A stretch of 53,621 bases of DNA from a virus: the IMG/VR virus record IMGVR_UViG_3300036468_000001; one strand, given 5' to 3'. Each line of letters begins with the position of its first letter. Positions within the stretch are counted from its first letter, which is position 1. The position numbers were made by a program, and so were the translations under genes. Below, piece after piece: positions 1-53,621 of the stretch. The notes beneath the pieces are model-generated. The model searched no databases. It saw only the letters and a list, made by a program, of their open reading frames with translations, and had not been told where the DNA came from.

Positions 1-1133
1 CGCTGCCGAAGGTGTTCAAGGTCTGCTTTCCGAATGTCGAGTATCACCTCGACAAGACGGATTGGGTGTTCCGTCTGCCGAACGGGTCGGAGATCTGGAT
101 CGGCGGTCTGGACGACAAGGACCGGGTAGAGAAGGTGCTGGGTCTGGAGTTCGCGACCATCTACCTGAACGAGTGCAGCCAGATCCCGTACTCGTCGCGC
201 AACATGGCGGTGACCCGTCTCGCGCAGCTCTGCACGCACAGCGTCGGCGGCGCGGAGAAAGAGCTGCGGCTCAAGATGATTTACGACTGCAACCCGCCGA
301 GCCAGGCGCACTGGACATTCCAGCTGTGGCACCGCGGCATTGATCCGGACTCGAAGCAGCCGATCGACGGGCAGCAGTACACCAAGATCCTGATGAACCC
401 GAAGGATAACGAGGAAAACCTCGCCAGCGGGTACATCGAGTCGCTCGAGAAGCTTCCGGCACGCATGCGGCTGCGCTTCCTTGAAGGCCAGTACGGCGAC
501 GTGACCGAGAACGCGCTCTGGAATATCGAGCGCATCGAACAGCAGCGCGTCGAGGAAGTGCCTGACATGCAGCGCATCGTGGTTGCGGTCGACCCGTCGG
601 GCGCCGATGACACGGACAACGAGGGCAACGATGAGATCGGCGTCTCGGTGTGTGGGCTCGGCGTGGATGGCAATGGCTACGTGCTGGAAGACCTGACACT
701 CAAGGCCGGCCCTGCGGGATGGGGCAAGGTGGCCGCAGCAGCGTACGACCGGCACGCAGCTGACATCGTGGTTGGCGAGACGAACTTCGGCGGCGCGATG
801 GTCAAGTTCGTGGTGCAGACGGCCAAGCCGGGCATCCCTTTCAAGATGGTCAACGCCAGCCGCGGCAAGGTCGTACGGGCTGAGCCGATCAGCGCACTCA
901 CAGAGCAGGGAAAGATCCGTTTCGTCGGGCGTTTCAACGAGCTCGAGGAAGAGCTGTGCGCGTTCACGACGACGGGCTACATCGGCGGCCGGTCACCGAA
1001 CCGGGCTGACGCGATGGTGTGGGCCATGACCGAACTGTTCCCCGGCATGACCAAGCCAGAGAAGAAGAAACGCGAGTTCAAGCGCGCGACTGTCCAGTTG
1101 GGCGGCGGCGGTAATGGATGGCTCGGCGTTTGA
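1..1133 (+). CDS. terL: terminase large subunit, C-terminal part (continues from 53284 across the window junction)
   Basis: The frame is continuous with 53284..53621 through the 127-bp duplicated end. The nuclease half has acidic motifs (VAVDPSG...). It follows terS and precedes the portal gene. Confidence 0.85.
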   Translation, partial: LPKVFKVCFPNVEYHLDKTDWVFRLPNGSEIWIGGLDDKDRVEKVLGLEFATIYLNECSQIPYSSRNMAVTRLAQLCTHSVGGAEKELRLKMIYDCNPPSQAHWTFQLWHRGIDPDSKQPIDGQQYTKILMNPKDNEENLASGYIESLEKLPARMRLRFLEGQYGDVTENALWNIERIEQQRVEEVPDMQRIVVAVDPSGADDTDNEGNDEIGVSVCGLGVDGNGYVLEDLTLKAGPAGWGKVAAAAYDRHAADIVVGETNFGGAMVKFVVQTAKPGIPFKMVNASRGKVVRAEPISALTEQGKIRFVGRFNELEEELCAFTTTGYIGGRSPNRADAMVWAMTELFPGMTKPEKKKREFKRATVQLGGGGNGWLGV

Positions 1134-1281
1134 GCAGTTCATTCCTTGGTACCGGCGGCGGCGTGGCGAATTCATCCGACGCCCAGCGGGTCCATAAGCA
1201 AGGATTCTCCTTCAATCAATGAGATATCGATCATTTCGTTTCTGGTCGCCGATTCTCGGCTGTCATGCGGAGCGTCTTTCC

Positions 1282-1428
1282 ATGTTCGACACAAGGGGCG
1301 GTGAGTTCTTCGTAGTGCTGCCATTGCGCGGCACGGCGAGACAGAACCGCATGGACAAGCAGAAGGCACTCGAGGCGATTGCGGATGCGATCGAGAGCGG
1401 CGGTCAACCTGGAGCGGTGAACGTATGA
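1282..1428 (+). CDS. hypothetical small protein
   Basis: ATG preceded by GGAG. Its stop overlaps the next start (ATGA at 1425). The ORF is short, so support is weak. Confidence 0.3.
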   Translation: MFDTRGGEFFVVLPLRGTARQNRMDKQKALEAIADAIESGGQPGAVNV

Positions 1429-1763
1429 AGACGGACGGTATTGAATTGCCCAGCGTAGGCGTCATGGGGGCGCGATTTGTCGACGGTATGCGCGAATGCT
1501 GGGCCTATGACGTCAACCAAGACACTCTCATTGCGAGATATGACACGGTGATCGATGGCACGCAGAGAGTTGTGTGGGCGCGGCCTTTCGTCTCTATGGG
1601 GACAGGGTTTGGCAATGGCGCGAAAGACACGCGTGGCCGAACTGTAAATGAGTGGCTCGATCAGGAGCGAGACGTCGCTAAGGCTGTTTTCGAAGCCGAC
1701 GAACGGGCTGCGCAAAAGAGTTCAGCTGAAGTTCGTCGACTGACGACGGTGCGGAATGGCTGA
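1425..1763 (+). CDS. hypothetical protein
   Basis: 112-aa ORF with moderate GC3. Its end overlaps the portal start at 1756. Confidence 0.5.
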   Translation: MKTDGIELPSVGVMGARFVDGMRECWAYDVNQDTLIARYDTVIDGTQRVVWARPFVSMGTGFGNGAKDTRGRTVNEWLDQERDVAKAVFEADERAAQKSSAEVRRLTTVRNG

Positions 1764-4008
1764 CAACGACGAAGGCCTAGGCCTCCCCTCCGACGTTCCG
1801 GGCTACAGCAAGAAGTACAGCCCGAACATGGATACGCCGCCGAACACCAAAGGCCCGGACAAGTCCGCCGCCGAGAAGCGCAAGGACACGCTCGCGCGTC
1901 AGAAGGAAGACCAGAAGGTTCTGGAGATCGCGCGCAAGCGCTTCAAGCGCTCGCAGGATGCCGAGTCGGAGAATCGCAAGGCGGCGCATGAGGACCTGAA
2001 GTTTCTCGCCGGCGACCAGTGGCCGGACGACGTTAAGCAGCAGCGCGCGAACGACAAGCGGCCATGCCTGACGATCAACGAGCTGCCGACGCTTGTCCAT
2101 CAGGTGAGCAACGACATCCGCCAGAACCGTCCGGACATCGCGATCAGCCCGGTGGGCGAGGTGTCGGACCGCGAAGGCGCCAAAGCATACGCCGGCATGA
2201 TCCGCGCGATCCAGCGTCAGTGCGAAGCCGACATTGCCTACGACACCGCGGTAACGAGCGCGGTCAATGTCGGGTTCGGTTACTGGCGGATCATCACCGA
2301 GTACGAGAACGAGAAGAGCCTGAACCAGGTCATTCGCGTTCAGCGCATCCGCAATGCGTTCCGTGTCTACCCCGATCCGGAGCGGCAGGAGCCGGACGGC
2401 AGCGACATGTCGTATTGCTTCGTGACGGACGTCATATCGCGCGAGGAATACAAGGACAAGTACCCCGGTGCCGACCAGCTTGGCTGGACCGAGAAGGCCC
2501 AAGGCGACGAGATGGCACTGTGGGTGCAGAAGGATTTCGTGCGCATTGCCGAGTACTGGACGCTCGAGCATGAGATGAAGCGTCTGGTGCAACTGTCGAA
2601 CGGCCACATCGGTTTCTGGGAAGACCTCGATCCGGACATCAAGAAGCAGGTTGAGTCGGGCGACGTCGAGATCCTGAAGGAGCGCGAGTCCGAGATCCAG
2701 AAGGTCGTGTTCCGTCGCATCACCGGTCTTCAGGTGCTCGAAAAGAAGGAGTGGCCGGGCCGCTGGATTCCGATCGTCGAGGTGGTGGGCGAGGAACTGG
2801 ACGTCTCCGGCAAGCTGGTTCGCAGCGGCATCATCCGCCACGCGAAAGACCCTCAGCGCATGCTGAACTACTGGAACACGGCCAAGACCGAGTTCATCGC
2901 GCTGGCGCCGAAGTCTCCGTGGGTGATGGCTGAAGGCCAGAAGGAAGGCCACGAGTTCGAGTGGGACAACGCCCACCAGAAAGCGATGGCGGTGCTGGAG
3001 TACACGCCGGTGGAAATGCCCGGTGGAGCGCTTGCGCCGCCGCCGCAGCGTCAGCCGATGGCGGGCGTGCCACAAGGCGTGGTCGAGGCCGAGCAGACCG
3101 CGCAGCAGCACATTCTGGCCACGACCGGCGTCCGCTACAACGCCACTGCGCAGGACCGGCTCTACGACGAGTCAGGCAAGGCGCTGCATGAAATCCGGCG
3201 CAACACTGACGTCGGCTCGTTCCACTTCATGGACAACTTCTGCCGGTCGCTGCGTCACACCGGCCGCATCTTCGTCGACCTGATCCCGAAGGTGTACGAC
3301 GTGCGCCGCGTGGTGACGATCCTGCGCGAGGACGATACCGAAGAGCAGGTGACGCTTGATCCGGAAATGGGCAAGCCGTTCATGTCGAACCAGAACGCGA
3401 AGAGCAAGGTCGCGCGAAAGATCTTCGATCCGACGATCGGCGAGTACGGCGTCACTGTGACGACGGGCCCGAGCTACGCGACGAAGCGTGTCGAGGCGGT
3501 CGAACAGCTCATGCGGTTCGCACAGGCGCTGCCGCAGCAGGGCGCGCTGATTGCCCACCTGATTGCCAAGTACAGCGACTGGCCGGGCGCCGACGAAGCA
3601 TACCGGCTGTTGCAGAAGGCACTCCCGCCGAATCTCCAGGCTCCGGATATGAAGGACGTGCCGCCGCAGGCCGCTGCGATGATCCAGTCGTTGATGAGCA
3701 ACGTCCGGCAGTTGACGGTCGAGCGCATGCAGATGCTCAAGGATCTCACCGACCAGCGCGCCGACCGTGCGCTGAAGGCGACGAAGATCCAGACCGACTA
3801 CGACGCCAAGCTGCTGAAGATCTTCACCGACGCGCGTACCAAGCTGATCCAGGTCGGCGCGGCAGACGTGCGTCACGTGCGGGAGATGGAAGTGACTGCG
3901 CTGCCAGACGCGGCTTCGACGGGCGGCACAGCAGACGGCGCGCCGCAGTTCCCCAACAACCCCGCTGCATTGCCAGTGAGCGCAGTGCAGCAACCTCTTT
4001 CGCAGTAA
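1756..4008 (+). CDS. portal protein
   Basis: 750 aa, located after terL. The N-terminal segment DLKFLAGDQWPDDVKQQRANDKRPCLTINELP is typical of podophage portal proteins. Confidence 0.85.
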   Translation: MADNDEGLGLPSDVPGYSKKYSPNMDTPPNTKGPDKSAAEKRKDTLARQKEDQKVLEIARKRFKRSQDAESENRKAAHEDLKFLAGDQWPDDVKQQRANDKRPCLTINELPTLVHQVSNDIRQNRPDIAISPVGEVSDREGAKAYAGMIRAIQRQCEADIAYDTAVTSAVNVGFGYWRIITEYENEKSLNQVIRVQRIRNAFRVYPDPERQEPDGSDMSYCFVTDVISREEYKDKYPGADQLGWTEKAQGDEMALWVQKDFVRIAEYWTLEHEMKRLVQLSNGHIGFWEDLDPDIKKQVESGDVEILKERESEIQKVVFRRITGLQVLEKKEWPGRWIPIVEVVGEELDVSGKLVRSGIIRHAKDPQRMLNYWNTAKTEFIALAPKSPWVMAEGQKEGHEFEWDNAHQKAMAVLEYTPVEMPGGALAPPPQRQPMAGVPQGVVEAEQTAQQHILATTGVRYNATAQDRLYDESGKALHEIRRNTDVGSFHFMDNFCRSLRHTGRIFVDLIPKVYDVRRVVTILREDDTEEQVTLDPEMGKPFMSNQNAKSKVARKIFDPTIGEYGVTVTTGPSYATKRVEAVEQLMRFAQALPQQGALIAHLIAKYSDWPGADEAYRLLQKALPPNLQAPDMKDVPPQAAAMIQSLMSNVRQLTVERMQMLKDLTDQRADRALKATKIQTDYDAKLLKIFTDARTKLIQVGAADVRHVREMEVTALPDAASTGGTADGAPQFPNNPAALPVSAVQQPLSQ

Positions 4009-4040
4009 CCGAGGCCGGGACGGTAATACCCGGAAACCCC

Positions 4041-4087
4041 AATAGGTCATGGCAACCGCATCGGCAATGCGGTTGAGCTTCCTATTG
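4041..4087 (+). promoter_or_regulatory. compound stem-loop between the portal and scaffold genes
   Basis: A 9-bp stem CAACCGCAT/ATGCGGTTG is flanked by AATAGG/CCTATT. There is no T-tract, so this is not a classical terminator. Confidence 0.3.
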
Positions 4088-4100
4088 TCTGGAGAGCCAA

Positions 4101-5030
4101 ATGAGTGATGTTCAAGCAGGAGAAGGAACTGGTGATGCAGGTTCGGCTGGCGGTGAATCTACCGAGCTGCCTAACACGGAGGTAACCAGTACGGGTGCTG
4201 ACCAAGGTGGTGAAGGTGGTCAGGGTGGTGAAGCAACTGGTGGCGAATCGACCGGTGAAGCTGGCGGCGAGGGTGGGAAGGGAGGCGCATCAACCCCCGA
4301 GCCGAAAGAGGACGACGTCAACAAGCGCTTCAGCAAGGTCACGCGCGAGCGCGACGAAGCAACGCGGCGCGAGCGTGAGGCGAACGAGAACCTCAGGCGA
4401 GCACTTGAAGCGCTGGAGCGCGCAAACGGCGGCAAGAAGCCGGAAGCGACTCCGACACCTACGCCGCCGGCAGACGACATTGGCGAGGAACCGGAACCGC
4501 CGGAGTTCATCGATCCCGAGCAGTACCAGCGGGATATGGCGGAGTACACGCGCAAGGTCACCGATCGCACGGTGAAGTTGCAGTTGCGTACCGAGCGGGC
4601 GAATCAGGAACGCGAAGCGGCAGAGCGGGCGAATCAGGAAAAGATGCAGGCCCACGCGCGCACGTGGAACGAGCGTCGAACCAAAGCGCTCGACGAAATG
4701 CCCGATTACGCCGAAGTCGCCGAGAACCCCGCGCTGCATGTCACCGACACGATGGCGATTGCCATCACGTCAAGCGAGCACGGCCCGAAGATCGCCTACC
4801 ACCTCGGCCAGCACCCGGATGTTGCAGAACGCATTGCAAAACTGCCCAACGCTTTGCAGTTGATGGAGATGGGCAAGCTCGAAGTGCAGATCACCGCACC
4901 CAAACTTCCCAAGGTCTCCAAGACGCCGGAGCCGATCAAGGTCACGACCGGCACGGGCGAGCCGCAAGCCAAATCCGACGACGAACTGTCGATGGAAGAG
5001 TACGCGGCCAAGCGAAGCAAACGTCATTAA
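4101..5030 (+). CDS. scaffolding protein
   Basis: Lies between portal and coat. It has an acidic Gly/Glu-rich N-terminus and charged coiled-coil-like repeats (ERANQEREAAERANQEK). Confidence 0.7.
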   Translation: MSDVQAGEGTGDAGSAGGESTELPNTEVTSTGADQGGEGGQGGEATGGESTGEAGGEGGKGGASTPEPKEDDVNKRFSKVTRERDEATRREREANENLRRALEALERANGGKKPEATPTPTPPADDIGEEPEPPEFIDPEQYQRDMAEYTRKVTDRTVKLQLRTERANQEREAAERANQEKMQAHARTWNERRTKALDEMPDYAEVAENPALHVTDTMAIAITSSEHGPKIAYHLGQHPDVAERIAKLPNALQLMEMGKLEVQITAPKLPKVSKTPEPIKVTTGTGEPQAKSDDELSMEEYAAKRSKRH

Positions 5031-5052
5031 CCTGCGGCCAATGAATCACCCA

Positions 5053-5084
5053 AGCCCCGCCACTAAGCGGGGCTTTTCATTTCT
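5053..5084 (+). terminator. rho-independent terminator
   Basis: Hairpin AGCCCCGC-CACTAA-GCGGGGCT followed by TTTTCATTT. Confidence 0.6.
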
Positions 5085-5111
5085 ACGGCCGCGATACAGG
5101 AGCTTTGAATC

Positions 5112-6299
5112 ATGAGTAACAACACGCTGCTGACTCCGAGCATCATTTCGAAAGAAACGCTCGTGATCCTCAGTAACAACCTTGTCGCGGCCGGCAAGGT
5201 CAATCGCCAGTTTGAAAACCAGTTCGTCAAGATCGGCACGACGCTGACGATCCGCAAGCCGAACCGCTACGTTGTCTCGAGCGGCCCGGGTTTGCAGATC
5301 CAGAACTCGGTCGAACCTTCGACGAGCATCACCATCAGCAACCAGCGCCACGTAGACATCGAGTTCAGCTCGCAGGAACTGACGCTCGTGATCGAAGAGT
5401 TCAGCGAACGCTATCTGAAGCCGGCGGCCGAGCCGATCTGCAACCAGATCGACTACGACGTGATCAGCAACTGGACGTCAGTGTTCAACGAAGTCGGCAC
5501 GCCCGGTACGGTGCCGAGCACGTTTGCCACCGGTATCCAGCCGGTCGGCCAGGCGATGGACACTCAGGCGGTGCCGCAGGATGGCCGCGTGATGGTCCTC
5601 GGACCGACGGCGTACTGGTCGCTCGCTGCCGGCCTCATCAGCCTGTACGTGCAATCGGTGTCGGAACCGGCGTTGAAGGGTTATCTGGCCCGCATCGGTA
5701 ACTTCGAGATCTACCAGGACCAGAACATCCAGACGCAGACGGTCGGCGCGTATGCCGGCACGCCGGTGGTCAACGGTGCGGGTCAGACCGGCTCGTCGCT
5801 GGTCACGAACGGCTGGACGGCATCGATCGCCAACCTGCTGAACGTGGGCGACGTGTTCACGATCGCGGGCGTCTATGCGGTGAACCCGCAAAACCGCCAA
5901 TCGACGGGTGCACTGCAGAAGTTCGTTGTCACGTCCGCAGCCAGCTCGAACGGTTCCGGCGCGTCGACGATTTCGATCTACCCGGCGATCACCACCAGTG
6001 GCGCGTATCAGACGGTGACGAACTCGCCGGCCAACAGCGCGTCGATCTCGGTTCTCGGCACCGCAAGCACGCAGTATCAGCAGAACCTCGCGTTCGTGAA
6101 GGATGCGTTCGGTCTCGTGACTGTTCCGATGGAATTGCCCGATGGCGTCGACTTCAAGGCACGTCAGGAATACAAGGGCATCTCGATCCGGATCATCCGC
6201 GCGTACGACGTGAACAACGACGTGCTGCCGTGCCGGCTTGACGTGCTGTACGGGACTGCGACGTACTACCCCGAGCTCGCCGTCCGTCTCACGAACTGA
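5112..6299 (+). CDS. major capsid protein
   Basis: 395 aa, immediately after the scaffold gene and followed by a strong terminator. Size and position match P22-type coat proteins. Confidence 0.8.
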   Translation: MSNNTLLTPSIISKETLVILSNNLVAAGKVNRQFENQFVKIGTTLTIRKPNRYVVSSGPGLQIQNSVEPSTSITISNQRHVDIEFSSQELTLVIEEFSERYLKPAAEPICNQIDYDVISNWTSVFNEVGTPGTVPSTFATGIQPVGQAMDTQAVPQDGRVMVLGPTAYWSLAAGLISLYVQSVSEPALKGYLARIGNFEIYQDQNIQTQTVGAYAGTPVVNGAGQTGSSLVTNGWTASIANLLNVGDVFTIAGVYAVNPQNRQSTGALQKFVVTSAASSNGSGASTISIYPAITTSGAYQTVTNSPANSASISVLGTASTQYQQNLAFVKDAFGLVTVPMELPDGVDFKARQEYKGISIRIIRAYDVNNDVLPCRLDVLYGTATYYPELAVRLTN

Positions 6300-6322
6300 T
6301 CCTGCATCTCAACTGACTCAGG

Positions 6323-6350
6323 CCCCGCCACGTGCGGGGTTTTCTTTTTT
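6323..6350 (+). terminator. rho-independent terminator
   Basis: Hairpin CCCCGC-CACGT-GCGGGG followed by TTTTCTTTTTT. Confidence 0.7.
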
Positions 6351-6362
6351 CAGGAGCAAATC

Positions 6363-6635
6363 ATGTCTTTTGGTGATGATCGCCCACGGCAACTCAGTGA
6401 CCAGAACTCGCTGGGAACCATTCTCGGCGCAGGCCCGACCGATCCGATCGGTTTCTTTGGCATCAACCCCGGTGTTCCGCAGGCGACCCCGACAGGCGTT
6501 AGCACGGGTTTTACGGCCGGTAGTGGCACGACGGCAACGTCGACGTCGACCTTCACCGGTGGCATTGGCACCACGGCGTACACCGTGGGAGACATTGTCG
6601 CCATCCTGAAGACGCTCGGTCTTCTCAAGTCGTAA
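6363..6635 (+). CDS. hypothetical virion-module protein (Gly/Thr-rich)
   Basis: AGGAG RBS, 90 aa, located after the coat gene. Confidence 0.6.
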
Positions 6636-6647
6636 GGAGCGAGATCA

Positions 6648-6869
6648 ATGGCATATCAATACCCGCTCGGTGGCCCTGGCTATCAGTACATGATCGGCCC
6701 CGCTGATGGTTCGGGGACATTCGAGGGGCCGCCCGTGACCATTGTGTCGGTAACGGCCATCTCGGAGGCAAATCTGGAGAGCATCGCTTCGCTGCTCGCT
6801 GGAGGGACGCCTCCTACGGGGTGGCAGATCCAAGCCGACAACCCGCCGGTCACGACGAAGACGTACTGA
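6648..6869 (+). CDS. hypothetical protein
   Basis: AAGGAG RBS 7 nt upstream of the ATG. 73 aa. Confidence 0.55.
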   Translation: MAYQYPLGGPGYQYMIGPADGSGTFEGPPVTIVSVTAISEANLESIASLLAGGTPPTGWQIQADNPPVTTKTY

Positions 6870-6905
6870 TCTTTTCATTTCTCCCCTGCGGTGACCCATA
6901 CCGCA

Positions 6906-6935
6906 CCCGGCCGGCTCGCTACCGGTCGGGTTTTT
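6906..6935 (+). terminator. rho-independent terminator
   Basis: 9-bp stem CCCGGCCGG/CCGGTCGGG (one G-U pair) with a 7-nt loop, followed by TTTTT. Confidence 0.6.
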
Positions 6936-6944
6936 GGAGCACAC

Positions 6945-7247
6945 ATGAACATTCGAATGATGAACGACCGCATTGCGGTTCGGGAGAACAAGCCAGACGT
7001 CGTGTCCGCCGGCGGCATTTACATCGGCGAACAGATTGACGATGGGTTGGTGAAGGAAATCGTGTCCGGGACGGTGCTCGCGGTTGGCCCGGGTGCGCGT
7101 TTGCCGAATGGCGCACGCGACACGATGTGGGGTCTCCAGCCGGGACAGACCGTACGTTTCTCGCCCGTGATGTCGCACAAGGAAGTGATCGACGGCGAGG
7201 AGATTCGGATCATCCGCCGCGACTCGGTGGTCGGGGTACTGGAATGA
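6945..7247 (+). CDS. GroES-like co-chaperonin (Cpn10 family)
   Basis: MNIRMMNDRIAV...SAGGI...GTVLAVGPG...DSVVGVLE lines up with E. coli GroES MNIRPLHDRVIV...SAGGI...GEVLAVGNG...DILAIVE. GGAG RBS. Confidence 0.8.
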   Translation: MNIRMMNDRIAVRENKPDVVSAGGIYIGEQIDDGLVKEIVSGTVLAVGPGARLPNGARDTMWGLQPGQTVRFSPVMSHKEVIDGEEIRIIRRDSVVGVLE

Positions 7248-7627
7248 AGTATCTCTTCGGCCCTCTCATGCCCATGCCGATTTATCTGGCGCTGTTTGTT
7301 GATGCGGAATCGTACTTTCGGGAAACGCGTCGATTGAAGATCAAGGGAGCGGATGAATTCGTCTCCCGCGATGCCAATGCCTGCTGCCACTTCTTCGAAA
7401 ACGACAAGAACGGCAGTACGACGGTGATGGTCTGCGTTGATCTCGAGAAGATGAAAGAAAAATCTCCGATCGAGGTGGCTTGCAAGATCGTCCACGAAGC
7501 GGTCCATGTGTATCAGGAGTGCATGGAATACATCGGCGAGAAGAACCCCGGGAGGGAGTTCGAGGCGTATTCGATCCAGCACATCAGCGAGCAGCTGATG
7601 AAGTCCTACGTGGAGCAGACAGCATGA
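7244..7627 (+). CDS. hypothetical protein with an HExxH motif (possible metallopeptidase-like)
   Basis: ATGA overlap with the GroES-like stop. Contains the motif KIVHEAVHVYQE. Confidence 0.55.
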   Translation: MKYLFGPLMPMPIYLALFVDAESYFRETRRLKIKGADEFVSRDANACCHFFENDKNGSTTVMVCVDLEKMKEKSPIEVACKIVHEAVHVYQECMEYIGEKNPGREFEAYSIQHISEQLMKSYVEQTA

Positions 7628-7821
7628 AAGAGCCCGTGACGCTTTATCAGGTCCATGTGACCGACACCGATGCTGGCCATGACGTACCGATCGGGCCGGC
7701 AATGGATAGCGCTGAGCCGCTTCACGATTTCGCTGCCGCAACCAATCTCGCGATCCTCAAAGGGAAGATCCACGGCTGGAAGGATGCCCGGGTCGTCTCG
7801 TTCGTCAAACAGACACACTAG
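7624..7821 (+). CDS. hypothetical protein
   Basis: ATGA overlap with the previous gene. 65 aa. Confidence 0.5.
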   Translation: MKEPVTLYQVHVTDTDAGHDVPIGPAMDSAEPLHDFAAATNLAILKGKIHGWKDARVVSFVKQTH

Positions 7822-7830
7822 GAGAGAGCC

Positions 7831-8343
7831 ATGACCTTTCAACAGTACCCGCTCGCCATGAAGCACCCGCAGTACCGGCCCGCCGTCATTTCCAAAGACA
7901 CGATCAACCGCGACGGTTCGATCACGAAGGCGCCGCCTGGCTCGCCGGTGCGATTCCCGGATGTGTTCGTGCACAACGAGGAACAGGAGAAGCAGTACGC
8001 GGCTCTTGGCTATCTGCCCGGCGGCGTGTCGGACCCGGAGGAATATCACCGCGCGATGACCGGCAACGAAGAGCCGTCGGATCACAAGCACCACGAGTAC
8101 CCGCGTTGGATGTATCAGGCCGACGGCGGCGGCGATCTGAGCGTGACGGTGAACTTCGAAGTCGTTCAGGTGCGCGGCGTGCTCGTGAACAGCGAGCAGG
8201 AACGCAAGCAACTCCGCGGCGAATGGCACGAGTTGCCGTCCCAAGCCGCAGAGGCCGCACTTTCGGATGATCCCAAGAGCGAAGAAGCGGCAGCGGCGCC
8301 GGCGCCGAAGAAAGCCAGCCAGCCGCGTAAAGAGGCTGTGTAA
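7831..8343 (+). CDS. hypothetical protein
   Basis: GGAGAG RBS, 170 aa, located in the head-completion region. Confidence 0.6.
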   Translation: MTFQQYPLAMKHPQYRPAVISKDTINRDGSITKAPPGSPVRFPDVFVHNEEQEKQYAALGYLPGGVSDPEEYHRAMTGNEEPSDHKHHEYPRWMYQADGGGDLSVTVNFEVVQVRGVLVNSEQERKQLRGEWHELPSQAAEAALSDDPKSEEAAAAPAPKKASQPRKEAV

Positions 8344-9092
8344 TGTCCACCGCCAACGCTCTCATTCTGGCCGCGTACCAGAAGATCGGTTACTACGCGC
8401 CGAATGAGACGATGACGGCGGCGGATTCGTCGCTCGGCATGCAGCAACTGACGATGATGCTGGACTCATGGAGCAACCAGCCTCAAGCGTGCTTCGCGAT
8501 CACCGAAAACAGCTTCCTGCTGGTGCCCGGCCAGTCTCAGTACAGCATTGGCACATCGGGGGGCGCCAACGTCGTTGCGACGCGCCCGATCCGGATCATG
8601 GAAGGGCCGGGCGCCGCCTACTGTCAGGACGTGAACGGCAACAATTTCTCGGTCGAAGTCGTGACGCGCGAGAAGTGGAACCAGATTGGCAACCGCTCGT
8701 CGCTGACGAGCTCGAACCTGCCGGACACGCTGTTCTATGACCCGCAGATGCCGCTGGGTCTCATCAACCTGTGGCCACAGCCGAACTCGGCTGGATACAC
8801 GTTGTTCTTCGACTCGTATCTCCAGCTTGCCGATCCGGCTTCGCTGGTCGCACCGTTCACCCTTCCGCCGGGCTATGAGAAGGCAATCCAGGACAACCTG
8901 GCCGTCGAACTCTGGCCGTTCTGCTTTACCAGCAAGCCGCTCCCTCCGTTCATCAAGGAAGCCGCGCGCGCGTCCCTGATGACTGTGAAGCGCGCGAATA
9001 AGCGCAATAACCTCGCGCAGTTCGACAAGGAACTGAATCCGCGTGGGCAGGCCGTCTACAACCCGTACACGGATTCGTATCGTTCAACCTGA
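8343..9092 (+). CDS. putative head-to-tail adaptor / tail tubular protein A-like
   Basis: 249 aa with TAATG coupling. The function is inferred only from its position before the gp10-like hub gene. Confidence 0.5.
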   Translation: MSTANALILAAYQKIGYYAPNETMTAADSSLGMQQLTMMLDSWSNQPQACFAITENSFLLVPGQSQYSIGTSGGANVVATRPIRIMEGPGAAYCQDVNGNNFSVEVVTREKWNQIGNRSSLTSSNLPDTLFYDPQMPLGLINLWPQPNSAGYTLFFDSYLQLADPASLVAPFTLPPGYEKAIQDNLAVELWPFCFTSKPLPPFIKEAARASLMTVKRANKRNNLAQFDKELNPRGQAVYNPYTDSYRST

Positions 9093-9102
9093 CAGGTGCG
9101 AC

Positions 9103-9405
9103 ATGAAGAAAACCCCGATGCAGATGAGAAGTGCGGCGAAGAAGGAAGTGAAGTCCGACGCGCGACCGAAGATCGACAAGAAGTCGCAACACCCGGCCTC
9201 CGCAATGGAGCGCTATGCGCAGGAGCGCGCGCAGAAGATGAAGAACATGAAGACGCCGCCTATGGTGACCGTGCTTCACGATCCGGATAGTGACGTGCAC
9301 ACACTGACGCGCGCCGCGGAGATCCGCCGCAATCCGGCGCGTCATAAGGCCGCCAAGACCGTGGCGAAGCAGCGCCTGAAAGATCTGGCCGACGTCGCCG
9401 AATGA
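9103..9405 (+). CDS. hypothetical basic protein
   Basis: 100-aa Lys/Arg-rich ORF. Its stop overlaps the next start. Confidence 0.5.
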   Translation: MKKTPMQMRSAAKKEVKSDARPKIDKKSQHPASAMERYAQERAQKMKNMKTPPMVTVLHDPDSDVHTLTRAAEIRRNPARHKAAKTVAKQRLKDLADVAE

Positions 9406-10838
9406 AGTCTCCGATTTTCGGCGGCGAGTTCATCGGACTCACGCGGGATCTTGCGTATAACCGCGCGATCAACCTGATTCCGGAGCTGGTCGATACGAAG
9501 GATGGGAAGGCTGTCGGCGCGATGTACGGGGCACCTGGCTATACGTTGTTCGCCACTGCAGGCAGCGGGCCGATCCGACAGCTCTACACAGCGTCTAACG
9601 GTACGCTGTACGCGTTGAGCGGGAACGAACTGTACAGCGTCAGTTCGGCCGGCGTGGGCGCGGCGCAGGGCGAAGTCTTCACGTCAACCGGCTACGCCTC
9701 GATGACGGACAACGGCGACAACGAGCAGGTCTTTCTGGTTGACGGTTCGGCAGGGTACTGCCTGAACACCTCGACGGGGGCCTTCACTGTTCCTCTGCCG
9801 GGCGCTCTGGGTGTAAAGCCGACGTCACTGGCATATCAGGATGGCGTGGCGATCGTCAATGATGCTGGGACGAACCAGTGGTACCAGTCGAATCTCGGCG
9901 ACTTCTCGACGTGGCAGGCGCTGAACTTTTCGTCAGCGGATGCGACGCCGGACCAGATCGTTACGATCTACGACATCCATCGGGAAGCGTGGCTGTTCAA
10001 GCAGAAAGCCATTGAGGTCTGGGTGAATGGGGGTCTCAATGGGTTCCTGTTTCAACGTCTTCAGGGCGTTGAGATTCCTGTCGGATGCGTTGCGCCGGCG
10101 TCGGTGGCGCGGGTCGGCGATAGCCTGATCTGGCTTGGCGGTGACGATCAGGGATCGGGCATTGTCTATCAGTCGTCTGTGTATCAGGCGGTGCCGATCT
10201 CTACGCACTTCATCGCCGAAACGATTCAGGCGATGCCGGTCATCAGCGATGCGATCGGCTTTGTCGAGCAGGAGAACCAGCACTTTTTCTACTGGCTGAT
10301 CTTCCCGACTGGCGGCCGGACCTTTGTCTTCGACTCGACCACGAGACTGTGGCACGAGCGAGCAGCGTTTTCGAATGGACTCTTCAGTCGCCATGCAGCG
10401 AACTGCCATGCGTTCGCCTATGGCCAGCATCTGGTTGGTGACTACCAGAGCGGCAACATCTATGCGCTGAACTGGAACGTGTACACGGACAACGGCAACG
10501 TCCACAAGTGGTTGAGGACGTGGCGCGCGCTGCCGCCGAACAAGGTTTCCGAGAATCCGCTCACGTTCTATTCGCTGCAGATCGATATGGGAACCGGGCT
10601 CAACGTTCCCCCCGGCTCGGCGCCGCAGTACATGCTCCGCTGGTCGGATGACGGTGGCTACAACTGGTCGAATGAAGTATGGACGAACGGCAATATGACG
10701 GGCGCCATGAATCCCCGCGTGCTCTATCAGAGGCTGGGTACGACCAAGAAGGGCGGGACGTATGACCGGATCTTTGAGTTGTCGGGTATTGACCCGGTGC
10801 CGATCCAGATCACTGGCGCGTATGTAGACGTCTCATGA
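9402..10838 (+). CDS. tail hub protein (P22 gp10-like / tail tubular protein B-like)
   Basis: 478 aa. Size, position and loose sequence resemblance to P22 gp10 as I recall it. This is an inference. Confidence 0.55.
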   Translation: MKSPIFGGEFIGLTRDLAYNRAINLIPELVDTKDGKAVGAMYGAPGYTLFATAGSGPIRQLYTASNGTLYALSGNELYSVSSAGVGAAQGEVFTSTGYASMTDNGDNEQVFLVDGSAGYCLNTSTGAFTVPLPGALGVKPTSLAYQDGVAIVNDAGTNQWYQSNLGDFSTWQALNFSSADATPDQIVTIYDIHREAWLFKQKAIEVWVNGGLNGFLFQRLQGVEIPVGCVAPASVARVGDSLIWLGGDDQGSGIVYQSSVYQAVPISTHFIAETIQAMPVISDAIGFVEQENQHFFYWLIFPTGGRTFVFDSTTRLWHERAAFSNGLFSRHAANCHAFAYGQHLVGDYQSGNIYALNWNVYTDNGNVHKWLRTWRALPPNKVSENPLTFYSLQIDMGTGLNVPPGSAPQYMLRWSDDGGYNWSNEVWTNGNMTGAMNPRVLYQRLGTTKKGGTYDRIFELSGIDPVPIQITGAYVDVS

Positions 10839-11416
10839 CGTACCCGATCGAGGGTGGTTTCCCGAACTGGATGGCGCCGTTCACTGATGCGAATGGCCGT
10901 CTCACACGGGATGGCATGAACCTGCTTCAGCTTCTGTTCAGCCGCACAGGAGCACTCACGGGGCAGTTTCTGGAGGCCGGGACATTGCCTCCGGTTCCCG
11001 TATTTTCGGATTCTTCGGATTTGGACTCCGACGAGTTTGGTTCGATTCCTGGGCCACCCGGTCCTGTTGGATCGATCGGGCCACAGGGGCCGTTTGGCCC
11101 GGTTGTAATCATTGATGTTCCGGATGTCGATGAACCAATGATGCGTGGTCCGCTGGCCCCGGGCGGATGGTACGACGAGAAGGGCAGCGGCGGGACGTAT
11201 GGCTTTGCCTCTGGTGTCGACTTCGTCGGTGGCACAACCACCTCTCTCACGCTTTCCCAGCCATATGGCGCGCAGGCAAATCTGATCGTTGTGTTCGACG
11301 CCTTGTGGCAAGGCGCGGATCAGTTCTCACTCAGCGGCAAGACGCTGACTTTCACATCGGCGATTCCCGTTGGCGTACAGAAAGTGTACGTCAAGGGCTT
11401 TCTGATGCCTCAGTAA
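10835..11416 (+). CDS. tail protein with a short collagen-like segment and a domain shared with the tailspike
   Basis: GPPGPVGSIGPQGPFGP gives five G-X-Y triplets. The C-terminal ~75 aa are paralogous to tailspike residues ~107-185. Confidence 0.65.
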   Translation: MTYPIEGGFPNWMAPFTDANGRLTRDGMNLLQLLFSRTGALTGQFLEAGTLPPVPVFSDSSDLDSDEFGSIPGPPGPVGSIGPQGPFGPVVIIDVPDVDEPMMRGPLAPGGWYDEKGSGGTYGFASGVDFVGGTTTSLTLSQPYGAQANLIVVFDALWQGADQFSLSGKTLTFTSAIPVGVQKVYVKGFLMPQ

Positions 11417-11425
11417 GGAACCCAG

Positions 11426-11797
11426 ATGGCTGCAAACAAGATACTGCGCTTTGGCCCGGTAGCTCTCGGCGCATCCGCAGCAAACCTCATCAATCCGCCG
11501 ACCCTGACTGGTGGCGCGGGATTGGCCGGAACTAATACGAACACCTACGTGATTGTTCGTCACATCCGGATCGTCAACAAGTCGGCGACTGCGGCGACGG
11601 TTTCCCTATACATCGGCGCAACCGGTGCATCTGCCGCGGGCACCGAGTTCGCATTCAACGGTGCGAGCGTTCAGGCCAACAGTTACCTCGACTGGTATGG
11701 CCTTGTACGTCTGGATATTGCGGACTTTCTCACTGGTCTCGCATCGGTGGCGACGACATTGACTTTTCAGGCCGAAGGCGAGATCGGGGTCGTCTGA
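11426..11797 (+). CDS. hypothetical tail-module protein
   Basis: 123-aa ORF tightly packed between tail genes. Confidence 0.6.
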   Translation: MAANKILRFGPVALGASAANLINPPTLTGGAGLAGTNTNTYVIVRHIRIVNKSATAATVSLYIGATGASAAGTEFAFNGASVQANSYLDWYGLVRLDIADFLTGLASVATTLTFQAEGEIGVV

Positions 11798-12381
11798 TGA
11801 AATTCTTCACTCTCATGAAGAAAGCCATCGACGTTCGGCCGCTGGTGAGCGCGCTCGATGCGCATCCGGAACTGTGGGACGCCAACGGGTTCCGCAAGAC
11901 CGGCAACGGTACGCCGCACGGCGGCATGTCCGATATCTGGGTTCGTTACAACGACGTGGCGCCGTATGCCGCTCGAGGCGATTACGCAGGCTTCAATGAT
12001 GCGCACGTGCCGATCTGGTATCCCGCCTACGACGTGCTTCAGCAGACGCTCGATCCGCTGATTTTCCCGCTGATGGCGGAAGTCCGCGGCGAGATGCTTG
12101 GCGGCGTGCTGATCACGCGCATCCCGGCAGGGCAAGGCATTGCGCCCCACGTGGATGAAGGCTGGCACGTCAACTACTACGACAAGTTCTATCTCTCGCT
12201 GCGCAGCGCGCCGGGAGCGACGTTCCATTGCGGTGACGAAGTGATCAATCCCGAGCCGGGCGATCTCTATCACTTCGACAACCATCTCGAGCACTGGGTG
12301 AAGAACGAGAGCGCCGGCGACCGCATGACGCTGATCGTCTGCATCCGCACGAACCGCGCGCGGTGGTCGCCATGTCAGTAG
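11797..12381 (+). CDS. aspartyl/asparaginyl beta-hydroxylase-like 2OG-Fe(II) oxygenase (cupin fold)
   Basis: An HxD (APHVDEG) and a distal His (LEHWVKN) are spaced as in 2OG oxygenases. The overall sequence resembles the Asp/Arg hydroxylase family. Confidence 0.55.
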   Translation: MKFFTLMKKAIDVRPLVSALDAHPELWDANGFRKTGNGTPHGGMSDIWVRYNDVAPYAARGDYAGFNDAHVPIWYPAYDVLQQTLDPLIFPLMAEVRGEMLGGVLITRIPAGQGIAPHVDEGWHVNYYDKFYLSLRSAPGATFHCGDEVINPEPGDLYHFDNHLEHWVKNESAGDRMTLIVCIRTNRARWSPCQ

Positions 12382-12437
12382 CTGGCGGTTTTCCTTTGGC
12401 AGCGGTTGTCGCTGTCTACGAATTGACGAGGCCACCC

Positions 12438-12746
12438 ATGATCGACCTGAAGATCAAGCACCACTTCTCTGGCAGGGAATACGCGAAGGAAATGACTCTG
12501 CCGGCCGGTCATTACGCGGAGACGCACGAACACGTCTACGACCATATTTCGATTCTTGCCGTCGGCGAGGTTCTGGTCGATATCGACGGTTCCGTTACCC
12601 GCCATGTTGGACCGACGGCAATTGTGATTCCGGCGAACAGAAAACATCGCATCGAAGCAATCACCGATTCAGTGTGGTTTTGCGTGCATGCGACCGATGA
12701 AACCGACCCGGAAAAGGTCGATGACGTGCTGATCAAGGGGAACTGA
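12438..12746 (+). CDS. cupin domain protein
   Basis: Cupin motifs HEHVYDHISILAVG and IPANRKHRIEA. An alternative start at 12363/12372 is possible. Confidence 0.6.
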   Translation: MIDLKIKHHFSGREYAKEMTLPAGHYAETHEHVYDHISILAVGEVLVDIDGSVTRHVGPTAIVIPANRKHRIEAITDSVWFCVHATDETDPEKVDDVLIKGN

Positions 12747-12747
12747 A

Positions 12748-13509
12748 ATGCCATGGGGATTCGCTGGAGCGGCGATTGGTGCCGTAGGCGCAATTGGCAG
12801 TGCCGTGATCGGATCGAATGCATCCAGCAGCGCCGCCAATACGCAAGCCGATGCGTCGAACAATGCAACGCAGGCGCAACTGCAGATGTTCAACACGGTG
12901 CAGGGCAACCTGCAACCGTACATGTCGGGCGGAACGAACGCGCTGGCAGGGTTGAACAGTTTCATCAACGGACAGGGCCAGTCGCAACCGTTTTCCTTCA
13001 ACTACAACCCGGCGAGCGATCCGGAATACAACTTCCTGCTGTCTCAAGGCTCGAACGCGATCACAAGTCAGGCGTCCGCGCTGGGCGGCATGAAATCCGG
13101 TGCGACGCTGAAGGCGTTGTCGGACTATGGCCAGAATACGGCTCTCCAGTCGTACCAGAGCGAGTTCAACAATGCGCTGAACACGTACGGCGCCAACCAG
13201 ACGAACCTCTCCAACATCTTCAGCCGGCTGTACAACACGGCGTCGCTCGGTGAGAACGCTGCTGCTGGTGTGGGCAATGCTGCGATCAGCACGGGCCAGT
13301 CGATCGGAAGCAACATGATCGGCGCCGGCAATGCACAAGCAGCCGGGACTGTCGGATCAGCGAATGCGCTTTCTGGCGGGCTAACGAGCCTCAGCAGCCT
13401 GCTGAACAATCAGTCGTTCCTGAATTCCTTCGGCGGGGGCTCGTCTGGTTTCAATCCCGCTTACCAGTCGTCGTATTCCGGCTTCGACAATCCTTCCAAC
13501 TACGGTTGA
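12748..13509 (+). CDS. internal virion / ejection protein (low-complexity Gly/Ser/Asn/Ala/Gln-rich)
   Basis: Composition and position correspond to the P22 gp14/gp7 slot. Confidence 0.6.
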   Translation: MPWGFAGAAIGAVGAIGSAVIGSNASSSAANTQADASNNATQAQLQMFNTVQGNLQPYMSGGTNALAGLNSFINGQGQSQPFSFNYNPASDPEYNFLLSQGSNAITSQASALGGMKSGATLKALSDYGQNTALQSYQSEFNNALNTYGANQTNLSNIFSRLYNTASLGENAAAGVGNAAISTGQSIGSNMIGAGNAQAAGTVGSANALSGGLTSLSSLLNNQSFLNSFGGGSSGFNPAYQSSYSGFDNPSNYG

Positions 13510-13515
13510 TCGAAA

Positions 13516-14985
13516 ATGGCACAGGTAGACGCAAACATTCCGCTCGCCGTTGCAAATCCCGCCGAGCTTCAGCAGATCGCGTACAGGAACCAGCTAACCC
13601 AGCTTCAGCTTCAACAGGGCCAGCAGGAACAGCAGCAGAACAACGCGCTGCTGGGCATCCTGAAGCAGCCGGGCGCGGTTGATGACAGCGGCATGCCCAC
13701 GCAGGCCACGCTCGGCCGGATCATGCAGGTCAATCCTGACGCGGGCTTCAAGATCCAGAACCAGCTCGCGACGATTCAGGAGAACAAGCAACGCGCGATC
13801 ACGAACCAGATCAACCAGAGGCTGCTGGGCATGAACATCGGCGACAAGGCACACGATCGCCTGGTGGACATTGCGACGTCGTCGCAACAGCGCTATGACG
13901 ATCTCGTGGCGAACGGCACGCCCAAAGACGAAGCCGCGCGCATTGTCGGGAAAGAACGCAACGAATCGATCACCGACGCGCAGGAGGCTGGCTTGCTTAC
14001 TCCGGATCAGGCGCGGCCGATGCAGAACCCTTTCAACCCGGAGATGAACAAGGCGTTCATCACGGGCTCGGCACAGTACAAGCGCGTACTTGACGAGCAG
14101 CGGCAGGCGCGCATGGAGCAGACTAGCGAGCGCCGCGCGGACCTCGCTGAACACCGGGAAGAGCGGGCCGAAAACATGCCTGTCTCCGATATCGGGAAGC
14201 TGTCGTACGACTATCAGCGCGGCGCGATCAGCAAGCAGGACTACGAGGCCGCGGTACTGAACAAGACGAAGGGATTCAATCCCGAGGATGTGGATTCGGT
14301 GGTCGACCAGATGGGCAAATACGACATGCCGCCGCTGACCGGTCAGGCGCTCCGCACGCCGTGGGGGCAGGCCGTCATGGCGGGCCTCGCCAAGAAGTAT
14401 CCCGACTATGACGCGAAAGAGTACAAAACCCGTCAGGCGGCTATTGGCCAGTTCGAGTACGGCAAGAAGGGCGACACCGTGCGCTCGCTCAGCGTCTCGC
14501 TGGATCACCTGGACACGCTGACGGAAGCTGGCAAGGCGCTGAAGAACGGCAACGTGCAGGGATTCAACAAACTCGCGCAGACGCTTGCCGAACAGACCGG
14601 CTCTGCTGTGCCGACCAACTTCGAAGCCGCCAAGAGCATTGTCGCTGACGAAGTCGTGAAGGGCATTCTGGGGTCTGGCGGCGGCGTGGGCGATCGCGAG
14701 AAAGCACAGGCGATCTTTGACAAGGTCAAGAGCCCCGAGCAGTTGGCTGGCGCCGTCGATCAGGTCAAGAAGCTGCTGCGCGGTCAACTGACAGGGCTCG
14801 AGCGCCAGTACAAGCAATCGACCGGCCGCGATGACTTCGACCGCTTTTTGTCTCCCTCTGCGCGCGGGCTGGAGCAGGGTGGTGGCAACGGGCCGAAGAA
14901 GATCGCGTCGAAGGCCGACTATGACGCTCTGCCTTCCGGCGCGGAGTTCATTGCGCCCGACGGTTCGCACCGGAGGAAGCCGTAA
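13516..14985 (+). CDS. internal virion / ejection protein
   Basis: 489 aa with a Gln-rich N-terminus. It sits in the P22 gp20-like position. Confidence 0.6.
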   Translation: MAQVDANIPLAVANPAELQQIAYRNQLTQLQLQQGQQEQQQNNALLGILKQPGAVDDSGMPTQATLGRIMQVNPDAGFKIQNQLATIQENKQRAITNQINQRLLGMNIGDKAHDRLVDIATSSQQRYDDLVANGTPKDEAARIVGKERNESITDAQEAGLLTPDQARPMQNPFNPEMNKAFITGSAQYKRVLDEQRQARMEQTSERRADLAEHREERAENMPVSDIGKLSYDYQRGAISKQDYEAAVLNKTKGFNPEDVDSVVDQMGKYDMPPLTGQALRTPWGQAVMAGLAKKYPDYDAKEYKTRQAAIGQFEYGKKGDTVRSLSVSLDHLDTLTEAGKALKNGNVQGFNKLAQTLAEQTGSAVPTNFEAAKSIVADEVVKGILGSGGGVGDREKAQAIFDKVKSPEQLAGAVDQVKKLLRGQLTGLERQYKQSTGRDDFDRFLSPSARGLEQGGGNGPKKIASKADYDALPSGAEFIAPDGSHRRKP

Positions 14986-17819
14986 TGGCTAACTGGTGGG
15001 ATGACGCGCCCGTTATCGACGCGCCACAGACCGCGACAAGCGGATCGCCACTCGACCGCGCGTTGAAGTCCGAAGGTGTGACCGGAAAGCTGGCGGACGT
15101 TGCGCGCAGCATCTACCAGCAGGAATCGGGAGCCGGTCGCGATACGGCGACGTCGGATGCCGGCGCCACCGGCGGCATGCAGATGAAGCCCGATACGTTC
15201 AAGCGCTTCGCCGACAAAGGCTGGTCGATCGAGAACCCCGACCAGAATGCACGCGCTGCGGTGCGCTTCATCAAGTCTCTTTCCGACAAGACCGGCGGCG
15301 ATCCGAAACTGATTTCCGTCGGCTACTACGGCGGTGAAGGCGCGATTCCGAAGGCCAAGGCGGGCATTGCTGTACGCGATCCGCGCAATCCGAACGCGCC
15401 GACCACGCTTCAGTACGCCGACCAGGTGACGTCCCGCATTCCAAAGACGGGATCCAGGACGGAATCGAAAGACGAGGGGAACTGGTGGGCAGCGGCGCCG
15501 GTGGTGTCTGCGGACACGGCCGCACCAGACAATGCACAGCCAGAACCTACGCGCGCGCAGCAGGACATGCGCGGACTCGGACTCGGCGCTCGTTCAGTGG
15601 CGGAGGGCGCCGCAAGCCCGCTGACGTTCCTCGGCGACACGCTGAACAAGGGCGTCAATCTCGGCATTCGTGGCGTGAATTCGTTGGCGGGTACGAACAT
15701 CCCTCAACTGGGCATGCCGTCTCAGGCCGTAAATAACGCGCTGACAGGGATCGGGCTCCCTCAACCGGCCACGCCGACTGAGCGCGTTCTGAGTGACATC
15801 CAGAGTGGTGCGGCCGGCGCTGGGGCGGGTGCTGGATTTACGGGAGCCCTGTCTGGCGTTGCCGCAAATCCGGTCGTTCGAAACGCTCTTACGCAACTTT
15901 CGGAGCAACCGGGTCTACAGATGGGTCTGGGAGCCGCGAGCGGTGGATCGGCAGGCGTCGCGCGAGAAGCAGGCTTGGGTCCTACCGGACAGCTTCTGGC
16001 AAGCTTTGCGGGCGGTTTGACGCCGCTGGGCATCAAGACGCTTGCTCAGTCCGCCGACCGCGCGACACGCAACGCCGCGAAGATGCTGCAAACAGCTATG
16101 GAACACCACTCGCCAGAAGAATGGAATCAGGCACGTGCGCTTCTTTCGGAATCTCAGAAGCAAGGTGTTCCGCTCATGGGCCCAGAGGCGTTTCCCGGAG
16201 GGTCTCAGGTTCAGCAACTTGGCTCGGATGTGGCCGCGTCGCCGGCGAGTGGCAACAAGATTCGCGAGTTCGTTCGTCCCCGCCCTGAACAGGTAGAGAC
16301 TGCGGGGAAGAACGCGCTTGCCAGAATCGGCGACAACGTGGGCGGCCAGGAAGCGGCAAATCAGGCGCAGGAAACTGCCGACAAGGTAATCCGCGACGCG
16401 CAAAAGTACCGCACGGAAGCCGCCGGCCCTTACTATCAAGGCCAGCGCGCGAGCGATACCGAAGCATTGGACTTGGGCGACCAAATCAGCGAACTTCCAT
16501 CCAAAATCGTTGCCCTCAGCCAGTCCAGGTCGAGTGCTGTTCAGGCCGCCGGAAAACTGCATGCCTTTACCAACGAACAGATTAATGCGGCTAATCGCAC
16601 TATTCGTCGCAACCTGGGATTGGCGGGCGATGTAAAAGCCGGTCGTAACCTCGATCGCGCAGAGGAAGGAAAGGCAGGCACCTATGCCGCAGTGAATCGG
16701 GGCAAGGAGATCTCGGCTCAAATCGACGCGTCGCAGCGTCAACTGGATAGCGCGGCGGATCGTTTGGCCGAGAAGGATCTGCCAGCGATCCGTAGCAAGG
16801 TGCAATCGTTCGTTTCCAATCTGGATCAACAGATTCGGCTTGCCGGCCCAGACGAGGCGAAGATCCTCAAGCAGTACCGCGACCAGATTGCGCCGAACGG
16901 CCAACCGCTTGTTCTCCCGTCCCAACTGGAGAGCATCTACAAGGCAAATCGCAACAAGATCAATCTTGGTCTCAACCCGACAGCAGAAGAAAAGACTGCC
17001 GCAGGTGTGCTCAAGGGGAGCGTGTCGGATCTGGACAACCTTATCAAGGACGTATCGCCGTCGATCCGAAACGGGCGACTCATTTACGAGCAACTGTCTC
17101 GGGAGGTGGTGGACCCGCTATTGAAAGGTCCGATCGGGAAACTCGCGGGAAAGGGTGCCGATGCTCAGAAAGAGGCGACGTACTCGCGGGCCATGTCGGA
17201 AATGCAAAGCGACACTGCCAATCCGAAGCGAATCAAGACCATCGCCGACGAGTTCAATAAGGTTGACAAGACAGCATTTCCGAATCTCACGCGCGCATAC
17301 CTCGAAAACAAACTGAATGCCTCTTTGAAGGATCTGCAGGGGCGTCGCAATCCCGGAGCTGGTGCGAACTTCCGCAACGCTCTCGCCGGTACGCCTCAAG
17401 ACGCCGCCAACCTTCGCGCCATGATCGAGAAATCAGCCGAAGCGCAGGGCCAAGATCCGCAGAAGAGCTATCAGGGATTCCGCAAGCTTCTCGATGTTCT
17501 GGACGCCACAGGACGAGTTCCAGGGATGGGTAGCCAGACACAGTCGCGCATGGAGAACGCCGCTACCGCGCGCGAGTCACTCGTCGCTGGCGCGCTCGAG
17601 ACGAAGTTTTCGTCGCCCGGCGGCCAAATCGCAAAGTTTCTGAGGAACAAGGCGTACGGCGGAACCTACAAGAAGCTCGCCGACGTTTTCACCGACCCGG
17701 ATTCGGTCAGGAAGATGCAGGAGCTGGTGAACCTGAAGCCGACGTCTCTGCAAGCGCAGAGGCTGGTTTTGTCGCTGCTGACCTCACCGGCACAGCGCGC
17801 CGGCCAGGATGACCAGTGA
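14985..17819 (+). CDS. ejection protein with an N-terminal soluble lytic transglycosylase domain
   Basis: The SLT signature QQESGAGRDTATSDAGATGGMQMKPDTF sits within a 944-aa protein. Confidence 0.8.
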   Translation: MANWWDDAPVIDAPQTATSGSPLDRALKSEGVTGKLADVARSIYQQESGAGRDTATSDAGATGGMQMKPDTFKRFADKGWSIENPDQNARAAVRFIKSLSDKTGGDPKLISVGYYGGEGAIPKAKAGIAVRDPRNPNAPTTLQYADQVTSRIPKTGSRTESKDEGNWWAAAPVVSADTAAPDNAQPEPTRAQQDMRGLGLGARSVAEGAASPLTFLGDTLNKGVNLGIRGVNSLAGTNIPQLGMPSQAVNNALTGIGLPQPATPTERVLSDIQSGAAGAGAGAGFTGALSGVAANPVVRNALTQLSEQPGLQMGLGAASGGSAGVAREAGLGPTGQLLASFAGGLTPLGIKTLAQSADRATRNAAKMLQTAMEHHSPEEWNQARALLSESQKQGVPLMGPEAFPGGSQVQQLGSDVAASPASGNKIREFVRPRPEQVETAGKNALARIGDNVGGQEAANQAQETADKVIRDAQKYRTEAAGPYYQGQRASDTEALDLGDQISELPSKIVALSQSRSSAVQAAGKLHAFTNEQINAANRTIRRNLGLAGDVKAGRNLDRAEEGKAGTYAAVNRGKEISAQIDASQRQLDSAADRLAEKDLPAIRSKVQSFVSNLDQQIRLAGPDEAKILKQYRDQIAPNGQPLVLPSQLESIYKANRNKINLGLNPTAEEKTAAGVLKGSVSDLDNLIKDVSPSIRNGRLIYEQLSREVVDPLLKGPIGKLAGKGADAQKEATYSRAMSEMQSDTANPKRIKTIADEFNKVDKTAFPNLTRAYLENKLNASLKDLQGRRNPGAGANFRNALAGTPQDAANLRAMIEKSAEAQGQDPQKSYQGFRKLLDVLDATGRVPGMGSQTQSRMENAATARESLVAGALETKFSSPGGQIAKFLRNKAYGGTYKKLADVFTDPDSVRKMQELVNLKPTSLQAQRLVLSLLTSPAQRAGQDDQ

Positions 17820-17917
17820 GGCCAATGCGCCCCATGGCCATGGGATCAGGATCGCCGCAGCGATCATGAGCAGACAGACGATAGAGACTTCAGCAAGTAG
17901 TGACATCGGAGAGCCAG

Positions 17918-18082
17918 ATGAAGAAAGCCAATACATTGAGGGCGTCGAAACAGACTATCGCGAAAGTCAGCTCGAAACAACCGAAACCGGCGACATCGGC
18001 GACCAAGGGCACGTTCGGGGCCAAGATCCGCGGCATCCAGAAGAAGGCCAAGCCCAAGGCCGGAAAGGTCACCTCGTTTTAA
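17918..18082 (+). CDS. small lysine-rich protein
   Basis: GGAGAG RBS. GC3 is clearly higher in this frame than in the overlapping 145-aa ORF. 54 aa and very basic. Confidence 0.45.
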   Translation: MKKANTLRASKQTIAKVSSKQPKPATSATKGTFGAKIRGIQKKAKPKAGKVTSF

Positions 18083-18093
18083 GGATTTGCACC

Positions 18094-18246
18094 ATGCCAC
18101 TTTCGAAAGGTAAATCCAAGGCAGCAATCGGCAAGAACATCAAGACCGAGATGAAGGCCGGGAAACCCCAAAAGCAGGCGGTGGCTATCGCGCTTAATAC
18201 TGCGCGCAAGGCTGGCGCCAAGATCCCGAAGAGAGGAAAGAAATGA
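18094..18246 (+). CDS. small lysine-rich protein
   Basis: AAGGA RBS, 50 aa: MPLSKGKSKAAIGKNIKTEMKAGKPQKQAVAIALNTARKAGAK. Confidence 0.5.
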   Translation: MPLSKGKSKAAIGKNIKTEMKAGKPQKQAVAIALNTARKAGAKIPKRGKK

Positions 18247-18614
18247 AGATCGTCATTGAGAGTATCCCTTCCGTGGCCCAGCGCTACGACACATGGGGAG
18301 ACTGGTGGTTTGATCCCGATGGCACGCTGCAGATTCGCGTCAGCGATGACGTGGCGGAACTGCCTACCGAAAATCACCAGTTCCTGATTGCGCTCCACGA
18401 ACTCGTTGAGGTCATGGCGTGCAAGGCACACGGCGTTACCCAGCAACAGGTCGATGAATTTGATTTTGCCAATCAGGAGCACTGCAACGAAAACGACCTC
18501 GAGCCGGGCGATCTGCCCGATGCGCCGTACCGGAAGGAACACCGGTTCGCGATGCTTATCGAGCACCTGATGGCGCGCGAACTGGGTATCGAGGGTTACG
18601 GGGAGGTTCGGTGA
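18243..18614 (+). CDS. hypothetical protein
   Basis: ATGA overlap upstream and GTGA overlap downstream. 123 aa and acidic. Confidence 0.6.
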   Translation: MKIVIESIPSVAQRYDTWGDWWFDPDGTLQIRVSDDVAELPTENHQFLIALHELVEVMACKAHGVTQQQVDEFDFANQEHCNENDLEPGDLPDAPYRKEHRFAMLIEHLMARELGIEGYGEVR

Positions 18615-19951
18615 GGGTTCTCATCGTCGATTTTGACCGCACCGGTCTGGATATGGCATACCGCGCCGCAGAGGGCGGGCATGACGTGCAAATCTGGTCG
18701 CCGCCAAACGCCGACGGCTCACCAGTCATGGCCGGCCACGGATTTCCCGGAATCAAACGCGTCGAAAAGTGGCAAGCCGCCATGTTGTGGGTCGGTAAGA
18801 CGGGACTCGTCGTGAACATGTTCAACGACAAGGAAATCACCCGCGCGATGGATCAATGGCGCGCGCGCGGATACCGCGTGTTCGGACCGTCTGCAAAGAG
18901 TGCCGCGATGGAACACGACCGCGGTGCCGGCATGAAGCTGTTTGAGAAGTTCGGTTTCGAGGTGCCGGAGTACCAGATTTTCCCGACGCTGGAGGCGACG
19001 CTCGCTTACGCGTGGAAATGCCAGGACCCGATGGTTCTGAAGCCAATGGGGGACAACGATGATAAGTCCCTTACCTACGTCGCGCACGACCCGGCCGATC
19101 TGGTGTCGTTCCTTGAAATGAAGAAGACGCACGGAGTGCAGATCAAGGGCCAGCTGATGCTCCAGCAGAAGGTCGACATGATCATGGAGTTGGGCGTGTC
19201 GGCCTGGATGAGCCCTAACGGCTTCTCGCGCGCGCACAATTGCTCAATCGAGTACAAAAAGTTGATGAATGGCGATTACGGGCCTAGCACAGGCGAAATG
19301 GGCGATCTGTCGCGGTACTACACCGACACGTCGGAGAGCATCCTGTCGGACCATCTGATGCGTTTCGAAGAGACGTTGCTCGAAATGGGTCACATCGGAG
19401 ATTTCGCGATCGGCGGCGGTGTGACGACAAAGGGCAAGTATGTGCCGTTCGAGGTGTCCGCCCGTTTCGGTTATCCCGAAATCTTCGCGTTTCTCCACTG
19501 CCATCGGTGCGATCCGATCGAATGGATGAGTTCAATGATCGACGGCGAAGACACGCTCGAAGTAGACGAGCGGCCGGCGGTGTGCGTTGTGATGGCCAAG
19601 CCGCCTTTCCCGCGCTCGAGCGACAGGCCGGCGCAGGACGTCGGCGCAGTGATTACCGGAATTGAGGAAGTCTGGCACCACGTTTCGCCGGTCGAAATGA
19701 TGCTGGAGAAGGGGCCGTGCATGAAAGGTGGCAAGGTCGACACGGATCTCGTCTACAAAACCACCGGGAATTACATCTGCACGGTTACCGCGCAAGGCTC
19801 CGATGTGCATGATGCGATCGAGGAAGTCTACGCGGCGGCCGGCCGGATCAAGTACCAGGACCGGATGCTGAGAACGGACATTGCCAAGGATCTCGAAAAG
19901 AAGATTCCCAAGGCCAAGGCGCTCGGCTTCAGAGAATTGCCTGACTGGTAG
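18611..19951 (+). CDS. ATP-grasp enzyme, PurD (glycinamide ribonucleotide synthetase)-like
   Basis: GTG start after GGGAGG. FGPSAKSAAMEHDRGAGMKLFEKFG, YKKLMNGDYGPSTGEMG and FEVSARFGYPE match the PurD blocks FGP...LE.SK, DHKR..DGD.GPNTGGMG and EFN.RFGDPE. Confidence 0.6.
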   Translation: MRVLIVDFDRTGLDMAYRAAEGGHDVQIWSPPNADGSPVMAGHGFPGIKRVEKWQAAMLWVGKTGLVVNMFNDKEITRAMDQWRARGYRVFGPSAKSAAMEHDRGAGMKLFEKFGFEVPEYQIFPTLEATLAYAWKCQDPMVLKPMGDNDDKSLTYVAHDPADLVSFLEMKKTHGVQIKGQLMLQQKVDMIMELGVSAWMSPNGFSRAHNCSIEYKKLMNGDYGPSTGEMGDLSRYYTDTSESILSDHLMRFEETLLEMGHIGDFAIGGGVTTKGKYVPFEVSARFGYPEIFAFLHCHRCDPIEWMSSMIDGEDTLEVDERPAVCVVMAKPPFPRSSDRPAQDVGAVITGIEEVWHHVSPVEMMLEKGPCMKGGKVDTDLVYKTTGNYICTVTAQGSDVHDAIEEVYAAAGRIKYQDRMLRTDIAKDLEKKIPKAKALGFRELPDW

Positions 19952-19974
19952 GACACAACAACCAATCGCATCCA

Positions 19975-19998
19975 GCCCGCTTTGAGCGGGCTTTTTTA
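19975..19998 (+). terminator. rho-independent terminator
   Basis: Hairpin GCCCGC-TTTGA-GCGGGC followed by TTTTTTATT. Confidence 0.7.
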
Positions 19999-20015
19999 TT
20001 CATAAATCGCGCGGG

Positions 20016-20264
20016 GTGAACGTGACGAATCATGACGAAATGCAGGCCGACATCGCCGAGAACAAACAGGGGCTCGCAGTTCACGAGGCCGTTTGCGCTG
20101 AGCGATACGCTGGAATCCAGACATCTTTCAACCGCGGCGAAGAGCGGATGCAGCGAATCGAGAAGAAGTCCCAGCGTATTGAGTATGTCCTTTATTTCCT
20201 GCTGCTAGTCGTGATCGGCGGAAAGGATGTAGCTGTCAGGGTATTCGAGTTGCTCGTCAAATGA
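20016..20264 (+). CDS. membrane protein upstream of the endolysin (holin/antiholin candidate)
   Basis: Single C-terminal hydrophobic helix YVLYFLLLVVIGG. GTG start, with an alternative ATG at 20040. Overlaps the endolysin start. Confidence 0.45.
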   Translation: MNVTNHDEMQADIAENKQGLAVHEAVCAERYAGIQTSFNRGEERMQRIEKKSQRIEYVLYFLLLVVIGGKDVAVRVFELLVK

Positions 20265-20731
20265 ATCCGACTATTCTGGCCCTGCTGATCGCCGAGCTGC
20301 GCCGCGATGAGGGTGTGAAGTACGTTGAGTATCTCGACAGCAAAGGCATCCCGACGACGGGTGTAGGGCACAACCTTCAGGTTTCGCCATTGCCAGATGG
20401 ATGGACGTATCCGCTGAGTGATGCGCAGGTCAATCAGCTTCTGACGCAGGATCTCGCCAATACGTTTGCGCAGCTCAACGCCAATCTGCCGTGGTGGCAG
20501 AAGCTGGACGCCGTTCGTCAGCGAGTGATCGCGAACATGTGTTTCAACATGGGCATCGGCACGCTGCTTCAGTTTCACAACACGCTGGCTGCGATGCAGG
20601 CCGGAAATTATGCCTCGGCGGCGAGCGGAATGCTTGCTTCCGTTTGGGCAACGCAAGTCGGCGCGCGTGCGACACGTCTCGCGCAAGCAATGAAGACGGG
20701 CGTCATGCCGGACGAGCCGGTGACTACGTAA
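20261..20731 (+). CDS. endolysin, GH24 (T4-type) lysozyme
   Basis: LRRDEGVKYVEYLDSKGIPTTGVGHNL carries the E-D-T catalytic pattern. Confidence 0.85.
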   Translation: MNPTILALLIAELRRDEGVKYVEYLDSKGIPTTGVGHNLQVSPLPDGWTYPLSDAQVNQLLTQDLANTFAQLNANLPWWQKLDAVRQRVIANMCFNMGIGTLLQFHNTLAAMQAGNYASAASGMLASVWATQVGARATRLAQAMKTGVMPDEPVTT

Positions 20732-20761
20732 AGCCGCGCGAAATATTCCGAAAATTATTCC

Positions 20762-20788
20762 AACCGCCTCAGGGCGGTTTTTTCGTTT
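20762..20788 (+). terminator. rho-independent terminator
   Basis: Hairpin AACCGCC-TCAG-GGCGGTT followed by TTTTCGTTT. Confidence 0.7.
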
Positions 20789-20800
20789 CTGGAGCCTCAA

Positions 20801-21349
20801 ATGCCCCGTTGCAGTCACGGAACACCGCTTGAACAGCCATGCAGCAAATGCACCGCCGAAGGAATGGAAAAGGTCACGGAGGCGCACACGGAGAAGGAAA
20901 CCCTGTCTGTGGCTGTGAACATTCCCAGCCACGAAGAGCGCAAGACCACCGCGTTATTCGAGCGCACCCGCAAGGAACTGATCGAGAGCGGCGGCGGCCG
21001 GTGCTTCATCTGCAACGCAACGGCCGAGGAATCCGGTCACCCGCTCGAGGCTCACCACCACCCAATCGAGCGATCGATGGCCGAACTGATCGATTGGGAC
21101 CGTTTCAAGGCAGACGCGCAAGCCGGCGTGTGGGGCGAAAAGGTCCGTGCGTTCGACTGGGACAACTTCACCGACTGGACGCAGTTTGTCGACGACATGA
21201 CGGTCAACGGGCTGCTGCTCTGCAAGGCGCATCACATCGGCAAGGACGAAGGCATTCACGCGATGCCGTTCCCGCTGTACATCGCGCAGAAGTACGCGAA
21301 GGAGGGCTACCAGTTCTCCAACGTGGAAGTCATCCACCACCAGGAGTAA
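20801..21349 (+). CDS. HNH-motif protein (putative nuclease)
   Basis: CFIC...LEAHHHPIE...NGLLLCKAHH follows a CxxC/HH/N/CxxHH pattern. Confidence 0.55.
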   Translation: MPRCSHGTPLEQPCSKCTAEGMEKVTEAHTEKETLSVAVNIPSHEERKTTALFERTRKELIESGGGRCFICNATAEESGHPLEAHHHPIERSMAELIDWDRFKADAQAGVWGEKVRAFDWDNFTDWTQFVDDMTVNGLLLCKAHHIGKDEGIHAMPFPLYIAQKYAKEGYQFSNVEVIHHQE

Positions 21350-21352
21350 CCC

Positions 21353-21571
21353 ATGAACCAGACGTCCCCCGCAGCAACCGGTACCACCGGGGCTTTGATC
21401 GGCGCGCTCGTCGTCATCATTTCGGCGATTAGCACCCATTTCAAGATCGATCTGTCGGCTCAGGATCAGGTCTCGATTGCCGGCGGCATTGTTGTTGGCG
21501 CGCATTGGATTGCGGAGCAATACGTCGCGCGTATCGCGGCAAAGAAGTCTTCAGCGCCTGTTCAGCAGTAA
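21353..21571 (+). CDS. two-TM membrane protein (holin candidate)
   Basis: Hydrophobic segments TGALIGALVVIISAI and VSIAGGIVVGAHWI. 72 aa. Confidence 0.5.
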   Translation: MNQTSPAATGTTGALIGALVVIISAISTHFKIDLSAQDQVSIAGGIVVGAHWIAEQYVARIAAKKSSAPVQQ

Positions 21572-21612
21572 TCCAACTGCCGCGACCGCGGCACAACTCC
21601 GAAGGAACCACC

Positions 21613-22077
21613 ATGAAACGTATGCTGCTTGCGGCAGGCATTGCCGCGTGTCTCGCTTTTTCTGGCTGCGCATCGACCGGCTCACCGAAAATTCCAACGC
21701 CCCAGCAACTGGTGAGCGACTTCTGCCCGACGGTCAATGCCGACCTCAAACTTCTGGCCGCGTCACCGCTGCTCAATGCTTCGCAACAGCAACTGTTGAA
21801 TGGCGTGCCCGGTGACGCGACGCATCCCGGCATCATCGCGATCAACAGTGCGGTTTGCGCGGCCGGCGGTCAGATCAATGTGACCGATCTGCAAACGCTC
21901 AACAACACGGCGTTTCCTGCGCTCATCGAGCTGGTCGGGGCGCTCCCGATGCTTCCGAATCAGCCAGCGATTCTGCTCGGCCTGACACTTGCTCAGCCGA
22001 TCCTGAATCAGATCGTCGCGCAAGTTATGCCGGCGGCTCCTGCGGCCGCTAGTGCACCGGCCGCCGCGAGCCAGTAA
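21613..22077 (+). CDS. lipoprotein
   Basis: Signal peptide with lipobox LAFSGC. GAAGGA RBS. Confidence 0.65.
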   Translation: MKRMLLAAGIAACLAFSGCASTGSPKIPTPQQLVSDFCPTVNADLKLLAASPLLNASQQQLLNGVPGDATHPGIIAINSAVCAAGGQINVTDLQTLNNTAFPALIELVGALPMLPNQPAILLGLTLAQPILNQIVAQVMPAAPAAASAPAAASQ

Positions 22078-22676
22078 TGACGCCGCATGACTTCGCGCTG
22101 CTGGCGCAGGAAGCCTATTCCGTGGCGCCAGACATTGGCAAAGCGGATAGCGCTTCTCGCGCCATCGTACGTACGACTGCGGACGGTCTGTGCGTTGCCT
22201 TCCCGGGATCGGACAACGCGGACTGCTGGGGTGCGGACTTCGACATTGTGCCGGTAGCCGTGAAAGGGGTCGGCGAGGTTCATCAAGGCTTCTGGAACGC
22301 CTGGCAGGCTATCGCACCACAAGTGGTGACCGCAATCGGCGATCAGCCTGTGACGCTTGTTGGCCATTCTCTAGGCGCCGCGATCGCGATTCTCGCTGCG
22401 GCATCACTGGTGATGGCGGGAAAGCCGCCGGCGGCTGTCTATGGCTTCGAGCCTCCGCGCGTGAGTCCCGGAATCGGTGTGCGGTCAGCGCTCTCCAAGG
22501 TGCCAGTTCATCTGTATAAGAACGGTCTCGACATCGTGCCGGATCTGCCGCCTAACTGGCAGCACGCCGCAACCCTGATTCATATCGGCACGCCACAACT
22601 GCCTTTTCCCAACACGCTGGATCACCAGATTGAAAGGGTGATTCTCGCTCTGTCTGCGCAGTCTCCGCCAGCTTGA
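22077..22676 (+). CDS. class-3 lipase / alpha-beta hydrolase
   Basis: Nucleophile elbow VTLVGHSLGAAIA. TAATGA coupling to the lipoprotein gene. Confidence 0.7.
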   Translation: MTPHDFALLAQEAYSVAPDIGKADSASRAIVRTTADGLCVAFPGSDNADCWGADFDIVPVAVKGVGEVHQGFWNAWQAIAPQVVTAIGDQPVTLVGHSLGAAIAILAAASLVMAGKPPAAVYGFEPPRVSPGIGVRSALSKVPVHLYKNGLDIVPDLPPNWQHAATLIHIGTPQLPFPNTLDHQIERVILALSAQSPPA

Positions 22677-22691
22677 AAAAACCGACCCATC

Positions 22692-22717
22692 AAGCCGCCT
22701 TCGGGCGGCTTTTTTAT
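22692..22717 (+). terminator. rho-independent terminator
   Basis: Hairpin AAGCCGCC-TTCG-GGCGGCTT followed by TTTTATT. Confidence 0.7.
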
Positions 22718-22731
22718 TGCCTGGACCAAAC

Positions 22732-25056
22732 ATGACCACCGTTACTCTCGCGCCTCTGGTTAAGCAGCAGTTCAACCAGAATGGGATTCCGCTGGCCGGC
22801 GGCAAGCTGTTCGTCTACAACGCCGGAACGACAACGAAGGCACTCACTTACACGGACGCCACAGGCGACACGCCGAACACCAACCCGATCATTCTCGACG
22901 CCAACGGCCAGTGCGGCGTCTGGCTTTTGCCAACCCTCGCGTACAAATTCATTCTGTCGCCGGCGACCGATACCGATCCGCCGACGAACCCATTCTGGAC
23001 GGTCGACAACGTAACGACCGTCCAGGGCGTCGCTGTCGGAGACATGACGGACGAAAAAGGCAGCGGCGGCACCTACGGATTCGCCGCAAACGTCGATTTC
23101 ACACCCGGCACCACGACGCAACTGACGCTATCCCAGAATTACGGCAGCTCGGGCAATTTGTGGGTGACCTTCGACGGCACGGAGCAGGGCGCAGATACGT
23201 TTTCTCTGGGCGGCACGAACAATACCGTTCTGACGTTCAATGCCCCGATTCCTGTGGGGGTCCAGAAGGTCTACGTCAAAGGCGGCACTGCGCTTACGAT
23301 CGGCACGCCTGGCGCGGGGACCGTCGGCGACGCCCAAATCAACCAGAGCAGCAATCTGTACATCCACGCCTATTCCTTCGTCGGTTCAAAGGATGTCGGC
23401 GCGCTGGGCAACGGAACGACCGATGACCATACAGCCGTTCAGAACGCCGGATCGCTGGCGTCGAGTTCTGGAAAGTTGCTACTCGTGACGCCCGGCACTT
23501 ACCTTATCGGCTCGAGCATCGCATTCGCGGGGCCGGTCGAGTTCATGCCTGGGGCGCAGTTTGTCGTAAAGAGCGGGGCTGTCGTTACCTTCAACGGACA
23601 ACTCACCGGCCCACTGACCAACATCTTCAGCGTGCAAACCGGGGGCAACATTGTTGTCAATCCGGGCACCACGACGGAAGGTTACCCAGAGTGGTTTGGC
23701 GCCCAACCGGGAAATTCCTCGTTCGACTGCGCACCGTATATCAACGCGAGCCTTTCCGTTTTCTCGGTTACGCGTCTTCAGAATACGGTCTACTACACAG
23801 CCACATCGGTCCTTATGGGGCAGAACGGGCAGTCGCTTGTCGGATCAAATCCAAATCTGACCCAAGGCGCTTTTAATTCCTCAGTCATTCAGTGCCAAAG
23901 CGCCGCGGTTACGATTTTGCAGATCGGGCCAAATGTCAATCCTTACCCCGCGTCATTGCAGACGTCGATGGCGGTTCACAACGTTGCGTTCTCTCGGGGT
24001 ACTGCACCAGACATTTCCCAATCCGCGACGGGCATCAAGATTCAATACTGTTCAGGCGTATTGATGAAATGCGTCAGCGTAATTGACTCTGTTGAGTGCT
24101 TCCATCAACTCGGCTCAGCGTATGTGCGTTACGAGCATTGCAACGCGTTCAAGTTGACAGTCGGCATCAACGGGACAGATGCGTTCCACGGATTCAATTT
24201 AGACGGCAGTGCTTATATTGGTTTCTCTGACAGCGGAAATCCTTCGGTCCTGATGTACGACTGTCAGGTAAGCAATCTGCGCGACGCAGACACCACCTGG
24301 GCGCCGGGTAGTGACTATCAGGGTATGTTTGTCCATGGGCAGTACGGCTGGTCGGATGTCTGGATTTTTGATCTGGAAACGAATGGTGTCGGCACAGGGA
24401 TAAACCTCGTTGGGACGGTGAACAATACAACGACGGCGGACTCGTTGAATAAACGCTTCTACGTCTATAACCCGATTCTCGATACGTGCGTTCTTGCGGG
24501 TATTTCGTTCACGAATATCAGTTCTTATGGCGATATTCATGTAATCGGTGGCTATGCCAATTGCAGCAACGCCCAACCTAATCCGGTCGGAATCTCGTAC
24601 TCGTCGTCGAACGGGAACGTCCAGATTTCGCAGTTCATGGTCGAGTGCAATAAGAACCACAGCACGATTGGTGTCGTGTCGTACGCGTCATCAAAAATGG
24701 TTCATCGCGACTGTTCATATCTCGAAGCTTTCGTGACACCCATCCAGCTTAATTCGACTTCACATTTCACATTCATGGATCAAGTGACGAATGATTCCAG
24801 CGCGTCTTCCAATGTGGCGTTCCTCGTGAACAACTGTAACCGGGGCTACATGAACATTGCACTTTCTGGTTACCCAGGCGCCTACGGAGGCGGGATCGAC
24901 CTTGCCGATACGTCGATTCAGTACTGTGAATTCGCATGTTCGCGCATGGACCCTGGCGCAATCACCGGCGGCGTCAAGGTCGTCTACAACGGCACGCCGA
25001 TCACCACGGCCGGCACTTTCGGAACCGGCAACCTCGCTTCTGGGATTATGAACTGA
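22732..25056 (+). CDS. tailspike with a pectate-lyase-like beta-helix domain
   Basis: SKDVGALGNGTTDDHTAVQNAG resembles the Pectate_lyase_3 signature. The N-terminus NGIPLAGGKLFVYNAGT is of tail-fibre type. GC is lower in the C-terminal half. Confidence 0.8.
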   Translation: MTTVTLAPLVKQQFNQNGIPLAGGKLFVYNAGTTTKALTYTDATGDTPNTNPIILDANGQCGVWLLPTLAYKFILSPATDTDPPTNPFWTVDNVTTVQGVAVGDMTDEKGSGGTYGFAANVDFTPGTTTQLTLSQNYGSSGNLWVTFDGTEQGADTFSLGGTNNTVLTFNAPIPVGVQKVYVKGGTALTIGTPGAGTVGDAQINQSSNLYIHAYSFVGSKDVGALGNGTTDDHTAVQNAGSLASSSGKLLLVTPGTYLIGSSIAFAGPVEFMPGAQFVVKSGAVVTFNGQLTGPLTNIFSVQTGGNIVVNPGTTTEGYPEWFGAQPGNSSFDCAPYINASLSVFSVTRLQNTVYYTATSVLMGQNGQSLVGSNPNLTQGAFNSSVIQCQSAAVTILQIGPNVNPYPASLQTSMAVHNVAFSRGTAPDISQSATGIKIQYCSGVLMKCVSVIDSVECFHQLGSAYVRYEHCNAFKLTVGINGTDAFHGFNLDGSAYIGFSDSGNPSVLMYDCQVSNLRDADTTWAPGSDYQGMFVHGQYGWSDVWIFDLETNGVGTGINLVGTVNNTTTADSLNKRFYVYNPILDTCVLAGISFTNISSYGDIHVIGGYANCSNAQPNPVGISYSSSNGNVQISQFMVECNKNHSTIGVVSYASSKMVHRDCSYLEAFVTPIQLNSTSHFTFMDQVTNDSSASSNVAFLVNNCNRGYMNIALSGYPGAYGGGIDLADTSIQYCEFACSRMDPGAITGGVKVVYNGTPITTAGTFGTGNLASGIMN

Positions 25057-25057
25057 C

Positions 25058-26236
25058 ATGAAAAAGCTAATCGTATTTCTCGCTTCGCTGTACATCGCCG
25101 CAACGTATGGCGCGACTACCGTCCCTATTCAATTGCTCAATTCGAGCGGGTCGACTTCGGGGCAGGCGATTGTTTCAACCGGCGCTTCCAGCGCGCCAGC
25201 GTGGGGAAACGTCGCAGCGACCACGCTAGCCGCGCAGGCCGCGAATACGGTAGTGGCGAACGTGACCGGCTCGTCTGCATCGCCGACGGCTTTTGTCATG
25301 CCAAGTTGCAGTGCGACTTCGAATGCACTCACATATACCTCGGGCGCAGGTTTCACCTGCAACACCACGCTTAACGCGACCACGCTTCTCAATAGTTCCT
25401 GGGCCGCGCCCGGCACTATTGGCAGTGCCACACCGAGCAGCGGTGCATTCACGACGCTCAGTGCGAGCAGTACGGTCAGTGGTAGCGGGTTCAGCACCTA
25501 TCTGGCTTCGCCGCCGGCGATTGGCGGTACTGCCGCGGCTCCGGGCACATTCACAACTGTCACCGGCACGTCAGCCGTTATTTCGAATGGTTTGACCAGT
25601 GGGAATTCGATATCCGTATCGTCCACGTCAAACACGAGTAACGGCGCATCGATCCTGTTGACGGGCAATGGAGCGACTACCCCGAACAAATCAATTCGGG
25701 CGTTTAACGGAGCGTTCCAGATCGTGAATTCCGCGTCATCGGCCGTGATTGCATCGGTCGACGACTCCGGAGACCTAGTGACGACGGGATACATCTCGCC
25801 GTCTCAAACTGGCGGCATCGTCGGAACGACGACTAACAACAGCGCCAATGCCGGAAGTGTCGGCGAGTACGTATCCAGCACTATCGCTGCCGGTTCGGCT
25901 GTTACTTTGACGAATGGGACGGCTGCAAACGTAACCTCTATTTCGCTCACTGCGGGCGATTGGGATGTGTTCGGAACTGTTTGCTTTACGCTGGGCAGCG
26001 GCAATACGACGTATGCCGTCATCGGTTCAATTAGCCTTACGAGCGCCACCTACAACTTTCTGCCGGGCTTTTATTTGCCCGGGGTTCCTACAGGCACAAC
26101 TGTAGAGTGCGCCGCGGCAGGAATGATCCGCGAATCGTTTTCGTCCACGACACCGGTATATCTGGTAGCGGGGGCGAGTTGGGCTTCGGGAAGTGCGGCT
26201 GCTTACGGTTTTATCAGTGCGCGCCGTCGTCGCTAG
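25058..26236 (+). CDS. tail fibre-like Ser/Thr/Gly/Ala-rich protein with a signal-peptide-like N-terminus
   Basis: Starts 1 nt after the tailspike stop. N-terminus MKKLIVFLASLYIAATYG. Repetitive beta-rich composition. Confidence 0.6.
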   Translation: MKKLIVFLASLYIAATYGATTVPIQLLNSSGSTSGQAIVSTGASSAPAWGNVAATTLAAQAANTVVANVTGSSASPTAFVMPSCSATSNALTYTSGAGFTCNTTLNATTLLNSSWAAPGTIGSATPSSGAFTTLSASSTVSGSGFSTYLASPPAIGGTAAAPGTFTTVTGTSAVISNGLTSGNSISVSSTSNTSNGASILLTGNGATTPNKSIRAFNGAFQIVNSASSAVIASVDDSGDLVTTGYISPSQTGGIVGTTTNNSANAGSVGEYVSSTIAAGSAVTLTNGTAANVTSISLTAGDWDVFGTVCFTLGSGNTTYAVIGSISLTSATYNFLPGFYLPGVPTGTTVECAAAGMIRESFSSTTPVYLVAGASWASGSAAAYGFISARRRR

Positions 26237-26402
26237 ACAAACCCTGCGAATTTTTCCAGGGACGAAATAACGTCGACCAGGGTTTCCCGAACGCCAAGAG
26301 TCGGGATAATCACGTCTATGCGGACAGGATTGGTCGGGTTGGTATCTTTCATTTTAGAAAGTCTTCGTAAGACAATTGGCCTAAGCGACGCAGTATATCG
26401 CG

Positions 26403-26738
26403 TCACCACACCGTCATCCGTTTCAAAACGGCGATCAGGACAGGCGCTTCCCGACGTTCATCGAAGTCGAACAGATCCTGGTTTGGCTCGACATAAACTG
26501 CCGCCACAAAACGCTCACCAGAATTCAAAACCATCGTGTAAGTGTTTGATTTTATGAGTTCAGATATGTGCATTTCGCTGGGCTGGGAATGCCCGCCAAT
26601 CCCAGCCACCTCATTGTTTTCTATGAGAAATTTCCGATCTTGTTGGGTAATCACTTTCTGTTGATAACTTTTCCACCGAACCCTTTGCAGACTGGGTTTT
26701 GAGTGTGGTGATCCAAAATCGGTCCAAAACTGATCCAA
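26403..26738 (-). CDS. hypothetical protein in the AT-rich segment (moron candidate; may instead be non-coding attP DNA)
   Basis: A 111-codon ORF stays open in AT-rich DNA, but it has only a TTG start and no SD sequence. Confidence 0.35.
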   Translation of the reverse strand: MDQFWTDFGSPHSKPSLQRVRWKSYQQKVITQQDRKFLIENNEVAGIGGHSQPSEMHISELIKSNTYTMVLNSGERFVAAVYVEPNQDLFDFDERREAPVLIAVLKRMTVW

Positions 26739-26740
26739 AA
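26710..26740. repeat. three direct repeats G(A/G)TCCAAAA at 11-bp phasing (candidate integrase arm-type sites, attP P' arm)
   Basis: GATCCAAAA at 26710, GGTCCAAAA at 26721 and GATCCAAAA at 26732, directly after the int stop codon. Confidence 0.4.
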
Positions 26741-26741
26741 T

Positions 26742-27869
26742 TCATGCACTTCGTGCCTTGATTTCGGTCCACTCTTTGCCCCGTGAATCGCGGTACAGAG
26801 CCGTCATCTCGGCTGATTTGTGCCCCAGAAGCGCCTGGGCGAACTCGGCGCCGTACTCGTCAGCGTAGAGGCGGGCGGCTAGAGACCGGATCTCATGAAA
26901 CGTCGGCGGAGTCTTGCCCGGATCGACCGCAATCTTTGCCTGGTCACGGAAAGTTGCAAAAACGTCTGAAAAGCTGACCACATGAGGGCTTCCGCCTGGT
27001 CTTGCTGTGCCAACATGCCGCAGGTGATGGATCACGTGCTTGGAGACGATGTTGTCGCGGCATTCCCGTATTACATCGCCGATCGTCAGGCCATCCAGCG
27101 CCTTCAGGCCGACGGTCAGAGGGATTTTCAATCTCGTCCGGCCCTGACTCTTTTTCTGTTCGACGTAGAGGAACCCGTCCTTCACGTGGTCGAACAGCAT
27201 GCTTTTTACATCCTCCCGGCGCTGCGCCGTGACCAGTGCCAACATGAAGGCGCGGGCGGCCCAACCCATCAGCGGATCCTTTCTGGCCTCCGCAACGACC
27301 TTCCAGAAGTCCTCGAGGGTCAATCTTGAACGCAGGACATCTCCTTTCGTTCTCTTTACGGACGAAACCGGATTCTTTCCGGCCTCAATCAAACCCTCTC
27401 CAATCGCCTCGTTGAAGAGGTCGACCAGACGGCTGCGCATCTGCACGGCGTAGGTGTCACTCACCTCCGCGGCGAGCTTCTTCAGAAAGTCCCTGATATC
27501 CCTCGGCGTCACGACATTGACGCGCTGCGCCGCGAAAGGCGCGCGTTTGATGGCCTTCAGGTAGCTGCTGACGGTCGAGCGGGAACCTTCGTTTTCCGTC
27601 CTCTTGGCATAGATAGCCTCGTACTCATCACACCACTGGGAGACGGTCTTCATGCCGCCGTCGATCTTATTAATGAGCGCAACTGCTCCCTTGCGGCGCT
27701 CCAGCTCGGCGTTCGCGGCGCGAGCCTCTGATGAAGCGACCTTGAAGTCGCGCCCCAGACCATACGTCGCCTTGGTTTCCGGGTGCCGGAACCAGTAATA
27801 GCCCTTGGAGTTCTTATACAAGTTGTCGGGCCAGTTACGGCGCGCCGCGATTCGTCGTCTAGCTGCCAT
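26742..27869 (-). CDS. int: tyrosine integrase, lambda Int-like
   Basis: HEIRSLAARLY...LLGHKSAEMTALYRDSRGKEWTEI closely parallels the lambda Int C-terminus. AAGGA RBS. Confidence 0.9.
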   Translation of the reverse strand: MAARRRIAARRNWPDNLYKNSKGYYWFRHPETKATYGLGRDFKVASSEARAANAELERRKGAVALINKIDGGMKTVSQWCDEYEAIYAKRTENEGSRSTVSSYLKAIKRAPFAAQRVNVVTPRDIRDFLKKLAAEVSDTYAVQMRSRLVDLFNEAIGEGLIEAGKNPVSSVKRTKGDVLRSRLTLEDFWKVVAEARKDPLMGWAARAFMLALVTAQRREDVKSMLFDHVKDGFLYVEQKKSQGRTRLKIPLTVGLKALDGLTIGDVIRECRDNIVSKHVIHHLRHVGTARPGGSPHVVSFSDVFATFRDQAKIAVDPGKTPPTFHEIRSLAARLYADEYGAEFAQALLGHKSAEMTALYRDSRGKEWTEIKARSA

Positions 27870-28080
27870 TTGCCATCCTTTCGATACGATCGGCAACCGG
27901 GTCGAAATACTCCGCGTCTGGACGGCAGAAATACTCGCGTCCGACCTTACGGGGTACCGGACGGATCCGCCCGTTGCGTATCCAGTTGAGCAGGGTATTG
28001 CGGTGAGGTTTGTGCTCGCCGAACACATTTTCCGCCCATGACGAGAGTGGTATCAGTTGCGCTGCCATTTCACACCCCAT
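27859..28080 (-). CDS. xis: excisionase
   Basis: NTLLNWIRNGRIRPVPRKVGREYF resembles lambda Xis ETVRRWVRECRIFPPPVKDGREYL. Overlaps the int start. An alternative start lies at 28068. Confidence 0.7.
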   Translation of the reverse strand: MGCEMAAQLIPLSSWAENVFGEHKPHRNTLLNWIRNGRIRPVPRKVGREYFCRPDAEYFDPVADRIERMANGS

Positions 28081-28120
28081 GCGTTGCGTGTCGTTTCGAT
28101 GATTCGTGATGCGGCTTCGG

Positions 28121-28393
28121 TCACTTCATCCCCAACAATTCCAGAATCAACCGCTCCACCTCGCGCACATCTTCCTCCGATGCCTGCCCGACGAGACCGT
28201 TGGCGATCAGGGCGGCGGTGGCTTCGATGGCTGAGGGTGTCGGTGTTTCACTGAGAGCCGCGCGGCGGGATGCTTGCCAGACGGCCCAGCCGAATTCGAG
28301 AATCCACTGATCCCAGCCATGAAAATAGATTGGCCCCTTGAAGTCCTTCTTCCATGCGACGTAATCGGCCCATTGTTTCTCGCGGTCGCTCAT
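28121..28393 (-). CDS. hypothetical protein
   Basis: ATGA overlap with the upstream gene. 90 aa. Confidence 0.55.
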   Translation of the reverse strand: MSDREKQWADYVAWKKDFKGPIYFHGWDQWILEFGWAVWQASRRAALSETPTPSAIEATAALIANGLVGQASEEDVREVERLILELLGMK

Positions 28394-29388
28394 TTCGCGT
28401 CTCCGCTTGCTGGTTGAGCGGCGGTCAGGGCGCGGATCGCATCGCGCGCATCATCCGTGAGTACTGTTGGGGCGGCGAGCCGGGCATGGATTGCCCGCAG
28501 ATCGTCGTCGGTCGGCTCACGCATCAGCAGCAATAGCAGTGCACAAGGGTTATCCGCCATGCGGCTGATACCGTGGACTTTCGGCAATGCCACCGCCTCC
28601 GCACCCTGCGCCACATTGGTGGAAGTTGATGCGGCGCGGGCGAGCTTGAGGCCAAACCGGTAACCCTCCCATGCGGACTGAGTTTCGGGGCAATCGTAAG
28701 AACTGCCGTGCCGGTCTACACTTAATTGCTGGTCTTCAGCCCACACCTCGAATGCCGCGCGATCGTCCTGCTCGACCGAGGGTGCGGTAGTAGCTATACA
28801 CTCGCTGCATTGGAAGTGCGAATAGACTTCGCGGAGCGCCGACACGAAGTTTGGATATGCCGCCGTGTCCCAGCATTCCGGGTAGTGGATTGCCTGCGCA
28901 ATATCGCCAGCGAAAGGAATTTCTGCGGCAGGCTTGTTTGCATCCTTGTCGAGAGGGGCAAGGTAATCTCCCCCACTCTTGAGGCGGTTCAGAAGAACGT
29001 CCATTGGATCGCATGGATCGACAACGACAGGCACTGCGGTAAGAGTGGTGATAATCGAATCAGCCAGTTCAAATGAATCGACGCTGCCGTCGTGGGCTTT
29101 GTGCTCATCGATCAGGATTGCCCATTTCATTCGATCAGCCACCGCCTCTCTATCGACAGCGGCAGGCTGGGTGGCGGATAGCAGGGCGCGCAATCGGTCG
29201 ACAAGATGCGCGAGTGATTTTTCTCGTTTCGCAAACCACGCGGCTTCGTCGAAGTTCTTTCCGGGATGCTCAAAGTTGTAGCCTTCGCCACTGGCCGCCC
29301 ATCCGCTTGCATATGCAGTGCGCAACACGTCGAGAATCTGTTCATCAGTCACAGTCACTTCTCCATCGGGATTTGTGGGGTGGGTCAT
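28390..29388 (-). CDS. hypothetical protein
   Basis: 332-aa ORF with ATGA overlaps at both ends. Confidence 0.65.
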   Translation of the reverse strand: MTHPTNPDGEVTVTDEQILDVLRTAYASGWAASGEGYNFEHPGKNFDEAAWFAKREKSLAHLVDRLRALLSATQPAAVDREAVADRMKWAILIDEHKAHDGSVDSFELADSIITTLTAVPVVVDPCDPMDVLLNRLKSGGDYLAPLDKDANKPAAEIPFAGDIAQAIHYPECWDTAAYPNFVSALREVYSHFQCSECIATTAPSVEQDDRAAFEVWAEDQQLSVDRHGSSYDCPETQSAWEGYRFGLKLARAASTSTNVAQGAEAVALPKVHGISRMADNPCALLLLLMREPTDDDLRAIHARLAAPTVLTDDARDAIRALTAAQPASGDAK

Positions 29389-29789
29389 GGTGTGGTCTTT
29401 GCATGCATCTGGCGAAGCGTTTCGGCAACTTCGGCGGGTACGTCAAAGAAACTCAGCAGCCCTTTGCAACGCACGAATGGCAGCGGCTTGGCATCGGCGA
29501 GCACGAACCCATACTTTCCGTTGAACCATTTAGACTCGCTTTCGGTGACGCAATCGACGATGGTTGCAACGCCCACGATGCCGCCGATCATCTCCTCGCG
29601 TTCCGGATACGACCCGTAGTAGCGACGGTAGGCAACGGCATCGTCGGCATAGTCTCGCTTTGGATATGTAACGCCCGCATGGATCAGAACGCGGCCACGA
29701 AACTTGGTCGGCCAGTCGCGGTTCTCAATGTCTTTATGTCCGTTGACAATCAGCCACGCATAGGGCTGACGGATAGAGAGTGCTTTCAC
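29385..29789 (-). CDS. ASCH domain protein
   Basis: GTG start in a GTGA overlap. KALSIRQPYAWLIVNGHKDIENRDWPTKFRGRVLIHA is the typical ASCH N-terminus. Confidence 0.65.
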   Translation of the reverse strand: MKALSIRQPYAWLIVNGHKDIENRDWPTKFRGRVLIHAGVTYPKRDYADDAVAYRRYYGSYPEREEMIGGIVGVATIVDCVTESESKWFNGKYGFVLADAKPLPFVRCKGLLSFFDVPAEVAETLRQMHAKTTP

Positions 29790-30115
29790 GATACCTTCTC
29801 CCCGCCAGATGCAGCGGCAATCTGTTCTTCGGAGCCGCCGTGCGCATTGATAATTGCGCGTGCTTGCTCCACGGTTAGGCCGCTCACAATATGGCCTTGC
29901 GGGCCGTGCAAAGCCACCAATTCCTCCTTCCAGTCTCCGCACGCCATATGCCATGTCGCCCGCACTTTGGAAGGGGCGAGAGCCTGAGCCTCTAGCAGCG
30001 CGTTGCGCATGCGCCATTTAAAATCGTGAGCATGCGCTTCGTCATAGGTGAACCACGCGTCGATCGCAGTTTCAATCTGCTCGTCGCTCGGCCCTGCGTC
30101 TTCATTAGTGGTCAT
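29786..30115 (-). CDS. hypothetical protein
   Basis: ATGA overlap at the start and GTGA overlap at the end. Confidence 0.55.
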   Translation of the reverse strand: MTTNEDAGPSDEQIETAIDAWFTYDEAHAHDFKWRMRNALLEAQALAPSKVRATWHMACGDWKEELVALHGPQGHIVSGLTVEQARAIINAHGGSEEQIAAASGGEKVS

Positions 30116-30387
30116 GCGAAAAGCTCCAGTTGACTCGCGTCTATCAATCGGTCTTTGGTCCATACCGACCGTCCGTCCAAGGTGTGTCCGTTAAGCCAGT
30201 AGGTCCGGCCTTTCTCATGGCGCTCCACGCCGATTACAGTCAGGTGGTAGTGAGGCTTCGACGGGCGTTCCAGACCGTTGATCATGTCGAGGTACTTGAC
30301 GCACGTGCACGGACCATCGATCTCTTTCACGATGTACGGGCCCGTGCCGTAGGTCGTACGCACGCAGGCGCCTATCCGGACCAGCAT
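30112..30387 (-). CDS. hypothetical protein
   Basis: 91 aa. Starts 5 nt after the upstream stop. Confidence 0.5.
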   Translation of the reverse strand: MLVRIGACVRTTYGTGPYIVKEIDGPCTCVKYLDMINGLERPSKPHYHLTVIGVERHEKGRTYWLNGHTLDGRSVWTKDRLIDASQLELFA

Positions 30388-30391
30388 GGCG

Positions 30392-30676
30392 TCAACCTTT
30401 GAGCCGATGCACGAAGCCGGTCGGCGTTTTCTCGATTGTCGAATTACTTCCTGCAAGCAGGCGGTCCGGATCGGAGTTCAGTGGTGAGATGAAAAGCGAA
30501 TCTCCGCTCGCACCCGTGGCCTTGATGTAATCGACTTCGACCTTGGCGCTATCGACCAGCACACTGGCCACCTGAGCGACGGCTCGGGCGCGTTCAACGT
30601 CCATCGGCTTCTCGCGATCGCGAAGATCGGCGAGCGTTTTCATCAGGTGTTCGCGCATATCGGTAATGGTGCTCAT
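30392..30676 (-). CDS. hypothetical protein
   Basis: ATGA overlap with the upstream gene. 94 aa. Confidence 0.55.
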   Translation of the reverse strand: MSTITDMREHLMKTLADLRDREKPMDVERARAVAQVASVLVDSAKVEVDYIKATGASGDSLFISPLNSDPDRLLAGSNSTIEKTPTGFVHRLKG

Positions 30677-31383
30677 GACTCTTGCTCCTTCGCCTCGCGG
30701 GCGATTCGGTTGACCTGTCTGGTGATTGCGCCCTTGAGTTGGACCAGCTTGGCAAGCTCCGGCGAGCGCGACCGGGGATGATTGCGACGTGCGAGCTCGC
30801 CGCGGTGCACGAGCTCGAGCGCGTCGAGCGTGATCTTTTCGAGTTCCGCCGTGCGCCGGCCGGGCAGGAAGCAGACCACATGGCCTTTCGGGATCGGACC
30901 GTTCGCGGCTTCCCACACCAGACGGTGCACGCCAACCCAACGTCGCGCCGGCACCGGGTGGTCGTCGTTCGTTTTCTGCTCGAGGTAGCCGTCTTTGCTG
31001 ATTCGATACGATCCGATCGGCACGTAGTTGTGCTGCGCCGCGCCGCTCATCGAGCCTTTCTTGAACTGTGTACGACGAGAATTCGGATGAGTGCCGCAGA
31101 TACCCTTGACACCTTTATTCCATGACGTCTGGCCTGACTTGAACCGCGTCGAGCCTCCACGCTGGCCATCTGTACGGCCCGCGAGCGGTCCCGCAAGATA
31201 GGCTTCAGACTTGCGCAAGCCCATTCCGAGTGCTTTCTGGTAGACGCGCCCGACACTTAGACCCATTGACGCGGCCAGAGTCGGCGTGTGCGCATCTGGA
31301 TACTCAAGCGTCAGACGTTCCTTTTCTGCTTCGGTCCACTTGTGGCGGGGCGCGGTAGTCGATCCGGGTTTGCGCTTCGTCAT
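30673..31383 (-). CDS. HNH_3-like homing-endonuclease-type DNA-binding protein (catalytic motif possibly degenerate)
   Basis: GYLEQK...WVGVHRLVWEAANGPIPKGHVV pattern. ATGA overlap with the DUF1643 gene. Confidence 0.5.
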   Translation of the reverse strand: MTKRKPGSTTAPRHKWTEAEKERLTLEYPDAHTPTLAASMGLSVGRVYQKALGMGLRKSEAYLAGPLAGRTDGQRGGSTRFKSGQTSWNKGVKGICGTHPNSRRTQFKKGSMSGAAQHNYVPIGSYRISKDGYLEQKTNDDHPVPARRWVGVHRLVWEAANGPIPKGHVVCFLPGRRTAELEKITLDALELVHRGELARRNHPRSRSPELAKLVQLKGAITRQVNRIAREAKEQES

Positions 31384-31865
31384 GCTGCCCACTCCATGAG
31401 TTGAGTGTCATACCCGAGCATCAGCGGATGCTTCGGGTCACCTCCCTTTGTGAAGCCGAATATCTTCACTGGCTTGCCGGCGCCGAGAATGCGATGCGCC
31501 AGCGTGTCGAGATGTGGCCGCAGCGCCGCGGGCAACTTCGTGCGATCTCCCCAGCACGGGACAAGCAGGTCCGCGTCCGCGATGATCTGGCCAAGATGCA
31601 TGTCGTTGAATGGGCCGACCGGATCGAGAACTCGCGAGAGCTCGCGAACGTCGCGCGCACGGTATGCGAACGGGTTGCCGGCGACGTACTTGCGCGCGCC
31701 GAGCAAACGCCCGAAGCCGCGCCACTTCATGTCGGTCTGGTCCGGGATGATCGAATCCGCCCACGACGGATTAACGCCAAAGAACGCGACCACGATTCCG
31801 ACAAGCTGCAACTCGCGCTCGAGGCGGTACCGGTATGTGCCACATTCGCTGATGATCGCGGTCAT
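31380..31865 (-). CDS. DUF1643 family protein
   Basis: CGTYRYRLER...FFGVNPSWAD...GNPFAYRA...PCWGD...GDPKHPL matches the DUF1643 pattern as I recall it. ATGA overlap with the RT stop. Confidence 0.65.
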   Translation of the reverse strand: MTAIISECGTYRYRLERELQLVGIVVAFFGVNPSWADSIIPDQTDMKWRGFGRLLGARKYVAGNPFAYRARDVRELSRVLDPVGPFNDMHLGQIIADADLLVPCWGDRTKLPAALRPHLDTLAHRILGAGKPVKIFGFTKGGDPKHPLMLGYDTQLMEWAA

Positions 31866-33187
31866 TGTTTGACCTTCGTGCGGTATGTCTGCGTGAACGT
31901 CCTGTTGACGACGTGTCCTCGGTACCGAACGACGTTCGCGATTCGAGCGCGATCGTGATGGCTCGCCGGCGCCTGACCGAGCAAGCCGAAATAGCTGTTA
32001 GCGACAGGCAGGAAGTCTCCTTCATTGACCTGCGCCACGCGGCGAATTGCTTCGTTCACAGTGCGGCGGCGCGTCGTGCGGGACCATGGCTTGATCACGT
32101 GGCCGACGAAGTCCACGCCGCGCGCGATCGGCTGAAGCACGGTTTTCTTCGGATTGAGCCGAACACCGAGGCGCGCCGGCAGGAAAGCGTCGACCTCGGC
32201 CAGCACCGCGTTTAGCCAGTCGGCAGACGGGTGCAGGAACAGGAAATCGTCCACATAGCGCACGTAGTAACGCGCGCCGAGCTGGTGTTTTGAGCGCTGG
32301 TCGAGCACGTCGAGATAGACGTTGGCGAAGAACTGTGACGACAGGTTGCCGATCGGCAGGCCGAGATGATCCGGCTGGCTAGTCAGGCGCTTGTGCGGCG
32401 GCACACGATCAATCAGCACCGGGTCGCCGCGGAACTCGAAGTTGGTTCGCGGATCGTGCATAAGCACGGTGTCGGTCAGATTCATCCACCACGCTTCATT
32501 GATCTTGCGAGCGAGCAGCTCGCGCAGCTTCAGTTTGTCGATGCTGACGAAGAAATTCGCAATGTCGCACTTCAGGTAGTAAGCCGGCCGAGACCAGTTC
32601 TGCGTAATGCTCCGGATCATCGCCTCGAGCTGCTCTGCGGCATAGAGCGTGCCGCGACCAGGAATGCATGCGCAACTATTGGCGATGAAAGAGTTTTCGA
32701 AGCGCGCCGCGATGCGGTTGTAAAGCAGGTGGTGAACGACGCGATCGCGAAAGTCCGCCGCCCACACTTCGCGCGCCTTCGGACGTGTCACGACGAAACA
32801 GATCGAGCGGCCCGGCTGATACGAGCCGTCGATCAGTTCGTCATGCAGCTGCGACAGGTTACGTTCGAGGTTCTGTTCGAATTCGAGTGCGTTTCGCGTG
32901 TTTCGCTTTGTGCGACGGCAGTCGAAGTACGCGAGAACGAGCTCTTCGAACGTGAGAGCCTCGCTTCCAGCATCGTAATAATCTGCGGACCGCGCGAACC
33001 CGGCCTTTGTTGTTCTTGTTGTTCGCATTCTGGTTGCCATTTGTGAAATTCTGGTACCAAGCGTTGTTGGCCGAGTACTGCGTTCATTCGCACTATCTAC
33101 GTCGCCAGGCCGAAGGCTATCGCCGATCGACGAGGAAACTGCACCAGACCGATCCCGGTTACTCCCGGTGGTATCTGTGATGTGCAT
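31862..33187 (-). CDS. DGR reverse transcriptase (start uncertain: 33187, 33040 or 33028; longest ORF begins at 33289)
   Basis: Carries the DGR-RT motifs PIGNLSSQFFANVYLD and YVRYVDDFLF. An AAGGA RBS precedes the ATG at 33187. There is no in-frame ATG/GTG/TTG between the TR and the conserved core. Confidence 0.85.
   Translation of the reverse strand: MHITDTTGSNRDRSGAVSSSIGDSLRPGDVDSANERSTRPTTLGTRISQMATRMRTTRTTKAGFARSADYYDAGSEALTFEELVLAYFDCRRTKRNTRNALEFEQNLERNLSQLHDELIDGSYQPGRSICFVVTRPKAREVWAADFRDRVVHHLLYNRIAARFENSFIANSCACIPGRGTLYAAEQLEAMIRSITQNWSRPAYYLKCDIANFFVSIDKLKLRELLARKINEAWWMNLTDTVLMHDPRTNFEFRGDPVLIDRVPPHKRLTSQPDHLGLPIGNLSSQFFANVYLDVLDQRSKHQLGARYYVRYVDDFLFLHPSADWLNAVLAEVDAFLPARLGVRLNPKKTVLQPIARGVDFVGHVIKPWSRTTRRRTVNEAIRRVAQVNEGDFLPVANSYFGLLGQAPASHHDRARIANVVRYRGHVVNRTFTQTYRTKVKQ
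32983..33083 (-). repeat. DGR template repeat (TR)
   Basis: A 101-nt ungapped match to three VRs, with all but one difference at TR adenines. It is AAC/AAT-rich in the VR frame, and an in-frame TGA lies just 5' of it. Confidence 0.9.
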
Positions 33188-33237
33188 GTCGGTATCCTTG
33201 TGAGATAGCGGTGCGACCAGATTAAATCGCATAGACC

Positions 33238-33609
33238 TCACCGCCTTGACGATGAAGTAACGAGCGACGATGCGGATTGCTTCTTCCATCCACCGGCCTG
33301 TTTGCCCACTTGTTCGGTTAGCGCGATCGCGGCCGCGTATTGCTTGGTCGCGATGAACCGCATGTCTCTGGACAACCTGAGCAGAAGATTGACCACTTCA
33401 AGACGCTCGAGCAGATCGTTCAGATGCGGTACCTTGTCCATTGCCGCATTGGCGCGAAAGATCAGCGTTACGATCTTCAGCGTCTCCGCTCGAATCTCTC
33501 CGCCGAGCGATTGCTTGAAATCGCGCGGCATATGGCGAGTCGATTCCGTGACCTCTCGGAAGAGGTCGTACGCGACCTTGTAAATGGGCAGGGCGGTGGT
33601 AATGGCCAT
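33238..33609 (-). CDS. avd: Avd-like accessory variability determinant (four-helix-bundle protein)
   Basis: 123 aa, basic and helical. LPIYKVAYDLFREV...MPRDFKQSLGGEIR resembles the Avd / 23S-rRNA-IVS protein family. It sits between the target gene and the TR. Confidence 0.8.
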   Translation of the reverse strand: MAITTALPIYKVAYDLFREVTESTRHMPRDFKQSLGGEIRAETLKIVTLIFRANAAMDKVPHLNDLLERLEVVNLLLRLSRDMRFIATKQYAAAIALTEQVGKQAGGWKKQSASSLVTSSSRR

Positions 33610-33625
33610 GGTTAATTTTTAAATT

Positions 33626-34213
33626 TCAAAAGTCCAATCTGCGGACCGCGCGAACCCGGCCTTTGTCGCTCTTGCCGCCCGCATCCTGGGTGCCACTCGT
33701 GAAATACTGGCACCAAGCGTCGCCGGCCGAGTACTGCGTAGACGTCCAGTGCCACTCTCGGATGAACAGGTCAGGAACGTTCGCGTAAAGCACCGCGCTT
33801 TCTCGCTTCGAGGGTACGTAATAGTCACGGTGACATTCGAACTCCACCTCGCTGCACTTGCGAGCTGCAGGATGATCGCCGGTGGCAATCAGTGCCTGCG
33901 TGTTTGCGTATCCGTCGAACTCGTCCTTGGCGCCCGGCACGTCAACGCCGTAGCCTCCCCACTCCACGTCGCCGAAGGCGCCGATCGTGTCGGGGGAGAT
34001 GATCAACCAGTACGGCCGGCCATCGGCATGCCGCGCGAGGCCACCATTGAACCCGCCTTGGCCGGGCCAAACTTCACCGATACGCGGAACGCTGCGCACA
34101 GCTTCTTCGGTACGGCCCATGACCTTGTCGAGCCATGCGTTGATGGCAACATCCTTGGGCACGCTCAGCTTGCCGCCGTGGAACGGAACTTCGATTTCGC
34201 TTGTGTTGCTCAT
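33626..34213 (-). CDS. DGR variable protein 1 (DUF1566 / C-type-lectin-fold-like C-terminus)
   Basis: GGAGA RBS. The C-terminus WHWTSTQYSAGDAWCQYFTSGTQDAGGKSDKGRVRAVRRLDF contains VR1. Confidence 0.85.
   Translation of the reverse strand: MSNTSEIEVPFHGGKLSVPKDVAINAWLDKVMGRTEEAVRSVPRIGEVWPGQGGFNGGLARHADGRPYWLIISPDTIGAFGDVEWGGYGVDVPGAKDEFDGYANTQALIATGDHPAARKCSEVEFECHRDYYVPSKRESAVLYANVPDLFIREWHWTSTQYSAGDAWCQYFTSGTQDAGGKSDKGRVRAVRRLDF
33639..33739 (-). repeat. DGR variable repeat VR1
   Basis: 15 mismatches to the TR, all at TR adenines. Confidence 0.9.
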
Positions 34214-34275
34214 TGATGCTTTCTCCAATGGTTCGATGCGATCGGTCGTGATGCGCCTTCGAAATGATTGAATTT

Positions 34276-34896
34276 CTAAATTTTGACTCTGCGGACCGCG
34301 CGAAGCCGGCCTTTGCCGTCCTTGCCGTCCGCACCCTGGTAGCCATCTGCGAAACCCTGGTACCAAGCGCTGAGGGCCGAGTACTGCGTGCTTGTCCAAT
34401 ACCACTCGTCGGCGAAGGACTCTGCGCCGCCTTCACGGAACAGTTCGACGGGCGTCTGGCCCGGCAGGTGGATCGAATACGGATAGCCGACCGGCAGACT
34501 GCTCGGGTTGTCGCCGCTGCGGTAGACGTAGTTCTCTTCGGTGGTCGGCTTGAAGCCGCGGTAGAGCAGCTCGACCTGATCGCGCGCGCCGATGTGCCAG
34601 TCGTCGAAACCGCCGATACGCAGCTCGAGCACCTGTTGTGCGATCTCGCTGCCGGCCTCGGCCATCGCCTTGGTATTGGCGAGTCCGTCGAAGAAACTGT
34701 CGGCTCCCTCGATCAGCTTGTAATCGGGATGCCAGATGACCGGACCGAGATCGCCTTCGTTCTTCGGCGCGACGACTTGTGCGAACACGTCACCGTTGAA
34801 GGTGATGATGCCGGCGAAGTAACCGCCTTCCCACGGCGTGCCGAAAACGGTCGGAACTTCCTGCTTTGCCAGTGGCAGATTTGAGATTGCGTTCAT
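34276..34896 (-). CDS. DGR variable protein 2 (paralog of variable protein 1)
   Basis: GGAG RBS. The C-terminus WYWTSTQYSALSAWYQGFADGYQGADGKDGKGRLRAVRRVKI contains VR2. Confidence 0.85.
   Translation of the reverse strand: MNAISNLPLAKQEVPTVFGTPWEGGYFAGIITFNGDVFAQVVAPKNEGDLGPVIWHPDYKLIEGADSFFDGLANTKAMAEAGSEIAQQVLELRIGGFDDWHIGARDQVELLYRGFKPTTEENYVYRSGDNPSSLPVGYPYSIHLPGQTPVELFREGGAESFADEWYWTSTQYSALSAWYQGFADGYQGADGKDGKGRLRAVRRVKI
34289..34389 (-). repeat. DGR variable repeat VR2
   Basis: 16 mismatches at TR adenines, plus one C/G difference in the GC-rich 3' end. Confidence 0.9.
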
Positions 34897-34966
34897 AGAT
34901 GCTCCAGAATGATTTCGAAAAAGAGCGGCCGGGACAGCGCCGCTTTCAACACACGCCACGCGGGGG

Positions 34967-35155
34967 TCAGCGTGACGTCCCACCCAGTTGCGCGTCGAGC
35001 GCGCGAATCCTCTTCACAACACGTTCGGGCAACGCAAGCGCCTGACCGCCATGCAAGGCAGCGAAAGCGGGCCGCAGAATTTCGCGATCGCTCGGCGGAA
35101 TGTCGGCGTGTTCCAGCCGGGCCAGTGCGCGGAAAATAGGTTCGTCGGTCGTCAT
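34967..35155 (-). CDS. hypothetical protein
   Basis: ATGA overlap with the upstream gene. 62 aa. Confidence 0.5.
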   Translation of the reverse strand: MTTDEPIFRALARLEHADIPPSDREILRPAFAALHGGQALALPERVVKRIRALDAQLGGTSR

Positions 35156-35535
35156 GCTGCGACCTCGACGGGCCGTGACCTTTCTAGCCACGCTTCCCAC
35201 ATCTTTTCCATCAGGGACGTGGAGTCGGTCGATCCCTTGGACTCCGGACGATTCTTGAACCACGCTTCGAAACGTTGGCGTTCGTCGTACTGGTCGATGC
35301 GCTGCTGAAGCACGTCGTGCTTTTCCTTCCAGTCATCCGCGCGCCTGATCGCGTCTGCCAGAGAATTGCGGAGTTCCTCCAACTGTCTGAAGGCGGCATT
35401 CGCCTCATCGCGCGTCGTCTCGTGCGCTTTCACTTCCTTGTCGTGCGTTAGCTGCAGGACCGTCGACTTATCGGCGAGCGTCAAGAACTTCTTCTGCAAT
35501 TCATCGCGCTCACGCGTCACGGCCTGCAGTTGCAA
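35152..35535 (-). CDS. hypothetical coiled-coil protein
   Basis: 127-aa charged helical ORF. Only a TTG (35535) or GTG (35520) start is available. Confidence 0.5.
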   Translation of the reverse strand: MQLQAVTRERDELQKKFLTLADKSTVLQLTHDKEVKAHETTRDEANAAFRQLEELRNSLADAIRRADDWKEKHDVLQQRIDQYDERQRFEAWFKNRPESKGSTDSTSLMEKMWEAWLERSRPVEVAA

Positions 35536-35550
35536 AGCGAGATCGAGAGA

Positions 35551-35886
35551 CTATTCGACGGCGCTAACGTCGGAGTCGGTCACTTCCGGTTTTTCAACCA
35601 CCGGTGAGGCCGATTTCGGGGCCGCCACGGCGCCCGCCGCGAGAGTCGAAGGGCGCATGTCCACGCCATCTTGAGAAACCTGCGGCGCGTCCTTTCGCGT
35701 GAGCCAATAGACGTACTCCGTGTGCCGCGCGCCGGTGCCTTCCAGCTTCCGCTCGAGAATGCCGCTGCTGACCATCGCGTTGAGCTCGCGAGAAACCGAC
35801 AGCCGGTCCATGCACAGCTTGTCGGCGATCGTCCTAGCTGTGGACTGCATGACGGTGCCGAGGTACTTCTCAATTTCTGCTCTCAC
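35551..35886 (-). CDS. winged-helix DNA-binding protein
   Basis: STARTIADKLCMDRLSVSRELNAMVSSGILERK has an HTH pattern. GTG start in a GTGA overlap, with an alternative ATG at 35850. Confidence 0.55.
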   Translation of the reverse strand: MRAEIEKYLGTVMQSTARTIADKLCMDRLSVSRELNAMVSSGILERKLEGTGARHTEYVYWLTRKDAPQVSQDGVDMRPSTLAAGAVAAPKSASPVVEKPEVTDSDVSAVE

Positions 35887-36347
35887 GCTGCCTCCGTGGG
35901 TGCGCCGATGACGGTAAAGCCAGCGGCTACGTAAGTCCTGATTGCGAACGACGTCATGTGCGGCGCCCATATGATCTCGATCGACGAGTTTGGCGCGGTA
36001 TCGGATGCCGGCGCCGCACGGCCCATCAGGTTGAACACGCCCCGACCTTGGTATCCGCCTTGGCGAAACACAAACTTTCCAGTGCCGGGCCAAAAGTCGA
36101 CCACGCCTAGTTCCGTCCTGACAATGAGATGGGCTGCGCCGTTCTTTTCTTCAAACTGATATCCGCGCTCGCGCAACAGAAGGTTCGAGCTTTCACGGTT
36201 TGCTGCGCGTCGAGATTTGCTGCTTTCTCTGTCGGCGTCTTCGCTGCATCCCGAACAGCACTGCGGAAATCCAACGGCCTCGCCAAGGTATTCGCCGCAC
36301 TGCTCGCAAGATGACCCGTCGAGCATCGATTCAGCGATTTCACCCAT
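35883..36347 (-). CDS. hypothetical protein with an N-terminal Cys cluster (zinc-ribbon-like)
   Basis: GAGGA RBS. Contains CEQCGEY...CCSGC. Confidence 0.55.
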   Translation of the reverse strand: MGEIAESMLDGSSCEQCGEYLGEAVGFPQCCSGCSEDADRESSKSRRAANRESSNLLLRERGYQFEEKNGAAHLIVRTELGVVDFWPGTGKFVFRQGGYQGRGVFNLMGRAAPASDTAPNSSIEIIWAPHMTSFAIRTYVAAGFTVIGAPTEAA

Positions 36348-36441
36348 GACATTCCTCAAAAGGGTGGGGTACTTGCATGCCGCGAAACGGAGATTCACGC
36401 CTCAATCGGCTTCATCCGGATCGTGGGCTTTCCCCCGTTGA

Positions 36442-37029
36442 TCAGGCGACCAGTTCCGGTTGTTTCTTGCGGCCGCGCTGAGCTTTCAACTGGTCATCGA
36501 CCTCGTTCGCGCCGGTACCGGTGTCAGGTTTTTCTTCGTCACCGTCTCCGCCTTCAGGATCGACAGTCACGAAGACTTCCTGATTGAGCTTTCCGGCGAT
36601 CTTCTCGATGTCGCCGTTGCTGGGATGACAGCGGACCTGAAACGAAAAGACCACGGTGCCGCCTTGCTTCGGCTCAATGACGAACCTGCGCACCTTGGCA
36701 TCGCCAAAAACGGCGTCTCCCTTTCCGCTGGCGCCGATGTGCACGGTCACCGAGGCGTTCTCGTAGACCTCGTCCCATTTGATCGGTCCCATCTTCGGAT
36801 TCTTGACGACAGTCATGTGGTCGGCGTCGGGATTTACTTCCTGTTGCGGCGAGTCCTCTTTCTCGTATAGCGAGGACTTCAGCGTCGGCGAGAACATCGC
36901 GAGCGCCTGATTGCTGGCGGTGTATCGGAAGTCGATGTCCATAGCATTGACGTCCTGATTGCCATGTTTTTCCTGTCCGACGTTGATGTGAGTGATCTTG
37001 GTGAGCTGCCGTTCGTACTCAAATGCCAT
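36442..37029 (-). CDS. hypothetical protein
   Basis: AGGAGA RBS, 195 aa, with an acidic and then basic C-terminal tail. Adjacent to the recombination genes. Confidence 0.65.
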   Translation of the reverse strand: MAFEYERQLTKITHINVGQEKHGNQDVNAMDIDFRYTASNQALAMFSPTLKSSLYEKEDSPQQEVNPDADHMTVVKNPKMGPIKWDEVYENASVTVHIGASGKGDAVFGDAKVRRFVIEPKQGGTVVFSFQVRCHPSNGDIEKIAGKLNQEVFVTVDPEGGDGDEEKPDTGTGANEVDDQLKAQRGRKKQPELVA

Positions 37030-37053
37030 GGTGTCTCTCCTGGGGGGAAAAGG

Positions 37054-38622
37054 TCAGAACGCGGTTGCCAGACGTTCGTTGGCCGCCTCGAGGTTCATGT
37101 CGAGCAGCCACGAAAGAACGACGCTCTCGTGCACACGGTAGTTCGTCGCGAGAGTCGCGATGATCTCGTCGTCGGTGGGGCGCTTCGGTGCGGCGGCGCG
37201 ACCAGTCCGGGCGGGTGTCTTGACCGGCTGCGCGGCGGCCACGGCAGGCGTGCTGGCGGCCGCAGTCGGCGCGAAGCTGGCTTCCTGAGATGCGGTCTGT
37301 TCGGCGGCGCACGCCTGCGCCTGACGAGTCTGTTCGAGTCGTTCTTCCTCGACCTTCTTGTGCTGCTCGATGCGCGACGTCACGGCGAGCTTGAAGTCAT
37401 CGGCCGGCTTCTGGATAAGCGTCTGCAGGTCACGGAACAGGAAACCGTATGCTTCGTCCTGTGGCCGGTACCAGTCGAGTTTCGAGCGCATCTCGCGCGC
37501 GGCCGCGTCGGCGGCGATCTTGCCGTTGGCAACGGTCGTATCGATCGATTCATGCAGGCTCGCAAGCGTGCGCTTGTTCTTCGCCGCAGCAACAAAGTCT
37601 GGAGCCGCAATATCGAGGCGCACCATGCTGAGTTCCGCATTCAGCGCCGCAACATGGTCGGCGAACCGCTTGCGGCCGTCGGCGATGATCTGATCCTTGA
37701 TCTCGCCCTTGCGCTTCGTCACCAGTTTGTCGAGTCCGAGACGCTTCTCGCGCAGCTGCGCCTTGATGTGGTCCAGCGTGCGCATCAGATCGTCGATGCT
37801 GGCCGTCTGCGAGATCGCGGCGTTCTTGGCGACCTCGAGTTCCTTCTCGGCCTTCTCGCAGAACTTGACTGTTTCTTCCGCGTCCGCGAAGTCCTGATCC
37901 GTTTGCAGATCCGTCTTGATGTTCGCGATGAACTGTTCGGCGGCCGCCTTGAAGCGCGGCAGATTGCTCGTGACGACCTTGCCTTCGATCTGCACGGCGA
38001 GAGTCGGGAGGCCCATGATCACTTCCGCTTGGGGCTTCTCGGCGAGTTCGCGCGGTTTATACTCGGCCAGATCCTTCTCGAACTGGGCCCAGCCTGCGCG
38101 CAAGCGTTCGAACCACGCCGGATCTGGCTTGACCCACATCGAGGCCATGTTGTCCCGCGTGCCGTCGGAACAAACGAAAAGCAGTTTGCTGGCGCCGCTG
38201 ACCATCAGCAACTGCTGCGCCTGTGGCATGTAGGCGTCGGGCAGTTCCTTGCGCTTGATCGAGTCGAACAGCGCCTGGTTGAACTGCTTATGCTCGAACG
38301 CAATGGTTTCATCCATCGTCAGACCGTCGAACGATCCCGACAGCAGACCTTCAGAGCCGACGACCGGGTAAAGATCTTCGCCGATGGCTTCTTCGACGAG
38401 CGGCCGGGCAAGCGCTTCAACTTCGTGACCTTTGTCGAGGATGTGCTCTTGGAACCAGTCGCTGTATTCCTTCGCCGTGCCGGTGTGCTTCATGTGAAGC
38501 AGCTCGTTGCGCTTCACGTTGGCGGACAGGCCGAGCATCGCCGCGGCTTCGCTAGAGCCGAAATGCTTGTGGCGAAAGGCAAGCCATTCGTCGGAACCCT
38601 GAATTAGGTCGTGAGTTTCCAT
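37054..38622 (-). CDS. YqaJ-type (lambda Exo-like) exonuclease with a ~320-aa C-terminal extension
   Basis: IQGSDEWLAFRHKHFGSSEAAAMLG...DGLTMDETIAFEHKQ is the YqaJ pattern. The C-terminal part is a long charged helical region. Confidence 0.75.
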   Translation of the reverse strand: METHDLIQGSDEWLAFRHKHFGSSEAAAMLGLSANVKRNELLHMKHTGTAKEYSDWFQEHILDKGHEVEALARPLVEEAIGEDLYPVVGSEGLLSGSFDGLTMDETIAFEHKQFNQALFDSIKRKELPDAYMPQAQQLLMVSGASKLLFVCSDGTRDNMASMWVKPDPAWFERLRAGWAQFEKDLAEYKPRELAEKPQAEVIMGLPTLAVQIEGKVVTSNLPRFKAAAEQFIANIKTDLQTDQDFADAEETVKFCEKAEKELEVAKNAAISQTASIDDLMRTLDHIKAQLREKRLGLDKLVTKRKGEIKDQIIADGRKRFADHVAALNAELSMVRLDIAAPDFVAAAKNKRTLASLHESIDTTVANGKIAADAAAREMRSKLDWYRPQDEAYGFLFRDLQTLIQKPADDFKLAVTSRIEQHKKVEEERLEQTRQAQACAAEQTASQEASFAPTAAASTPAVAAAQPVKTPARTGRAAAPKRPTDDEIIATLATNYRVHESVVLSWLLDMNLEAANERLATAF

Positions 38623-38627
38623 GCTTG

Positions 38628-39527
38628 TTACGCTCCCTGATTGCCGTTGTCCTGCGCCCACGACCGGATTTCTTTCTTCTGCGATTCGGTCAGCGACGCA
38701 CCTTTGGTTTCGATGAACGCGATCATCTTTTCGGGCGTCTTTCGACCGGTCGCGACGACGGTCTTCCAGTCGTCCTTGTTCTTGTCGAACTTCTCCTGGT
38801 CGTAGGTCACCTTCTCGGTGGCTTGAGAAGAAGCTGCCGCACGATTACTGTTTCCCTGCTGTTCCGTGTGGGACGACTGACCGGAATCTCCCTCTGCACC
38901 GCCCTGACCGTCGTCGTCTTCACCTTTGGTGGACATGCCGGATGCCGCTAGCAGGGTGTAACGCTGCAGGTATGTGATCGTGCTGCCGCCCTGTTGCAGA
39001 ACGTTTTTCTTTCCGCTGTTGTCCGGAGGGCCTTCCATCGACACTTTCTTCGAATGCCCCATGACATGCGTCACGATGCAATCGACCTCGATCTTTCCCG
39101 GGCTTTGACGGATATCCCAGTCATAGGTAAGTCCGTGCGCCCCCATGGCGGGACCAAGAACATCGGTGACGTCTGACAGTTCGGCGTGCCTGTAGCCGAC
39201 AAAGTCGCCGTCCTTCGTGTTGTAGCCGACGGCCTTGCGCTTGAAAATCGGCGGGCAGGTACGCTTGAACTCGGTCATCGCCGCGACGAACGCCTTGCGT
39301 GCTTCGTTTGCCTCCCAGCGCTGCTGCAGTTCCATCAATTTCTCAAGACGATCGAGATCGGCGTTCGTCTGGATCGCCAGGCGCAGCAGATCGGCGGGGG
39401 TCGTGAGAGAGATGCCCGTGCCGTGGTTGGTGGAAAGAGCCGATTGCTGCTGCGCAACCGGAGGCCGCGCCGTCGGCGTCTCTGAGGTATCGACGTCGAT
39501 GACGTCGGCCATGGTTGCGGTGTTCAT
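38628..39527 (-). CDS. single-strand annealing protein, Erf/Rad52-like
   Basis: FVGYRHAELSDVTDVLGPAMGAHGL and QQGGSTITYLQRYTLLAASG resemble conserved Erf-family blocks. It is paired with the exonuclease. Confidence 0.6.
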   Translation of the reverse strand: MNTATMADVIDVDTSETPTARPPVAQQQSALSTNHGTGISLTTPADLLRLAIQTNADLDRLEKLMELQQRWEANEARKAFVAAMTEFKRTCPPIFKRKAVGYNTKDGDFVGYRHAELSDVTDVLGPAMGAHGLTYDWDIRQSPGKIEVDCIVTHVMGHSKKVSMEGPPDNSGKKNVLQQGGSTITYLQRYTLLAASGMSTKGEDDDGQGGAEGDSGQSSHTEQQGNSNRAAASSQATEKVTYDQEKFDKNKDDWKTVVATGRKTPEKMIAFIETKGASLTESQKKEIRSWAQDNGNQGA

Positions 39528-39808
39528 GATTGGCTGACGTCCTTTTCAATCTTCGCGTACGGGTGCTTCGTCGTATGCGGCTTGATGTGCTTGCCGAAGT
39601 GGCTGCCGATCGACTCGGCGGCCTTGAACTTCGCGAAGTCCTCGGCGGTGAAGTTCGCGTAGTGATACGTCGAGCCAGCACCGGCCTTCGACTTGAAACA
39701 GATGGCGAGCGTGTTCGTTTCGGGGTCGTGGCCGATGCTGTGAATCTGGCTGGACTCGACAGGCGACAGGTCGATCGGCGCGCGGCTGATTTCGGTGGTT
39801 TCGTTCAC
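39524..39808 (-). CDS. KTSC domain protein
   Basis: GTG start after AAGGAG, in a GTGA overlap. SSQIHSIGHDPETNTLAICFKSKAGAGSTYHYANF follows the KTSC pattern. Confidence 0.55.
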   Translation of the reverse strand: MNETTEISRAPIDLSPVESSQIHSIGHDPETNTLAICFKSKAGAGSTYHYANFTAEDFAKFKAAESIGSHFGKHIKPHTTKHPYAKIEKDVSQS

Positions 39809-39975
39809 GTTGAACTCCTTACGTTTGACATCAGTTGAAGGCGCAGGGTGGCGGTTTCGTCCTGATCCCATTGGTGGGCGATCTCCATGATTGCGAACGC
39901 GCAGCAGATCGCGATCAGGAAGGAAATGGTTGGGTGCTTCTCGTAGAAGCGGTCCATCGATCTAACGAGTCGCAT
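39805..39975 (-). CDS. small membrane protein
   Basis: 56 aa with a single TM helix, ISFLIAICCAFAIMEIA. Confidence 0.45.
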   Translation of the reverse strand: MRLVRSMDRFYEKHPTISFLIAICCAFAIMEIAHQWDQDETATLRLQLMSNVRSST

Positions 39976-39976
39976 G

Positions 39977-40447
39977 TCAGCCTCCGGTGGCTTTGGCAAT
40001 TGCAGCTAGCACATTCACGTAGGCGACGTGATCCACGGAAACGACATGCATGCCATCTCCCGATGAATTGGTGGGGCACTTGACTAGTTGAATAAGTGCC
40101 TTCAGTAAATCCGGCGCAGCAGCAATTAGAAGAGCGTTAGCCTCTTTGTCGGGACCGTAACAATGGGCGATATCACCGGACTCAGTCGACCAGATGTTCC
40201 TATCAATGAACATATTTTCGAATTCCGGATAGATCGCAGCGCAATCTTCGTCAACAACAATTTGGTCCCATGGACCGGGCGTTCCTTTGAAGTCACCCGT
40301 ACTGACCTCACGGTTCTCCATGAAGCTGATAGTTTTGTACGGCTGAAGGGTGTATATCTCGCCATTGATGAGCCACGCACGATCATGTGGCGGTTCATCA
40401 TCTACCTGAACCAAGGGCCGCCCGTTCACTACGATATGTTTGATCAC
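39977..40447 (-). CDS. hypothetical protein (visibly lower GC than its neighbours)
   Basis: 156-aa ORF with a GTG start in a GTGA overlap. Confidence 0.6.
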   Translation of the reverse strand: MIKHIVVNGRPLVQVDDEPPHDRAWLINGEIYTLQPYKTISFMENREVSTGDFKGTPGPWDQIVVDEDCAAIYPEFENMFIDRNIWSTESGDIAHCYGPDKEANALLIAAAPDLLKALIQLVKCPTNSSGDGMHVVSVDHVAYVNVLAAIAKATGG

Positions 40448-40641
40448 CGCATACCTCCGATCGGCAGGTACACGTACTGCGCCGAAATCGACTTCGGCAC
40501 GTAGCCTTTGGCAATTCGATCCCAGGGCGCCACGCCGCGACGAACCAGATCAGCTTTTGCAGCCTCCTGACGGCGCCTGGTGCGCTCGCAGAGCATTTCG
40601 TATTTCAGGTCCAGCACGCGTTCGCGCATAAAGCTCGACAT
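40444..40641 (-). CDS. hypothetical protein
   Basis: 65 aa counted from the ATG at 40641. The ORF track begins at a TTG at 40647. Confidence 0.45.
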   Translation of the reverse strand: MSSFMRERVLDLKYEMLCERTRRRQEAAKADLVRRGVAPWDRIAKGYVPKSISAQYVYLPIGGMR

Positions 40642-40643
40642 GG

Positions 40644-40795
40644 TCAACCCCCGAACGAATGAAACATCGCGTTGACGATCGAATCACCGAAGATCGTCGA
40701 CAGCAATGCGACACACAGAAACGCTGCACCGAAAACGATGCAAGCCACGGTCACCACCACTTGCGTTTGCTTGAATTCGACGTCTGTGGGGTTCA
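40644..40795 (-). CDS. small single-TM protein
   Basis: GTG start 6 nt after AGGAGA. TM helix VVVTVACIVFGAAFLCVALLSTIF. Confidence 0.45.
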
Positions 40796-40825
40796 CGTTT
40801 TTTCTCCTGAATCTGCGACGCTCGA

Positions 40826-40906
40826 TCACGAGCAGCCGCGCATGAATACGACGAAGCAGCCAGCGACGAACGCCCAGATGCCCGCGTAGATGAAGATTCC
40901 AGTCAT
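40826..40906 (-). CDS. 26-aa hydrophobic peptide (MTGIFIYAGIWAFVAGCFVVFMRGCS)
   Basis: GGAGGAAGG RBS. ATGA overlap with the upstream ORF stop. Below the ORF-track size cutoff. Confidence 0.45.
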   Translation of the reverse strand: MTGIFIYAGIWAFVAGCFVVFMRGCS

Positions 40907-41094
40907 GGCTTCCTTCCTCCGAGCTGGACATGACGAAGCCCGGGTGCGTACATCTCGTCACCGAGAATGACGCGGCGCGGCTCGTAGTCATCCCAGCTTG
41001 CCGCGCGTTGTGCTTCGGTCATCGGCTCAACGAGTTCGTCGCCGGCGCCGCGCGTCAGCGGGTCGTCATGGATTGGCAATTTATCGACTAGCAT
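40903..41094 (-). CDS. hypothetical protein
   Basis: GGAG RBS, 63 aa. Confidence 0.5.
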   Translation of the reverse strand: MLVDKLPIHDDPLTRGAGDELVEPMTEAQRAASWDDYEPRRVILGDEMYAPGLRHVQLGGRKP

Positions 41095-41106
41095 TGCGGA
41101 CTCCAG

Positions 41107-41196
41107 TTATGGCCTGATCAGCCGGCGAAGCTCGAAACCGAGTGCGACGGCGAGGATTACGGCCGTGCCCAGAACGGGGTAGAGGATCGGGCTCAT
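41107..41196 (-). CDS. 29-aa hydrophobic peptide (MSPILYPVLGTAVILAVALGFELRRLIRP)
   Basis: Its start shares 1 nt with the upstream stop. Below the ORF-track size cutoff. Confidence 0.4.
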   Translation of the reverse strand: MSPILYPVLGTAVILAVALGFELRRLIRP

Positions 41197-41336
41197 CAGC
41201 AGCCTCTTCGTTCGTCGGCGACACCTTCGCCGATGATGTCGGCGGCGAATTCGCGCAACAGATGCTCAGTCAGGGCACCCGCGCCACCTTCGGCCAGGCG
41301 CTTCAGTTCGATCAGGTCTTTCGCGATCACCGACAT
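41196..41336 (-). CDS. 46-aa hypothetical protein
   Basis: ATG after GGAG. Fills the gap between neighbouring genes on the same strand. Confidence 0.4.
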   Translation of the reverse strand: MSVIAKDLIELKRLAEGGAGALTEHLLREFAADIIGEGVADERRGC

Positions 41337-41345
41337 GACGAACTC

Positions 41346-41579
41346 CTACAGCCCTTCGCCCGTGACACGGAAGAACCGCAGCGAATCGACCGGCTCGCGA
41401 TAGGCCAGTTGCGTATCGTCGTCGGCCCTGTTCGCCTTCCAGATCAGACCCAGCTCGGCGAAATCGTCGAGGCTGATGTGCCGCGTCGTGCGGCCGATCG
41501 TGAAGGAGACGATGCGGTTCGAGCGCAACACGCCCGTCGCTTCGTTTCCTTCTTCATCAACAACCGTTCCTGTGGTCAT
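41346..41579 (-). CDS. hypothetical protein
   Basis: GGGAGA RBS 5 nt upstream of the ATG at 41579. 77 aa. Confidence 0.55.
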   Translation of the reverse strand: MTTGTVVDEEGNEATGVLRSNRIVSFTIGRTTRHISLDDFAELGLIWKANRADDDTQLAYREPVDSLRFFRVTGEGL

Positions 41580-41616
41580 CACGTTCTCCCGTGAGAACTA
41601 CGAAATAAATAAATTC

Positions 41617-42111
41617 TTAAATTTTGACTCTGCGGACCGCGCGAACCCGGCCTTTGACGTTCTTGCCGTCCGCAAACTGGAAGCCATATGCGAAACCCTG
41701 GCACCAAGCGCCGTAGGCCGAGGACTGCGTGCTCGACCAGTACCAGGAGGGCGCAAATTTTTCGGCGATCGTCGCGTAGCAGAGGTTCAGCTCACGCTGG
41801 GCCGGCAGATAGAAATCGGTGTGTCCGTCTTTCGAGTACTCCGCGGCCCAGGCGGCGGCCGGGTGCTTCGAAGTCGCGCCAAGAAGTGCCCGCGTGTTCG
41901 CGGCACCGTCGAGCCGGCTGTCGCACTCCGGAACCTTCATGCCGTACGGACCCCACTCGAAATCCATGCCTTCGTCGAGCGAAGCGATCAGGTGGTAGTC
42001 GGGCGCGTCGCCTTGGCCGGGCATCAGGCCGGCGTAAATGCCGCCTTGGCCCTCCCAATAGACGCCAAGGCGTGGTGCGACGAGAACGGGTTTGTCTTGG
42101 ACTTCGGACAT
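41617..42111 (-). CDS. DGR variable protein 3 (remote paralog of variable proteins 1 and 2)
   Basis: GGAG RBS. The C-terminus WYWSSTQSSAYGAWCQGFAYGFQFADGKNVKGRVRAVRRVKI contains VR3. Confidence 0.85.
   Translation of the reverse strand: MSEVQDKPVLVAPRLGVYWEGQGGIYAGLMPGQGDAPDYHLIASLDEGMDFEWGPYGMKVPECDSRLDGAANTRALLGATSKHPAAAWAAEYSKDGHTDFYLPAQRELNLCYATIAEKFAPSWYWSSTQSSAYGAWCQGFAYGFQFADGKNVKGRVRAVRRVKI
41630..41730 (-). repeat. DGR variable repeat VR3 (about 8.6 kb from the TR)
   Basis: 18 mismatches to the TR, all at TR adenines. Confidence 0.9.
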
Positions 42112-42138
42112 GGTTGACTCCGGATTGAGGCAAGCGGT

Positions 42139-42402
42139 TTAGTGAACGACGCACGCACGATAGGCGTCGGTCGGGTCAAGTTCTTCGTCTTGCAAAAGCG
42201 TCCAGACGAAGCGGTCGTAGAAGCGAGACTCCATGAAGTGGAGCGCCTGATCGATGATCAGATCCGCGGCCGCCTGGTCTTCCTTGAAGATCGCGTTGAC
42301 ATCGATTTCGTTGCCAAAGTCGTCGGTGATCAGTTCGATGCACGGCAGAACTCGGCCACGCGACGTCTGGATGCGATGTACTGAAAAAGGGATGAGGCGC
42401 AT
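42139..42402 (-). CDS. hypothetical protein, first gene of the early-left operon
   Basis: GGAGA RBS before the ATG at 42402. The ORF track starts at 42414. Confidence 0.55.
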   Translation of the reverse strand: MRLIPFSVHRIQTSRGRVLPCIELITDDFGNEIDVNAIFKEDQAAADLIIDQALHFMESRFYDRFVWTLLQDEELDPTDAYRACVVH

Positions 42403-42439
42403 GTCGGTCTCCATCTGGTTTGGTGCTGCGATGGAGTGA

Positions 42440-42480
42440 ACTATACGTCAACGAATAGAAATGTCAATGCGCGAATGAAT
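42440..42480 (-). promoter_or_regulatory. PL-like early-left promoter with an operator-like 19-mer
   Basis: On the minus strand: TTGACA-N16-TATAGT. The 19-mer TGTCAATGCGCGAATGAAT (42462-42480) recurs inverted at 43808-43826. Confidence 0.45.
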
Positions 42481-42499
42481 AATTCAAGGCATGGGGAAA

Positions 42500-42514
42500 C
42501 CCGCTTGCTGCGGG
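42500..42514 (-). terminator. weak hairpin at the end of the cI-lipoprotein transcript
   Basis: Minus strand CCCGC-AGCAA-GCGGG followed by only TTT. Confidence 0.3.
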
Positions 42515-42536
42515 CCAGGACTACGCGAAGATGGGA

Positions 42537-42839
42537 TTAGTAGCTGTTACAGTGGATCGCGTTGCCGTACGTGTAGCAATTCGTCGTTTGCGGTTGCCGT
42601 GCGGCGTTCGCCCGTTGGGCATTATTGATGCTCTGCATCTCTTCGTGATACCACTGTTGCTGTTGCGACTGCTGCTGTGCGGACATCGACTGAATCGCGG
42701 CTTGTCGCTGAGCGTATCTATTCTGCATGCAGTTCGCAAAGCCGTCAGTTCCAGGCGTAAATCCAAAATTCGAGCAGACTTGCTGATCACTGGCGCAACC
42801 GGCCAGGAGAAGTGCGATGGCGAAGGCGCTCCATTTCAT
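42537..42839 (-). CDS. lipoprotein (immunity-region moron)
   Basis: Lipobox MKWSAFAIALLLAGC. GAGGAG RBS. Gln-rich and Cys-containing mature part. Confidence 0.65.
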   Translation of the reverse strand: MKWSAFAIALLLAGCASDQQVCSNFGFTPGTDGFANCMQNRYAQRQAAIQSMSAQQQSQQQQWYHEEMQSINNAQRANAARQPQTTNCYTYGNAIHCNSY

Positions 42840-42855
42840 GGCTGTTGCTCCTCGA

Positions 42856-43059
42856 CTACGAGTTAGGTTGTCCTTCGTCAATGAGCTGCGTCAGCTTCAT
42901 GCACATCATCAGGCAGGCCATTACGAGCGCGGGGGCGTCGTGCCGTTCGGCTCGTACGATGTCGAAATCGACCTTGCCGTTTTCGTCAATGTGGACGTAC
43001 AGGTTTCCGCGGTAGACGGTGCTCTGCCCGTCAAAGCCGCCCGGTTCTCGTGTGGCCAT
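42856..43059 (-). CDS. hypothetical protein (immunity-region moron)
   Basis: 67 aa, downstream of the cI-like gene on the same strand. Confidence 0.5.
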   Translation of the reverse strand: MATREPGGFDGQSTVYRGNLYVHIDENGKVDFDIVRAERHDAPALVMACLMMCMKLTQLIDEGQPNS

Positions 43060-43111
43060 GTGTGCTGCCTCGCGATCGTTTGGTATTCGCCGCTTTCGCT
43101 TTCTGTAAGCT

Positions 43112-43765
43112 TCAATGTCGAATATTTTTTGATCGCTTTTCCCCGACTCTTCGCGCCGCACGTTTTTCCTCGGTACGTGTGGCGAGGTGGCTCTCAGCAT
43201 CCTCCATGGCTCTCGCGGCCTGCTCGCTGATGCTCTGCATCGCGGGTGAGGACTTTACCGCCTCGTCTTTCTTCAGAGGGGTCAGTTTGCCACTTTCCGG
43301 CGCTCTGAGTTGGGAAAAAAGCACGCGCACTGCATCAAAAGTTTCACGCGGAGCGTCTCGTTTGTATGCCTCCCGGATAGCCGCAATCGCGTCCTGAACA
43401 TAGGCCGGCAAAAGCGCATCCACATACTGTTCGGCTTGAGATCGGGCTTCCTCTTCAGTGAGTGAAGACTGATTTTTTGCCTCAAATACGGCGGTTGGAA
43501 CCTTGTTTCTGTCGAGCTGCACGTAGTCGATGCTGTGCTTTGGCTCGCGGCCAGTCAGCAGCCAGTCGGTGGTGACATTGAACTCGTGCGCCAACTTGGC
43601 GAGGGTCCCCATCTCTGGCGTCGATTTTTTCCCCAGGATTCGGTTGATGGTGGGCTGTGGAACACCCGTCTTTTTGCCGAGCGCACTTTGGCCGCCGCGC
43701 CCCCTGTACAGCGGGTTTGCCTGCATTAGTTCGTTCAGTCGATCGCCTACATCATCTTCTTTCAT
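43112..43765 (-). CDS. cI-like XRE-family HTH repressor (no S24 peptidase signature seen)
   Basis: QSALGKKTGVPQPTINRILGKK...LAKLAHEFNVTTDWLLTG. Divergent from the cro-like gene. Confidence 0.7.
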   Translation of the reverse strand: MKEDDVGDRLNELMQANPLYRGRGGQSALGKKTGVPQPTINRILGKKSTPEMGTLAKLAHEFNVTTDWLLTGREPKHSIDYVQLDRNKVPTAVFEAKNQSSLTEEEARSQAEQYVDALLPAYVQDAIAAIREAYKRDAPRETFDAVRVLFSQLRAPESGKLTPLKKDEAVKSSPAMQSISEQAARAMEDAESHLATRTEEKRAARRVGEKRSKNIRH

Positions 43766-43772
43766 AAGCCCG

Positions 43773-43801
43773 ACTATGCAAGGGTGAATAGATCGGGTCA
43801 A
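43773..43801 (-). promoter_or_regulatory. PRM-like promoter candidate for the cI-like gene (near-leaderless)
   Basis: Minus strand TTGACC-N17-CATAGT, ending 7 nt before the ATG at 43765. Confidence 0.35.
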
Positions 43802-43807
43802 AGTTCG

Positions 43808-43848
43808 ATTCATTCGCGCATTGACAAATATTCGTTCGCGTATAGAAT
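43808..43848 (+). promoter_or_regulatory. PR-like early-right promoter with an operator-like 19-mer
   Basis: TTGACA (43821-26), N16, TAGAAT (43843-48). The inverted copy of the 19-mer lies at 43808-43826. Confidence 0.45.
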
Positions 43849-43856
43849 TGGCATTC

Positions 43857-44072
43857 ATGAACACGCTAACTCCCTCCCAGCTGCTTGCCGAGATCAAGTC
43901 GATGACCAAACTCGGCGAAAAGGCTATTGGCGACCGGATTGGCTGTTCTCAGCCGACGGTCAATCGAATTCTCAACGGTCAATCGGACTGCAAGTCCAGC
44001 ACGTTGATGGCGATCCTGCGGTGGCACGAAGAGCTGCGTGCAGCTGAAGAATCCGGCGAGAAGGTGGCTTAA
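43857..44072 (+). CDS. Cro-like HTH regulator
   Basis: GEKAIGDRIGCSQPTVNRILNGQ is an HTH. Divergent from the cI-like gene. The ATG lies about 8 nt after the -10 element. Confidence 0.65.
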   Translation: MNTLTPSQLLAEIKSMTKLGEKAIGDRIGCSQPTVNRILNGQSDCKSSTLMAILRWHEELRAAEESGEKVA

Positions 44073-44128
44073 ATGCCGACCTTCCGCCAAACGGTGGTCT
44101 CCGCGCGTTCCCCCGGACGCGATGGTTT

Positions 44129-44156
44129 GCCCAGCCTTCGGGCTGGGCTTTTTTAT
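44129..44156 (+). terminator. rho-independent terminator (tR1-like position)
   Basis: Hairpin GCCCAGCC-TTCG-GGCTGGGC followed by TTTTTTAT. Confidence 0.7.
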
Positions 44157-44294
44157 GCCTTGTTCGTTCGCTGCTAGCGGGCGGATTGCAGTTTGCATGG
44201 CGGTTCTCGGCGTCTTGATGGCGCCTTTATTTGGCGCGTCGCACAACCGGTTATTCAACCGGTTAGGCGATCAAATTTTTCTAAGAAGAACGAT

Positions 44295-44639
44295 ATGACC
44301 GAACTCGGGCTCGTTGGGGGAGCGGTACATGCCCCTGAATTTTTGCCGGCTGACGAAGTCGCCAGATGCAAGACCTATCGCGAAGCGGTCCGACTTTCAT
44401 GGATGCACCGCAGATCGAAGGGAATGACTCAGGCGACTCTCGCCGAGAGAACGGGGTGCTACCCGTCTCACGTTTCGGACTATCTGCACAGGGATGACAA
44501 GCCGTCGCGTCGTGATCTCCCTGCAGAGCGCCTGGACGCTTGGGCATCGCACGTTGGCAACTGGGGTGTCCATCAATGGCTCGCCCGTCAGGCCAAGTTG
44601 ACGTTTATGGAAGAAGTCATCGCACAGAGGGCGGCATGA
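44295..44639 (+). CDS. HTH DNA-binding protein in the cII-like position
   Basis: MTQATLAERTGCYPSHVSDYL is an HTH. It follows cro and the terminator. Confidence 0.55.
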   Translation: MTELGLVGGAVHAPEFLPADEVARCKTYREAVRLSWMHRRSKGMTQATLAERTGCYPSHVSDYLHRDDKPSRRDLPAERLDAWASHVGNWGVHQWLARQAKLTFMEEVIAQRAA

Positions 44640-44824
44640 ATGCACCCGAACAATCAGCCGAAGACGCCGCGCGTGAAGCGCGTATCGAGTCGTTGGGCCA
44701 GCGAATGGTTATGTCTGCGGACCTGACCGAGCGTGCACATCTGTGGCGCGAGATGCGCGCTGAGATCGAGGCTCGCTCAGTTGAGCAGGTTATCCGGATG
44801 GAACGCGAGAAGGGGCTGCTGTAA
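44636..44824 (+). CDS. hypothetical protein
   Basis: ATGA overlap upstream and TAATG coupling downstream. 62 aa. Confidence 0.5.
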   Translation: MNAPEQSAEDAAREARIESLGQRMVMSADLTERAHLWREMRAEIEARSVEQVIRMEREKGLL

Positions 44825-45639
44825 TGGCTGGTGAGTGGATCAAGATGCGCCATGACCTCGTAGACGATCCTGCGGTTGTGCTCATTGCGAGCAGAACCAG
44901 CATCGACGAATACGGCGTCGTAGGACGCCTGCAAAAGCTCTGGAGTTGGGCCGATCGTCACACTGTGGACGGTAACGCTATGAGCGTTACACGTTCGTGG
45001 ATTGATCGTTACGTTTCGTGTTCTGGCTTCGCAGATGCGATGTTTGAGGCTGATTGGCTTGAGGGCGACGACGGCGCCATCGATATTCCAAAATTTGAGG
45101 TGCACAACGGCGAAAGCGCCAAGAAACGGGCTCTCGGAAACAAACGCGTCGCTTTGTCACGCAACAAGCAACGCGAAGGTAACGCTGGAAGTAACGCAAA
45201 TGGTAACGCTGACGGTAACGCACCCAGCGTTACAAAAAGCGTTACCAGAGAAGAGAAGAATAAGAGTAGTAAACAACCCCCCATACCCCCCATGGGGGGC
45301 GAAACCGAGGGAACGAAAAAACGGCCAATCGTCGCGCTGAAGACTTTCCTCGAGCAATGCAAGGAAAAAAGCGAAAAGCCGATTCTGGAAAGCGATACGG
45401 TTTTTGACTACGCGACGAAGACTGGTATTCCGGATGACTTCCTCCGGCTGCACTGGCTCGAATTCAAGGCGCGCTACTGCGAAGAGGGCGCCAAGCGGTA
45501 CAAGGACTGGCGTTCGGTGTTCCGCAAGTCGGTGCGCGGAAACTGGTTCAAGCTCTGGTGGATCGGTGCTGACGGCAGCTGCGCGCTGACAACGGTCGGC
45601 GAGCAGGCGAAGCGTGCGCACGGGAGAGATGCCGCATGA
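44824..45639 (+). CDS. replication initiator (lambda O-like role) containing the origin iterons
   Basis: Lies directly upstream of dnaB, has internal phased iterons, and its C-terminal domain is a plausible helicase-recruiting region. Confidence 0.6.
   Translation: MAGEWIKMRHDLVDDPAVVLIASRTSIDEYGVVGRLQKLWSWADRHTVDGNAMSVTRSWIDRYVSCSGFADAMFEADWLEGDDGAIDIPKFEVHNGESAKKRALGNKRVALSRNKQREGNAGSNANGNADGNAPSVTKSVTREEKNKSSKQPPIPPMGGETEGTKKRPIVALKTFLEQCKEKSEKPILESDTVFDYATKTGIPDDFLRLHWLEFKARYCEEGAKRYKDWRSVFRKSVRGNWFKLWWIGADGSCALTTVGEQAKRAHGRDAA
45179..45245. repeat. origin iterons: four direct GTAACGC plus two inverted GCGTTAC, all at 12-bp spacing
   Basis: Direct copies start at 45179, 45191, 45203 and 45215. 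Inverted copies start at 45227 and 45239. A purine-rich AT-rich tract and the palindrome CCCCCCATGGGGGG follow. Confidence 0.6.
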
Positions 45640-47033
45640 ACGCCCCCGAAAGATTCGAAGAAGAAGGCGGTCTGCGGACGCCGCCGCACAGCGTCGAGAT
45701 GGAGCAATCGGTGCTCGGCGCGCTGATGATCGACAACGACGCGATCGACATGCTCTCCGGGCTGAGCGCCCAGCATTTCTACCGCTACCAGCACCGGATC
45801 ATCTTTGAGCACATCACGAAGATGATCGTGGCGCGTCGGCCGGCAGACATCATGACCGTCTACGAGTCGATCTGTACGGCCGGCAAGGACATGGAGTGTA
45901 GTCTGGCCTATCTCAACGCGCTGGTCGCGAATACGCCTGGTGCGGGCAACATCGCGCGATACGCCGAGATCGTGATCAATCGCTGGAAGCTTCGCGGCGT
46001 GATTTCTGCTGCCGACGAGGTCAGTTCGATTGCGTACAACCCGGGCGGCAGGGAGGTCGACGACATCATCGGCGAGGCTCAGACGAAGCTTGAGTCGCTG
46101 TCGGAACTGACTTCGGATGCTCCGAAGCTGATCGCCGAGAGCCTGCCGGAACTGCTTACCGACATCGACGAGCAATACCACAGCGGGACCACATCGAAGA
46201 CGGTTGTCCCGACCGGCTTCAAGACTCTCGACTGGCGGCTCGACGGCGGCCTGCGTGGTGGTGAGCTTGTGGTGGTGGCAGGACGGCCCGCCATGGGCAA
46301 GACAGCGCTCGCGATGGGCATCGCGGACAACGTGGCGGACAACATCGGGCCGGTATGTGTCTTTTCGATCGAGATGCCGTCGAAGCAACTCAACATGCGT
46401 TCGATCGCCAGGCATGGGGGAATCCCGGTTTCCAGGCTGAAAGACGGATCGAAGCTCGAGGACGGCGATTGGCCGAAGATCACCAGCGCCGTCCAGCACC
46501 TGACTGAGTTGCCCGTCTACGTGGACGAATCGAGCGTCATTTCTCTGTCGGACATCGTCAGTCGTAGCCGGTCGATGAAGCGTCGGAACGGCCTTTCGAT
46601 GGTCGTGATCGACTATCTCGGGCTGGTGAAGCTCGGCAAAGAGGAACGTCACGACCTACAGATCGGCGCTATTACGCGCGGTCTGAAGTTGCTCGCCAAG
46701 CAACTCGACGTGCCTGTGGTGCTGTTATCGCAACTCAATCGCGAGCTCGAGCGCCGCCCCAACAAGCGGCCCATGGTTTCCGATCTTCGTGACTCCGGCG
46801 CGATCGAGCAGGACGCCGACATCATCATTTTTCTGTACCGCGACGAGGTCTATCACGAGGACACGCCAGACAAGGGCGTCGCCGAAGCGATCGTCGCCAA
46901 GCAGCGTAACGGCTCGCTCGGTACTGCGCATCTCGCGTTCATTGCCGATCAGGCGAAATTCGGAAATCTGCAGGGCGGCTATATCACGGTGCCCCGTACT
47001 AAGCCACGACCATCTAGAGGTTTTGACGAATGA
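45636..47033 (+). CDS. dnaB: replicative DNA helicase DnaB
   Basis: PPHSVEMEQSVLGALM, Walker A GRPAMGKTALAMG, SLSDIVSRSRSMK and QLNRELERRPNKRP. Confidence 0.9.
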   Translation: MNAPERFEEEGGLRTPPHSVEMEQSVLGALMIDNDAIDMLSGLSAQHFYRYQHRIIFEHITKMIVARRPADIMTVYESICTAGKDMECSLAYLNALVANTPGAGNIARYAEIVINRWKLRGVISAADEVSSIAYNPGGREVDDIIGEAQTKLESLSELTSDAPKLIAESLPELLTDIDEQYHSGTTSKTVVPTGFKTLDWRLDGGLRGGELVVVAGRPAMGKTALAMGIADNVADNIGPVCVFSIEMPSKQLNMRSIARHGGIPVSRLKDGSKLEDGDWPKITSAVQHLTELPVYVDESSVISLSDIVSRSRSMKRRNGLSMVVIDYLGLVKLGKEERHDLQIGAITRGLKLLAKQLDVPVVLLSQLNRELERRPNKRPMVSDLRDSGAIEQDADIIIFLYRDEVYHEDTPDKGVAEAIVAKQRNGSLGTAHLAFIADQAKFGNLQGGYITVPRTKPRPSRGFDE

Positions 47034-47566
47034 GCACGATCGAAACCGAATTCGACATCGCACCGGCGATCATCTCTGCCGATTATCTCGGCGCCCGAAT
47101 GATGACCGTGAACATTCTGGCGCTGGATCTTGGCACGCAACTCGGCTGGTCGACGCGCGACGCGAACGGCCGCATTCGCCACGGATCGGTCAGTTTCCAT
47201 GCAAAGCGGAATGACGGCCCGGGACAGCGATGGCTGCGCTTCACTGCGCATCTGTCAGCGCTGAAGCGCGAGGTGGGCGAATTTCACGTCTGCTACTACG
47301 AGGACGTGAAGCGGCACGCTGGAACTCAGGCCGCGCACGCGTACGGCGCGTTCGAATCTCACCTGCAGGTCTTTTGCGACATCAACCGGATTCGCCTGGA
47401 GGCGGTAGGCGTTGGCCAGATCAAGAAAAGCTGGACGGGAAACGGCGCAGCGAAGAAAGAATCGATGATCGCCGAAGCGCATCGCCGCGGATTCAATCCG
47501 GCGGATGACAACGCTGCCGACAGCCTGGCAATTCTTCACTACGGCATGGCACGGGAGATTGTATGA
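47030..47566 (+). CDS. RuvC-like Holliday junction resolvase
   Basis: ILALDLGTQLGWS...DNAADSLAILHYG follows the RuvC-family pattern. Confidence 0.65.
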   Translation: MSTIETEFDIAPAIISADYLGARMMTVNILALDLGTQLGWSTRDANGRIRHGSVSFHAKRNDGPGQRWLRFTAHLSALKREVGEFHVCYYEDVKRHAGTQAAHAYGAFESHLQVFCDINRIRLEAVGVGQIKKSWTGNGAAKKESMIAEAHRRGFNPADDNAADSLAILHYGMAREIV

Positions 47567-48177
47567 GCGGAAAACCGGGATTAAAAGCCATTCCCTGGAC
47601 GCCGGAACAGGATGAGTCGCTTCGTCAGATCTGGCCGACGGACAAACGCATCAAGGCAAACATGGATCTGTTCGGGGAACACACGTACGGAGCGATTATG
47701 ACGCGCGCGTACGAACTCGAACTGGGGAAGCGCCCGAACTGCCCGCGAGGACAGTCTCCGATCGCGTGGAAATTGGTTGAGTACCAACTCAAGCGCAATC
47801 CGTTGAATCGGTACCGTGCGGCGGAGCGCGCCAATCTGGATCCGGCGACAGCCCATAAGGTTTTGACGCTCGCTCACGCCGAACGTCGCGTGCACATATT
47901 CGACTGGGAACGTCGGACTAAGACAAGTGCGCTGATTCCTGTCTACAAGCTTGGCGACGGTGTCGATAAGCCAAAGCCTCCAAAACTGAGCAACGTGGAA
48001 AAAACGAGGCGCGCGAGAGAGAGGGATAAACGCCGCCGTATCTTTGCCGGCGAATCGGTTCAGGGATTCAATCCTTTCGTAACCGCCATCGGTCAGGCTC
48101 GCGCACCCGATGGCGGCAGTGGGCGAGTCTTTCAGCAGTCAATGAGCCTGCGCGACTTCGACGAGGAGGCCGCATGA
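47563..48177 (+). CDS. hypothetical DNA-binding-like protein
   Basis: 204 aa with a basic central region. Operon-coupled. Confidence 0.55.
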   Translation: MSGKPGLKAIPWTPEQDESLRQIWPTDKRIKANMDLFGEHTYGAIMTRAYELELGKRPNCPRGQSPIAWKLVEYQLKRNPLNRYRAAERANLDPATAHKVLTLAHAERRVHIFDWERRTKTSALIPVYKLGDGVDKPKPPKLSNVEKTRRARERDKRRRIFAGESVQGFNPFVTAIGQARAPDGGSGRVFQQSMSLRDFDEEAA

Positions 48178-48347
48178 AGCGGATCACGAAAGACATGGTC
48201 AAGAGCGGCGGCTGGCGGTACTGCTGCGTCTGCCGGCGCAACGGCCCGCGCGTAAAGGCTCATTGGGAGCACGAGGGGCGCGAGTACTGCGACGAGCACA
48301 AGCCGGTTCAGGCGCCTGTGTCGGCGGCGCGGGAGGCGCGAGTATGA
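48174..48347 (+). CDS. 57-aa Cys-rich (zinc-finger-like) protein
   Basis: ATGA overlaps at both ends. Contains CCVC...H...C..H. Below the ORF-track cutoff. Confidence 0.45.
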   Translation: MKRITKDMVKSGGWRYCCVCRRNGPRVKAHWEHEGREYCDEHKPVQAPVSAAREARV

Positions 48348-48643
48348 AGTGGCCTTTCTATTTCGGCATTCCCGGTCGCGATCTTCCCGCGTGGCTGTGC
48401 GTCGTGGCACCGATACCGGAGTATGAATCGATCGCCAATGTCGGACGCGTCGCGTGGAATCAGTTTTCTCTGGTCTGGAACTGGAAGCGTCGGTACGTCA
48501 TCCGCAGCCTTTTCGGGATGTGTCCTATTCGGCTCGAAGAGGTCCGGCATTGTGTCATCACATTCCATTCGCCCGAGGGGTCAAACAATGTCGCGTACAT
48601 CGACGTTCGCCCGCTGATCTGCGCAATTGGACCTTTCCTATGA
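48344..48643 (+). CDS. hypothetical protein
   Basis: ATGA-coupled, 99 aa. Confidence 0.5.
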   Translation: MKWPFYFGIPGRDLPAWLCVVAPIPEYESIANVGRVAWNQFSLVWNWKRRYVIRSLFGMCPIRLEEVRHCVITFHSPEGSNNVAYIDVRPLICAIGPFL

Positions 48644-49065
48644 GTGCGCGGCTCTACAAGGAGTTCGTGCTGAACGGACCGGCTGTCTGGCAGCTCGTCA
48701 AGGAGCTGATCCGCGAGCACGCCAGAGCATACATCGAGCGCGGCACGCCGCTGAGGCTGATCCTGACCACGGAAGAGCGCAAGCGGACGCTAGAGCAGAA
48801 CGGGCGCTACTGGTCGAAAGCGGTTCTGGGAGCGATCGCCGAGCAAGTGTGGATCGACGGCAAGCAATACCCGGAAGAGGTATGGCACGAGGAGTTCGCC
48901 GAACGCTACTGCCCGCGAATCGAGATCACGCTGCCGAGCGGCCAGATTTTCTCTCGTCGGAAGTCGACCAGTGAAATGACCGTGAAGGAGTTTTCGGAGT
49001 ACGTGCAGCGCGTGGAAGTGCATGCAGCGACGCAATTGGGCGTCGAGTTCGATTCGATGAATTAA
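48640..49065 (+). CDS. ninB: NinB-like recombination protein
   Basis: RTLEQNGRYWSKAVLGAIAEQ and STSEMTVKEFSEYVQRVE resemble the NinB family. Confidence 0.6.
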   Translation: MSARLYKEFVLNGPAVWQLVKELIREHARAYIERGTPLRLILTTEERKRTLEQNGRYWSKAVLGAIAEQVWIDGKQYPEEVWHEEFAERYCPRIEITLPSGQIFSRRKSTSEMTVKEFSEYVQRVEVHAATQLGVEFDSMN

Positions 49066-49093
49066 CCCGCAGTACCAACCCAAGGAGCAGGCA

Positions 49094-49516
49094 GTGACTC
49101 ACGCATACATCGGCACCAAGATCATTACGGCATGGCCTGAATCCCGTCCGAACGGCGAAGGCTACGCAGTCACGTATCCGGATGGCTATACGAGCTGGTC
49201 GCCTAAAGCTACTTTCGAAGAAGCGTATCGCGTCGTCGAAGGCGACGACCAGAAACTGTCGTTCGGCGACGCGCTGGTTTTTCTGAAGGCTGGTCGGCGC
49301 GTATCTCGCGGTGCTTGGCCCGCCAGTGTGTTTGTCTATCACGTGGCTGCTGATGCTTACATCGCGCGCTCAGAGGTGGCGAAAACTCACTTTGGTGATG
49401 GTGCGCTAGTGCCATATAAGGCGTATCTCGCGATCAAACAGGCCGACAACGAAGTGTGCGTATTCGTGCCGGGCATGGATTCGCTGCTTGCGGAAGATTG
49501 GCGCGTCGTCGCGTAA
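49094..49516 (+). CDS. DUF2829-domain protein (Tad2-like candidate anti-Thoeris sponge)
   Basis: GTG start after AAGGAG. LSFGDALVFLKAGRRVSRGAW...YLAIKQ...PGMDSLLAEDWRVV follows the DUF2829 pattern. Confidence 0.6.
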   Translation: MTHAYIGTKIITAWPESRPNGEGYAVTYPDGYTSWSPKATFEEAYRVVEGDDQKLSFGDALVFLKAGRRVSRGAWPASVFVYHVAADAYIARSEVAKTHFGDGALVPYKAYLAIKQADNEVCVFVPGMDSLLAEDWRVVA

Positions 49517-49603
49517 CTCGAAACCCCGTGGCGGCAAGTGCTTGGGGCAGCGGAAGTAGCGCGTAAGACCCTAGGCGGCACGAATCGATTGGAGAAAGTG
49601 GGC

Positions 49604-49927
49604 ATGAAACTCTGCAAAGACTGCAAATTTGGTCCAAAGCCGTTTCAGATTGATTTCACGACGGGCCACACGGCCTATTGCTCGCATCCGAATGCACCAG
49701 TCGATCCTGTCTTTGGAAACAAAGACGGCTCTTTCCAGTTAATGCGATCGGTCAATTGCCTGGTCGATCATTGCGGGCCGAACGGAGACTGGTTCGAAGA
49801 AGCACCCTCTTGCCAGCCACCAGTCGAGCCGAAGCGCGAGCGTGACTATGCTGGTACATACGGCGGCACCGATGACGTCGTGCGGCGTACCGGCTTCCTT
49901 GAGCGCATGTTCGGGAGGTGGCTCTGA
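49604..49927 (+). CDS. Cys-rich small protein, paralog A
   Basis: GGAGAAAG RBS. MKLCKDCKF...CGPNGDWFEEA. Confidence 0.55.
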   Translation: MKLCKDCKFGPKPFQIDFTTGHTAYCSHPNAPVDPVFGNKDGSFQLMRSVNCLVDHCGPNGDWFEEAPSCQPPVEPKRERDYAGTYGGTDDVVRRTGFLERMFGRWL

Positions 49928-50196
49928 TGAAGTTCTGCAAAGACTGCAAGCACTTCGAGCCGGAGTTTAGTTGCGATGGTGGCTCGCTACTGCCGGGTTT
50001 CTTCTATTACAGAGAGCCGCTCTGCAAGCATCCAGATGGCGCGAAAGAAGTAATAGACCGCGTCAAAGGGGATCATAGGTGGCTGAACATGGGGTGCAAA
50101 TTTAACAGAGACAGTGAAGATGCCTGCGGTCCGAGGGCTAAGTGGTTCGAACCCGCCAATCTGGACGGTCGGCTGGCGATGCTGGAGAACGACTGA
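49927..50196 (+). CDS. Cys-rich small protein, paralog B
   Basis: TGATG coupling. MKFCKDCKHF...CGPRAKWFEPA. Confidence 0.55.
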   Translation: MKFCKDCKHFEPEFSCDGGSLLPGFFYYREPLCKHPDGAKEVIDRVKGDHRWLNMGCKFNRDSEDACGPRAKWFEPANLDGRLAMLEND

Positions 50197-50360
50197 TGAT
50201 CGAGATCAAACCCGCCGTTGAGCAGAAAGCCTGCGGAAACGATGACTGCCGTGATTTGACCGACGACTGCACTTAGGTCGTCGATAAGGTCCATTGCTGG
50301 CTGTACGACCCCGCTCGTGGGATGTGTCCGTTTTTGCGCAAGGACGGCGATGACCGCTAG
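50196..50360 (+). pseudogene. short ORF interrupted by an in-frame TAG at 50274 (26 + 27 codons)
   Basis: The ATG overlaps the previous stop. The frame stays open after the TAG until a second TAG at 50358. Confidence 0.3.
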
Positions 50361-50688
50361 GTTGATCTTCCCGAAAACACTCACCTATCGGAACAAGCGC
50401 ATCCGCGACTCCGCGCGCGACGAGGAATGTCTAGTGCGTCTGCCGGGCGCGTGCCTGTGCAATCCGGAAGCGACTATCTGGAGTCACTACCGCGGCGGCG
50501 CGGGCGGCAAGGGCGGCGCGCTAAAGGCTGATGACCTGTGCGGCGCCTACGCGTGCACGGCGTGCGATGCGGTGTACGACGGGCAACGGCCGCCGCCGGC
50601 GGGGATGACTTACGACGAGGTTGTTGCGGCGTGGCACGAAGGGCACATCCGGTCGATCGTTCGTCTGCATGAAAAGGGCGTCATATGA
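50350..50688 (+). CDS. DUF1364 (YbcO-like) protein
   Basis: ARDEECLVRLPGACLCNPEATIWSHYR...CTACDAVYD parallels E. coli YbcO ARGRECQVRIPGVCNGNPETSVLAHIR...CSACHDEID. Confidence 0.65.
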   Translation: MTARLIFPKTLTYRNKRIRDSARDEECLVRLPGACLCNPEATIWSHYRGGAGGKGGALKADDLCGAYACTACDAVYDGQRPPPAGMTYDEVVAAWHEGHIRSIVRLHEKGVI

Positions 50689-50897
50689 CGGATCTGCGGC
50701 GCGGAGACTTTCGTGATCCGGCGGTCATCGTCGAAGAGCGCCAGTCACGCACCTGTGCCGGCTGCATCTACCTGAGAACCGACAGACTGTTTAACACTGC
50801 GGCGGTGGCGTGCCGCAAGCGAAAACGCAAAGCCGAGCTGTGCATTGAAAAGATGAAGCGGTGCGAACTATACGATGACGGGAGCAAGCAGAAATGA
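50685..50897 (+). CDS. hypothetical Cys-containing protein
   Basis: ATGA-type coupling at both ends. 70 aa. Confidence 0.5.
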   Translation: MTDLRRGDFRDPAVIVEERQSRTCAGCIYLRTDRLFNTAAVACRKRKRKAELCIEKMKRCELYDDGSKQK

Positions 50898-51484
50898 CGA
50901 ACGGCGCGAAGCACGACGGGATATTCAAGGACGCCAAGGAAGCGATCGTTTTTGCGCTTCATTTCTCCGACCAGCAATACGCCAAGTCGCCGATGGCGAT
51001 GTTTCTCGCGCGCGGGGCGCACGGTAGCGGACGCGGTCTATCTGGTCTGGATGGCTCCGGTCAGGCTGGGATGGTAATGGCCGAGATAACCCGACTGAAC
51101 TACGCGGAGGCGCTGACATTGATCGCGCGTTGCAGCGCAAAGCGGCTTCGTTGCACATGCGGCGCGCCTTGTTGCAGCAAATGGGCGCCTAACCCGATCT
51201 GGACGATGGCGACGAGCCAACTATGCGATGTGAGCCTGTCAGCGGTGGGCACCGGCATGTCGACACGGGCAATCCGGCTCGCGTCCACGGAGAAGTTCTT
51301 CGGCCAGAAGCTGAGCATTCAGGACATCGCCGACTTCTGCAGCGTCTCGCGCAAGACAGCCGGCGAGCACAACGCGAAGATAAAGGAATTTCTAAAAGAC
51401 CTGGAGGGGCTCGCGTGGTTTAACTTCACCGACATGATGGAAAGCGCCGGCATGCTTATTCGGGATCACGAATCTACAGTTTGA
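50894..51484 (+). CDS. putative late-gene regulator (Q-like position, C-terminal HTH)
   Basis: This is the last early-right gene. It has the HTH-like segment LSIQDIADFCSVSRKTAGEHNAKI and is followed by a promoter and terminators. Confidence 0.4.
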   Translation: MTNGAKHDGIFKDAKEAIVFALHFSDQQYAKSPMAMFLARGAHGSGRGLSGLDGSGQAGMVMAEITRLNYAEALTLIARCSAKRLRCTCGAPCCSKWAPNPIWTMATSQLCDVSLSAVGTGMSTRAIRLASTEKFFGQKLSIQDIADFCSVSRKTAGEHNAKIKEFLKDLEGLAWFNFTDMMESAGMLIRDHESTV

Positions 51485-51509
51485 CTACGCAAAAAATGAG
51501 TAATATCAT
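51481..51509 (+). promoter_or_regulatory. late promoter candidate (PR'-like)
   Basis: TTGACT-N17-TATCAT within an AT-rich gap. Confidence 0.4.
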
Positions 51510-51543
51510 AGAGTTTCGATATTTTCGATAAGTGCCTCTTCAA

Positions 51544-51576
51544 GCCCCGACGGTTAATTCCGGTCGGGGCTTTTCC
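51544..51576 (+). terminator. rho-independent terminator in the late leader
   Basis: Stem GCCCCGAC/GTCGGGGC with an 11-nt loop, followed by TTTTCCGTTT. Confidence 0.6.
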
Positions 51577-51667
51577 GTTTACGGCCAGTCACGCGGCGGT
51601 CGGCGCCGCAGATCACCACCGGACCGGCCCACCTTGTCTCCTCTCGATGACCCTTCGTCGAGATTCT

Positions 51668-51703
51668 GCCCGCCCCGGTAAACCGGCCGCGGGCTTTTTT
51701 ATT
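51668..51703 (+). terminator. second rho-independent terminator in the late leader
   Basis: Stem GCCCGC..CCGG-TAAA-CCGG..GCGGGC followed by TTTTTTATTT. Confidence 0.6.
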
Positions 51704-51712
51704 TCAGGTGCC

Positions 51713-51907
51713 ATGACCGCGAACGATTGGCGGGCCCGATACCGCAATCCTTGGCGACAACGTCCACATCTATTCATGTGGCGCGGTCAGTGGTATTGCG
51801 AGGGCCGCGGCTGGACGGCGTACGGCGCTACATATCAGGAAGCACATCAACGGTGGAAGGCCCGGCCTCCGTTGAACGATCCCCGGGCAAAACACAGGAG
51901 ATTGTGA
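51713..51907 (+). CDS. hypothetical Trp/Arg-rich protein
   Basis: The ATG lies after the second terminator. 64 aa. Confidence 0.45.
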   Translation: MTANDWRARYRNPWRQRPHLFMWRGQWYCEGRGWTAYGATYQEAHQRWKARPPLNDPRAKHRRL

Positions 51908-52107
51908 TGGCGAAGAAATCAGGTGGTGGCATGTTCCACCCGGTGTCGAAAGGTTGCCAGCCCCCTTCGAAGGGCGGCAGTGCCCCGCAAAATACTTCCG
52001 TCGGCAGCGGCTCGCGCCCGACGCGCTCGAAGATCGGCATCGAAACGAGTGCACCGATGGATCCGCAGACCCTCGGCGGCCGCAAGACCAAGGGCGCGCT
52101 TAGCTGA
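51907..52107 (+). CDS. hypothetical Gly/Ser/Lys-rich protein
   Basis: AGGAG RBS, 66 aa. Confidence 0.45.
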   Translation: MAKKSGGGMFHPVSKGCQPPSKGGSAPQNTSVGSGSRPTRSKIGIETSAPMDPQTLGGRKTKGALS

Positions 52108-52340
52108 TGACGAGTCGCATCAAGGTCGAACGTCTGTCGCCGGCACTGAAGGCTGAAGTAGAACGCCTCTGGGAAGTCTACAAGCAGGACACCGGCTTCA
52201 TGACGTTCGACGAATGGATCATTGCCACGCAGACAGAGCCGGGCAGGAAGGCTGTCTCGCTGGCGGCTGAGCGTACATTCGATGCGGTTGCCACCGCGAG
52301 TGCGATGGATCGATCGCTGGCTTTCAGCGTGGAGCGGTAA
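52107..52340 (+). CDS. hypothetical protein
   Basis: TGATGA coupling, 77 aa. Confidence 0.5.
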   Translation: MTSRIKVERLSPALKAEVERLWEVYKQDTGFMTFDEWIIATQTEPGRKAVSLAAERTFDAVATASAMDRSLAFSVER

Positions 52341-52720
52341 TGATCCCGGTAAAGCAAACCAAGCTGTACTCGCCGAACGGCATCCACAGTGGCAATTGCC
52401 TCGCAGCGTGTATCGCATCGCTGCTCGAGCTGCCGCTCTGGATGGTGCCGCCGTTCGAGGACATGTTCGGCCGAGGCGATCACACGTCGCGCATGGTCGA
52501 GTGGCTGAACCGGATGTTCAAGCTTGAGCTGTTGTGGGAGCAAGGACACCCGGTTGACGAACTGCCCGATTTCTACATCGCAACGGGCCTGTCCGCGCGC
52601 GGCGTGCATCACGCGGTGATCTACAGCAAGGGCGCGATGGTTCACGACCCTCACTTCTCCGACTCAGGTATCGCATCGGTGACGGGCGTCTACTACCTCA
52701 CACCGCTCGTTCAGAATTGA
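52340..52720 (+). CDS. hypothetical protein with a Cys/His arrangement reminiscent of papain-like (C39/NlpC-type) peptidases
   Basis: GNCLAACIASLLE near the N-terminus and GVHHAVIY later in the sequence. TAATG coupling. Confidence 0.4.
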   Translation: MIPVKQTKLYSPNGIHSGNCLAACIASLLELPLWMVPPFEDMFGRGDHTSRMVEWLNRMFKLELLWEQGHPVDELPDFYIATGLSARGVHHAVIYSKGAMVHDPHFSDSGIASVTGVYYLTPLVQN

Positions 52721-52748
52721 GCGTCTACCTAGCATCTGGTAGCAAAAC

Positions 52749-53294
52749 ATGAACGCCACGAAACAGATTTCCTCCAAAGCCGAACAGAAACTGGTGGTGT
52801 TCGCACACGAATACATCGAGAACGGCGGCAACGGAACACAGGCAGCGATCAAAGCAGGCTGGAGCGCCAAGACAGCGTATCAGGCCGGAAACCGGGCGTT
52901 GAAGAACGCTAGGGTTCAGGAGATTCTGAAAGCACATCGTCAGCGTCTTGCTGATGAGATGGCTGAGAAGCATGGCCTGACGATCGATCGCATCCTCGGT
53001 GAGCTGCGCCGGCTGGCGCTGGGCGACGTGCGCAAGCTGTTCAACGCAGACGGCAGCATGAAGGCGCTGCACGAGATGGACGACGACACGGCCGCAATGA
53101 TCGCCGCGATTGACGTGCAGGAGATTGACGTCGAAGGCGCCTCGATCGGCCGGGTGAAGAAGATCAAGCTGTGGGACAAGAACAGCGCTCTGGGCAACGC
53201 CATGAAGCATCTTGGCCTGTTCGAGCGCGACAACGAGCAAGGCAAGGGGCAGTTCAATCTGACTGTCAGCTCGGACGACGCGGATGTCCTATAA
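52749..53294 (+). CDS. terS: terminase small subunit
   Basis: FAHEYIENGGNGTQAAIKAGWSAKTAYQAGNRALKNARV is typical of the Terminase_2-type small subunit. It overlaps the terL start. Confidence 0.8.
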   Translation: MNATKQISSKAEQKLVVFAHEYIENGGNGTQAAIKAGWSAKTAYQAGNRALKNARVQEILKAHRQRLADEMAEKHGLTIDRILGELRRLALGDVRKLFNADGSMKALHEMDDDTAAMIAAIDVQEIDVEGASIGRVKKIKLWDKNSALGNAMKHLGLFERDNEQGKGQFNLTVSSDDADVL

Positions 53295-53621
53295 GCCGAC
53301 GGCCAGACAGTCGCAGGCGCTAAGGACGATTGGAAGTGACGCGCTGCACATCCTGCTTGAGGGTGGGAGCCGCAGCGGCAAGACCTTCATAGCGTGCCGC
53401 GCGGTGGTTGTGCGGGCGCTGGCGGCGGCCGGATCGAGACACGCGATATTCCGGTTCCGGTTCAGCCACGCCAAGGCGTCGGTCGGTCTGGACACGCTGC
53501 CGAAGGTGTTCAAGGTCTGCTTTCCGAATGTCGAGTATCACCTCGACAAGACGGATTGGGTGTTCCGTCTGCCGAACGGGTCGGAGATCTGGATCGGCGG
53601 TCTGGACGACAAGGACCGGGT
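53284..53621 (+). CDS. terL: terminase large subunit, N-terminal part (continues at window position 1)
   Basis: Walker A LLEGGSRSGKTF. The reading frame joins 1..1133 through the duplicated 127 bp. Confidence 0.85.
   Translation, partial: MSYKPTARQSQALRTIGSDALHILLEGGSRSGKTFIACRAVVVRALAAAGSRHAIFRFRFSHAKASVGLDTLPKVFKVCFPNVEYHLDKTDWVFRLPNGSEIWIGGLDDKDR
53495..53621. repeat. exact duplicate of window bases 1-127 (circular-assembly overlap or terminal redundancy)
   Basis: Direct reading shows the sequence from CGCTGCCGAAGGTGTTCAAGG to GACAAGGACCGGGT is identical at both window ends. Confidence 0.95.

Follow-up and report, generated by a model that had tools for sequence, protein, structure and literature searches.

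Organization of the locus

The window (the whole 53,621-nucleotide stretch of viral DNA analysed, IMG/VR record IMGVR_UViG_3300036468_000001) carries, at positions 17918-19951 of the + strand, four tightly linked open reading frames (ORFs) of 54, 50, 123 and 446 amino acids (aa), all present as described in a first-pass annotation made from the letters alone. The first is a lysine-rich 54-aa ORF (17918..18082) with an ATG start and a GGAGAG ribosome-binding site 4 nt upstream, and the second a lysine-rich 50-aa ORF (18094..18246), assigned to DUF6496/phrog_2423 by profile matches. They are followed by the gene for an acidic 123-aa protein with a signature of putative metal-binding residues (18243..18614), which overlaps both of its neighbours, its ATG with the stop codon of the 50-aa ORF (ATGA) and its own stop with the GTG start of the last gene (GTGA). 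This last gene (18611..19951), preceded by GGGGAGG, encodes a 446-aa PurD-like ATP-grasp ligase belonging to a viral clade. The terminator that had been proposed to close the unit is indeed found just 3' of the ligase gene, as an intrinsic-terminator-like hairpin on the same strand (19974..20002; an 8-bp stem with 6 G-C pairs, followed by TTTTTTATT), the hairpin and its T-run lying at 19974-19992.

Three ejection-protein genes lie upstream on the + strand (12748..17819), encoding proteins of 253 aa (phrog_598, DNA ejection), 489 aa and 944 aa (with an SLT domain). Judging from the gene overlaps and the terminator, the four genes are presumably read together with the late genes. They had been placed at the end of the virion operon, which is correct in that the transcription unit ends here; the virion genes themselves continue, with a tailspike gene (22717-25056) that comes after the lysis cassette. 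The phage is temperate and comes from a podovirus lineage whose coat is of the P22 type. The scan of window proteins, which covered the larger early ORFs and part of the virion module, revealed no other pur gene and no gene for DNA hypermodification or aminated bases. The PADLOC defence models gave no match. An Asp/Asn-hydroxylase-like gene is present in the virion module of phages both with and without the ligase; a link between this gene and the ligase was considered and dropped, as it occurs irrespective of the ligase.

An optional late cassette

The ligase gene forms an optional cassette where the ejection-protein genes meet the tail-fibre gene, a site at which synteny is conserved among relatives. 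With the head-closure protein as the lineage marker, 27 informative related loci were selected, of which eight carry the ligase and 19 do not; in at least 16 of these 19, nothing separates the ejection genes from the tail-fibre gene that comes after them. The 489-aa ejection protein was also tried as a lineage marker, and was abandoned as too divergent (13-34% identity). RtcB and RLIG1 were observed near two ligase homologues, and the RtcB ORF (locus L005) fell into no shared cluster when the ORFs of the ligase loci were clustered.

The ejection-gene-to-tailspike interval is a region of accessory genes in P22-type phages, and this is counted in favour of a reading in which the ligase is a packaged virion enzyme, ejected with the DNA and hitting a host target at the onset of infection, possibly as an anti-defence function. 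The gene comes directly 3' of the ejection genes, its translation is coupled to theirs in many relatives (L005 and L183, for example), and its patchy, optional distribution is typical of counter-defence cargo. However, PADLOC recognized nothing, and the sequence carries no sign of packaging. Such delivery is considered unlikely; it is a claim about the route taken by the enzyme, and is compatible with the explanation of the ligase preferred below.

Fold and family of the ligase

The 446-aa protein had been described as resembling phosphoribosylamine-glycine ligase (PurD), and profile and fold comparisons bear this out. The purD model TIGR00877 matches it with 70.3 bits (E 1.3e-19), against a cutoff of 288; GARS_C of Pfam passes its threshold (38.1 vs 34.8), GARS_A remains below it (24.4 vs 27), and GARS_N has no match. 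The three peptide blocks cited as PurD-like were all located (residues 91-115, 215-231 and 280-290), identity to PurD is about 23%, and the top matches in a sequence search of the PDB are all PurD. In the AlphaFold model (pLDDT 93), all four PurD domains (N-B-A-C) are retained, including the closing C domain. The N-terminal region does depart from PurD in sequence, as had been noted (there is no GARS_N match, and most alignments start near residue 76), and yet this domain keeps a Rossmann-like fold in the model despite the divergence.

PurD (EC 6.3.4.13; TIGR00877; PDB 2yw2, 1gso, 2qk4) leads the structural matches by 11 orders of magnitude: it occupies ranks 1-15 of the Foldseek results (E 9e-29 to 1e-23, TM 0.66-0.78, with 0.74-0.78 at the top), followed by PurK, RizA, PurT and biotin carboxylase at about 1e-17. 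No RimK-type enzyme is found among the top 50 fold matches, and there is no RimK-type match in Pfam or NCBIfam. The two enzymes share the ATP-binding Lys/Glu, the A-loop GPxTGxMG, the E-x-x-x-R motif with the carboxylate/acyl-phosphate Arg, and the C-terminal RxDIG. They differ in that the ligase has lost GGREHA, has Trp/Tyr for the Asp of RFGDPE and Tyr for the C-domain Arg, and is encoded in a phage late operon. The product of ORF 18611-19951 is an ATP-grasp enzyme that is descended from PurD, yet is not PurD.

The ligase falls within a monophyletic viral clade, itself part of a far larger family of PurD paralogues. Relatives were found on at least 540 IMG/VR contigs and among more than 300 metagenome proteins (88-33% identity). 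Members of the viral clade are rare in species genomes, with only about nine among 185,579 in an alignment-based scan, whereas a scan with a single-protein query gave no match. Searches by blastn and tblastn of 50,697 phage records returned no close cultured relative, only a 28% match from an uncultured genome, together with canonical PurDs on fecal "Bacteriophage sp." scaffolds. A carrier prophage (L090) is present in Paraburkholderia sp. C35, a strain-named and apparently cultured genome, and a relative about 30% identical to the ligase (L092) lies on a 45-kb contig of Saccharibacteria (CPR) and is placed with the viral clade in a neighbour-joining tree. In this tree, the viral clade is monophyletic, the cellular clade is its sister, and canonical PurD falls outside both. 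The viral clade is marked by IDxDxxGLD, GxGF, EHKKLMxGDxGPxTGEMG, E-F-T/S-A-R-x-G-W/Y-P and PPFP, all of which are matched by the ligase of the window.

The cellular paralogues form at least 6957 clusters, with identities of 65-70% between phyla, from haloarchaea, Thaumarchaeota, DPANN, Bdellovibrio, Planctomycetes and CPR, and residue statistics place loci L095-L166 in this family rather than in true PurD. Like the viral ligase, they have E214, E229, T283, an aromatic residue at 288 and, at 388, in most cases Tyr or some residue other than Arg, and they score below the purD cutoff (84-123 bits). They form a distinct monophyletic clade with about 28% identity to the viral one, and differ from it in the N domain (Ser/Thr at position 7 and FDD, against Asp and NxxN in the viral clade) and in being stand-alone chromosomal genes, with no conserved neighbourhood across the 71 loci compared. 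A literature search for a characterised PurD-like enzyme found only the study of Brown et al. (2011; PMC3261824), who judged haloarchaeal members of the family (rrnAC0307, Hlac_1553) to be "not actual" GARS because of the same substitutions, applying the same RFGDPE criterion, and who noted that Mg sites were missing in these paralogues. The gene ties phages to a very large cellular family flagged in 2011, and the phage cassette provides a compact handle on it, consisting of a recurrent small partner and the carrier prophage in Paraburkholderia sp. C35.

Active-site residues

Residue states were counted in an alignment of 122 viral-clade and 72 cellular sequences. E101, R104, K144, K152, Q185, K216, T227, G228, E281 and R285 are invariant throughout, as are E214 and E229, GGMG becoming GEMG in the ligase family; E193 is Glu in 118 of the 122 viral-clade sequences and Asp in the other four. 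Residues expected of an active ATP-grasp ligase are present, namely the ATP-binding Lys, the hinge Glu/Gln, the metal-binding Glu and the acyl-phosphate Arg. Inteins in three homologues sit exactly within the invariant GPx|TGEMG loop, a placement taken as a sign of selection for activity.

The substrate side is altered. The roles of the PurD sites were taken from published work (PMC2978367; PMC8880213), according to which Arg13 and Glu14 of the GGREHA loop of human GARS bind the phosphate and ribose of phosphoribosylamine (PRA; PMC2978367), the Asp and Glu of PROSITE PS00184 (R-[LF]-G-D-P-E) bind the amino group of glycine, and the C-domain Arg (human Arg385) is a proposed site for the phosphate of PRA. 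The loop site reads F-D-R-T-G-L-D-M-A in the ligase of the window, and across the family the Arg has given way to V/C/M/T/I and the Glu to Gly. Within PS00184, the Arg is retained (R285), position 288 is W/Y/F instead of Asp in 121 of the 122 sequences of the viral clade, and the Glu is not kept as a conserved site. Position 388, Arg in PurD, is Tyr in 114 of the 122, and position 283 is T/S in place of the metal-binding Asn of E-x-N. The residues that in PurD bind PRA and the amino group of glycine have been swapped for acidic or aromatic ones. The first-pass annotation had named conservation of all the PurD substrate-binding residues as an outcome that would count against it; this is clearly not what is found. 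The Thr/Ser in place of the metal-binding Asn, together with the missing Mg sites, implies that the chemistry could differ from classical ATP-grasp ligation. As read from the alignment, the loss of two substrate arginines (the acyl-phosphate Arg being kept) and the gain of acidic and aromatic residues would make a positively charged amine without a phosphate the most likely acceptor.

These substitutions bear directly on whether the gene is a genuine purD, acquired as an auxiliary metabolic gene (AMG) that raises purine synthesis in the host. The first-pass annotation had thought a purine step unlikely, and this assessment stands: the PurD substrate residues are replaced across the family, the score of 70 bits is far from the cutoff of 288, and the gene, located in a late structural operon, has no other pur gene for company among the window proteins scanned. 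Relatives of the ligase in DPANN and CPR genomes also count against a purine role, de novo purine synthesis being generally absent from both groups. Canonical PurD genes do occur on some phage-labelled records, and the sources name the present ligase phosphoribosylamine--glycine ligase. Moreover, viral purD genes have been reported as AMGs and read as purine biosynthesis (PMC12647753; PMC11097641). The 'purD' genes of these virome surveys and the ligase family share the same automatic annotation (PMC12647753; PMC11097641). However, the archaeal paralogues were rejected as GARS on the same substitutions (Brown et al., 2011; PMC3261824). A purine role is, therefore, highly improbable, and the label of purine AMG is very probably wrong for the ligase family described here. 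Viral 'purD' is counted as a purine AMG in virome studies, and the label affects hundreds of viral contigs in this family.

Small proteins encoded beside the ligase

The two small upstream proteins had been described as very basic and lysine-rich, and composition and pI agree (pI 12.0 and 24% Lys for the 54-aa ORF, pI 11.45 and 26% Lys for the 50-aa ORF). The 54-aa ORF has no family match in Pfam, PHROGs or NCBIfam, and gene calls for it were made independently on three contigs. The 50-aa ORF matches PF20106 (24.2 bits, with a gathering threshold of 24) and phrog_2423 (E 3.9e-18, residues 1-43), and its gene resembles, at the DNA level, a hypothetical one from Ralstonia phage RSB1, a phage that has no ligase. 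Homologues are found beside the ligase in only five (54-aa) and nine (50-aa) of about 88 ligase loci, and are absent from a locus with a ligase 73% identical to that of the window (L010) and from most other relatives. The Lys-rich ORFs are real genes that are restricted to a few clades, and are not conserved partners of the ligase.

It had been speculated that the ligase tails or otherwise modifies these two mini-proteins in the manner of RimK, or that it modifies phage DNA. An acidic acceptor site would suit the amines of lysine, and the basic ORFs form part of the same coupled unit in the clade of the window phage. Lys-rich small ORFs of any family are, moreover, about 2.3-fold enriched upstream of the ligase (11 of 82 loci), and an unrelated one (MPSKSKAQNRMMHAVAHDKK...) abuts the ligase gene in L037, L040, L042 and L056. 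However, the enrichment is driven by two clades, and hence by few independent events, the 50-aa family also occurs in phages without a ligase, and RimK-type enzymes are missing from the leading fold matches. The sparse distribution of the homologues speaks against the Lys-rich proteins as the substrate, and the lack of hypermodification and aminated-base genes among the window proteins scanned against DNA as the target. Both versions of this idea are considered improbable.

The recurrent partner of the ligase is the acidic 123-aa protein (pI 4.46), rather than the basic ORFs. In 40 of 86 informative loci (about 45%), a homologue is encoded no more than 1 kb from the ligase, and one adjoins a ligase of the cellular clade in three Micrarchaeota genomes. 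The family has 1759 representatives at 50% identity. The protein is missing from close relatives of the window phage (L007-L009, with ligases 72-87% identical), and its absence from about half of the loci rules it out as an obligatory subunit and as the only substrate. Alignments reveal invariant residues at H52-E53-x-x-E56(-C60), D71/D74, E87-P-G-D90, Y96, H100 and E107. No family was found in Pfam, PHROGs, NCBIfam or a PDB profile search. When members were searched individually against Pfam (E up to 10), M78 appeared in three of 44, at E 0.056 or weaker, and Fe_dep_repr_C weakly.

The AlphaFold model of the 123-aa protein (pLDDT 96.9) has a fold that is weakly zincin-like. Like the zincins (IrrE/ImmA of M78, SprT/Spartan), it has a three-stranded sheet followed by a helix with H-E-x-x-(E), and a further His and Glu (H100 and E107) on a later helix; the motif itself, however, is HExxE (H52-E53-x-x-E56), whereas that of zincins is HExxH. 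Foldseek searches of the PDB and BFVD returned SprT, IrrE and lethal factor, all non-significant (E 0.006-0.6, TM no higher than 0.5). A MazG-like reading of the ExxE...DxxD pattern was dropped, since the model matched no all-alpha NTP-pyrophosphatase structure.

Proposed function

The explanation preferred here, and held to be rather likely as a whole, is that the gene encodes a neofunctionalised, PurD-derived carboxylate-amine ligase, carried as an optional late cassette, and is not a purine auxiliary gene. The enzyme would still activate a carboxylate as an acyl-phosphate and then join it to an amine, with a carboxylate donor other than free glycine bound in the manner of PurD. Candidate acceptors would be the amine of a protein lysine or N-terminus, or a polyamine-like small molecule. 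The 123-aa protein may act as a mini-hydrolase in trimming or preparing the substrate, or may itself serve as an acidic carrier or as the substrate, as LysW does with LysX. The benefit of the cassette would be an accessory one, through modification of the virion or the host; it would neither help to build the virion nor carry out a purine step. If a virion or host protein is indeed modified, this would be a new class of enzyme among phage late functions.

A small-molecule product is a minor possibility. The ligase would then form an amide from a carboxylate and a polyamine, a diamine or an amine derived from an amino acid, which might serve to condense DNA in the capsid, to take over the host or to signal, and no protein would be modified. 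PurD, PurK, PurT and RizA all use small molecules, all four PurD domains are kept, the closing C domain among them, and the acidic residues gained in the active-site region are in keeping with this view. One cellular homologue (L255) lies in an apparent operon with genes for an amine oxidase, a class-III aminotransferase and an MFS transporter, beside an ArgZ-like gene, and another (L254) is found beside genes for an MprF-like Lys-PG synthase and VirJ. However, these two are single cases, set against 71 cellular loci without a conserved context, and the phage encodes no further enzyme of a small-molecule pathway. The recurrent small acidic partner suits a protein-directed reaction at least equally well.

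ATP-grasp ligases act on a protein carboxylate in the LysX-LysW and RimK-S6 systems, and LysW is a small acidic carrier. The cassette resembles these systems in its logic only, as an ATP-grasp gene beside one for a small acidic protein with metal ligands; neither the ligase nor the 123-aa protein has any sequence or fold relation to LysX, RimK or LysW, and the 123-aa protein, unlike LysW, lacks the zinc ribbon and the EDWGE tail and is missing from half of the loci. The translational coupling of the two genes suggests that their products form a complex. A more specific form of the preferred explanation, for which the prospects seem rather slim, is that the ligase and the 123-aa protein constitute a two-component protein-modification system common to phages and some archaea. 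The ligase would place an amine-bearing group on a carboxylate of the 123-aa protein or of a virion or ejection protein, or would cross-link them, with the 123-aa protein as a LysW-like carrier or a trimming hydrolase. If true, it would be the first case of post-translational modification by an ATP-grasp system encoded in a phage virion module, and would provide a function for a PurD-paralogue family with thousands of members. In another case, a homologue of the 123-aa protein is followed by a very divergent ATP-grasp (hhalign probability 85%).

A PurD-derived ligase in a four-gene unit

Four tightly linked ORFs on the plus strand, of 54, 50, 123 and 446 aa, were found exactly as the first-pass annotation had described them. 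The 54-aa ORF (17918–18082; pI 12.0) is preceded by the ribosome-binding site GGAGAG, and the 50-aa ORF (18094–18246; pI 11.45) starts 11 nt after it. The ATG start of the 123-aa ORF (18243–18614; pI 4.46) overlaps the stop of the 50-aa ORF, and the GTG start of the 446-aa ORF (the ligase; 18611–19951; pI 5.45) overlaps that of the 123-aa ORF, with GGGGAGG upstream. The GTG start is supported by homologues, which keep the MRVL N-terminus. The same four genes are called on independent metagenome contigs encoding an identical ligase. A hairpin with a T-run lies 3' of the last stop codon (19974–19992), as expected from the terminator proposed earlier.

The ligase is derived from PurD (GARS). PurD models were the only ones matched in profile searches, mostly far below threshold: the purD model TIGR00877 scored 70 bits (cutoff 288) and GARS_A 24.4 bits (threshold 27), GARS_C was just above threshold, and no GARS_N match was found. 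Every match among PDB sequences was a PurD (E 9e-18 and weaker), and most begin at residue 76; the N-terminal divergence from PurD noted at first is thus visible in both searches. With 35 homologues as input, AlphaFold gave a model (pLDDT 93) that matched PurD structures with E values of 9e-29 to 1e-23 (TM 0.66–0.78), the second-best structural group (PurK, RizA, PurT and biotin carboxylase) reaching about 1e-17. The initial reading of the protein as PurD-like is therefore borne out by profile, PDB sequence and fold comparison, and the protein is not RimK-like.

Residues of the active site

The active site was compared in an alignment of 122 sequences from the viral clade to which the ligase belongs, 72 cellular relatives and Salmonella PurD, with residue roles taken from human, E. 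coli and Geobacillus PurD (PMC2978367; PMC8880213). The ATP- and metal-binding residues (E101, R104, K144, K152, Q185, E193, K216 and E281) are retained, as are R285, the arginine that holds the carboxylate or acyl-phosphate, and the A-loop residues G224, P225, T227 and G228. The PurD substrate residues, the conservation of which had been singled out for checking, are replaced, while those for ATP and the acyl-phosphate are kept. The Arg and Glu of GGREHA, which bind the phosphate and ribose of phosphoribosylamine, give way to a hydrophobic residue and Gly; at the RFGDPE Asp, which binds the glycine amino group, there is Trp, Tyr or Phe, and the next Glu is not conserved; and the C-domain Arg of PurD is Tyr. 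GGMG is changed to GEMG, with an invariant new Glu, DHKR to E(H/Y)KK, and the Asn of E-x-N to Thr or Ser. Family-specific acidic residues (D7, D/E9 and D14) are newly present in the N-domain loop. As read from the alignment, the phosphate-binding arginines are gone from the active-site region, which has acquired carboxylates and aromatics. Each of three ligase homologues (P0020, P0027 and P0094) has a LAGLIDADG intein, which in all three splits the catalytic A-loop precisely at the boundary of GPN and TGE(M/Q)G. Inteins usually sit in the catalytic motifs of functional enzymes.

These residues suggest that the ligase would still make an acyl-phosphate and then join the acyl group to an amine, the acceptor probably being cationic and without phosphate.

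Viral and cellular clades

A word-indexed search returned 337 ligase homologues, with identities down to about 38% and mostly on contigs of 40–60 kb, and a pattern scan of IMG/VR yielded at least 540 confirmed relatives. Only about nine viral-clade genes were found in 185,579 species genomes, in genomes or MAGs assigned to Rhodanobacteraceae, Aquabacterium, Paraburkholderia sp. C35, Acidocella, Saccharibacteria and Elusimicrobia; several lie on large chromosomal contigs and are probably in prophages. The other 71 species-genome matches (25–30% identity) are not canonical PurD, having all the ligase substitutions and scoring 84–123 bits against the purD model. This cellular family comprises at least 6957 clusters, its members from Bdellovibrio, Planctomycetes and Patescibacteria being 65–70% identical to one another, and is named "phosphoribosylamine--glycine ligase" or "GARS C domain-containing protein" in the source databases. 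In a neighbour-joining tree, the viral clade (110 viral and 8 genome-derived sequences) and the cellular clade are each monophyletic and sister to one another, with canonical PurD outside both; viral sequences are on average 28% identical to cellular ones and 23% identical to canonical PurD.

The ATP-grasp superfamily and its chemistry are already known, and the cellular paralogue was marked as non-GARS in 2011: two haloarchaeal members were singled out on the grounds of a missing PROSITE-motif Asp, a divergent N-terminus and missing Mg sites (Brown et al., 2011; PMC3261824). No function assigned to this PurD-paralogue family was found in the literature searched. What is new is the recognition of a large viral clade, systematically mis-annotated as purD. 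Viral purD has been reported as a purine auxiliary metabolic gene in virome papers (PMC12647753; PMC11097641). Three unverified "Bacteriophage sp." scaffolds from human faeces (MT835525, MT838306 and MT837288; loci L172, L173 and L174) encode a fully canonical PurD (GGREHA, NTGGMG, NARFGDPE) and may be bacterial in origin; real and look-alike purD genes are therefore found under one label in phage collections.

An optional late-operon cassette

The window represents the circularly permuted genome, about 53.6 kb long, of a temperate podovirus, with a small terminase gene at 52749–53294, a large terminase gene split over both ends, an integrase and an excisionase. The nearest cultured phages are about 40% identical in the P22-type coat protein. 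Gene order near the ligase is conserved among relatives with only 33–45% ligase identity, running from the head-closure protein (Phage_stabilise/Hc3) through the ejection proteins (phrog_598, a family of about 489 aa and large SLT-bearing proteins) to the 123-aa gene, if present, the ligase and a tail-fibre gene; in the window, the ligase is separated from the tailspike gene by a lysis cassette and a lipase gene. Among 27 informative loci chosen by their head-closure protein (those with a ligase match, or with 9.5 kb or more of sequence downstream), the ligase is present in 8 and absent from 19; in at least 16 of the latter, the tail-fibre gene is the next one after the ejection genes. This makes the ligase an optional late-operon cassette rather than a core gene, and this status, at the junction of ejection and tail-fibre genes, is also new. 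Translational coupling of the ligase to the last of the ejection genes is frequent (as in loci L005 and L183).

Neither a purine-pathway gene nor a base-hypermodification gene was found in the Pfam annotations of the matching contig or in scans of the larger remaining ORFs, which argues against both a purine and a DNA-modification role. Modification of DNA, one of the two targets first suggested, is accordingly disfavoured, and the doubt expressed at the outset that the ligase serves a purine step is strengthened by this and by the replaced substrate residues. PADLOC models gave no match. The ligase would have an accessory function, modifying a virion or host component rather than supplying purines.

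The 123-aa partner and the Lys-rich ORFs

The acidic partner is recurrent, and its family is newly described here. Of 86 informative viral loci, 40 have a homologue of the 123-aa protein beside the ligase gene (abutting or overlapping it upstream in 27, within 1 kb upstream in 9 and immediately downstream in 4). In three Micrarchaeota genomes, a homologue lies convergently beside a cellular-clade ligase (L098, 11961–12362; L111, 11277–11729; L143, 11914–12345), the two genes of L111 being tail to tail and 8 nt apart; the pairing therefore exists outside the viral clade too, and its recurrence across clades supports a functional link. This link is not obligatory, because the partner is missing in the close relatives L007–L009 and one homologue, in an early region, has no ATP-grasp gene within 4 kb. 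At locus L170 (4001–5712), a 123-aa homologue precedes a 410-aa protein that lacks Pfam matches and aligns to the ligase family only at profile level (hhalign probability 85%); this protein may be a very divergent ATP-grasp, and the two together a much more distant branch of the ligase and partner pairing.

The family (1759 representatives at 50% identity; pI 4.4–5.3) has no Pfam, PHROG or NCBIfam profile match. R14, G19, D20, H52, E53, E56, D74, G89, Y96, H100 and E107 are invariant, and C60, E87, P88 and D90 nearly so. In the model (pLDDT 96.9), three strands precede three helices; fold searches gave weak but consistently zincin-type matches (SprT/Spartan, IrrE, lethal factor), and Pfam scans of individual members weak matches to Peptidase_M78 and the metal-binding domain of iron-dependent repressors. 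We read it as a small protein with a metal-binding residue signature; it may act as a mini-hydrolase or serve as an acidic carrier or substrate.

The 54- and 50-aa Lys-rich ORFs look like real genes but not like conserved ligase partners. Homologues occur in only 5 (54 aa) and 9 (50 aa) ligase loci, and the 50-aa protein, a member of DUF6496/phrog_2423, has a relative in the ligase-less Ralstonia phage RSB1. The speculation that these mini-proteins are modified by the ligase is thus not upheld, and they cannot be its general substrate. Of 82 loci, 11 have a Lys-rich small ORF of some kind upstream of the ligase; the density there is 0.112/kb versus 0.049/kb elsewhere in the same loci, a difference driven by two clades; a clade-specific role may exist. 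In a different clade (L037, L040, L042 and L056), an unrelated Lys-rich small protein (MPSKSKAQNRMMHAVAHDKK...) ends at the ligase start, directly upstream.

The target may be a protein or a small molecule. The 123-aa partner and the operon position point to a protein, and this reading, if true, would be of greater interest. A small molecule is suggested instead by the substrates on which the PurD group acts and by two cellular neighbourhoods that contain amine and Lys-lipid genes. Each is a single case: at L254 (954–7296), the homologue directly follows an MprF-like Lys-PG synthase, itself between two VirJ genes, and at L255 (1773–7482), it directly follows amine oxidase, class-III aminotransferase and MFS transporter genes. 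These neighbours may hint at amine-related substrates.

Other features of the genome

A diversity-generating retroelement occupies 31862–34983 (−). It consists of a reverse transcriptase (RVT_1; 31862–33289), an Avd-like 123-aa gene (33238–33609), a template repeat (32962–33101) and two variable repeats (33618–33757 and 34268–34407) at the 3' ends of two paralogous genes (33626–34405 and 34276–34983), the former with a weak, sub-threshold Lcl_C/DUF1566 match. The repeat copies differ mostly at template adenines. A 140-aa protein (49094–49516, +) has a Tad2-like (Thoeris anti-defence 2) domain (PF11195, 51.8 bits).

Two cupin-like ORFs lie within the virion module, one resembling Asp/Asn beta-hydroxylases (11797–12381, +; PF05118, 37.8 bits) and the other only 102 aa long (12438–12746, +). 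Homologues occur in 27 and 19, respectively, of all fetched loci (including duplicates of this phage and one cellular locus); the hydroxylase also occurs in relatives without the ligase. After the head-closure gene, a 193-aa protein (10835–11416, +) has a collagen-like stretch (GPPGPVGSIGPQGPFGP), and its C-terminal 80 or so residues (DEKGSGGTYGFA...VQKVYVKG) recur close to the N-terminus of the 779-aa tailspike (22717–25056, +). The class-3 lipase/alpha-beta hydrolase between the lysis and tailspike genes (22077–22676, +; PF01764, 55.9 bits) is present in only five fetched loci. The G+C content is 0.51–0.52 across 24001–27000, versus about 0.59 elsewhere; this region takes in the last part of the tailspike gene as well as a 392-aa ORF (25058–26236) with a signal-peptide-like N-terminus, and may be a host-range or conversion module that was acquired recently.

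Follow-up and report, generated by a model that had tools for sequence, protein, structure and literature searches.

A diversity-generating retroelement with three lectin-fold targets in a temperate phage, and an RT-15 RNA ending at its template repeat

The window, that is, the whole stretch of 53,621 nt that was analysed (IMG/VR record IMGVR_UViG_3300036468_000001), is a complete ~53.6-kb temperate phage with a Burkholderiaceae-like host. Its leftward early operon, which lies apart from the tail genes, contains a cassette typical of diversity-generating retroelements (DGRs), all of it on the minus strand. Two target genes, VP2 (34276..34896, 206 aa) and VP1 (33626..34213, 195 aa), are followed by the accessory gene avd (33238..33609, 123 aa), a 101-nt template repeat (TR, 32983..33083) and a reverse transcriptase (RT) gene (31862..33040). 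The first-pass annotation of this DNA had proposed the same order, which proved correct on the basis of the ORF list and profile matches. A third, non-adjacent target, VP3 (41617..42111, minus strand, 164 aa; PHROG 4245), lies 8.5 kb away from the cassette.

The relationship between TR and the variable repeats (VRs) was established by exact ungapped comparison on the minus strand. VR1 (33639..33739) differs from TR at 15 positions, all of them TR adenines (13 A>G, one A>T and one A>C), and VR2 (34289..34389) differs at 16 TR adenines and carries, in addition, a G>C change (TR 32999, VR2 34305), the sole non-adenine difference across all three VRs. Both counts, as well as the single exception, had been reported in the first-pass annotation and are borne out. 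Since 34 of the 101 nt of TR are adenines, mismatches would be restricted to A by chance with a probability of 6e-9 in VR1 and 2e-8 in VR2. Only two targets had been recognized previously; scanning the whole window with changes tolerated at A revealed VR3 (41630..41730, minus strand), whose 18 mismatches are confined to TR adenines. The set of altered adenines is not the same in the VP paralogues, and separate retrohoming events are needed to account for this. Read in the VR frame, TR gives TQYSANNAWYQNFTNGNQNANNKNNKGRVRAVR, and 32 of its 34 adenines occupy codon positions 1 or 2. In all three targets the VR ends 10-13 nt before the stop codon; the match with TR extends by a further 3 nt (ATT) in VR1 and by only the next nucleotide (A) in VR2 and VR3. 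The TGA that was said to stand immediately 5' of TR is indeed found at 33086-33084, in the VR frame, and the TR copy has no upstream ORF in this frame.

The RT (Pfam RVT_1) comprises 392 aa if translated from ATG 33040 or 388 aa from ATG 33028, the latter being the JGI gene call. Both ATGs are located inside TR, so that the first 15-19 codons overlap TR in another frame, and relatives keep an in-frame ATG at the same place, 58 nt ahead of the TR end. Upstream of the ATGs within TR, there is no obvious Shine-Dalgarno sequence. The ORF is uninterrupted and its YVDD box is intact. The closest relative of solved structure is the RT of the Bordetella phage DGR (bRT, 8ub7; E 1.1e-37), whereas group II and retron-type RTs match with E-values of 1e-5 to 1e-9 (best non-bRT PDB match, 1.3e-9). 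RTs of the DGR clade have an (I/L/V)GxxxSQ motif where other RTs have a QG motif, and PIGNLSSQFFANVY of this RT aligns with PIGSLTSQLFANVY of bRT, placing PIGNLSSQ opposite PIGSLTSQ. DGRs have an accessory protein of the Avd or HRDC type beside TR, and the Avd protein here passes the cut-off of Pfam bAvd (PF22296; 54.4 bits against 40), but stays below the curated cut-off of NCBIfam DivGenRetAVD (64.5 bits against 80). Hence, the earlier calls of a DGR-type RT and of an Avd-like ORF both stand. Neither of the two signs against a DGR that the same annotation had named was found: mismatches at non-adenine positions are absent apart from the one above, and the RT is closer to bRT than to RTs of the retron or group II kind. 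Overall, the assignment of this locus to DGRs is supported, every defining component that sequence can test being present.

Assignment of the target proteins relied on their similarity to each other and on structure modelling. VP2 is a paralogue of VP3 with a DUF1566/Lcl_C-like C-type-lectin fold, and VP1 was assigned from the ORF list, a weak match to Pfam Lcl_C and its alignment with VP2 and VP3. All the targets score under the Lcl_C cut-off, VP2 reaching 2.8e-6. The AF2 model of VP3 (pLDDT 95.3) retrieved, with Foldseek, the C-terminal domain of Legionella Lcl (8q4e, 1.4e-5) and the Bacteroides fimbrial tip protein 4eps (8.7e-4), followed by many C-type lectin-like domains. The location of the VRs at the C-termini of C-type-lectin/DUF1566 proteins is thus supported and is the one known from DGRs, whose target ORFs carry the VR at the end of a variation-tolerant C-type-lectin or Ig fold. 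No signal peptide or lipobox was found in the VPs, which are small lectin-fold proteins of the early operon and, by their genome position, not tail fibres.

The spacer between avd and TR is filled by RT-15, a structured RNA (Rfam RF03018; 33081..33269, minus strand), identified by cmscan as a full-length match whose 168.6 bits exceed the gathering score of 82. Its first hairpin covers the stop codon of avd; after a linker comes a domain of three hairpins, which the helix 33216-33211/33093-33088 closes, and the 3' end of RT-15 lies 3 nt inside TR. Across 120 sequences, 90% of cells at the paired positions are complementary, compared with 33-40% when the partners are slid, and double changes occur at 51 of the 65 pairs. 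Among 160 RT-related loci, 125 have an RT-15 whose end coincides with the TR boundary; all 125 encode an Avd homologue, and nearly all have 2-3 VRs with mismatches almost exclusively at adenines.

Moreover, the RT-15 linker is joined to the 3' edge of TR by a long-range helix that is conserved and supported by covariation. Its 5' strand, UUUAAUCUG (33218..33226, minus strand), is separated from the RT-15 closing helix by an invariant unpaired G33217, and its 3' strand, CAGAUUAUU (32977..32985, minus strand), comprises the last 3 nt of TR and the 6 nt beyond. Pairs form in 88.9% of cells, against 27-44% with slid partners, and the covariation score of 0.253 exceeds those of slid partners (at most 0.086) and was reached in none of 500 shuffles. 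The pair 70/380, for example, occurs as CG (49), GC (32), UA (31) and AU (4), and RNAalifold, unaided, recovers the CUG/CAG core of the helix beside the RT-15 closing helix. The five pairs closest to the putative site of priming hardly vary, and their support comes from two compensatory sequences and from complementarity itself; at pair 71/379, 54 of the 120 sequences have an A.C mismatch. In this window, seven of the nine pairs form, giving a helix of 7 bp. The start codon of the RT is enclosed by the long-range helix.

The first-pass annotation had also pointed to a GC-rich, IMH-like 3' end of the repeats. In DGRs, the IMH at the 3' end of the VR differs from its counterpart at TR, IMH*, and determines the direction of transfer. 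A GC-rich sequence, GGCCGGGTTCGCGCGGTCCGCAG, is present, but it is common to TR and the VRs, which diverge right after it; what sets the VRs apart from TR is an AT-rich phased motif immediately downstream of each VR. In a family-wide profile of 197 VR flanks and 104 TR flanks, four ATT triplets spaced 8 nt apart follow every VR and are missing after TR, and at a lag of 8 the autocorrelation of T amounts to 0.36 for VR flanks compared with -0.10 for TR flanks. Here, the motif appears as phased (A)TT tracts after VR1 (ATTGGACTTTTGAAATTTAAAAATTAA, 33612..33638) and as phased ATT triplets after VR2 (AGTCAAAATTTAGAAATTCAATCATTT, 34262..34288) and VR3 (AGTCAAAATTTAAGAATTTATTTATTT, 41603..41629), in each case on the minus strand. 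A hairpin or cruciform is located a few nucleotides downstream of the VR in BPP-1, Legionella and Treponema, although it is not universal among DGRs. No stable hairpin was found after VR1 or VR2, where the DNA folds no better than shuffled sequences (z of +1.7 and +1.2), while VR3 has a 6-bp hairpin ~31 nt downstream.

Hundreds of relatives share this layout, including the DGR of Burkholderia phage Magia (MT701587; Microbiol Resour Announc 2021, PMC7883833), and the DGR itself is therefore a known kind of system. The RT of Magia is 71% identical to the present one, and its genes follow the same order, from recombination genes through short lectin-fold target(s), avd, RT-15 (165.5 bits), TR and RT to an HNH gene and an integrase. 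Two short targets are encoded in Magia, one adjacent to the cassette and the other apart from it (genes 47 and 57), whereas the window has three targets. The virion modules also differ: Magia is a 44.9-kb myophage, while the window encodes P22-like head genes, and no nucleotide similarity between the two is seen at the megablast level. The announcement of Magia describes neither the RNA element nor TR or the flank motif. RT-15 has been presented in print solely as a motif associated with RTs, of open role, RT-10 being the only one of the RT motifs linked to a DGR (Weinberg et al. 2017, PMC5737381), and we found RT-15 mentioned in no other paper in the searched literature. Compared with its published form, RF03018 ends here at the TR boundary (125 loci) and pairs with the 3' edge of TR. 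The RT-15 spacer, the long-range helix, the RT start in TR and the ATT flanks are all common to the family; the placement of RT-15, the helix, the RT start within TR and the flank motif are the new points.

The element resembles that of Bordetella phage BPP-1 (mtd-avd-TR-Sp-brt) in the adenine-specific transfer from TR to VR, the homologous RT with its SQ motif, Avd, the VR at the C-terminus of a C-type-lectin fold, the GC-rich 3' end of TR and VR, and two adjacent RNA helices that flank TR. However, BPP-1 diversifies the tail-fibre protein Mtd rather than three small early-operon proteins, and has a hairpin after its VR instead of the phased ATT motif, with no hairpin after VR1 and VR2 here. 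In BPP-1, the structured RNA Sp (Rfam RT-10) is 3' of TR with the primer strand downstream, whereas here the structured RNA is 5' of TR and TR overlaps the start of the RT ORF, unlike in BPP-1. The target domain is of the type found in the Legionella pneumophila DGR, in the CLec2-DUF1566 class (category 'd'), for which short DUF1566-only targets as well as multiple or non-adjacent targets were surveyed (Wu et al. 2018, PMC5758913). In contrast to the VPs, which are encoded in the phage early region, LdtA, the Legionella target, is a surface lipoprotein with a signal sequence.

We consider it very probable that the window harbours an intact DGR on a temperate phage that diversifies VP1, VP2 and VP3. 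A transcript spanning avd, RT-15, TR and RT would provide the template and encode the two proteins, RT and Avd, which would then copy the 101-nt TR into cDNA with misincorporation opposite its 34 adenines; in VP1, VP2 and the distant VP3, this cDNA would take the place of the homologous terminal ~100 nt. The codons recoded would chiefly be AAC/AAT, at the ligand-binding face of the small C-type-lectin (DUF1566) fold. As for priming, the long-range helix and RT-15 together suggest that the priming RNA of BPP-1 has a permuted counterpart here. The primer strand UUGAAUCUG with its invariant G, ~135 nt upstream of TR, would abut the RT-15 closing helix and pair with the TR 3' edge, so that the whole TR would be looped out. 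By analogy with BPP-1, the helix could be the template:primer duplex, with priming from G33218 or G33217 and TR G32986 as the first base copied, and the closing helix, 4 nt before TR, could stop cDNA synthesis; RT-15 would then act from the 5' side as the BPP-1 spacer acts from the 3' side. This geometry fits the cryo-EM description of BPP-1, in which template and primer form a duplex of ~10 bp, the first base to be templated is a G, and a stop duplex lies 1-2 nt away. The phased ATT element after each VR, rather than a hairpin, may in turn mark acceptor sites. We put forward this combined proposal, of RT-15 as a circularly permuted DGR priming RNA with phased ATT acceptor marks in a large clade of proteobacterial phages and prophages, only tentatively and with not quite even confidence.

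That the repeats are simply diverged ends of paralogous genes beside an unrelated retron or group II intron RT is so improbable that we set it aside. The RT does produce weak NCBIfam matches to group II, retron and Drt models, but these are far under the cut-offs (91 against 300 bits for group II and 43 against 235 for retron St85); moreover, the restriction to TR adenines (P about 1e-8 per pair) and a TR that follows an in-frame stop and lacks its own ORF in the VR frame are at odds with ordinary paralogy. Retron or group II intron identity was rejected, since the RT falls under the family cut-offs and no msr-msd or intron RNA was found in the Rfam scan. A different possibility is that the cassette looks intact yet no longer diversifies, its VRs being frozen products of past retrohoming that evolve as ordinary genes. 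Seven independent assemblies of the phage, which share at least 99.94% identity, have the same VR1 and VR2 consensus, as expected for a fossil; these assemblies, however, come from related samples and represent essentially one clone, and a consensus hides minority variants. DGR decay does occur in this lineage, because a 90%-identical relative (MAG GCA_046027835.1) has lost the catalytic part of its RT while keeping avd, TR and VRs that differ at adenines. Here, by contrast, the RT ORF is unbroken with both YVDD and the SQ motif, and avd, RT-15 and TR are intact and score like those of relatives; together with the independent retrohoming events recorded in the paralogues, this makes a fossil unlikely. 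The DGR is structurally intact, and its activity is predicted from sequence.

RT-15 could also be something other than a priming scaffold, namely, a cis-regulatory or stability element, with the helix controlling RT translation or transcript processing and priming taking place as in BPP-1, 3' of TR within the RT coding region. The enclosed RT start codon would suit such control, and priming in this family is argued by analogy for a motif whose function Weinberg et al. (PMC5737381) left open. Yet in relatives, the stretch of 20-40 nt that follows the helix varies and carries indels before conserved RT coding sequence begins, no conserved Sp-like structure is seen there, and a permissive Rfam scan of 32700-33700 returned RT-15 alone, with no match 3' of TR. 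Furthermore, the helix sets a conserved G by a template G, with a second helix immediately alongside, an arrangement that the active complex of BPP-1 shares. We therefore regard the regulatory explanation as doubtful, although it carries appreciable weight.

DGRs have been catalogued by the tens of thousands, and as a DGR the present element is ordinary, a sister element in phage Magia having been published. Its interest lies in giving RT-15, so far an orphan motif of Rfam, a definite position and a testable role in a DGR, and in the chance to test the cis-priming model of BPP-1 on a naturally permuted case, with the same two-helix core in another strand order. If the permuted arrangement is true, two-helix cis-priming would be a conserved principle of DGRs in which the order of RNA segments is free to vary. 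The clade is populous and includes cultivable Burkholderia and Pseudomonas phages, and the proteins it diversifies are small, early-operon, lectin-fold proteins without signal peptides that are not tail fibres. This raises the question of what a phage gains from hypermutating such proteins, which experiments on phages of the clade could answer; host takeover, exclusion of other phages, anti-defence and loosely attached receptor binding are candidate roles of the VPs.

Exact comparison on the minus strand established that the 101-nt template repeat (TR, 33083–32983), which holds 34 adenines, aligns without gaps with VR1 (33739–33639, minus strand) and VR2 (34389–34289, minus strand), the variable repeats ending target genes VP1 and VP2. 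VR1 differs from TR at 15 positions, all of them TR adenines, and VR2 at 16 adenines plus a single G>C at TR 32999. With adenines at 34 of the 101 TR positions, the chance of every mismatch landing on an adenine is 6e-9 (VR1) or 2e-8 (VR2). Codon positions 1 and 2 of the VR frame hold 32 of the 34 TR adenines, the TR translated in that frame reads TQYSANNAWYQNFTNGNQNANNKNNKGRVRAVR, and a TGA in the same frame (33086–33084) stands just before TR. The gapless alignment, both counts of adenine differences, the lone exception in VR2 and the in-frame stop codon immediately 5′ of TR had all been described in the first-pass annotation, and the exact alignment and the TGA position show that description to be accurate. 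A scan of the whole window in which changes at A were ignored uncovered one extra copy, VR3 (41730–41630, minus strand), with 18 adenine mismatches to TR and 0 elsewhere. It lies at the 3′ end of VP3, a 164-aa ORF (42111–41617, minus strand) about 8.5 kb upstream of the cassette, and its 3′ flank is almost identical to that of VR2.

The protein components are consistent with this assignment. The reverse transcriptase (RT, 31862–33040, minus strand) matches Pfam RVT_1, and its closest relative with a solved structure is the DGR RT of the Bordetella phage (8ub7, E 1.1e-37). The hallmark DGR motif, here PIGNLSSQFFANVY, aligns with PIGSLTSQLFANVY of bRT, the RT of the prototype phage BPP-1. By comparison, group II and retron-type RTs reach only 1e-5 to 1e-9, and every match to the NCBIfam group II, retron and Drt models is far under its cut-off. 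The ORF at 33609–33238 (minus strand) scores above the Pfam bAvd cut-off and also matches NCBIfam DivGenRetAVD, below the cut-off of that model. Searching PDB with the Avd and VP2 sequences yielded no useful match. The proposed DGR type of the RT and the Avd-like nature of its neighbour both held up, and the DGR itself is real, its interpretation being supported overall.

VP1 (195 aa), VP2 (206 aa) and VP3 are paralogues with a common conserved C-terminal W(Y)WTSTQ...GRVRAVRR region and weak Lcl_C/DUF1566 matches; reading the three sequences by eye revealed no N-terminal signal peptide or lipobox. An AlphaFold2 model of VP3 built from 120 homologues (pLDDT 95.3) is matched best, among PDB structures, by the C-terminal domain of Legionella Lcl (8q4e, 1.4e-5) and a fimbrial tip protein from Bacteroides (4eps); dozens of C-type lectin-like domains rank below these two. 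Among viral models, the VP3 domain is found in small stand-alone proteins and also at the ends of tail-fibre-like proteins. Upstream of VP3 and of a 91-aa ORF without homologues (42414–42139) there is a near-consensus sigma-70-like promoter (42440–42467, minus strand; TTGACA, 16 nt, TATAGT; 11/12 matches), and VP3 may be transcribed independently, possibly in lysogens. A 6-bp hairpin, GTTCTC-ACGG-GAGAAC (41583–41598, minus strand), about 31 nt past VR3, may be the terminator of the VP3 unit; the other VRs have no nearby hairpin.

PHROG scans indicate that the window contains a complete temperate phage. The plus strand encodes terminase, portal, scaffold, major head protein and others, ending with a tail fibre (25058–26236). 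On the minus strand, the order is integrase (26742–28028), HNH, DUF1643, RT, TR, avd, VP1, VP2, RecE-like exonuclease, Erf, VP3 and CI-like repressor (43112–43909), beyond which replication genes resume on the plus strand. This gene order places the DGR in the leftward early operon, apart from the tail genes. The RT stop codon overlaps the DUF1643 start (ATGA, 31862–31865) and DUF1643 overlaps the HNH gene (31380–31392), which suggests translational coupling. DUF1643 and HNH were considered as DGR accessory genes; they accompany the RT in only 8/160 and 12/160 related loci, respectively, and are therefore not DGR components. The window corresponds to JGI contig Ga0326767_000055 (53,621 bp); the same phage is present in six other assemblies at ≥99.94% identity, and the differing contig starts indicate a circular or terminally redundant genome. 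A megablast search of 20 kb against INPHARED for close phage relatives gave one match only (72% over 535 bp). No tRNA genes were found, and thus they offer no att or host clue.

The RT has more than 500 relatives in IMG/VR and more than 500 in GTDB, its closest genomic relatives being in Paraburkholderia, Trinickia and other Burkholderiaceae. For comparison of the family, 160 RT-related loci were fetched. Nearly all of those with RT identity of at least 60% consist of 2–3 VR-bearing small genes, avd, a spacer of ~190 nt, TR and RT; in these loci, adenines account for nearly all VR mismatches, and in many a further target lies upstream. The same RT type occurs in isolated phages, namely, in Burkholderia phages Magia (MT701587), vB_E192a and vB_PL1, in Pseudomonas phages Cruim01, Haboob, phPA-G and LPPA56, and in one Shewanella phage.

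The spacer between avd and TR carries a full-length match (33269–33081; 168.6 bits, gathering score 82) to the structured RNA RT-15 (RF03018), beginning 31 nt within avd and stopping 3 nt within TR. RT-15 was published in 2017 among 19 RT-associated motifs of unknown role, of which RT-10, the BPP-1 TR-brt spacer, was the sole one linked to a DGR (Weinberg et al., PMC5737381); no paper in the literature searched treats RT-15 by name. Using nhmmer, RT-15 was detected in 125/160 loci, and each time it stops at the TR boundary. With cmscan, Magia and a Methylobacter locus with an RT just 47% identical also gave RT-15 matches, and nine more distant DGR loci gave none. Around TR, RT-15 was the only RNA motif detected, permissive thresholds included. 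In an alignment of 120 distinct RT-15/TR-region sequences, the Rfam structure is 90% paired, compared with 33–40% when partners are slid, and double changes occur at 51/65 pairs.

The linker joining hairpin 1 of RT-15 to its three-hairpin domain (33226–33218, minus strand; consensus uUgAAUCUG, window UUUAAUCUG) is complementary to the 3′ edge of TR, namely, its last 3 nt and the next 6 nt (32985–32977, minus strand; consensus CAGAUUCAA, window CAGAUUAUU), with 7 bp formed in the window. Among relatives, linker and partner occur in the combinations UUGAAUCUG / CAGAUUCAA, UUCAAUCUG / CAGAUUGGA, CUUGAUCUG / CAGAUCAAG, UUAAAUCUG / CAGAUUUAG, UUUUAUCUG / CAGAUGAAA, UUGAAUCCG / CGGAUUCAA and AUGAAUCCG / CGGAUUCAU. 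Across the 120-sequence alignment, 88.9% of the cells of this long-range helix are paired, as against 27–44% when slid, and its covariation score is 0.253 compared with at most 0.086 when slid; 0/500 shuffles reached 0.253. Pair 70/380, for instance, is CG in 49 sequences, GC in 32, UA in 31, AU in 4, UG in 3 and other in 1. The five proximal pairs are nearly invariant, with two compensatory sequences only, and pair 71/379 is A.C in 54/120 sequences. RNAalifold, applied unaided to this trimmed alignment, predicted the CUG/CAG core of the helix stacked beside the closing helix of RT-15 (33216–33211 with 33093–33088); in a longer, gappier alignment the long-range helix was absent from the prediction. 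Past the helix, the sequence is variable, with indels, until the RT coding sequence.

This arrangement resembles the BPP-1 ribonucleoprotein, in which a template:primer duplex of ~10 bp (TR 117–129 with Sp 47–56, Sp being the TR-brt spacer RNA) sets TR G117, the first template base, beside the priming nucleotide Sp A56. That duplex is 2 nt from a second one, avd:Sp, which is itself required for cDNA synthesis and a few nt before which synthesis halts. In the RT-15 family, the 9-bp helix ends with G33218 paired to C32985, so that the next template base is G 32986; a single nucleotide, the invariant unpaired G33217, separates it from the closing helix, whose 3′ strand stops 4 nt before the TR start. 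The helix ends, the invariant G and the position of the closing helix thus point to the same two-helix core as in BPP-1 with the chain connectivity permuted: the primer strand and accessory hairpins are 5′ of TR in the RT-15 family, whereas in BPP-1 they are 3′. We tentatively propose, at somewhat less than even confidence, that RT-15 could be a permuted BPP-1-type priming RNA in which the long-range helix would serve as the template:primer duplex. The variable, indel-bearing sequence past the helix and the presence of RT-15 as the sole motif near TR are consistent with such a role. The main rival explanation is that the helix is regulatory, acting, for example, on RT translation.

The RT start codon also involves TR. 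Downstream of TR, the RT frame contains no ATG, GTG or TTG before the RT domain, and its in-frame ATGs, at 33040 and 33028, are both within TR. Most relatives retain an ATG 58 nt ahead of the TR end. In loci of the Pseudomonas type, where the RT frame opens just 67 nt before that end, this ATG is the sole candidate start. The JGI gene caller picked a 388-aa RT. The 3′ half of TR therefore encodes the RT N-terminus, in a frame differing from the VR reading. The ATG at 32973, just 3′ of TR, was ruled out because its frame is not that of the RT domain. The RT frame is open far upstream through TR and the RT-15 RNA (33289–32983 in the window; 200–660 nt in most relatives, loci L001–L130), which accounts for the 475-aa RT overlapping avd predicted by the ENA gene caller.

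At the acceptor side, TR and all three VRs have the GC-rich end GGCCGGGTTCGCGCGGTCCGCAG in common. No BPP-1-type stable hairpin follows VR1 or VR2. Instead, 197 distinct VR flanks of the family (loci L001–L130) display four (A)TT triplets at flank positions 1–3, 8–10, 16–18 and 24–26, the TT positions having an information content of 1.0–1.5 bits. At a lag of 8, the autocorrelation of T is 0.36 in these flanks versus −0.10 in 104 TR flanks, which retain the first AT only. In the window, the triplets with 8-nt spacing are found on the minus strand after VR1 (33612–33638), VR2 (34262–34288) and VR3 (41603–41629); VR2 (AGTCAAAATTTAGAAATTCAATCATTT) and VR3 (AGTCAAAATTTAAGAATTTATTTATTT) fit the flank consensus exactly, and VR1 fits with a 1-nt shift. 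Judged from these alignments, the phased AT-rich element is the best candidate for a putative acceptor-specific part of the IMH.

In the seven assemblies of the phage, which are consensus sequences from near-clonal samples, VR1 and VR2 are identical, and just two SNPs were found, at 41256 and 34397, both outside the TR-homologous segments. The latter, the sole SNP near the cassette, occurs as a minus-strand G>T change in two short contigs (L167 and L168) and alters the second W of the VP2 WYW motif, 8 nt upstream of VR2. Several assemblies break within VP2, probably due to repeats. A 90% identical cassette in MAG GCA_046027835.1 (L161; JAQQDT010000017.1, 8688–11624) is a decayed copy: a deletion corresponding to window 32653–30780 takes the catalytic part of RT, DUF1643 and HNH, and the locus retains avd together with a TR carrying 3 changes and two VRs that differ at 12 and 19 adenines. 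This prophage has a serine recombinase in place of the tyrosine integrase.

Collectively, the DGR of the window belongs to a well-populated, previously reported lineage. The Magia annotation and genome note (PMC7883833) report a potential DGR with Avd, RT and short targets that bear an IMH (genes 47 and 57), and multiple, non-adjacent and DUF1566-only DGR targets were already described in a 2018 survey (Wu et al., PMC5758913). What appears, from comparative sequence analysis, to go beyond published work is RT-15 as a DGR RNA, the predicted TR-enclosing helix, the RT start in TR and the VR-specific phased motif, and these four features are properties of the lineage rather than peculiar to the window.

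What the first reader, a model, noticed from the sequence alone, without database searches (positions are those of the whole stretch)
33626..34896. The DGR targets are small early-operon proteins without signal peptides, not receptor-binding tail fibres
The three variable proteins are 195, 206 and 164 aa. I could not see a signal peptide, a TM helix or any tail-fibre-like region in them. All three are encoded in the early-left operon among recombination and host-takeover genes. The tailspike (22732-25056) and fibre (25058-26236) carry no VR.

Their conserved cores (W.GQGG...Y.LI, then a W.W(T/S)STQ.S..(D/S/G)AW(C/Y)Q.F C-terminus) resemble DUF1566 / C-type-lectin-fold ligand-binding domains, as I recall those families.

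Inference: this phage may diversify intracellular binding proteins expressed early in infection. These could target variable host factors or defence proteins rather than cell-surface receptors. I do not know of that use of a DGR being described.
Basis: inference. Interest (0 to 1): 0.85.

Follow-up and report, generated by a model that had tools for sequence, protein, structure and literature searches.

The report
Phage retroelement diversifies small early-operon lectin-fold proteins
A temperate phage carries a working mutagenic retroelement that hypermutates three small, signal-less, single-domain binding proteins encoded in its repressor-controlled early operon rather than its tail fibres; the same layout recurs in most related phage and prophage loci examined, so these proteins probably act inside the infected cell, although their ligand is unknown.

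Summary

**What is in the window**
- It is a complete temperate phage genome carrying one diversity-generating retroelement (DGR): RT, bAvd, RT-15 RNA, one TR and three VRs.
- Over a 102-nt core the VRs differ from the TR at 15, 16 and 18 adenines. There is only one non-adenine change.
- A close relative has an identical TR. Its VR1 and VR2 differ from the window's at 16/16 and 12/13 TR-adenine positions, so the element has been active recently.

**The three targets**
- They are 195, 206 and 164 aa, each with a GGAG ribosome-binding site and no hydrophobic segment.
- T1 and T3 model with high confidence as one bare C-type-lectin-fold domain of the Lcl_C/DUF1566 type. T2 was not modelled.

**Where they sit**
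- All three lie in the leftward early operon. T3 is the second gene after a pL-like promoter that shares an operator block with pR.
- T2 and T1 lie between the recombination genes and the integrase.
- 63 of 82 viral loci and 41 of 76 genomic loci show this early-region synteny, in sipho-, myo- and apparently podoviruses.
- The tailspike and fibre carry no VR.

**Verdict**
The targets are most likely non-structural, cytoplasmic early binding proteins. An anti-defence or host-factor ligand is inference only. I found no paper describing this arrangement. It is a new variant of a known kind.

The parts
34276..34896 (-). T2: 206-aa DGR target, an Lcl_C/DUF1566-type protein with a 42-residue insertion
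   Evidence: ORF and GGAG ribosome-binding site. Lcl_C E 4.1e-6. phrog_4245. Alignment with T1 and T3.
34288..34389 (-). VR2 core (102 nt) at the 3' end of T2
   Evidence: 16 A-site mismatches and 1 non-A mismatch to the TR. 12 of 13 differences from relative L168 fall at TR adenines.
33626..34213 (-). T1: 195-aa DGR target, an N-terminal beta-hairpin and helix followed by a CLec domain
   Evidence: ORF and ribosome-binding site. AF2 pLDDT 92.2. Close variants P0122 and P0123 differ mainly in the VR.
33638..33739 (-). VR1 core
   Evidence: 15 mismatches to the TR, all at A. 16 of 16 differences from L168 fall at TR adenines.
33238..33609 (-). avd (bAvd accessory variability determinant), 123 aa
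   Evidence: PF22296 bAvd, E 2e-14, 54.4 bits against a cutoff of 40.
33081..33269 (-). RT-15 structured RNA, immediately 5' of the TR and overlapping the avd 3' end
   Evidence: Rfam RF03018, 168.6 bits against a gathering score of 82, full length. The same feature is annotated in phage Cruim01.
32982..33083 (-). TR (template repeat) core: 35 adenines and 10 AAY codons in the target frame
   Evidence: Identical in relative L168.
31862..33028 (-). DGR reverse transcriptase (about 388 aa; the start overlaps the TR)
   Evidence: RVT_1 6.6e-16. PADLOC generic RT 1.7e-38. External gene call of 388 aa. IGNLSSQ and YVDD motifs read from the translation.
41617..42111 (-). T3: 164-aa remote DGR target, a bare CLec domain and the second gene after the pL-like promoter
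   Evidence: AF2 pLDDT 95.3. Foldseek 8q4e E 1.3e-5. Lcl_C 7.4e-7. Ribosome-binding site.
41629..41730 (-). VR3 core
   Evidence: 18 mismatches to the TR, all at A.
42440..42467 (-). pL-like early promoter (TTGACA-16-TATAGT)
   Evidence: 11 of 12 consensus matches. Shares a roughly 40-nt block with the pR-like promoter.
43821..43848 (+). pR-like early promoter (TTGACA-16-TAGAAT)
   Evidence: Followed by a Cro-like HTH ORF at 43857-44072 (read from the sequence; 71-aa gene call; HTH not tested against a family library) and a terminator-like hairpin at 44129-44148.
43112..43765 (-). CI-like repressor (217 aa)
   Evidence: PHROG transcriptional repressor families. HTH_3. External gene call.
37054..39527 (-). 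Recombination genes between T3 and T2: RecE/YqaJ-like exonuclease and Erf annealing protein
   Evidence: phrog_7655 1.3e-168 and phrog_155 2.3e-35. PF09588 and PF04404.
26742..28028 (-). Integrase at the distal end of the leftward operon
   Evidence: phrog_7244 9e-46 and phrog_1.

Best explanation
**What it is.** A functional DGR is built into the repressor-controlled leftward (pL-type) early operon of a temperate phage. The host is probably Paraburkholderia.

**How it works.**
- On infection or induction, pL is de-repressed. Transcription runs through a 91-aa ORF, T3, Erf and exonuclease, T2, T1, avd, RT-15/TR and RT, towards int.
- RT-Avd copies the TR RNA with adenine-specific errors.
- The cDNA replaces the 3' 102 nt of T1 and T2 (adjacent) and of T3 (about 8 kb away).
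- This rewrites about 13-15 codons on the C-terminal beta-strands of a minimal Lcl_C/DUF1566 C-type-lectin-fold domain. Ten AAY codons alone give about 6e11 variants.

**What the proteins do.** They have no export signal and no fibre or anchor domain, and they travel with the early module whatever the tail type. They are therefore most likely non-structural proteins, made early and acting in the cytoplasm as variable ligand binders. Each infecting genome expresses its own variant, which gives the genotype-phenotype linkage that selection needs. The ligand is unknown. A target that varies between hosts, such as defence or other host proteins or proteins of competing elements, is the likeliest reason for hypervariation.

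**Shown versus inferred.**
- Shown: DGR parts and past activity, fold, lack of hydrophobic segments, gene order, promoter pair, conservation of synteny.
- Inferred: early expression, cytoplasmic location, non-virion status, nature of the ligand.
For: **The DGR is complete and active**
- TR and three VRs with A-only mismatches.
- bAvd and RVT_1; RT-15 RNA.
- Relative L168 has an identical TR, and its VR1 and VR2 differences fall at 16/16 and 12/13 TR adenines.
- Protein variants P0122 and P0123 differ mainly in the VR.

**Fold**
- T3 model pLDDT 95.3 and T1 model 92.2, each a single CLec domain.
- Best PDB match is the Legionella Lcl C-terminal domain 8q4e, E 1.3e-5. The family profile hits it at E 3.2e-9.

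**No export signal**
- No hydrophobic segment in the 3 targets or in any of the 124 fetched sequences (targets plus homologues), which are 157-266 aa long.

**Early context in the window**
- CI, Erf, exonuclease and integrase.
- The only two 11/12 sigma-70 matches in 19 kb flank the immunity region and share a roughly 40-nt block.
- T3 is the second ORF after pL.

**Conservation across related loci**
- Of 82 viral loci, 70 have RT/Avd, 41 have CI upstream on the same strand, 36 have an integrase downstream and 36 have divergent replication genes. 24 of the 70 also have a remote target upstream.
- No structural family appears among the annotated neighbour clusters, which were 22 of the 30 most frequent.
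- 41 of 76 genomic loci show at least one early-region marker.
- The same layout occurs in cultured Cruim01 (siphovirus), LPPA56 and Magia (myophage).
- RT-less homologues sit in the same early-left position in D3, PAN70 and Medea1.
Against: - There are no expression, localisation or virion-proteome data. 'Early' and 'cytoplasmic' rest on analogy with lambdoid phages and on a hydrophobicity scan.
- In other phages the same fold forms the C-terminal tip of large tail-fibre proteins.
- A homologue in Halomonas phage QHHSV-1 lies directly after a J-like tail gene.
- There is no PADLOC or other functional hit for the targets.
- RT-less tandem copies occur at what looks like a non-prophage chromosomal site in Trinickia. 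The family is therefore not exclusively a phage early function.
- Proteins made early could persist and still be assembled or released at lysis.
Confidence: 0.55

Rival explanations
1. Conventional receptor binding. T1-T3 are small detachable adhesins or adaptors that dock onto the tailspike or fibre (as T4 gp38 does, from my own knowledge). The DGR switches tropism as in BPP-1, and the genes merely happen to lie in the early region.
For: - The CLec/DUF1566 fold is the distal domain of many phage fibre proteins.
- The QHHSV-1 homologue is in the tail module.
- T1 has a conserved N-terminal beta-hairpin and helix that could be a docking module.
- The literature treats viral DGR targets as mostly tail proteins (PMC8144416).
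Against: - The genes lie behind a pL-like promoter among recombination genes, 5-15 kb from the tail genes and on the opposite strand.
- The cassette keeps its early position in siphoviruses, a myophage and this tailspike phage. A docking partner would have to be conserved across unrelated tails.
- T3 and the 120-126-aa Magia targets have essentially no residues outside the lectin domain.
- The tail-module homologue in QHHSV-1 has an extra N-terminal region of about 85 aa in its maximal ORF.
Confidence: 0.17
2. Extracellular action after lysis. The soluble lectins are released when the cell bursts. They bind envelope glycans or receptors on debris or neighbouring cells, masking receptors or aiding spread.
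For: - Lcl_C is an adhesin domain in Legionella (name of the 8q4e entry).
- CLec folds often bind glycans (established knowledge).
- No signal peptide is needed if release is by lysis.
Against: - A released protein is a public good. Its variant is not linked to the genome that encodes it, so DGR-driven selection would be inefficient (inference).
- Early-promoter placement, with T3 second after pL, is odd for a product needed at lysis.
Confidence: 0.1
3. Prophage-expressed function. The targets are expressed in lysogens as morons and act as variable sensors or blockers of superinfecting phages or other invaders. This would be analogous to the DGR-diversified conflict systems of multicellular bacteria.
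For: - Intracellular DGR targets in cellular conflict systems are documented (PMC10907252; PMC10053308).
- RT-less copies persist in a Paraburkholderia prophage with a truncated RT and in Trinickia chromosomes.
Against: - T3 is directly behind the repressor-controlled pL-like promoter.
- No independent promoter was found on the coding (-) strand before T2. The only promoter-like match there (34881-34910) is on the opposite strand.
- The proteins carry no effector or NTPase domain.
- There is no PADLOC hit.
Confidence: 0.1
4. Neutral passenger. The DGR with its own small targets is a self-contained mobile cassette that lodges in the accessory part of early operons and gives the phage no significant benefit.
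For: - The cassette is modular: 1-4 targets plus Avd-TR-RT.
- It sits in a region known to hold accessory genes.
- RT is lost in some lineages while the targets remain.
Against: - The remote target keeps a conserved position next to the immunity region in 24 of 70 loci.
- The ORFs are intact, and invariant non-VR residues are kept across a family with about 28% mean column identity.
- VR codons avoid stops, and CAG and AAG positions are maintained despite A-mutagenesis. This indicates selection on the protein.
Confidence: 0.05

Closest known systems
Bordetella phage BPP-1 DGR (mtd-avd-TR-brt)
   Same: Phage-borne DGR with the order target-avd-TR-RT, adenine-specific TR-to-VR mutagenesis, and the VR at the C-terminus of a C-type-lectin-fold domain (description in PMC5758913).
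   Different: - Mtd is a larger protein at the tips of the tail fibres. It is 381 aa and trimeric (from my own knowledge).
- Here the targets are 164-206-aa single domains in the early-left operon. There are three of them, one of which is 8 kb from the TR.
- The VR class is DUF1566/Lcl_C rather than Mtd type.
Short DUF1566-only DGR targets: category 'd', CLec2 VR class, of Wu et al. 2018 (exemplified by Legionella LdtA)
   Same: The VR lies in a DUF1566-like domain. That paper states that about half of this category are short proteins made of the domain alone (PMC5758913).
   Different: - LdtA is a surface lipoprotein, and the class has been discussed in terms of surface display.
- These phage proteins have no signal or lipobox-like segment.
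- They occupy a conserved position in phage early operons, which that survey did not describe.
Burkholderia phage Magia DGR (GenBank MT701587; PMC7883833)
   Same: The architecture matches: immunity repressor, then a remote lectin-fold target as the first leftward gene, then RecT and nuclease, then an adjacent target, Avd, RT and integrase. The RT region is 72% identical at the DNA level.
   Different: - The Magia targets are even shorter (120 and 126 aa), and the phage is a myophage.
- The announcement only says the DGR may alter host range or adaptation.
Intracellular DGR targets of cellular conflict or regulatory systems (multicellular bacteria, cyanobacteria, CPR/DPANN)
   Same: DGR-diversified CLec domains without export signals, thought to act inside the cell (PMC10907252 and PMC7517822; PMC8144416).
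   Different: - Those are cellular, usually multidomain proteins, with the CLec fused to NTPase, kinase or protease modules.
- Here the element is viral, the proteins are bare binding domains, and they sit behind a phage early promoter.
Legionella Lcl C-terminal domain (PDB 8q4e) / Pfam PF07603
   Same: Best structural and profile match to the target fold.
   Different: - Lcl is a secreted collagen-like adhesin and is not DGR-diversified.
- Identity is 19% and the TM-scores are 0.52/0.64.
- The window proteins score below the Pfam gathering threshold.

Membership tests
Diversity-generating retroelement (DGR) | TR/VR repeat pair differing almost only at TR adenines | tested here: met
   Over a 102-nt core there are 15, 16 and 18 A-site mismatches and 1 non-A mismatch in total. 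There are only 4 copies in the genome.
Diversity-generating retroelement (DGR) | Reverse transcriptase next to the TR, with DGR-type motifs | tested here: met
   RVT_1 6.6e-16. IGNLSSQ and YVDD are visible in the translation; the motif reading is by eye. Clade placement on an RT tree was not done.
Diversity-generating retroelement (DGR) | Accessory protein Avd | tested here: met
   PF22296 bAvd, 54.4 bits against a cutoff of 40.
Diversity-generating retroelement (DGR) | VR at the 3' end of a protein-coding target, in frame, with AAY-rich TR codons | tested here: met
   The VR cores start in frame 0 at codons 159, 170 and 128, and the ORFs end 4 codons after the core. There are 10 AAY codons.
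Diversity-generating retroelement (DGR) | Evidence of mutagenic retrohoming in nature | tested here: met
   Relative L168 has an identical TR, and its VR1 and VR2 differences fall at 16/16 and 12/13 TR adenines. RT, TR and Avd show 0-2 mismatches per 100 nt.
Diversity-generating retroelement (DGR) | IMH versus IMH* and a downstream hairpin at the VR | tested here: inconclusive
   VR and TR diverge right after ...CGCAGA. A possible hairpin after VR3 is no better than shuffled sequence, z 0.11.
Pfam PF07603 Lcl_C (formerly DUF1566) | Score at or above the Pfam gathering threshold (34.9 bits) | tested here: not met
   T1 scores 22.0, T2 27.5 and T3 29.9 bits. However, 54 of 60 family members match at E<=1e-3, best 1.1e-10.
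Pfam PF07603 Lcl_C (formerly DUF1566) | Same fold as the solved Lcl C-terminal domain | tested here: met
   Foldseek top hit 8q4e, E 1.3e-5, TM 0.52/0.64. The family profile hits 8q4e at E 3.2e-9.
Mtd-type receptor-binding tail-fibre protein | Gene in the tail or late module | tested here: not met
   The targets lie in the leftward early operon between CI and int, and the tail genes lie at 14985-26236 on the other strand.
Mtd-type receptor-binding tail-fibre protein | N-terminal fibre-attachment or oligomerisation domains in addition to the CLec domain | tested here: not met
   T3 is a CLec domain only, and T1 adds about 40 residues as a hairpin and helix.
Mtd-type receptor-binding tail-fibre protein | Presence in the virion and a role in adsorption | not testable with these tools
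   This needs virion proteomics and adsorption assays. I found none for phages carrying homologues; the PAN70 paper has no proteomics.
Surface-displayed cellular DGR targets (LdtA/TvpA type) | Signal peptide, lipobox or transmembrane anchor | tested here: not met
   The maximum KD19 is 0.48-1.14 in the targets, and none of the 124 fetched sequences (targets plus homologues) reaches 1.6. SignalP and TAT predictors were not available.
Intracellular DGR-diversified conflict or sensor proteins | CLec domain fused to an effector or NTPase module | tested here: not met
   There are no other Pfam or PADLOC domains, and the models are single-domain.

The most novel reading that the evidence does not exclude
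A widespread clade of temperate-phage DGRs in beta- and gamma-proteobacteria does not diversify adsorption proteins. Instead it diversifies a small set of cytoplasmic early 'binder' proteins that neutralise or hijack variable intracellular targets, for example host defence proteins or competing mobile elements. That would give phages a pre-emptive, antibody-like counter-defence repertoire that governs host range after DNA entry.
Probability: 0.3. Interest if true: 0.9.

Novelty: new variant of a known kind. Interest (0 to 1): 0.68.

Why it matters
Phage DGRs are understood almost entirely through the BPP-1 model, in which tail-fibre tips are diversified to switch receptors. Surveys class viral targets as 'tail' or 'unknown' (PMC8144416).

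This work shows a different, sharply defined arrangement that recurs in most of the related viral and genomic loci examined. One to four bare lectin-fold proteins without export signals sit behind the early promoter and beside the recombination and integration genes, independent of tail type.

If these proteins act inside the cell, DGRs would also serve post-entry adaptation by phages, for example against defence systems. That would be a new role for targeted hypermutation and a natural source of minimal intracellular binder scaffolds of 120-200 aa.

The question is directly testable, because cultured phages with the same cassette exist: Cruim01, LPPA56, Magia, Haboob and phPA-G.

Tried and rejected
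- **Close relatives.** A near-identity search of the structural half against 50,697 phage records found only an 84-nt match. There is no close cultured relative.
- **Defence libraries.** PADLOC scans of the targets and neighbours gave nothing for the targets. Pfam on 10 neighbouring small ORFs gave only KTSC and DUF1643.
- **Antitermination idea.** I suspected a terminator-like hairpin about 25 nt upstream of T2, which would make T2, T1 and the DGR antitermination-dependent. RNA folding does not favour it (z 0.28), so I dropped it.
- **Hairpin after VR3.** It is not better than shuffled sequence.
- **Gene calling.** A first greedy longest-ORF call mis-called GC-rich antisense ORFs. I replaced it with a GC3-GC2 frame score. 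That score still mis-handles the lower-GC fibre gene, which does not affect the early region.
- **TaqVP and Toutatisvirus papers.** I checked both for precedent. Both treat the targets as receptor-binding, decoration or unknown proteins, not as early or cytoplasmic ones.
- **Virion proteomics.** I found no virion-proteome data for the phages carrying homologues in the papers I checked; the PAN70 paper, for example, has none.
- **BFVD best hit.** A0A1J0GUX3 (209 aa) may be the QHHSV-1 protein, but I could not verify its identity.
Full report
**1. What the window is**

The window is a complete phage genome. Bases 1-127 repeat exactly at 53495-53621.

- Plus-strand genes from 12 to about 26236 encode terminase, portal, scaffold, major head protein, a head-closure protein, a lytic tail protein, a 779-aa tailspike-like ORF and a fibre.
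- Minus-strand genes from about 44258 down to 26403 form a lambdoid leftward operon. In order they are a CI-like repressor, small ORFs, Erf, a RecE/YqaJ-like exonuclease, the DGR, HNH and the integrase.
- The rest of the plus strand carries DnaB, NinB, a Tad2-like protein, YbcO and other genes.
- No close cultured relative exists.
- The nearest protein homologues come from Paraburkholderia and other Burkholderiaceae. A protein 89% identical to T1 sits in a Paraburkholderia nemoris prophage. The host is therefore probably Paraburkholderia; this is an inference.

**2. Checking the observation**

A four-member repeat family links 32951-33098, 33607-33754, 34257-34404 and 41598-41745.

- In the 102-nt core the first copy, the TR, has 35 adenines. 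The other three differ from it at 15, 16 and 18 positions. All are TR adenines except one G>C in VR2.
- An invariant 23-mer and an A-masked 53-mer each hit exactly these four sites, against 0 expected. Neither hits the tailspike or fibre.
- The other DGR parts are present: bAvd (PF22296, above threshold), an RVT_1 reverse transcriptase with IGNLSSQ and YVDD motifs, and the RT-15 RNA (RF03018, 168.6 bits) between avd and the TR.
- The three target ORFs are 195, 206 and 164 aa, each with GGAG 7-9 nt upstream of its ATG. Independent gene calls in public assemblies give the same lengths.
- In the target frame the TR has ten AAY codons. Fifteen codons vary among five observed VRs. CAG and AAG codons stay fixed, which suggests selection on the protein.

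**3. The element has been active**

Contig L168, from a different JGI sample, is 96.6% identical across the cassette.

- Its RT, TR and Avd show 0-2 mismatches per 100 nt, and its TR is identical.
- Its VR1 differs from the window's at 16 positions and its VR2 at 13. All 16, and 12 of the 13, are TR-adenine positions.
- At the protein level, T1 variants P0122 and P0123 differ mostly within the VR.

**4. What the targets are**

- The three proteins are paralogues, 37-47% identical to one another, and share a common core.
- None has a hydrophobic stretch. The maximum 19-residue Kyte-Doolittle value is 0.48, 1.14 and 0.53. None of the 124 fetched sequences (the targets and their homologues, 157-266 aa) reaches 1.6.
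- With a 60-sequence alignment, T3 folds with pLDDT 95.3. Residues 17-164 form a single alpha/beta domain.
- The best PDB match for T3 is the Legionella Lcl C-terminal domain, 8q4e (E 1.3e-5). Next come a Bacteroides fimbrial protein (4eps) and then classical C-type lectins.
- The family profile hits 8q4e at 3.2e-9.
- The window proteins hit Pfam Lcl_C (formerly DUF1566) below the gathering score. 54 of 60 relatives match it.
- T1 (pLDDT 92.2) adds only an N-terminal beta-hairpin and helix, which are conserved in the roughly 195-aa subfamily. T2 was not modelled; from the alignment it has the same core plus a 42-residue insertion.
- None of the three has a recognisable fibre, collar or anchor domain.
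- The wider superfamily is large: 34,595 representative clusters at E<=1e-3. It includes giant multi-repeat proteins, but about 100 of the top 150 hits are standalone proteins of 270 aa or fewer.

**5. Evidence that the genes are early genes**

- The only two 11/12 sigma-70 consensus matches in 26000-45000 lie at 42467-42440 (-) and 43821-43848 (+).
- They flank the repressor and share a roughly 40-nt block, ATTCATTCGCGCATTGACA..TATTCGTT..CGTATAG. This is what a pL/pR pair with common operators would look like.
- pR is followed by a 71-aa Cro-like HTH ORF and a strong terminator-like hairpin.
- pL is followed by a 91-aa ORF and then T3.
- T2, T1, avd, the TR and RT lie further down the same strand, after Erf and the exonuclease and before the integrase.
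- Early expression is inferred from this layout by analogy with lambdoid phages. It has not been measured.

**6. The arrangement is general**

A scan of IMG/VR returned 477 relatives, of which I examined 78 loci together with cultured phages. After frame-score gene calling and clustering I annotated the commonest neighbour families with PHROGs.

*The commonest neighbour families*
- a CI-type repressor (42 loci, about 3.6 kb upstream, same strand);
- integrases (33 and 11 loci, about 5 kb downstream);
- DNA methyltransferase, SSB, exonuclease, Erf, dNMP kinase or phosphatase, and HNH;
- on the opposite strand upstream, primase, O-like initiator, CII and DnaB.

No structural family appears among the annotated neighbour clusters, which were 22 of the 30 most frequent.

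*Counts over 82 loci*

| Feature | Loci |
|---|---|
| RT/Avd present | 70 |
| At least one early-region marker | 63 |
| 1, 2, 3 or 4 targets per locus | 18, 41, 21, 2 |
| RT-bearing loci with an adjacent target | 70 of 70 |
| RT-bearing loci with an additional remote target at least 3 kb upstream, often just after CI as in the window | 24 of 70 |

*Genomic loci and cultured phages*
- In 76 genomic loci from Burkholderiaceae, Comamonadaceae, Pseudomonas, Chromobacterium and others, 42 have RT and 41 have early markers.
- Cultured examples are Cruim01 (siphovirus), LPPA56 and Magia (myophage). In the Magia record the two targets, 120 and 126 aa, are already annotated 'lectin fold domain protein, potential DGR target'.
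- RT-less homologues occupy the same early-left position in D3, PAN70 and Medea1.

Conservation of position across siphoviruses, a myophage and this tailspike phage is the strongest argument against a tail-docking structural role. It is still an inference.

**7. Counter-evidence**

- The same fold caps large tail-fibre proteins in other phages.
- In Halomonas phage QHHSV-1 a homologue follows a 662-aa J-like tail gene. Its maximal ORF (248 aa) has an extra N-terminal region of about 85 aa that is absent from T1-T3.
- Trinickia genomes hold 2-3 tandem RT-less copies at what looks like an ordinary chromosomal site.
- There are no proteomic, transcriptomic or localisation data for any member.

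**8. Mechanism proposed**

- De-repression of pL transcribes the targets and the DGR together.
- RT-Avd copies the TR RNA with adenine-specific errors, and the cDNA replaces the VRs of the two adjacent targets and the one remote target.
- Each progeny genome then carries its own combination of three binders, which it expresses first in the next infected cell.
- An intracellular, privately acting product fits DGR-style selection better than a released public good. This is an inference.
- The ligand is unknown. Variable host or competitor proteins, including defence systems, are plausible but untested, and PADLOC gives no hit.
- The phage does carry a recognised anti-defence domain elsewhere: a Tad2-like protein at 49094-49516.

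**9. Comparison with what is known**

- This is a bona fide DGR: every defining feature I could test was met, except the IMH/hairpin feature, which was inconclusive.
- The targets belong structurally to the Lcl_C/DUF1566 CLec group. Short DUF1566-only targets are a known category (PMC5758913).
- They are not Mtd-type fibre proteins, since gene position and domain architecture do not fit.
- They are not LdtA/TvpA-type surface proteins, since there is no export signal.
- They are not the multidomain intracellular sensors of cellular conflict systems, since there is no effector domain.
- Nine literature searches found no description of phage DGR targets as early or cytoplasmic proteins. The closest is the Magia announcement, which speculates only about host range.

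**10. Verdict**

- This is a new variant of a known kind.
- Interest is about 0.68. The architecture is well defined, widespread and at odds with the standard tail-fibre model. It is also testable in cultured phages. The key functional claim remains inference.

Noticed in passing
window 49094-49516 (+): A 140-aa ORF in the rightward (nin-like) region carries a Thoeris anti-defence Tad2-like domain: PF11195, 51.8 bits against a cutoff of 25.
   Followed up: partly
window 33081-33269 (-): A full-length match to Rfam RT-15 RNA (RF03018, 168.6 bits) lies between avd and the TR. The same feature is annotated in phage Cruim01.
   Followed up: partly
window 42425-42490 (-) and 43800-43865 (+): The two best promoter-like sites share a roughly 40-nt block, which is a likely common operator/promoter for the CI-like repressor. 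The individual operator half-sites were not dissected.
   Followed up: partly
window 1-127 and 53495-53621: An exact 127-nt terminal direct repeat. The window is a circularly closed or terminally redundant complete genome.
   Followed up: no
window 31380-31865 (-): A DUF1643 protein (PF07799, 70 bits; phrog_3230) is encoded immediately downstream of the RT and overlaps it by 4 nt. I did not check whether it travels with this DGR type.
   Followed up: no
L094 8001-9197; L101 7992-9768 (Trinickia genomes): Two or three tandem RT-less small DUF1566 genes lie at an apparently non-prophage chromosomal site. The neighbours look like FlhD/FlhC, malate synthase and membrane proteins; I read these identities by eye only.
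   Followed up: partly
L169 6713-7459 (Halomonas phage QHHSV-1): A DUF1566-like homologue sits in the tail module directly after a 662-aa J-like ORF. Its maximal ORF (248 aa) has an extra N-terminal region of about 85 aa that the early-operon proteins lack.
   Followed up: partly
L089 (Paraburkholderia nemoris JAQQDT010000017.1): A prophage carries T2-like and T1-like genes and bAvd, but only a 219-aa ORF where the RT should be, next to a serine recombinase. This looks like a decaying DGR with intact targets.
   Followed up: no
window 37054-38661 (-): The RecE/YqaJ-like exonuclease is unusually long at 535 aa. Its C-terminal half matches phrog_16197 (unknown function).
   Followed up: no
window 39524-39871 (-): A KTSC-domain protein (PF13619, 61.5 bits) is encoded just upstream of Erf in the early operon.
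   Followed up: no

Follow-up and report, generated by a model that had tools for sequence, protein, structure and literature searches.

Non-adjacent targets of DGRs, and cassettes serving several targets, have been catalogued in a survey of 372 DGRs (Wu et al., 2018, Nucleic Acids Res 46:11, PMC5758913), ~15% of which carry more than one target in the cassette and 45 of which have non-adjacent targets. Those of phage-associated DGRs were accepted when they differed from the template repeat (TR) only by A-to-N changes, formed part of no other DGR and were situated in the same prophage. In this sense, the survey lists “many examples” of phage-associated DGRs with a non-adjacent target in the same prophage, where one TR serves an adjacent target together with one lying a few kb to <50 kb away, and it found no natural distance cut-off below 10 kb (Wu et al., 2018). 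Targets of the DUF1566 type (CLec2) form its “category d”, which comprises 14% of the DGRs, half of them with short, DUF1566-only targets. The methods of a later study state that additional VRs per RT were recorded, although we found no multi-target statistics there (Roux et al., 2021).

Three individual systems stand closest to the locus described here. The DGR of Bordetella phage BPP-1 (mtd-avd-TR-brt) combines an Avd, TR and RT core with adenine-specific mutagenesis of AAC/AAT codons, and its VR lies at the C-terminus of a C-type-lectin fold and has a GC-rich 3′ end. All of these properties are found in the present locus; nonetheless, BPP-1 has a single adjacent target, a tail-fibre protein belonging to the structural module, whereas three small stand-alone targets are served here, in the early region of the genome. 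In the DGR of Legionella pneumophila, a member of “category d”, the VR is carried by a C-type-lectin fold of the DUF1566/Lcl_C type, as in the present targets, for one of which (T3, see below) the best match among solved structures is the Lcl C-terminal domain of Legionella. Its target, the surface lipoprotein LdtA, is that of a chromosomal island element, whereas our targets lack a signal or lipoprotein sequence and belong to the early-left operon of a P22-like temperate phage. Finally, the DGR of Treponema denticola (TvpA and up to seven remote targets) shares with ours the use of one TR in trans on dispersed paralogous targets; it is chromosomal, with targets up to Mb away and of the FGE-sulfatase-type CLec1 fold, whereas the present element is phage-borne, reaches its targets within 9 kb and is of the DUF1566 type.

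The locus lies in a stretch of viral DNA of 53,621 nt (IMG/VR record IMGVR_UViG_3300036468_000001), which will be referred to as “the window”. Since its first ~127 nt (1-127) are repeated at 53494-53621, it is a circularly closed assembly of ~53.5 kb; contigs of 53,626-53,747 nt recur in several samples. The phage is temperate and P22-like: its portal and coat are of the P22 type and its integrase (26742-28028) is of the lambda type. Its host is probably a member of the Burkholderiaceae, the closest cultured setting being Paraburkholderia and Trinickia.

One RT and one TR are present in this circular genome. The DGR reverse transcriptase (31862-33040, minus strand) matches PF00078 (E=7e-16) and shows the motifs LPIGNLSSQ and YVDD. 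Its top relative among solved structures is 8ub7, deposited as “Reverse transcriptase” (entries 8ub7-8ube; 328 aa, E=1e-37), which we take to be the bRT of Bordetella phage BPP-1; group II intron and retron RTs follow far behind, at E=1e-9 or worse. The only in-frame start codons of the RT are the ATGs at 33040 and 33028, the second being chosen by the gene caller (388 aa), and no ATG, GTG or TTG occurs in the RT frame between the TR 3′ end and the RT domain. As both starts sit inside the TR, in a further departure from BPP-1, the RT would begin with 15-20 TR-encoded residues. The accessory protein Avd (33238-33609, minus strand; 123 aa) matches PF22296 bAvd with 54.4 bits against a cut-off of 40, and the NF033474 DGR Avd model with E=9e-18 and 64.5 bits, below the cut-off of 80 of that model. 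The reading frames of RT and Avd are apparently intact. Directly downstream of the RT, and in the same orientation, there are genes for a DUF1643 protein (31380-31865, phrog_3230) and an HNH endonuclease (30673-31392), whereas a DNA methylase is encoded by the gene after the RT in the closest full relative (L163, see below).

The TR (32982-33083, minus strand) aligns without gaps to a 102-nt segment at 41629-41730 on the same strand, VR3, from which it is separated by 8546 nt (start-to-start offset, 8647 nt). The original prediction had placed an ungapped VR3 of 101 nt at 41630-41730, and is thus corrected by a single base. In a blastn search within the window this alignment has E=3.6e-25; it is one of exactly three matches that the TR has outside itself (E=5e-30, 3e-26 and 4e-25), and there is no fourth, the next best hit having E=0.28. 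Re-alignment reproduced the 18 mismatches counted previously, and all 18 correspond to a plus-strand T in the TR, that is, to an adenine on the coding (minus) strand, whereas the 67 non-adenine positions of the TR, synonymous sites included, are all unchanged in VR3. With 35 adenines in the 102 nt of the TR core, the probability that 18 of 18 mismatches fall on adenines by chance is ~1e-10. The substitutions comprise ten A>G, seven A>T and one A>C. Transversions had been predicted, and they do occur, but the TT-to-AA pair given as their example is situated at 33034-33035 rather than at 33036-33037, where the TR reads GC; a second such pair is found at 33028-33029. Read in the frame of the targets, the TR presents its variable positions as AAC/AAT codons, and the VR changes fall on the first and second codon positions, which is the classic DGR design. 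Two adenine-rich lysine codons of the TR, AAG and AAA (~33007-33024, minus strand), are unaltered in all three VRs. One of them corresponds to K150 of the protein that carries VR3, which does not vary in an alignment of 13 sequences and whose conservation in a set of 48 homologues is at least 90%; the strong conservation of this residue, together with its unchanged codon in the VRs, suggests selection against variants at this position.

VR3 is situated at the C-terminus of T3, a protein of 164 aa encoded at 41617-42111 (minus strand), and ends 12 nt before its stop codon. The two RT-proximal targets are TA (195 aa; 33626-34213, minus strand), with VRa at 33638-33739, and TB (206 aa; 34276-34896, minus strand), with VRb at 34288-34389. 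VRa differs from the TR at 15 positions, all of them TR adenines, and VRb at 17, of which 16 are TR adenines. The remaining VRb mismatch falls within the GC-rich 3′ segment, at 34305, where C is replaced by G (plus strand); it is the sole non-adenine TR/VR difference in the genome and converts GRVRAVRR into GRLRAVRR in the protein. T3 is 42-45% identical to TA and TB as a protein, and its paralogy with the adjacent targets stands as predicted; the high divergence of the rest of the gene contrasts with the unchanged non-adenine positions of VR3. The mutual divergence of the three VRs had been seen as fitting independent retrohoming, and the pairwise comparison agrees with this: the VRs differ from one another at 12, 17 and 19 positions, of which 11, 17 and 18, respectively, are TR adenines. 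Since the differences among the VRs lie almost only at TR adenines, separate homing events into the three VRs are suggested, a pattern that does not fit a VR duplicated after its diversification.

Gene conversion or simple paralogy, involving three gene duplicates and a fourth copy of pseudogene-like character (the “TR”), might be proposed to produce these repeats without reverse transcription, as the three genes are paralogues and the 28-nt segment common to the four repeats could support recombination. However, such a process would not confine 50 of 51 differences to the adenines of one copy, nor to the first and second positions of AAC/AAT codons; furthermore, it is the TR copy that RT and Avd flank, and dozens of independent loci show this pattern again. 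We consider this explanation highly improbable, and it is effectively refuted by the adenine restriction (P ~1e-10 for VR3 alone).

Set against the class described by Wu et al. (2018), VR3 shows A-restricted mismatches only, in a genome with a single RT, a single TR and three TR matches, and lies 8.5 kb from the TR. The locus differs from the phage DGRs of that class in being a new sequence and in having two adjacent targets besides the non-adjacent one. The third-target layout thus fits the described class on every criterion of Wu et al. (2018) that was tested. The original prediction that one TR serving three targets, one of them remote, is uncommon for phage DGRs was overstated, as the layout is reported in that survey and also occurs in 25 of the 56 informative relatives (~45%) presented below.

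Altogether, we regard it as very probable that VR3 is a genuine third target of the single DGR of this phage, reached by trans-acting retrohoming. By analogy with the paradigm of Bordetella phage BPP-1, the element Avd-TR-RT (31862-33609, minus strand) would transcribe the TR, and RT and Avd would copy the TR RNA into cDNA with misincorporation opposite template adenines. In each of the three paralogous genes, the cDNA would then replace the homologous 102-nt stretch at the 3′ end, the 3′ boundary of the exchange being set at the GC-rich segment and its 5′ boundary by upstream homology. As the TR would act in trans, a target 8.5 kb off would be reached no differently from the two adjacent targets. 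The outcome would be three small proteins of the C-type-lectin fold, each with its ligand-binding face randomised at ~12 Asn-templated codons.

The GC-rich 3′ segment of VR3, AAAGGCCGGGTTCGCGCGGTCCGCAGA on the minus strand (28 nt, 41629-41656), is identical in the TR, VRa and VR3 and has the single C>G change in VRb; it is presumed to be an IMH-like element where cDNA integration would be primed. Because this segment is identical in the TR and VRs, it does not separate an IMH from an IMH*, and any distinction between the TR as donor and the VRs as recipients must rest on the sequence past it. The flanks do diverge just there, with GTCAAAATTTA in VR3 and VRb and TTATTACGATGC in the TR. After GTCAAAATTTA, VR3 and VRb run into an AT-rich stretch (41590-41628 for VR3), and the VRa flank is a related AT-rich stretch, so that each VR is followed by AT-rich sequence with AAATTTA-like text. 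The orthologues of three related loci (L161-L163) have kept AATTTA.TTATTTCG in the sequence downstream of their remote VR. Unlike in BPP-1, no GC-rich hairpin common to the three VR downstream flanks was found; a 6-bp hairpin after VR3, GTTCTC-ACGG-GAGAAC (41584-41599), coincides in part with the ribosome-binding site of the gene that follows.

The lack of a BPP-1-like GC hairpin after VR3 would agree with VR3 being a fossil target, rewritten once but no longer a substrate (e.g., after loss of a downstream recognition element), in which case only the adjacent VRs, or none, would be diversified today. We judge this to be unlikely. The flank downstream of VR3 is ~80% identical to that of VRb and is conserved in L161-L163, and VR3 has none of 67 non-adenine positions changed with respect to the TR, whereas VRb has one such change. 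The same explanation also draws on the uniformity of VR3 among public sequences. VR variation was sought by exact look-up of T3, its two flanking genes and Avd. VR3 proved 100% identical in every public assembly of the window phage (>12 contigs from ENA, JGI and Logan), including several of the ENA series ERZ272472xx and ERZ25043468, JGI 3300033830, 3300033431 and 3300033894, and Logan SRR26984572, SRR12226569 and SRR10916988. However, the assemblies that reach VRa and VRb are identical to the window there too, so that VR3 shows no specific deficit; an invariant VR3 beside variable adjacent VRs, named in the original prediction as a refuting observation, was not seen among them. Thus, no variation in any of the three VRs was seen among these assemblies by three look-up routes, a comparison in which the samples are possibly non-independent and consensus assemblies hide minor variants. 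The sole SNP in the DGR region, G>T at 34397 (minus strand), changes a Trp codon in TB immediately 5′ to VRb and is not a TR-adenine position; it was seen in contigs of ERZ27247218 and JGI 3300033894. The DGR of the window phage may still be active; the uniformity of its VRs, the lack of a shared GC hairpin, the identity of the 3′ segment in the TR and VRs and the unusual RT start inside the TR count against the proposed retrohoming.

Contigs of two samples break at 41620-41648. These breaks were considered as a signature of hypervariability and rejected as such, since VR3 is identical to the window up to each break; being located in the 28-nt segment shared by the TR and VRs, with the VR3 sequence unchanged, they are attributed to an effect of this exact repeat, of which there are four copies. 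The fact that some low-coverage assemblies break exactly at this shared 3′ segment could also be taken to mean that VR3 is an assembly artefact, a VR of the adjacent cassette mis-joined at the remote position. This is hardly credible: several assemblies, obtained independently and with different assemblers, agree on this join, which is bordered by unique sequence on either side; VR3 has a sequence of its own within a separate paralogue; and orthologous remote targets are found in isolate genomes.

Relatives of the locus were gathered by scans of IMG/VR and JGI metagenomes and by exact-protein look-ups, and each locus was analysed with one script, in which the targets, Avd and RT were located by tblastn and the Avd-RT interval was subsequently compared with the locus by blastn. 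In 27 of the 85 distinct loci of this DGR lineage, a non-adjacent target lies upstream of the TR of the locus itself, at a distance of 2.9-10.5 kb; where 9 kb or more of sequence is available on that side, the remote target is present in 25 of 56 loci (~45%). The remote targets of the 27 loci are always co-oriented, and at least 80%, mostly 100%, of their mismatches lie at adenines. In the closest full relative (L163), from an assembly of Paraburkholderia sp., 7358 nt separate the remote VR from the TR, and all 12 mismatches lie at A. The gene order of L163 is that of the window (repressor, 87-aa ORF, remote target, recombination module, two adjacent targets, Avd, RT), with RecT in place of ERF in the recombination module. 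The nearest scaffold relatives of T3 are the remote copies of other loci (L163, L006 and L007) and not the co-resident paralogues; hence the remote copy is an old gene of conserved position rather than a recent duplication.

Two pairs of these loci with 100% identical TRs and ~94% identical target scaffolds allow the remote and adjacent VRs to be compared directly. The members of the first pair (L039/L049) differ in the remote VR at 19 positions, all at TR adenines, and in the adjacent VRs at 15 of 15 and 16 of 17 positions that are TR adenines; in the second pair (L050/L053) the corresponding values are 16 of 16 for the remote VR and 15 of 15 and 13 of 13 for the adjacent ones. As these pairs differ comparably at both places, the remote targets of the lineage have been rewritten about as much as the adjacent ones, which argues further against VR3 being a fossil and for its being a genuine target. 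The original prediction had asked whether VR3 varies only at TR-adenine positions among relatives. The remote VRs of the two pairs do so. The orthologues of L161 and L162 are 81-82% identical to T3 at the amino acid level; their comparison with VR3 against the window TR is confounded, as they evidently have different TRs of their own, and shows only an elevated divergence at the A positions (34-49%, with 9-12% at the non-A VR positions and ~15% outside the VR). Relative to this divergence, the 0 of 67 non-A changes of VR3 with respect to the resident TR, as against 9-12% in L161/L162, points to a recent overwriting of VR3 from that TR.

As regards closer sequences, the scan of metagenome contigs yielded no relative nearer than 58% aa, and hence no population series for the window phage, and DNA searches of a cultured-phage collection (41400-42500 in distant mode; 1-25000 in near mode) gave no useful match, neither a cultured phage nor a deposited record corresponding to it at the DNA level. 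A bacterial contig (L258; GCA_046027835.1, JAQQDT010000017.1, 111224-131595) encodes an identical Avd protein and a TR differing at three positions. The VR differences of its two adjacent targets all fall on adenines (11/11 and 18/18), no remote target occurs within 8.7 kb upstream, and a ~1.9-kb deletion with respect to the window (32653 to 30780) truncates its RT. This contig has the appearance of a relative in decay.

The position of T3 in the genome is that of an early gene. A pL-like promoter, TTGACA-16-TATAGT (42440-42467, minus strand), sigma-70-like with 11 of 12 consensus matches and of presumed promoter function, and a pR-like promoter (43821-43848, plus strand), also with 11 of 12 matches, face away from each other on either side of a gene for a CI-like HTH repressor (43112-43765, minus strand). 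Around 30 nt of near-identical text, ATTCATTCGCGCATTGACA...TATTCGTT..CGTATAG, is common to both sites (42440-42490, minus strand; 43805-43850, plus strand), and judging from the sequence the promoter pair looks like a lambda-style pL/pR arrangement with common operators. Only one gene, an 87-aa ORF (42139-42402), precedes T3 downstream of the pL-like site. The interval between T3 and the DGR core is occupied by small ORFs and by a recombination module, consisting of an ERF annealase (38628-39527, minus strand) and a YqaJ-like exonuclease (37054-38622, minus strand). No convincing minus-strand terminator was found between T3 and the DGR core, where the terminator count does not exceed the shuffled expectation. 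The original placement of VR3 near the start of the same leftward operon, with the recombination module intervening, agrees with the pL-like promoter, the shared strand and the intervening ERF and YqaJ genes. T3 and the DGR core would be co-transcribed, and expression from the pL-like promoter would be restricted to lytic growth or induction. Next to NinB, in the rightward early region, a 140-aa ORF (49094-49516, plus strand) has a precomputed Pfam match to PF11195, the Tad2-like anti-Thoeris family.

T3 is a standalone protein of the C-type-lectin fold (DUF1566/Lcl_C-like). It matches PF07603 Lcl_C (formerly DUF1566) with E=7e-7 and 29.9 bits, missing the gathering cut-off of 34.9, and TA and TB likewise match this family below threshold. 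Many close T3 homologues have a precomputed PF07603 match and the NCBI name “DUF1566 domain-containing protein”, and T3 behaves as a DUF1566 protein, at best as a divergent member. All three targets also match phrog_4245, a family of unknown function (E=3e-31 for T3). An AlphaFold (AF2) model of T3, built from 48 homologues, has a pLDDT of 95, and its best PDB fold matches with Foldseek are the C-terminal domain of Legionella Lcl (8q4e, E=6.5e-6) and a Bacteroides fimbrial protein (4eps), followed by a long list of C-type lectins. Read from the sequences, none of T3, TA and TB has an N-terminal signal-like hydrophobic stretch. Homologues of these small targets are widespread in Burkholderiaceae, Pseudomonas, Comamonadaceae and other Pseudomonadota, and cultured Pseudomonas phages, too, encode such proteins, under the annotation “hypothetical”. 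For example, Pseudomonas phage Aurca01 (L240, PP179334.1) carries two tandem target homologues in its early-left operon, downstream of ERF, exonuclease and SSB, with no annotated Avd or RT adjoining, so that the target protein family exists also without a DGR.

One function that might be envisaged for the three diversified proteins is that of intracellular, early-expressed variable binders (e.g., counter-defence or host-takeover factors) rather than receptor-binding parts of the virion. We put this forward as a speculation of low probability. It is left open by the missing signal peptide, the pL-type early operon far from the structural module and the place of T3 as second gene behind the pL-like promoter; its position is also kept in relatives across swaps of the recombination module, and the DGR-less homologues of cultured Pseudomonas phages occupy the same position. 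If this were true, the remote copy would be kept apart because it is needed immediately-early.

Broadly, the window phage provides a clean and complete example of a temperate phage DGR diversifying three paralogous genes of the C-type-lectin fold from one template. The arrangement of two adjacent targets plus one remote target is no curiosity of one genome: it recurs, with conserved positions, in a large DGR lineage of proteobacterial phages. This is useful for DGR annotation pipelines, which often search only near the RT, and for the choice of model systems. The more interesting question concerns the role that small, signal-less, early-operon proteins of the lectin fold play for the phage.
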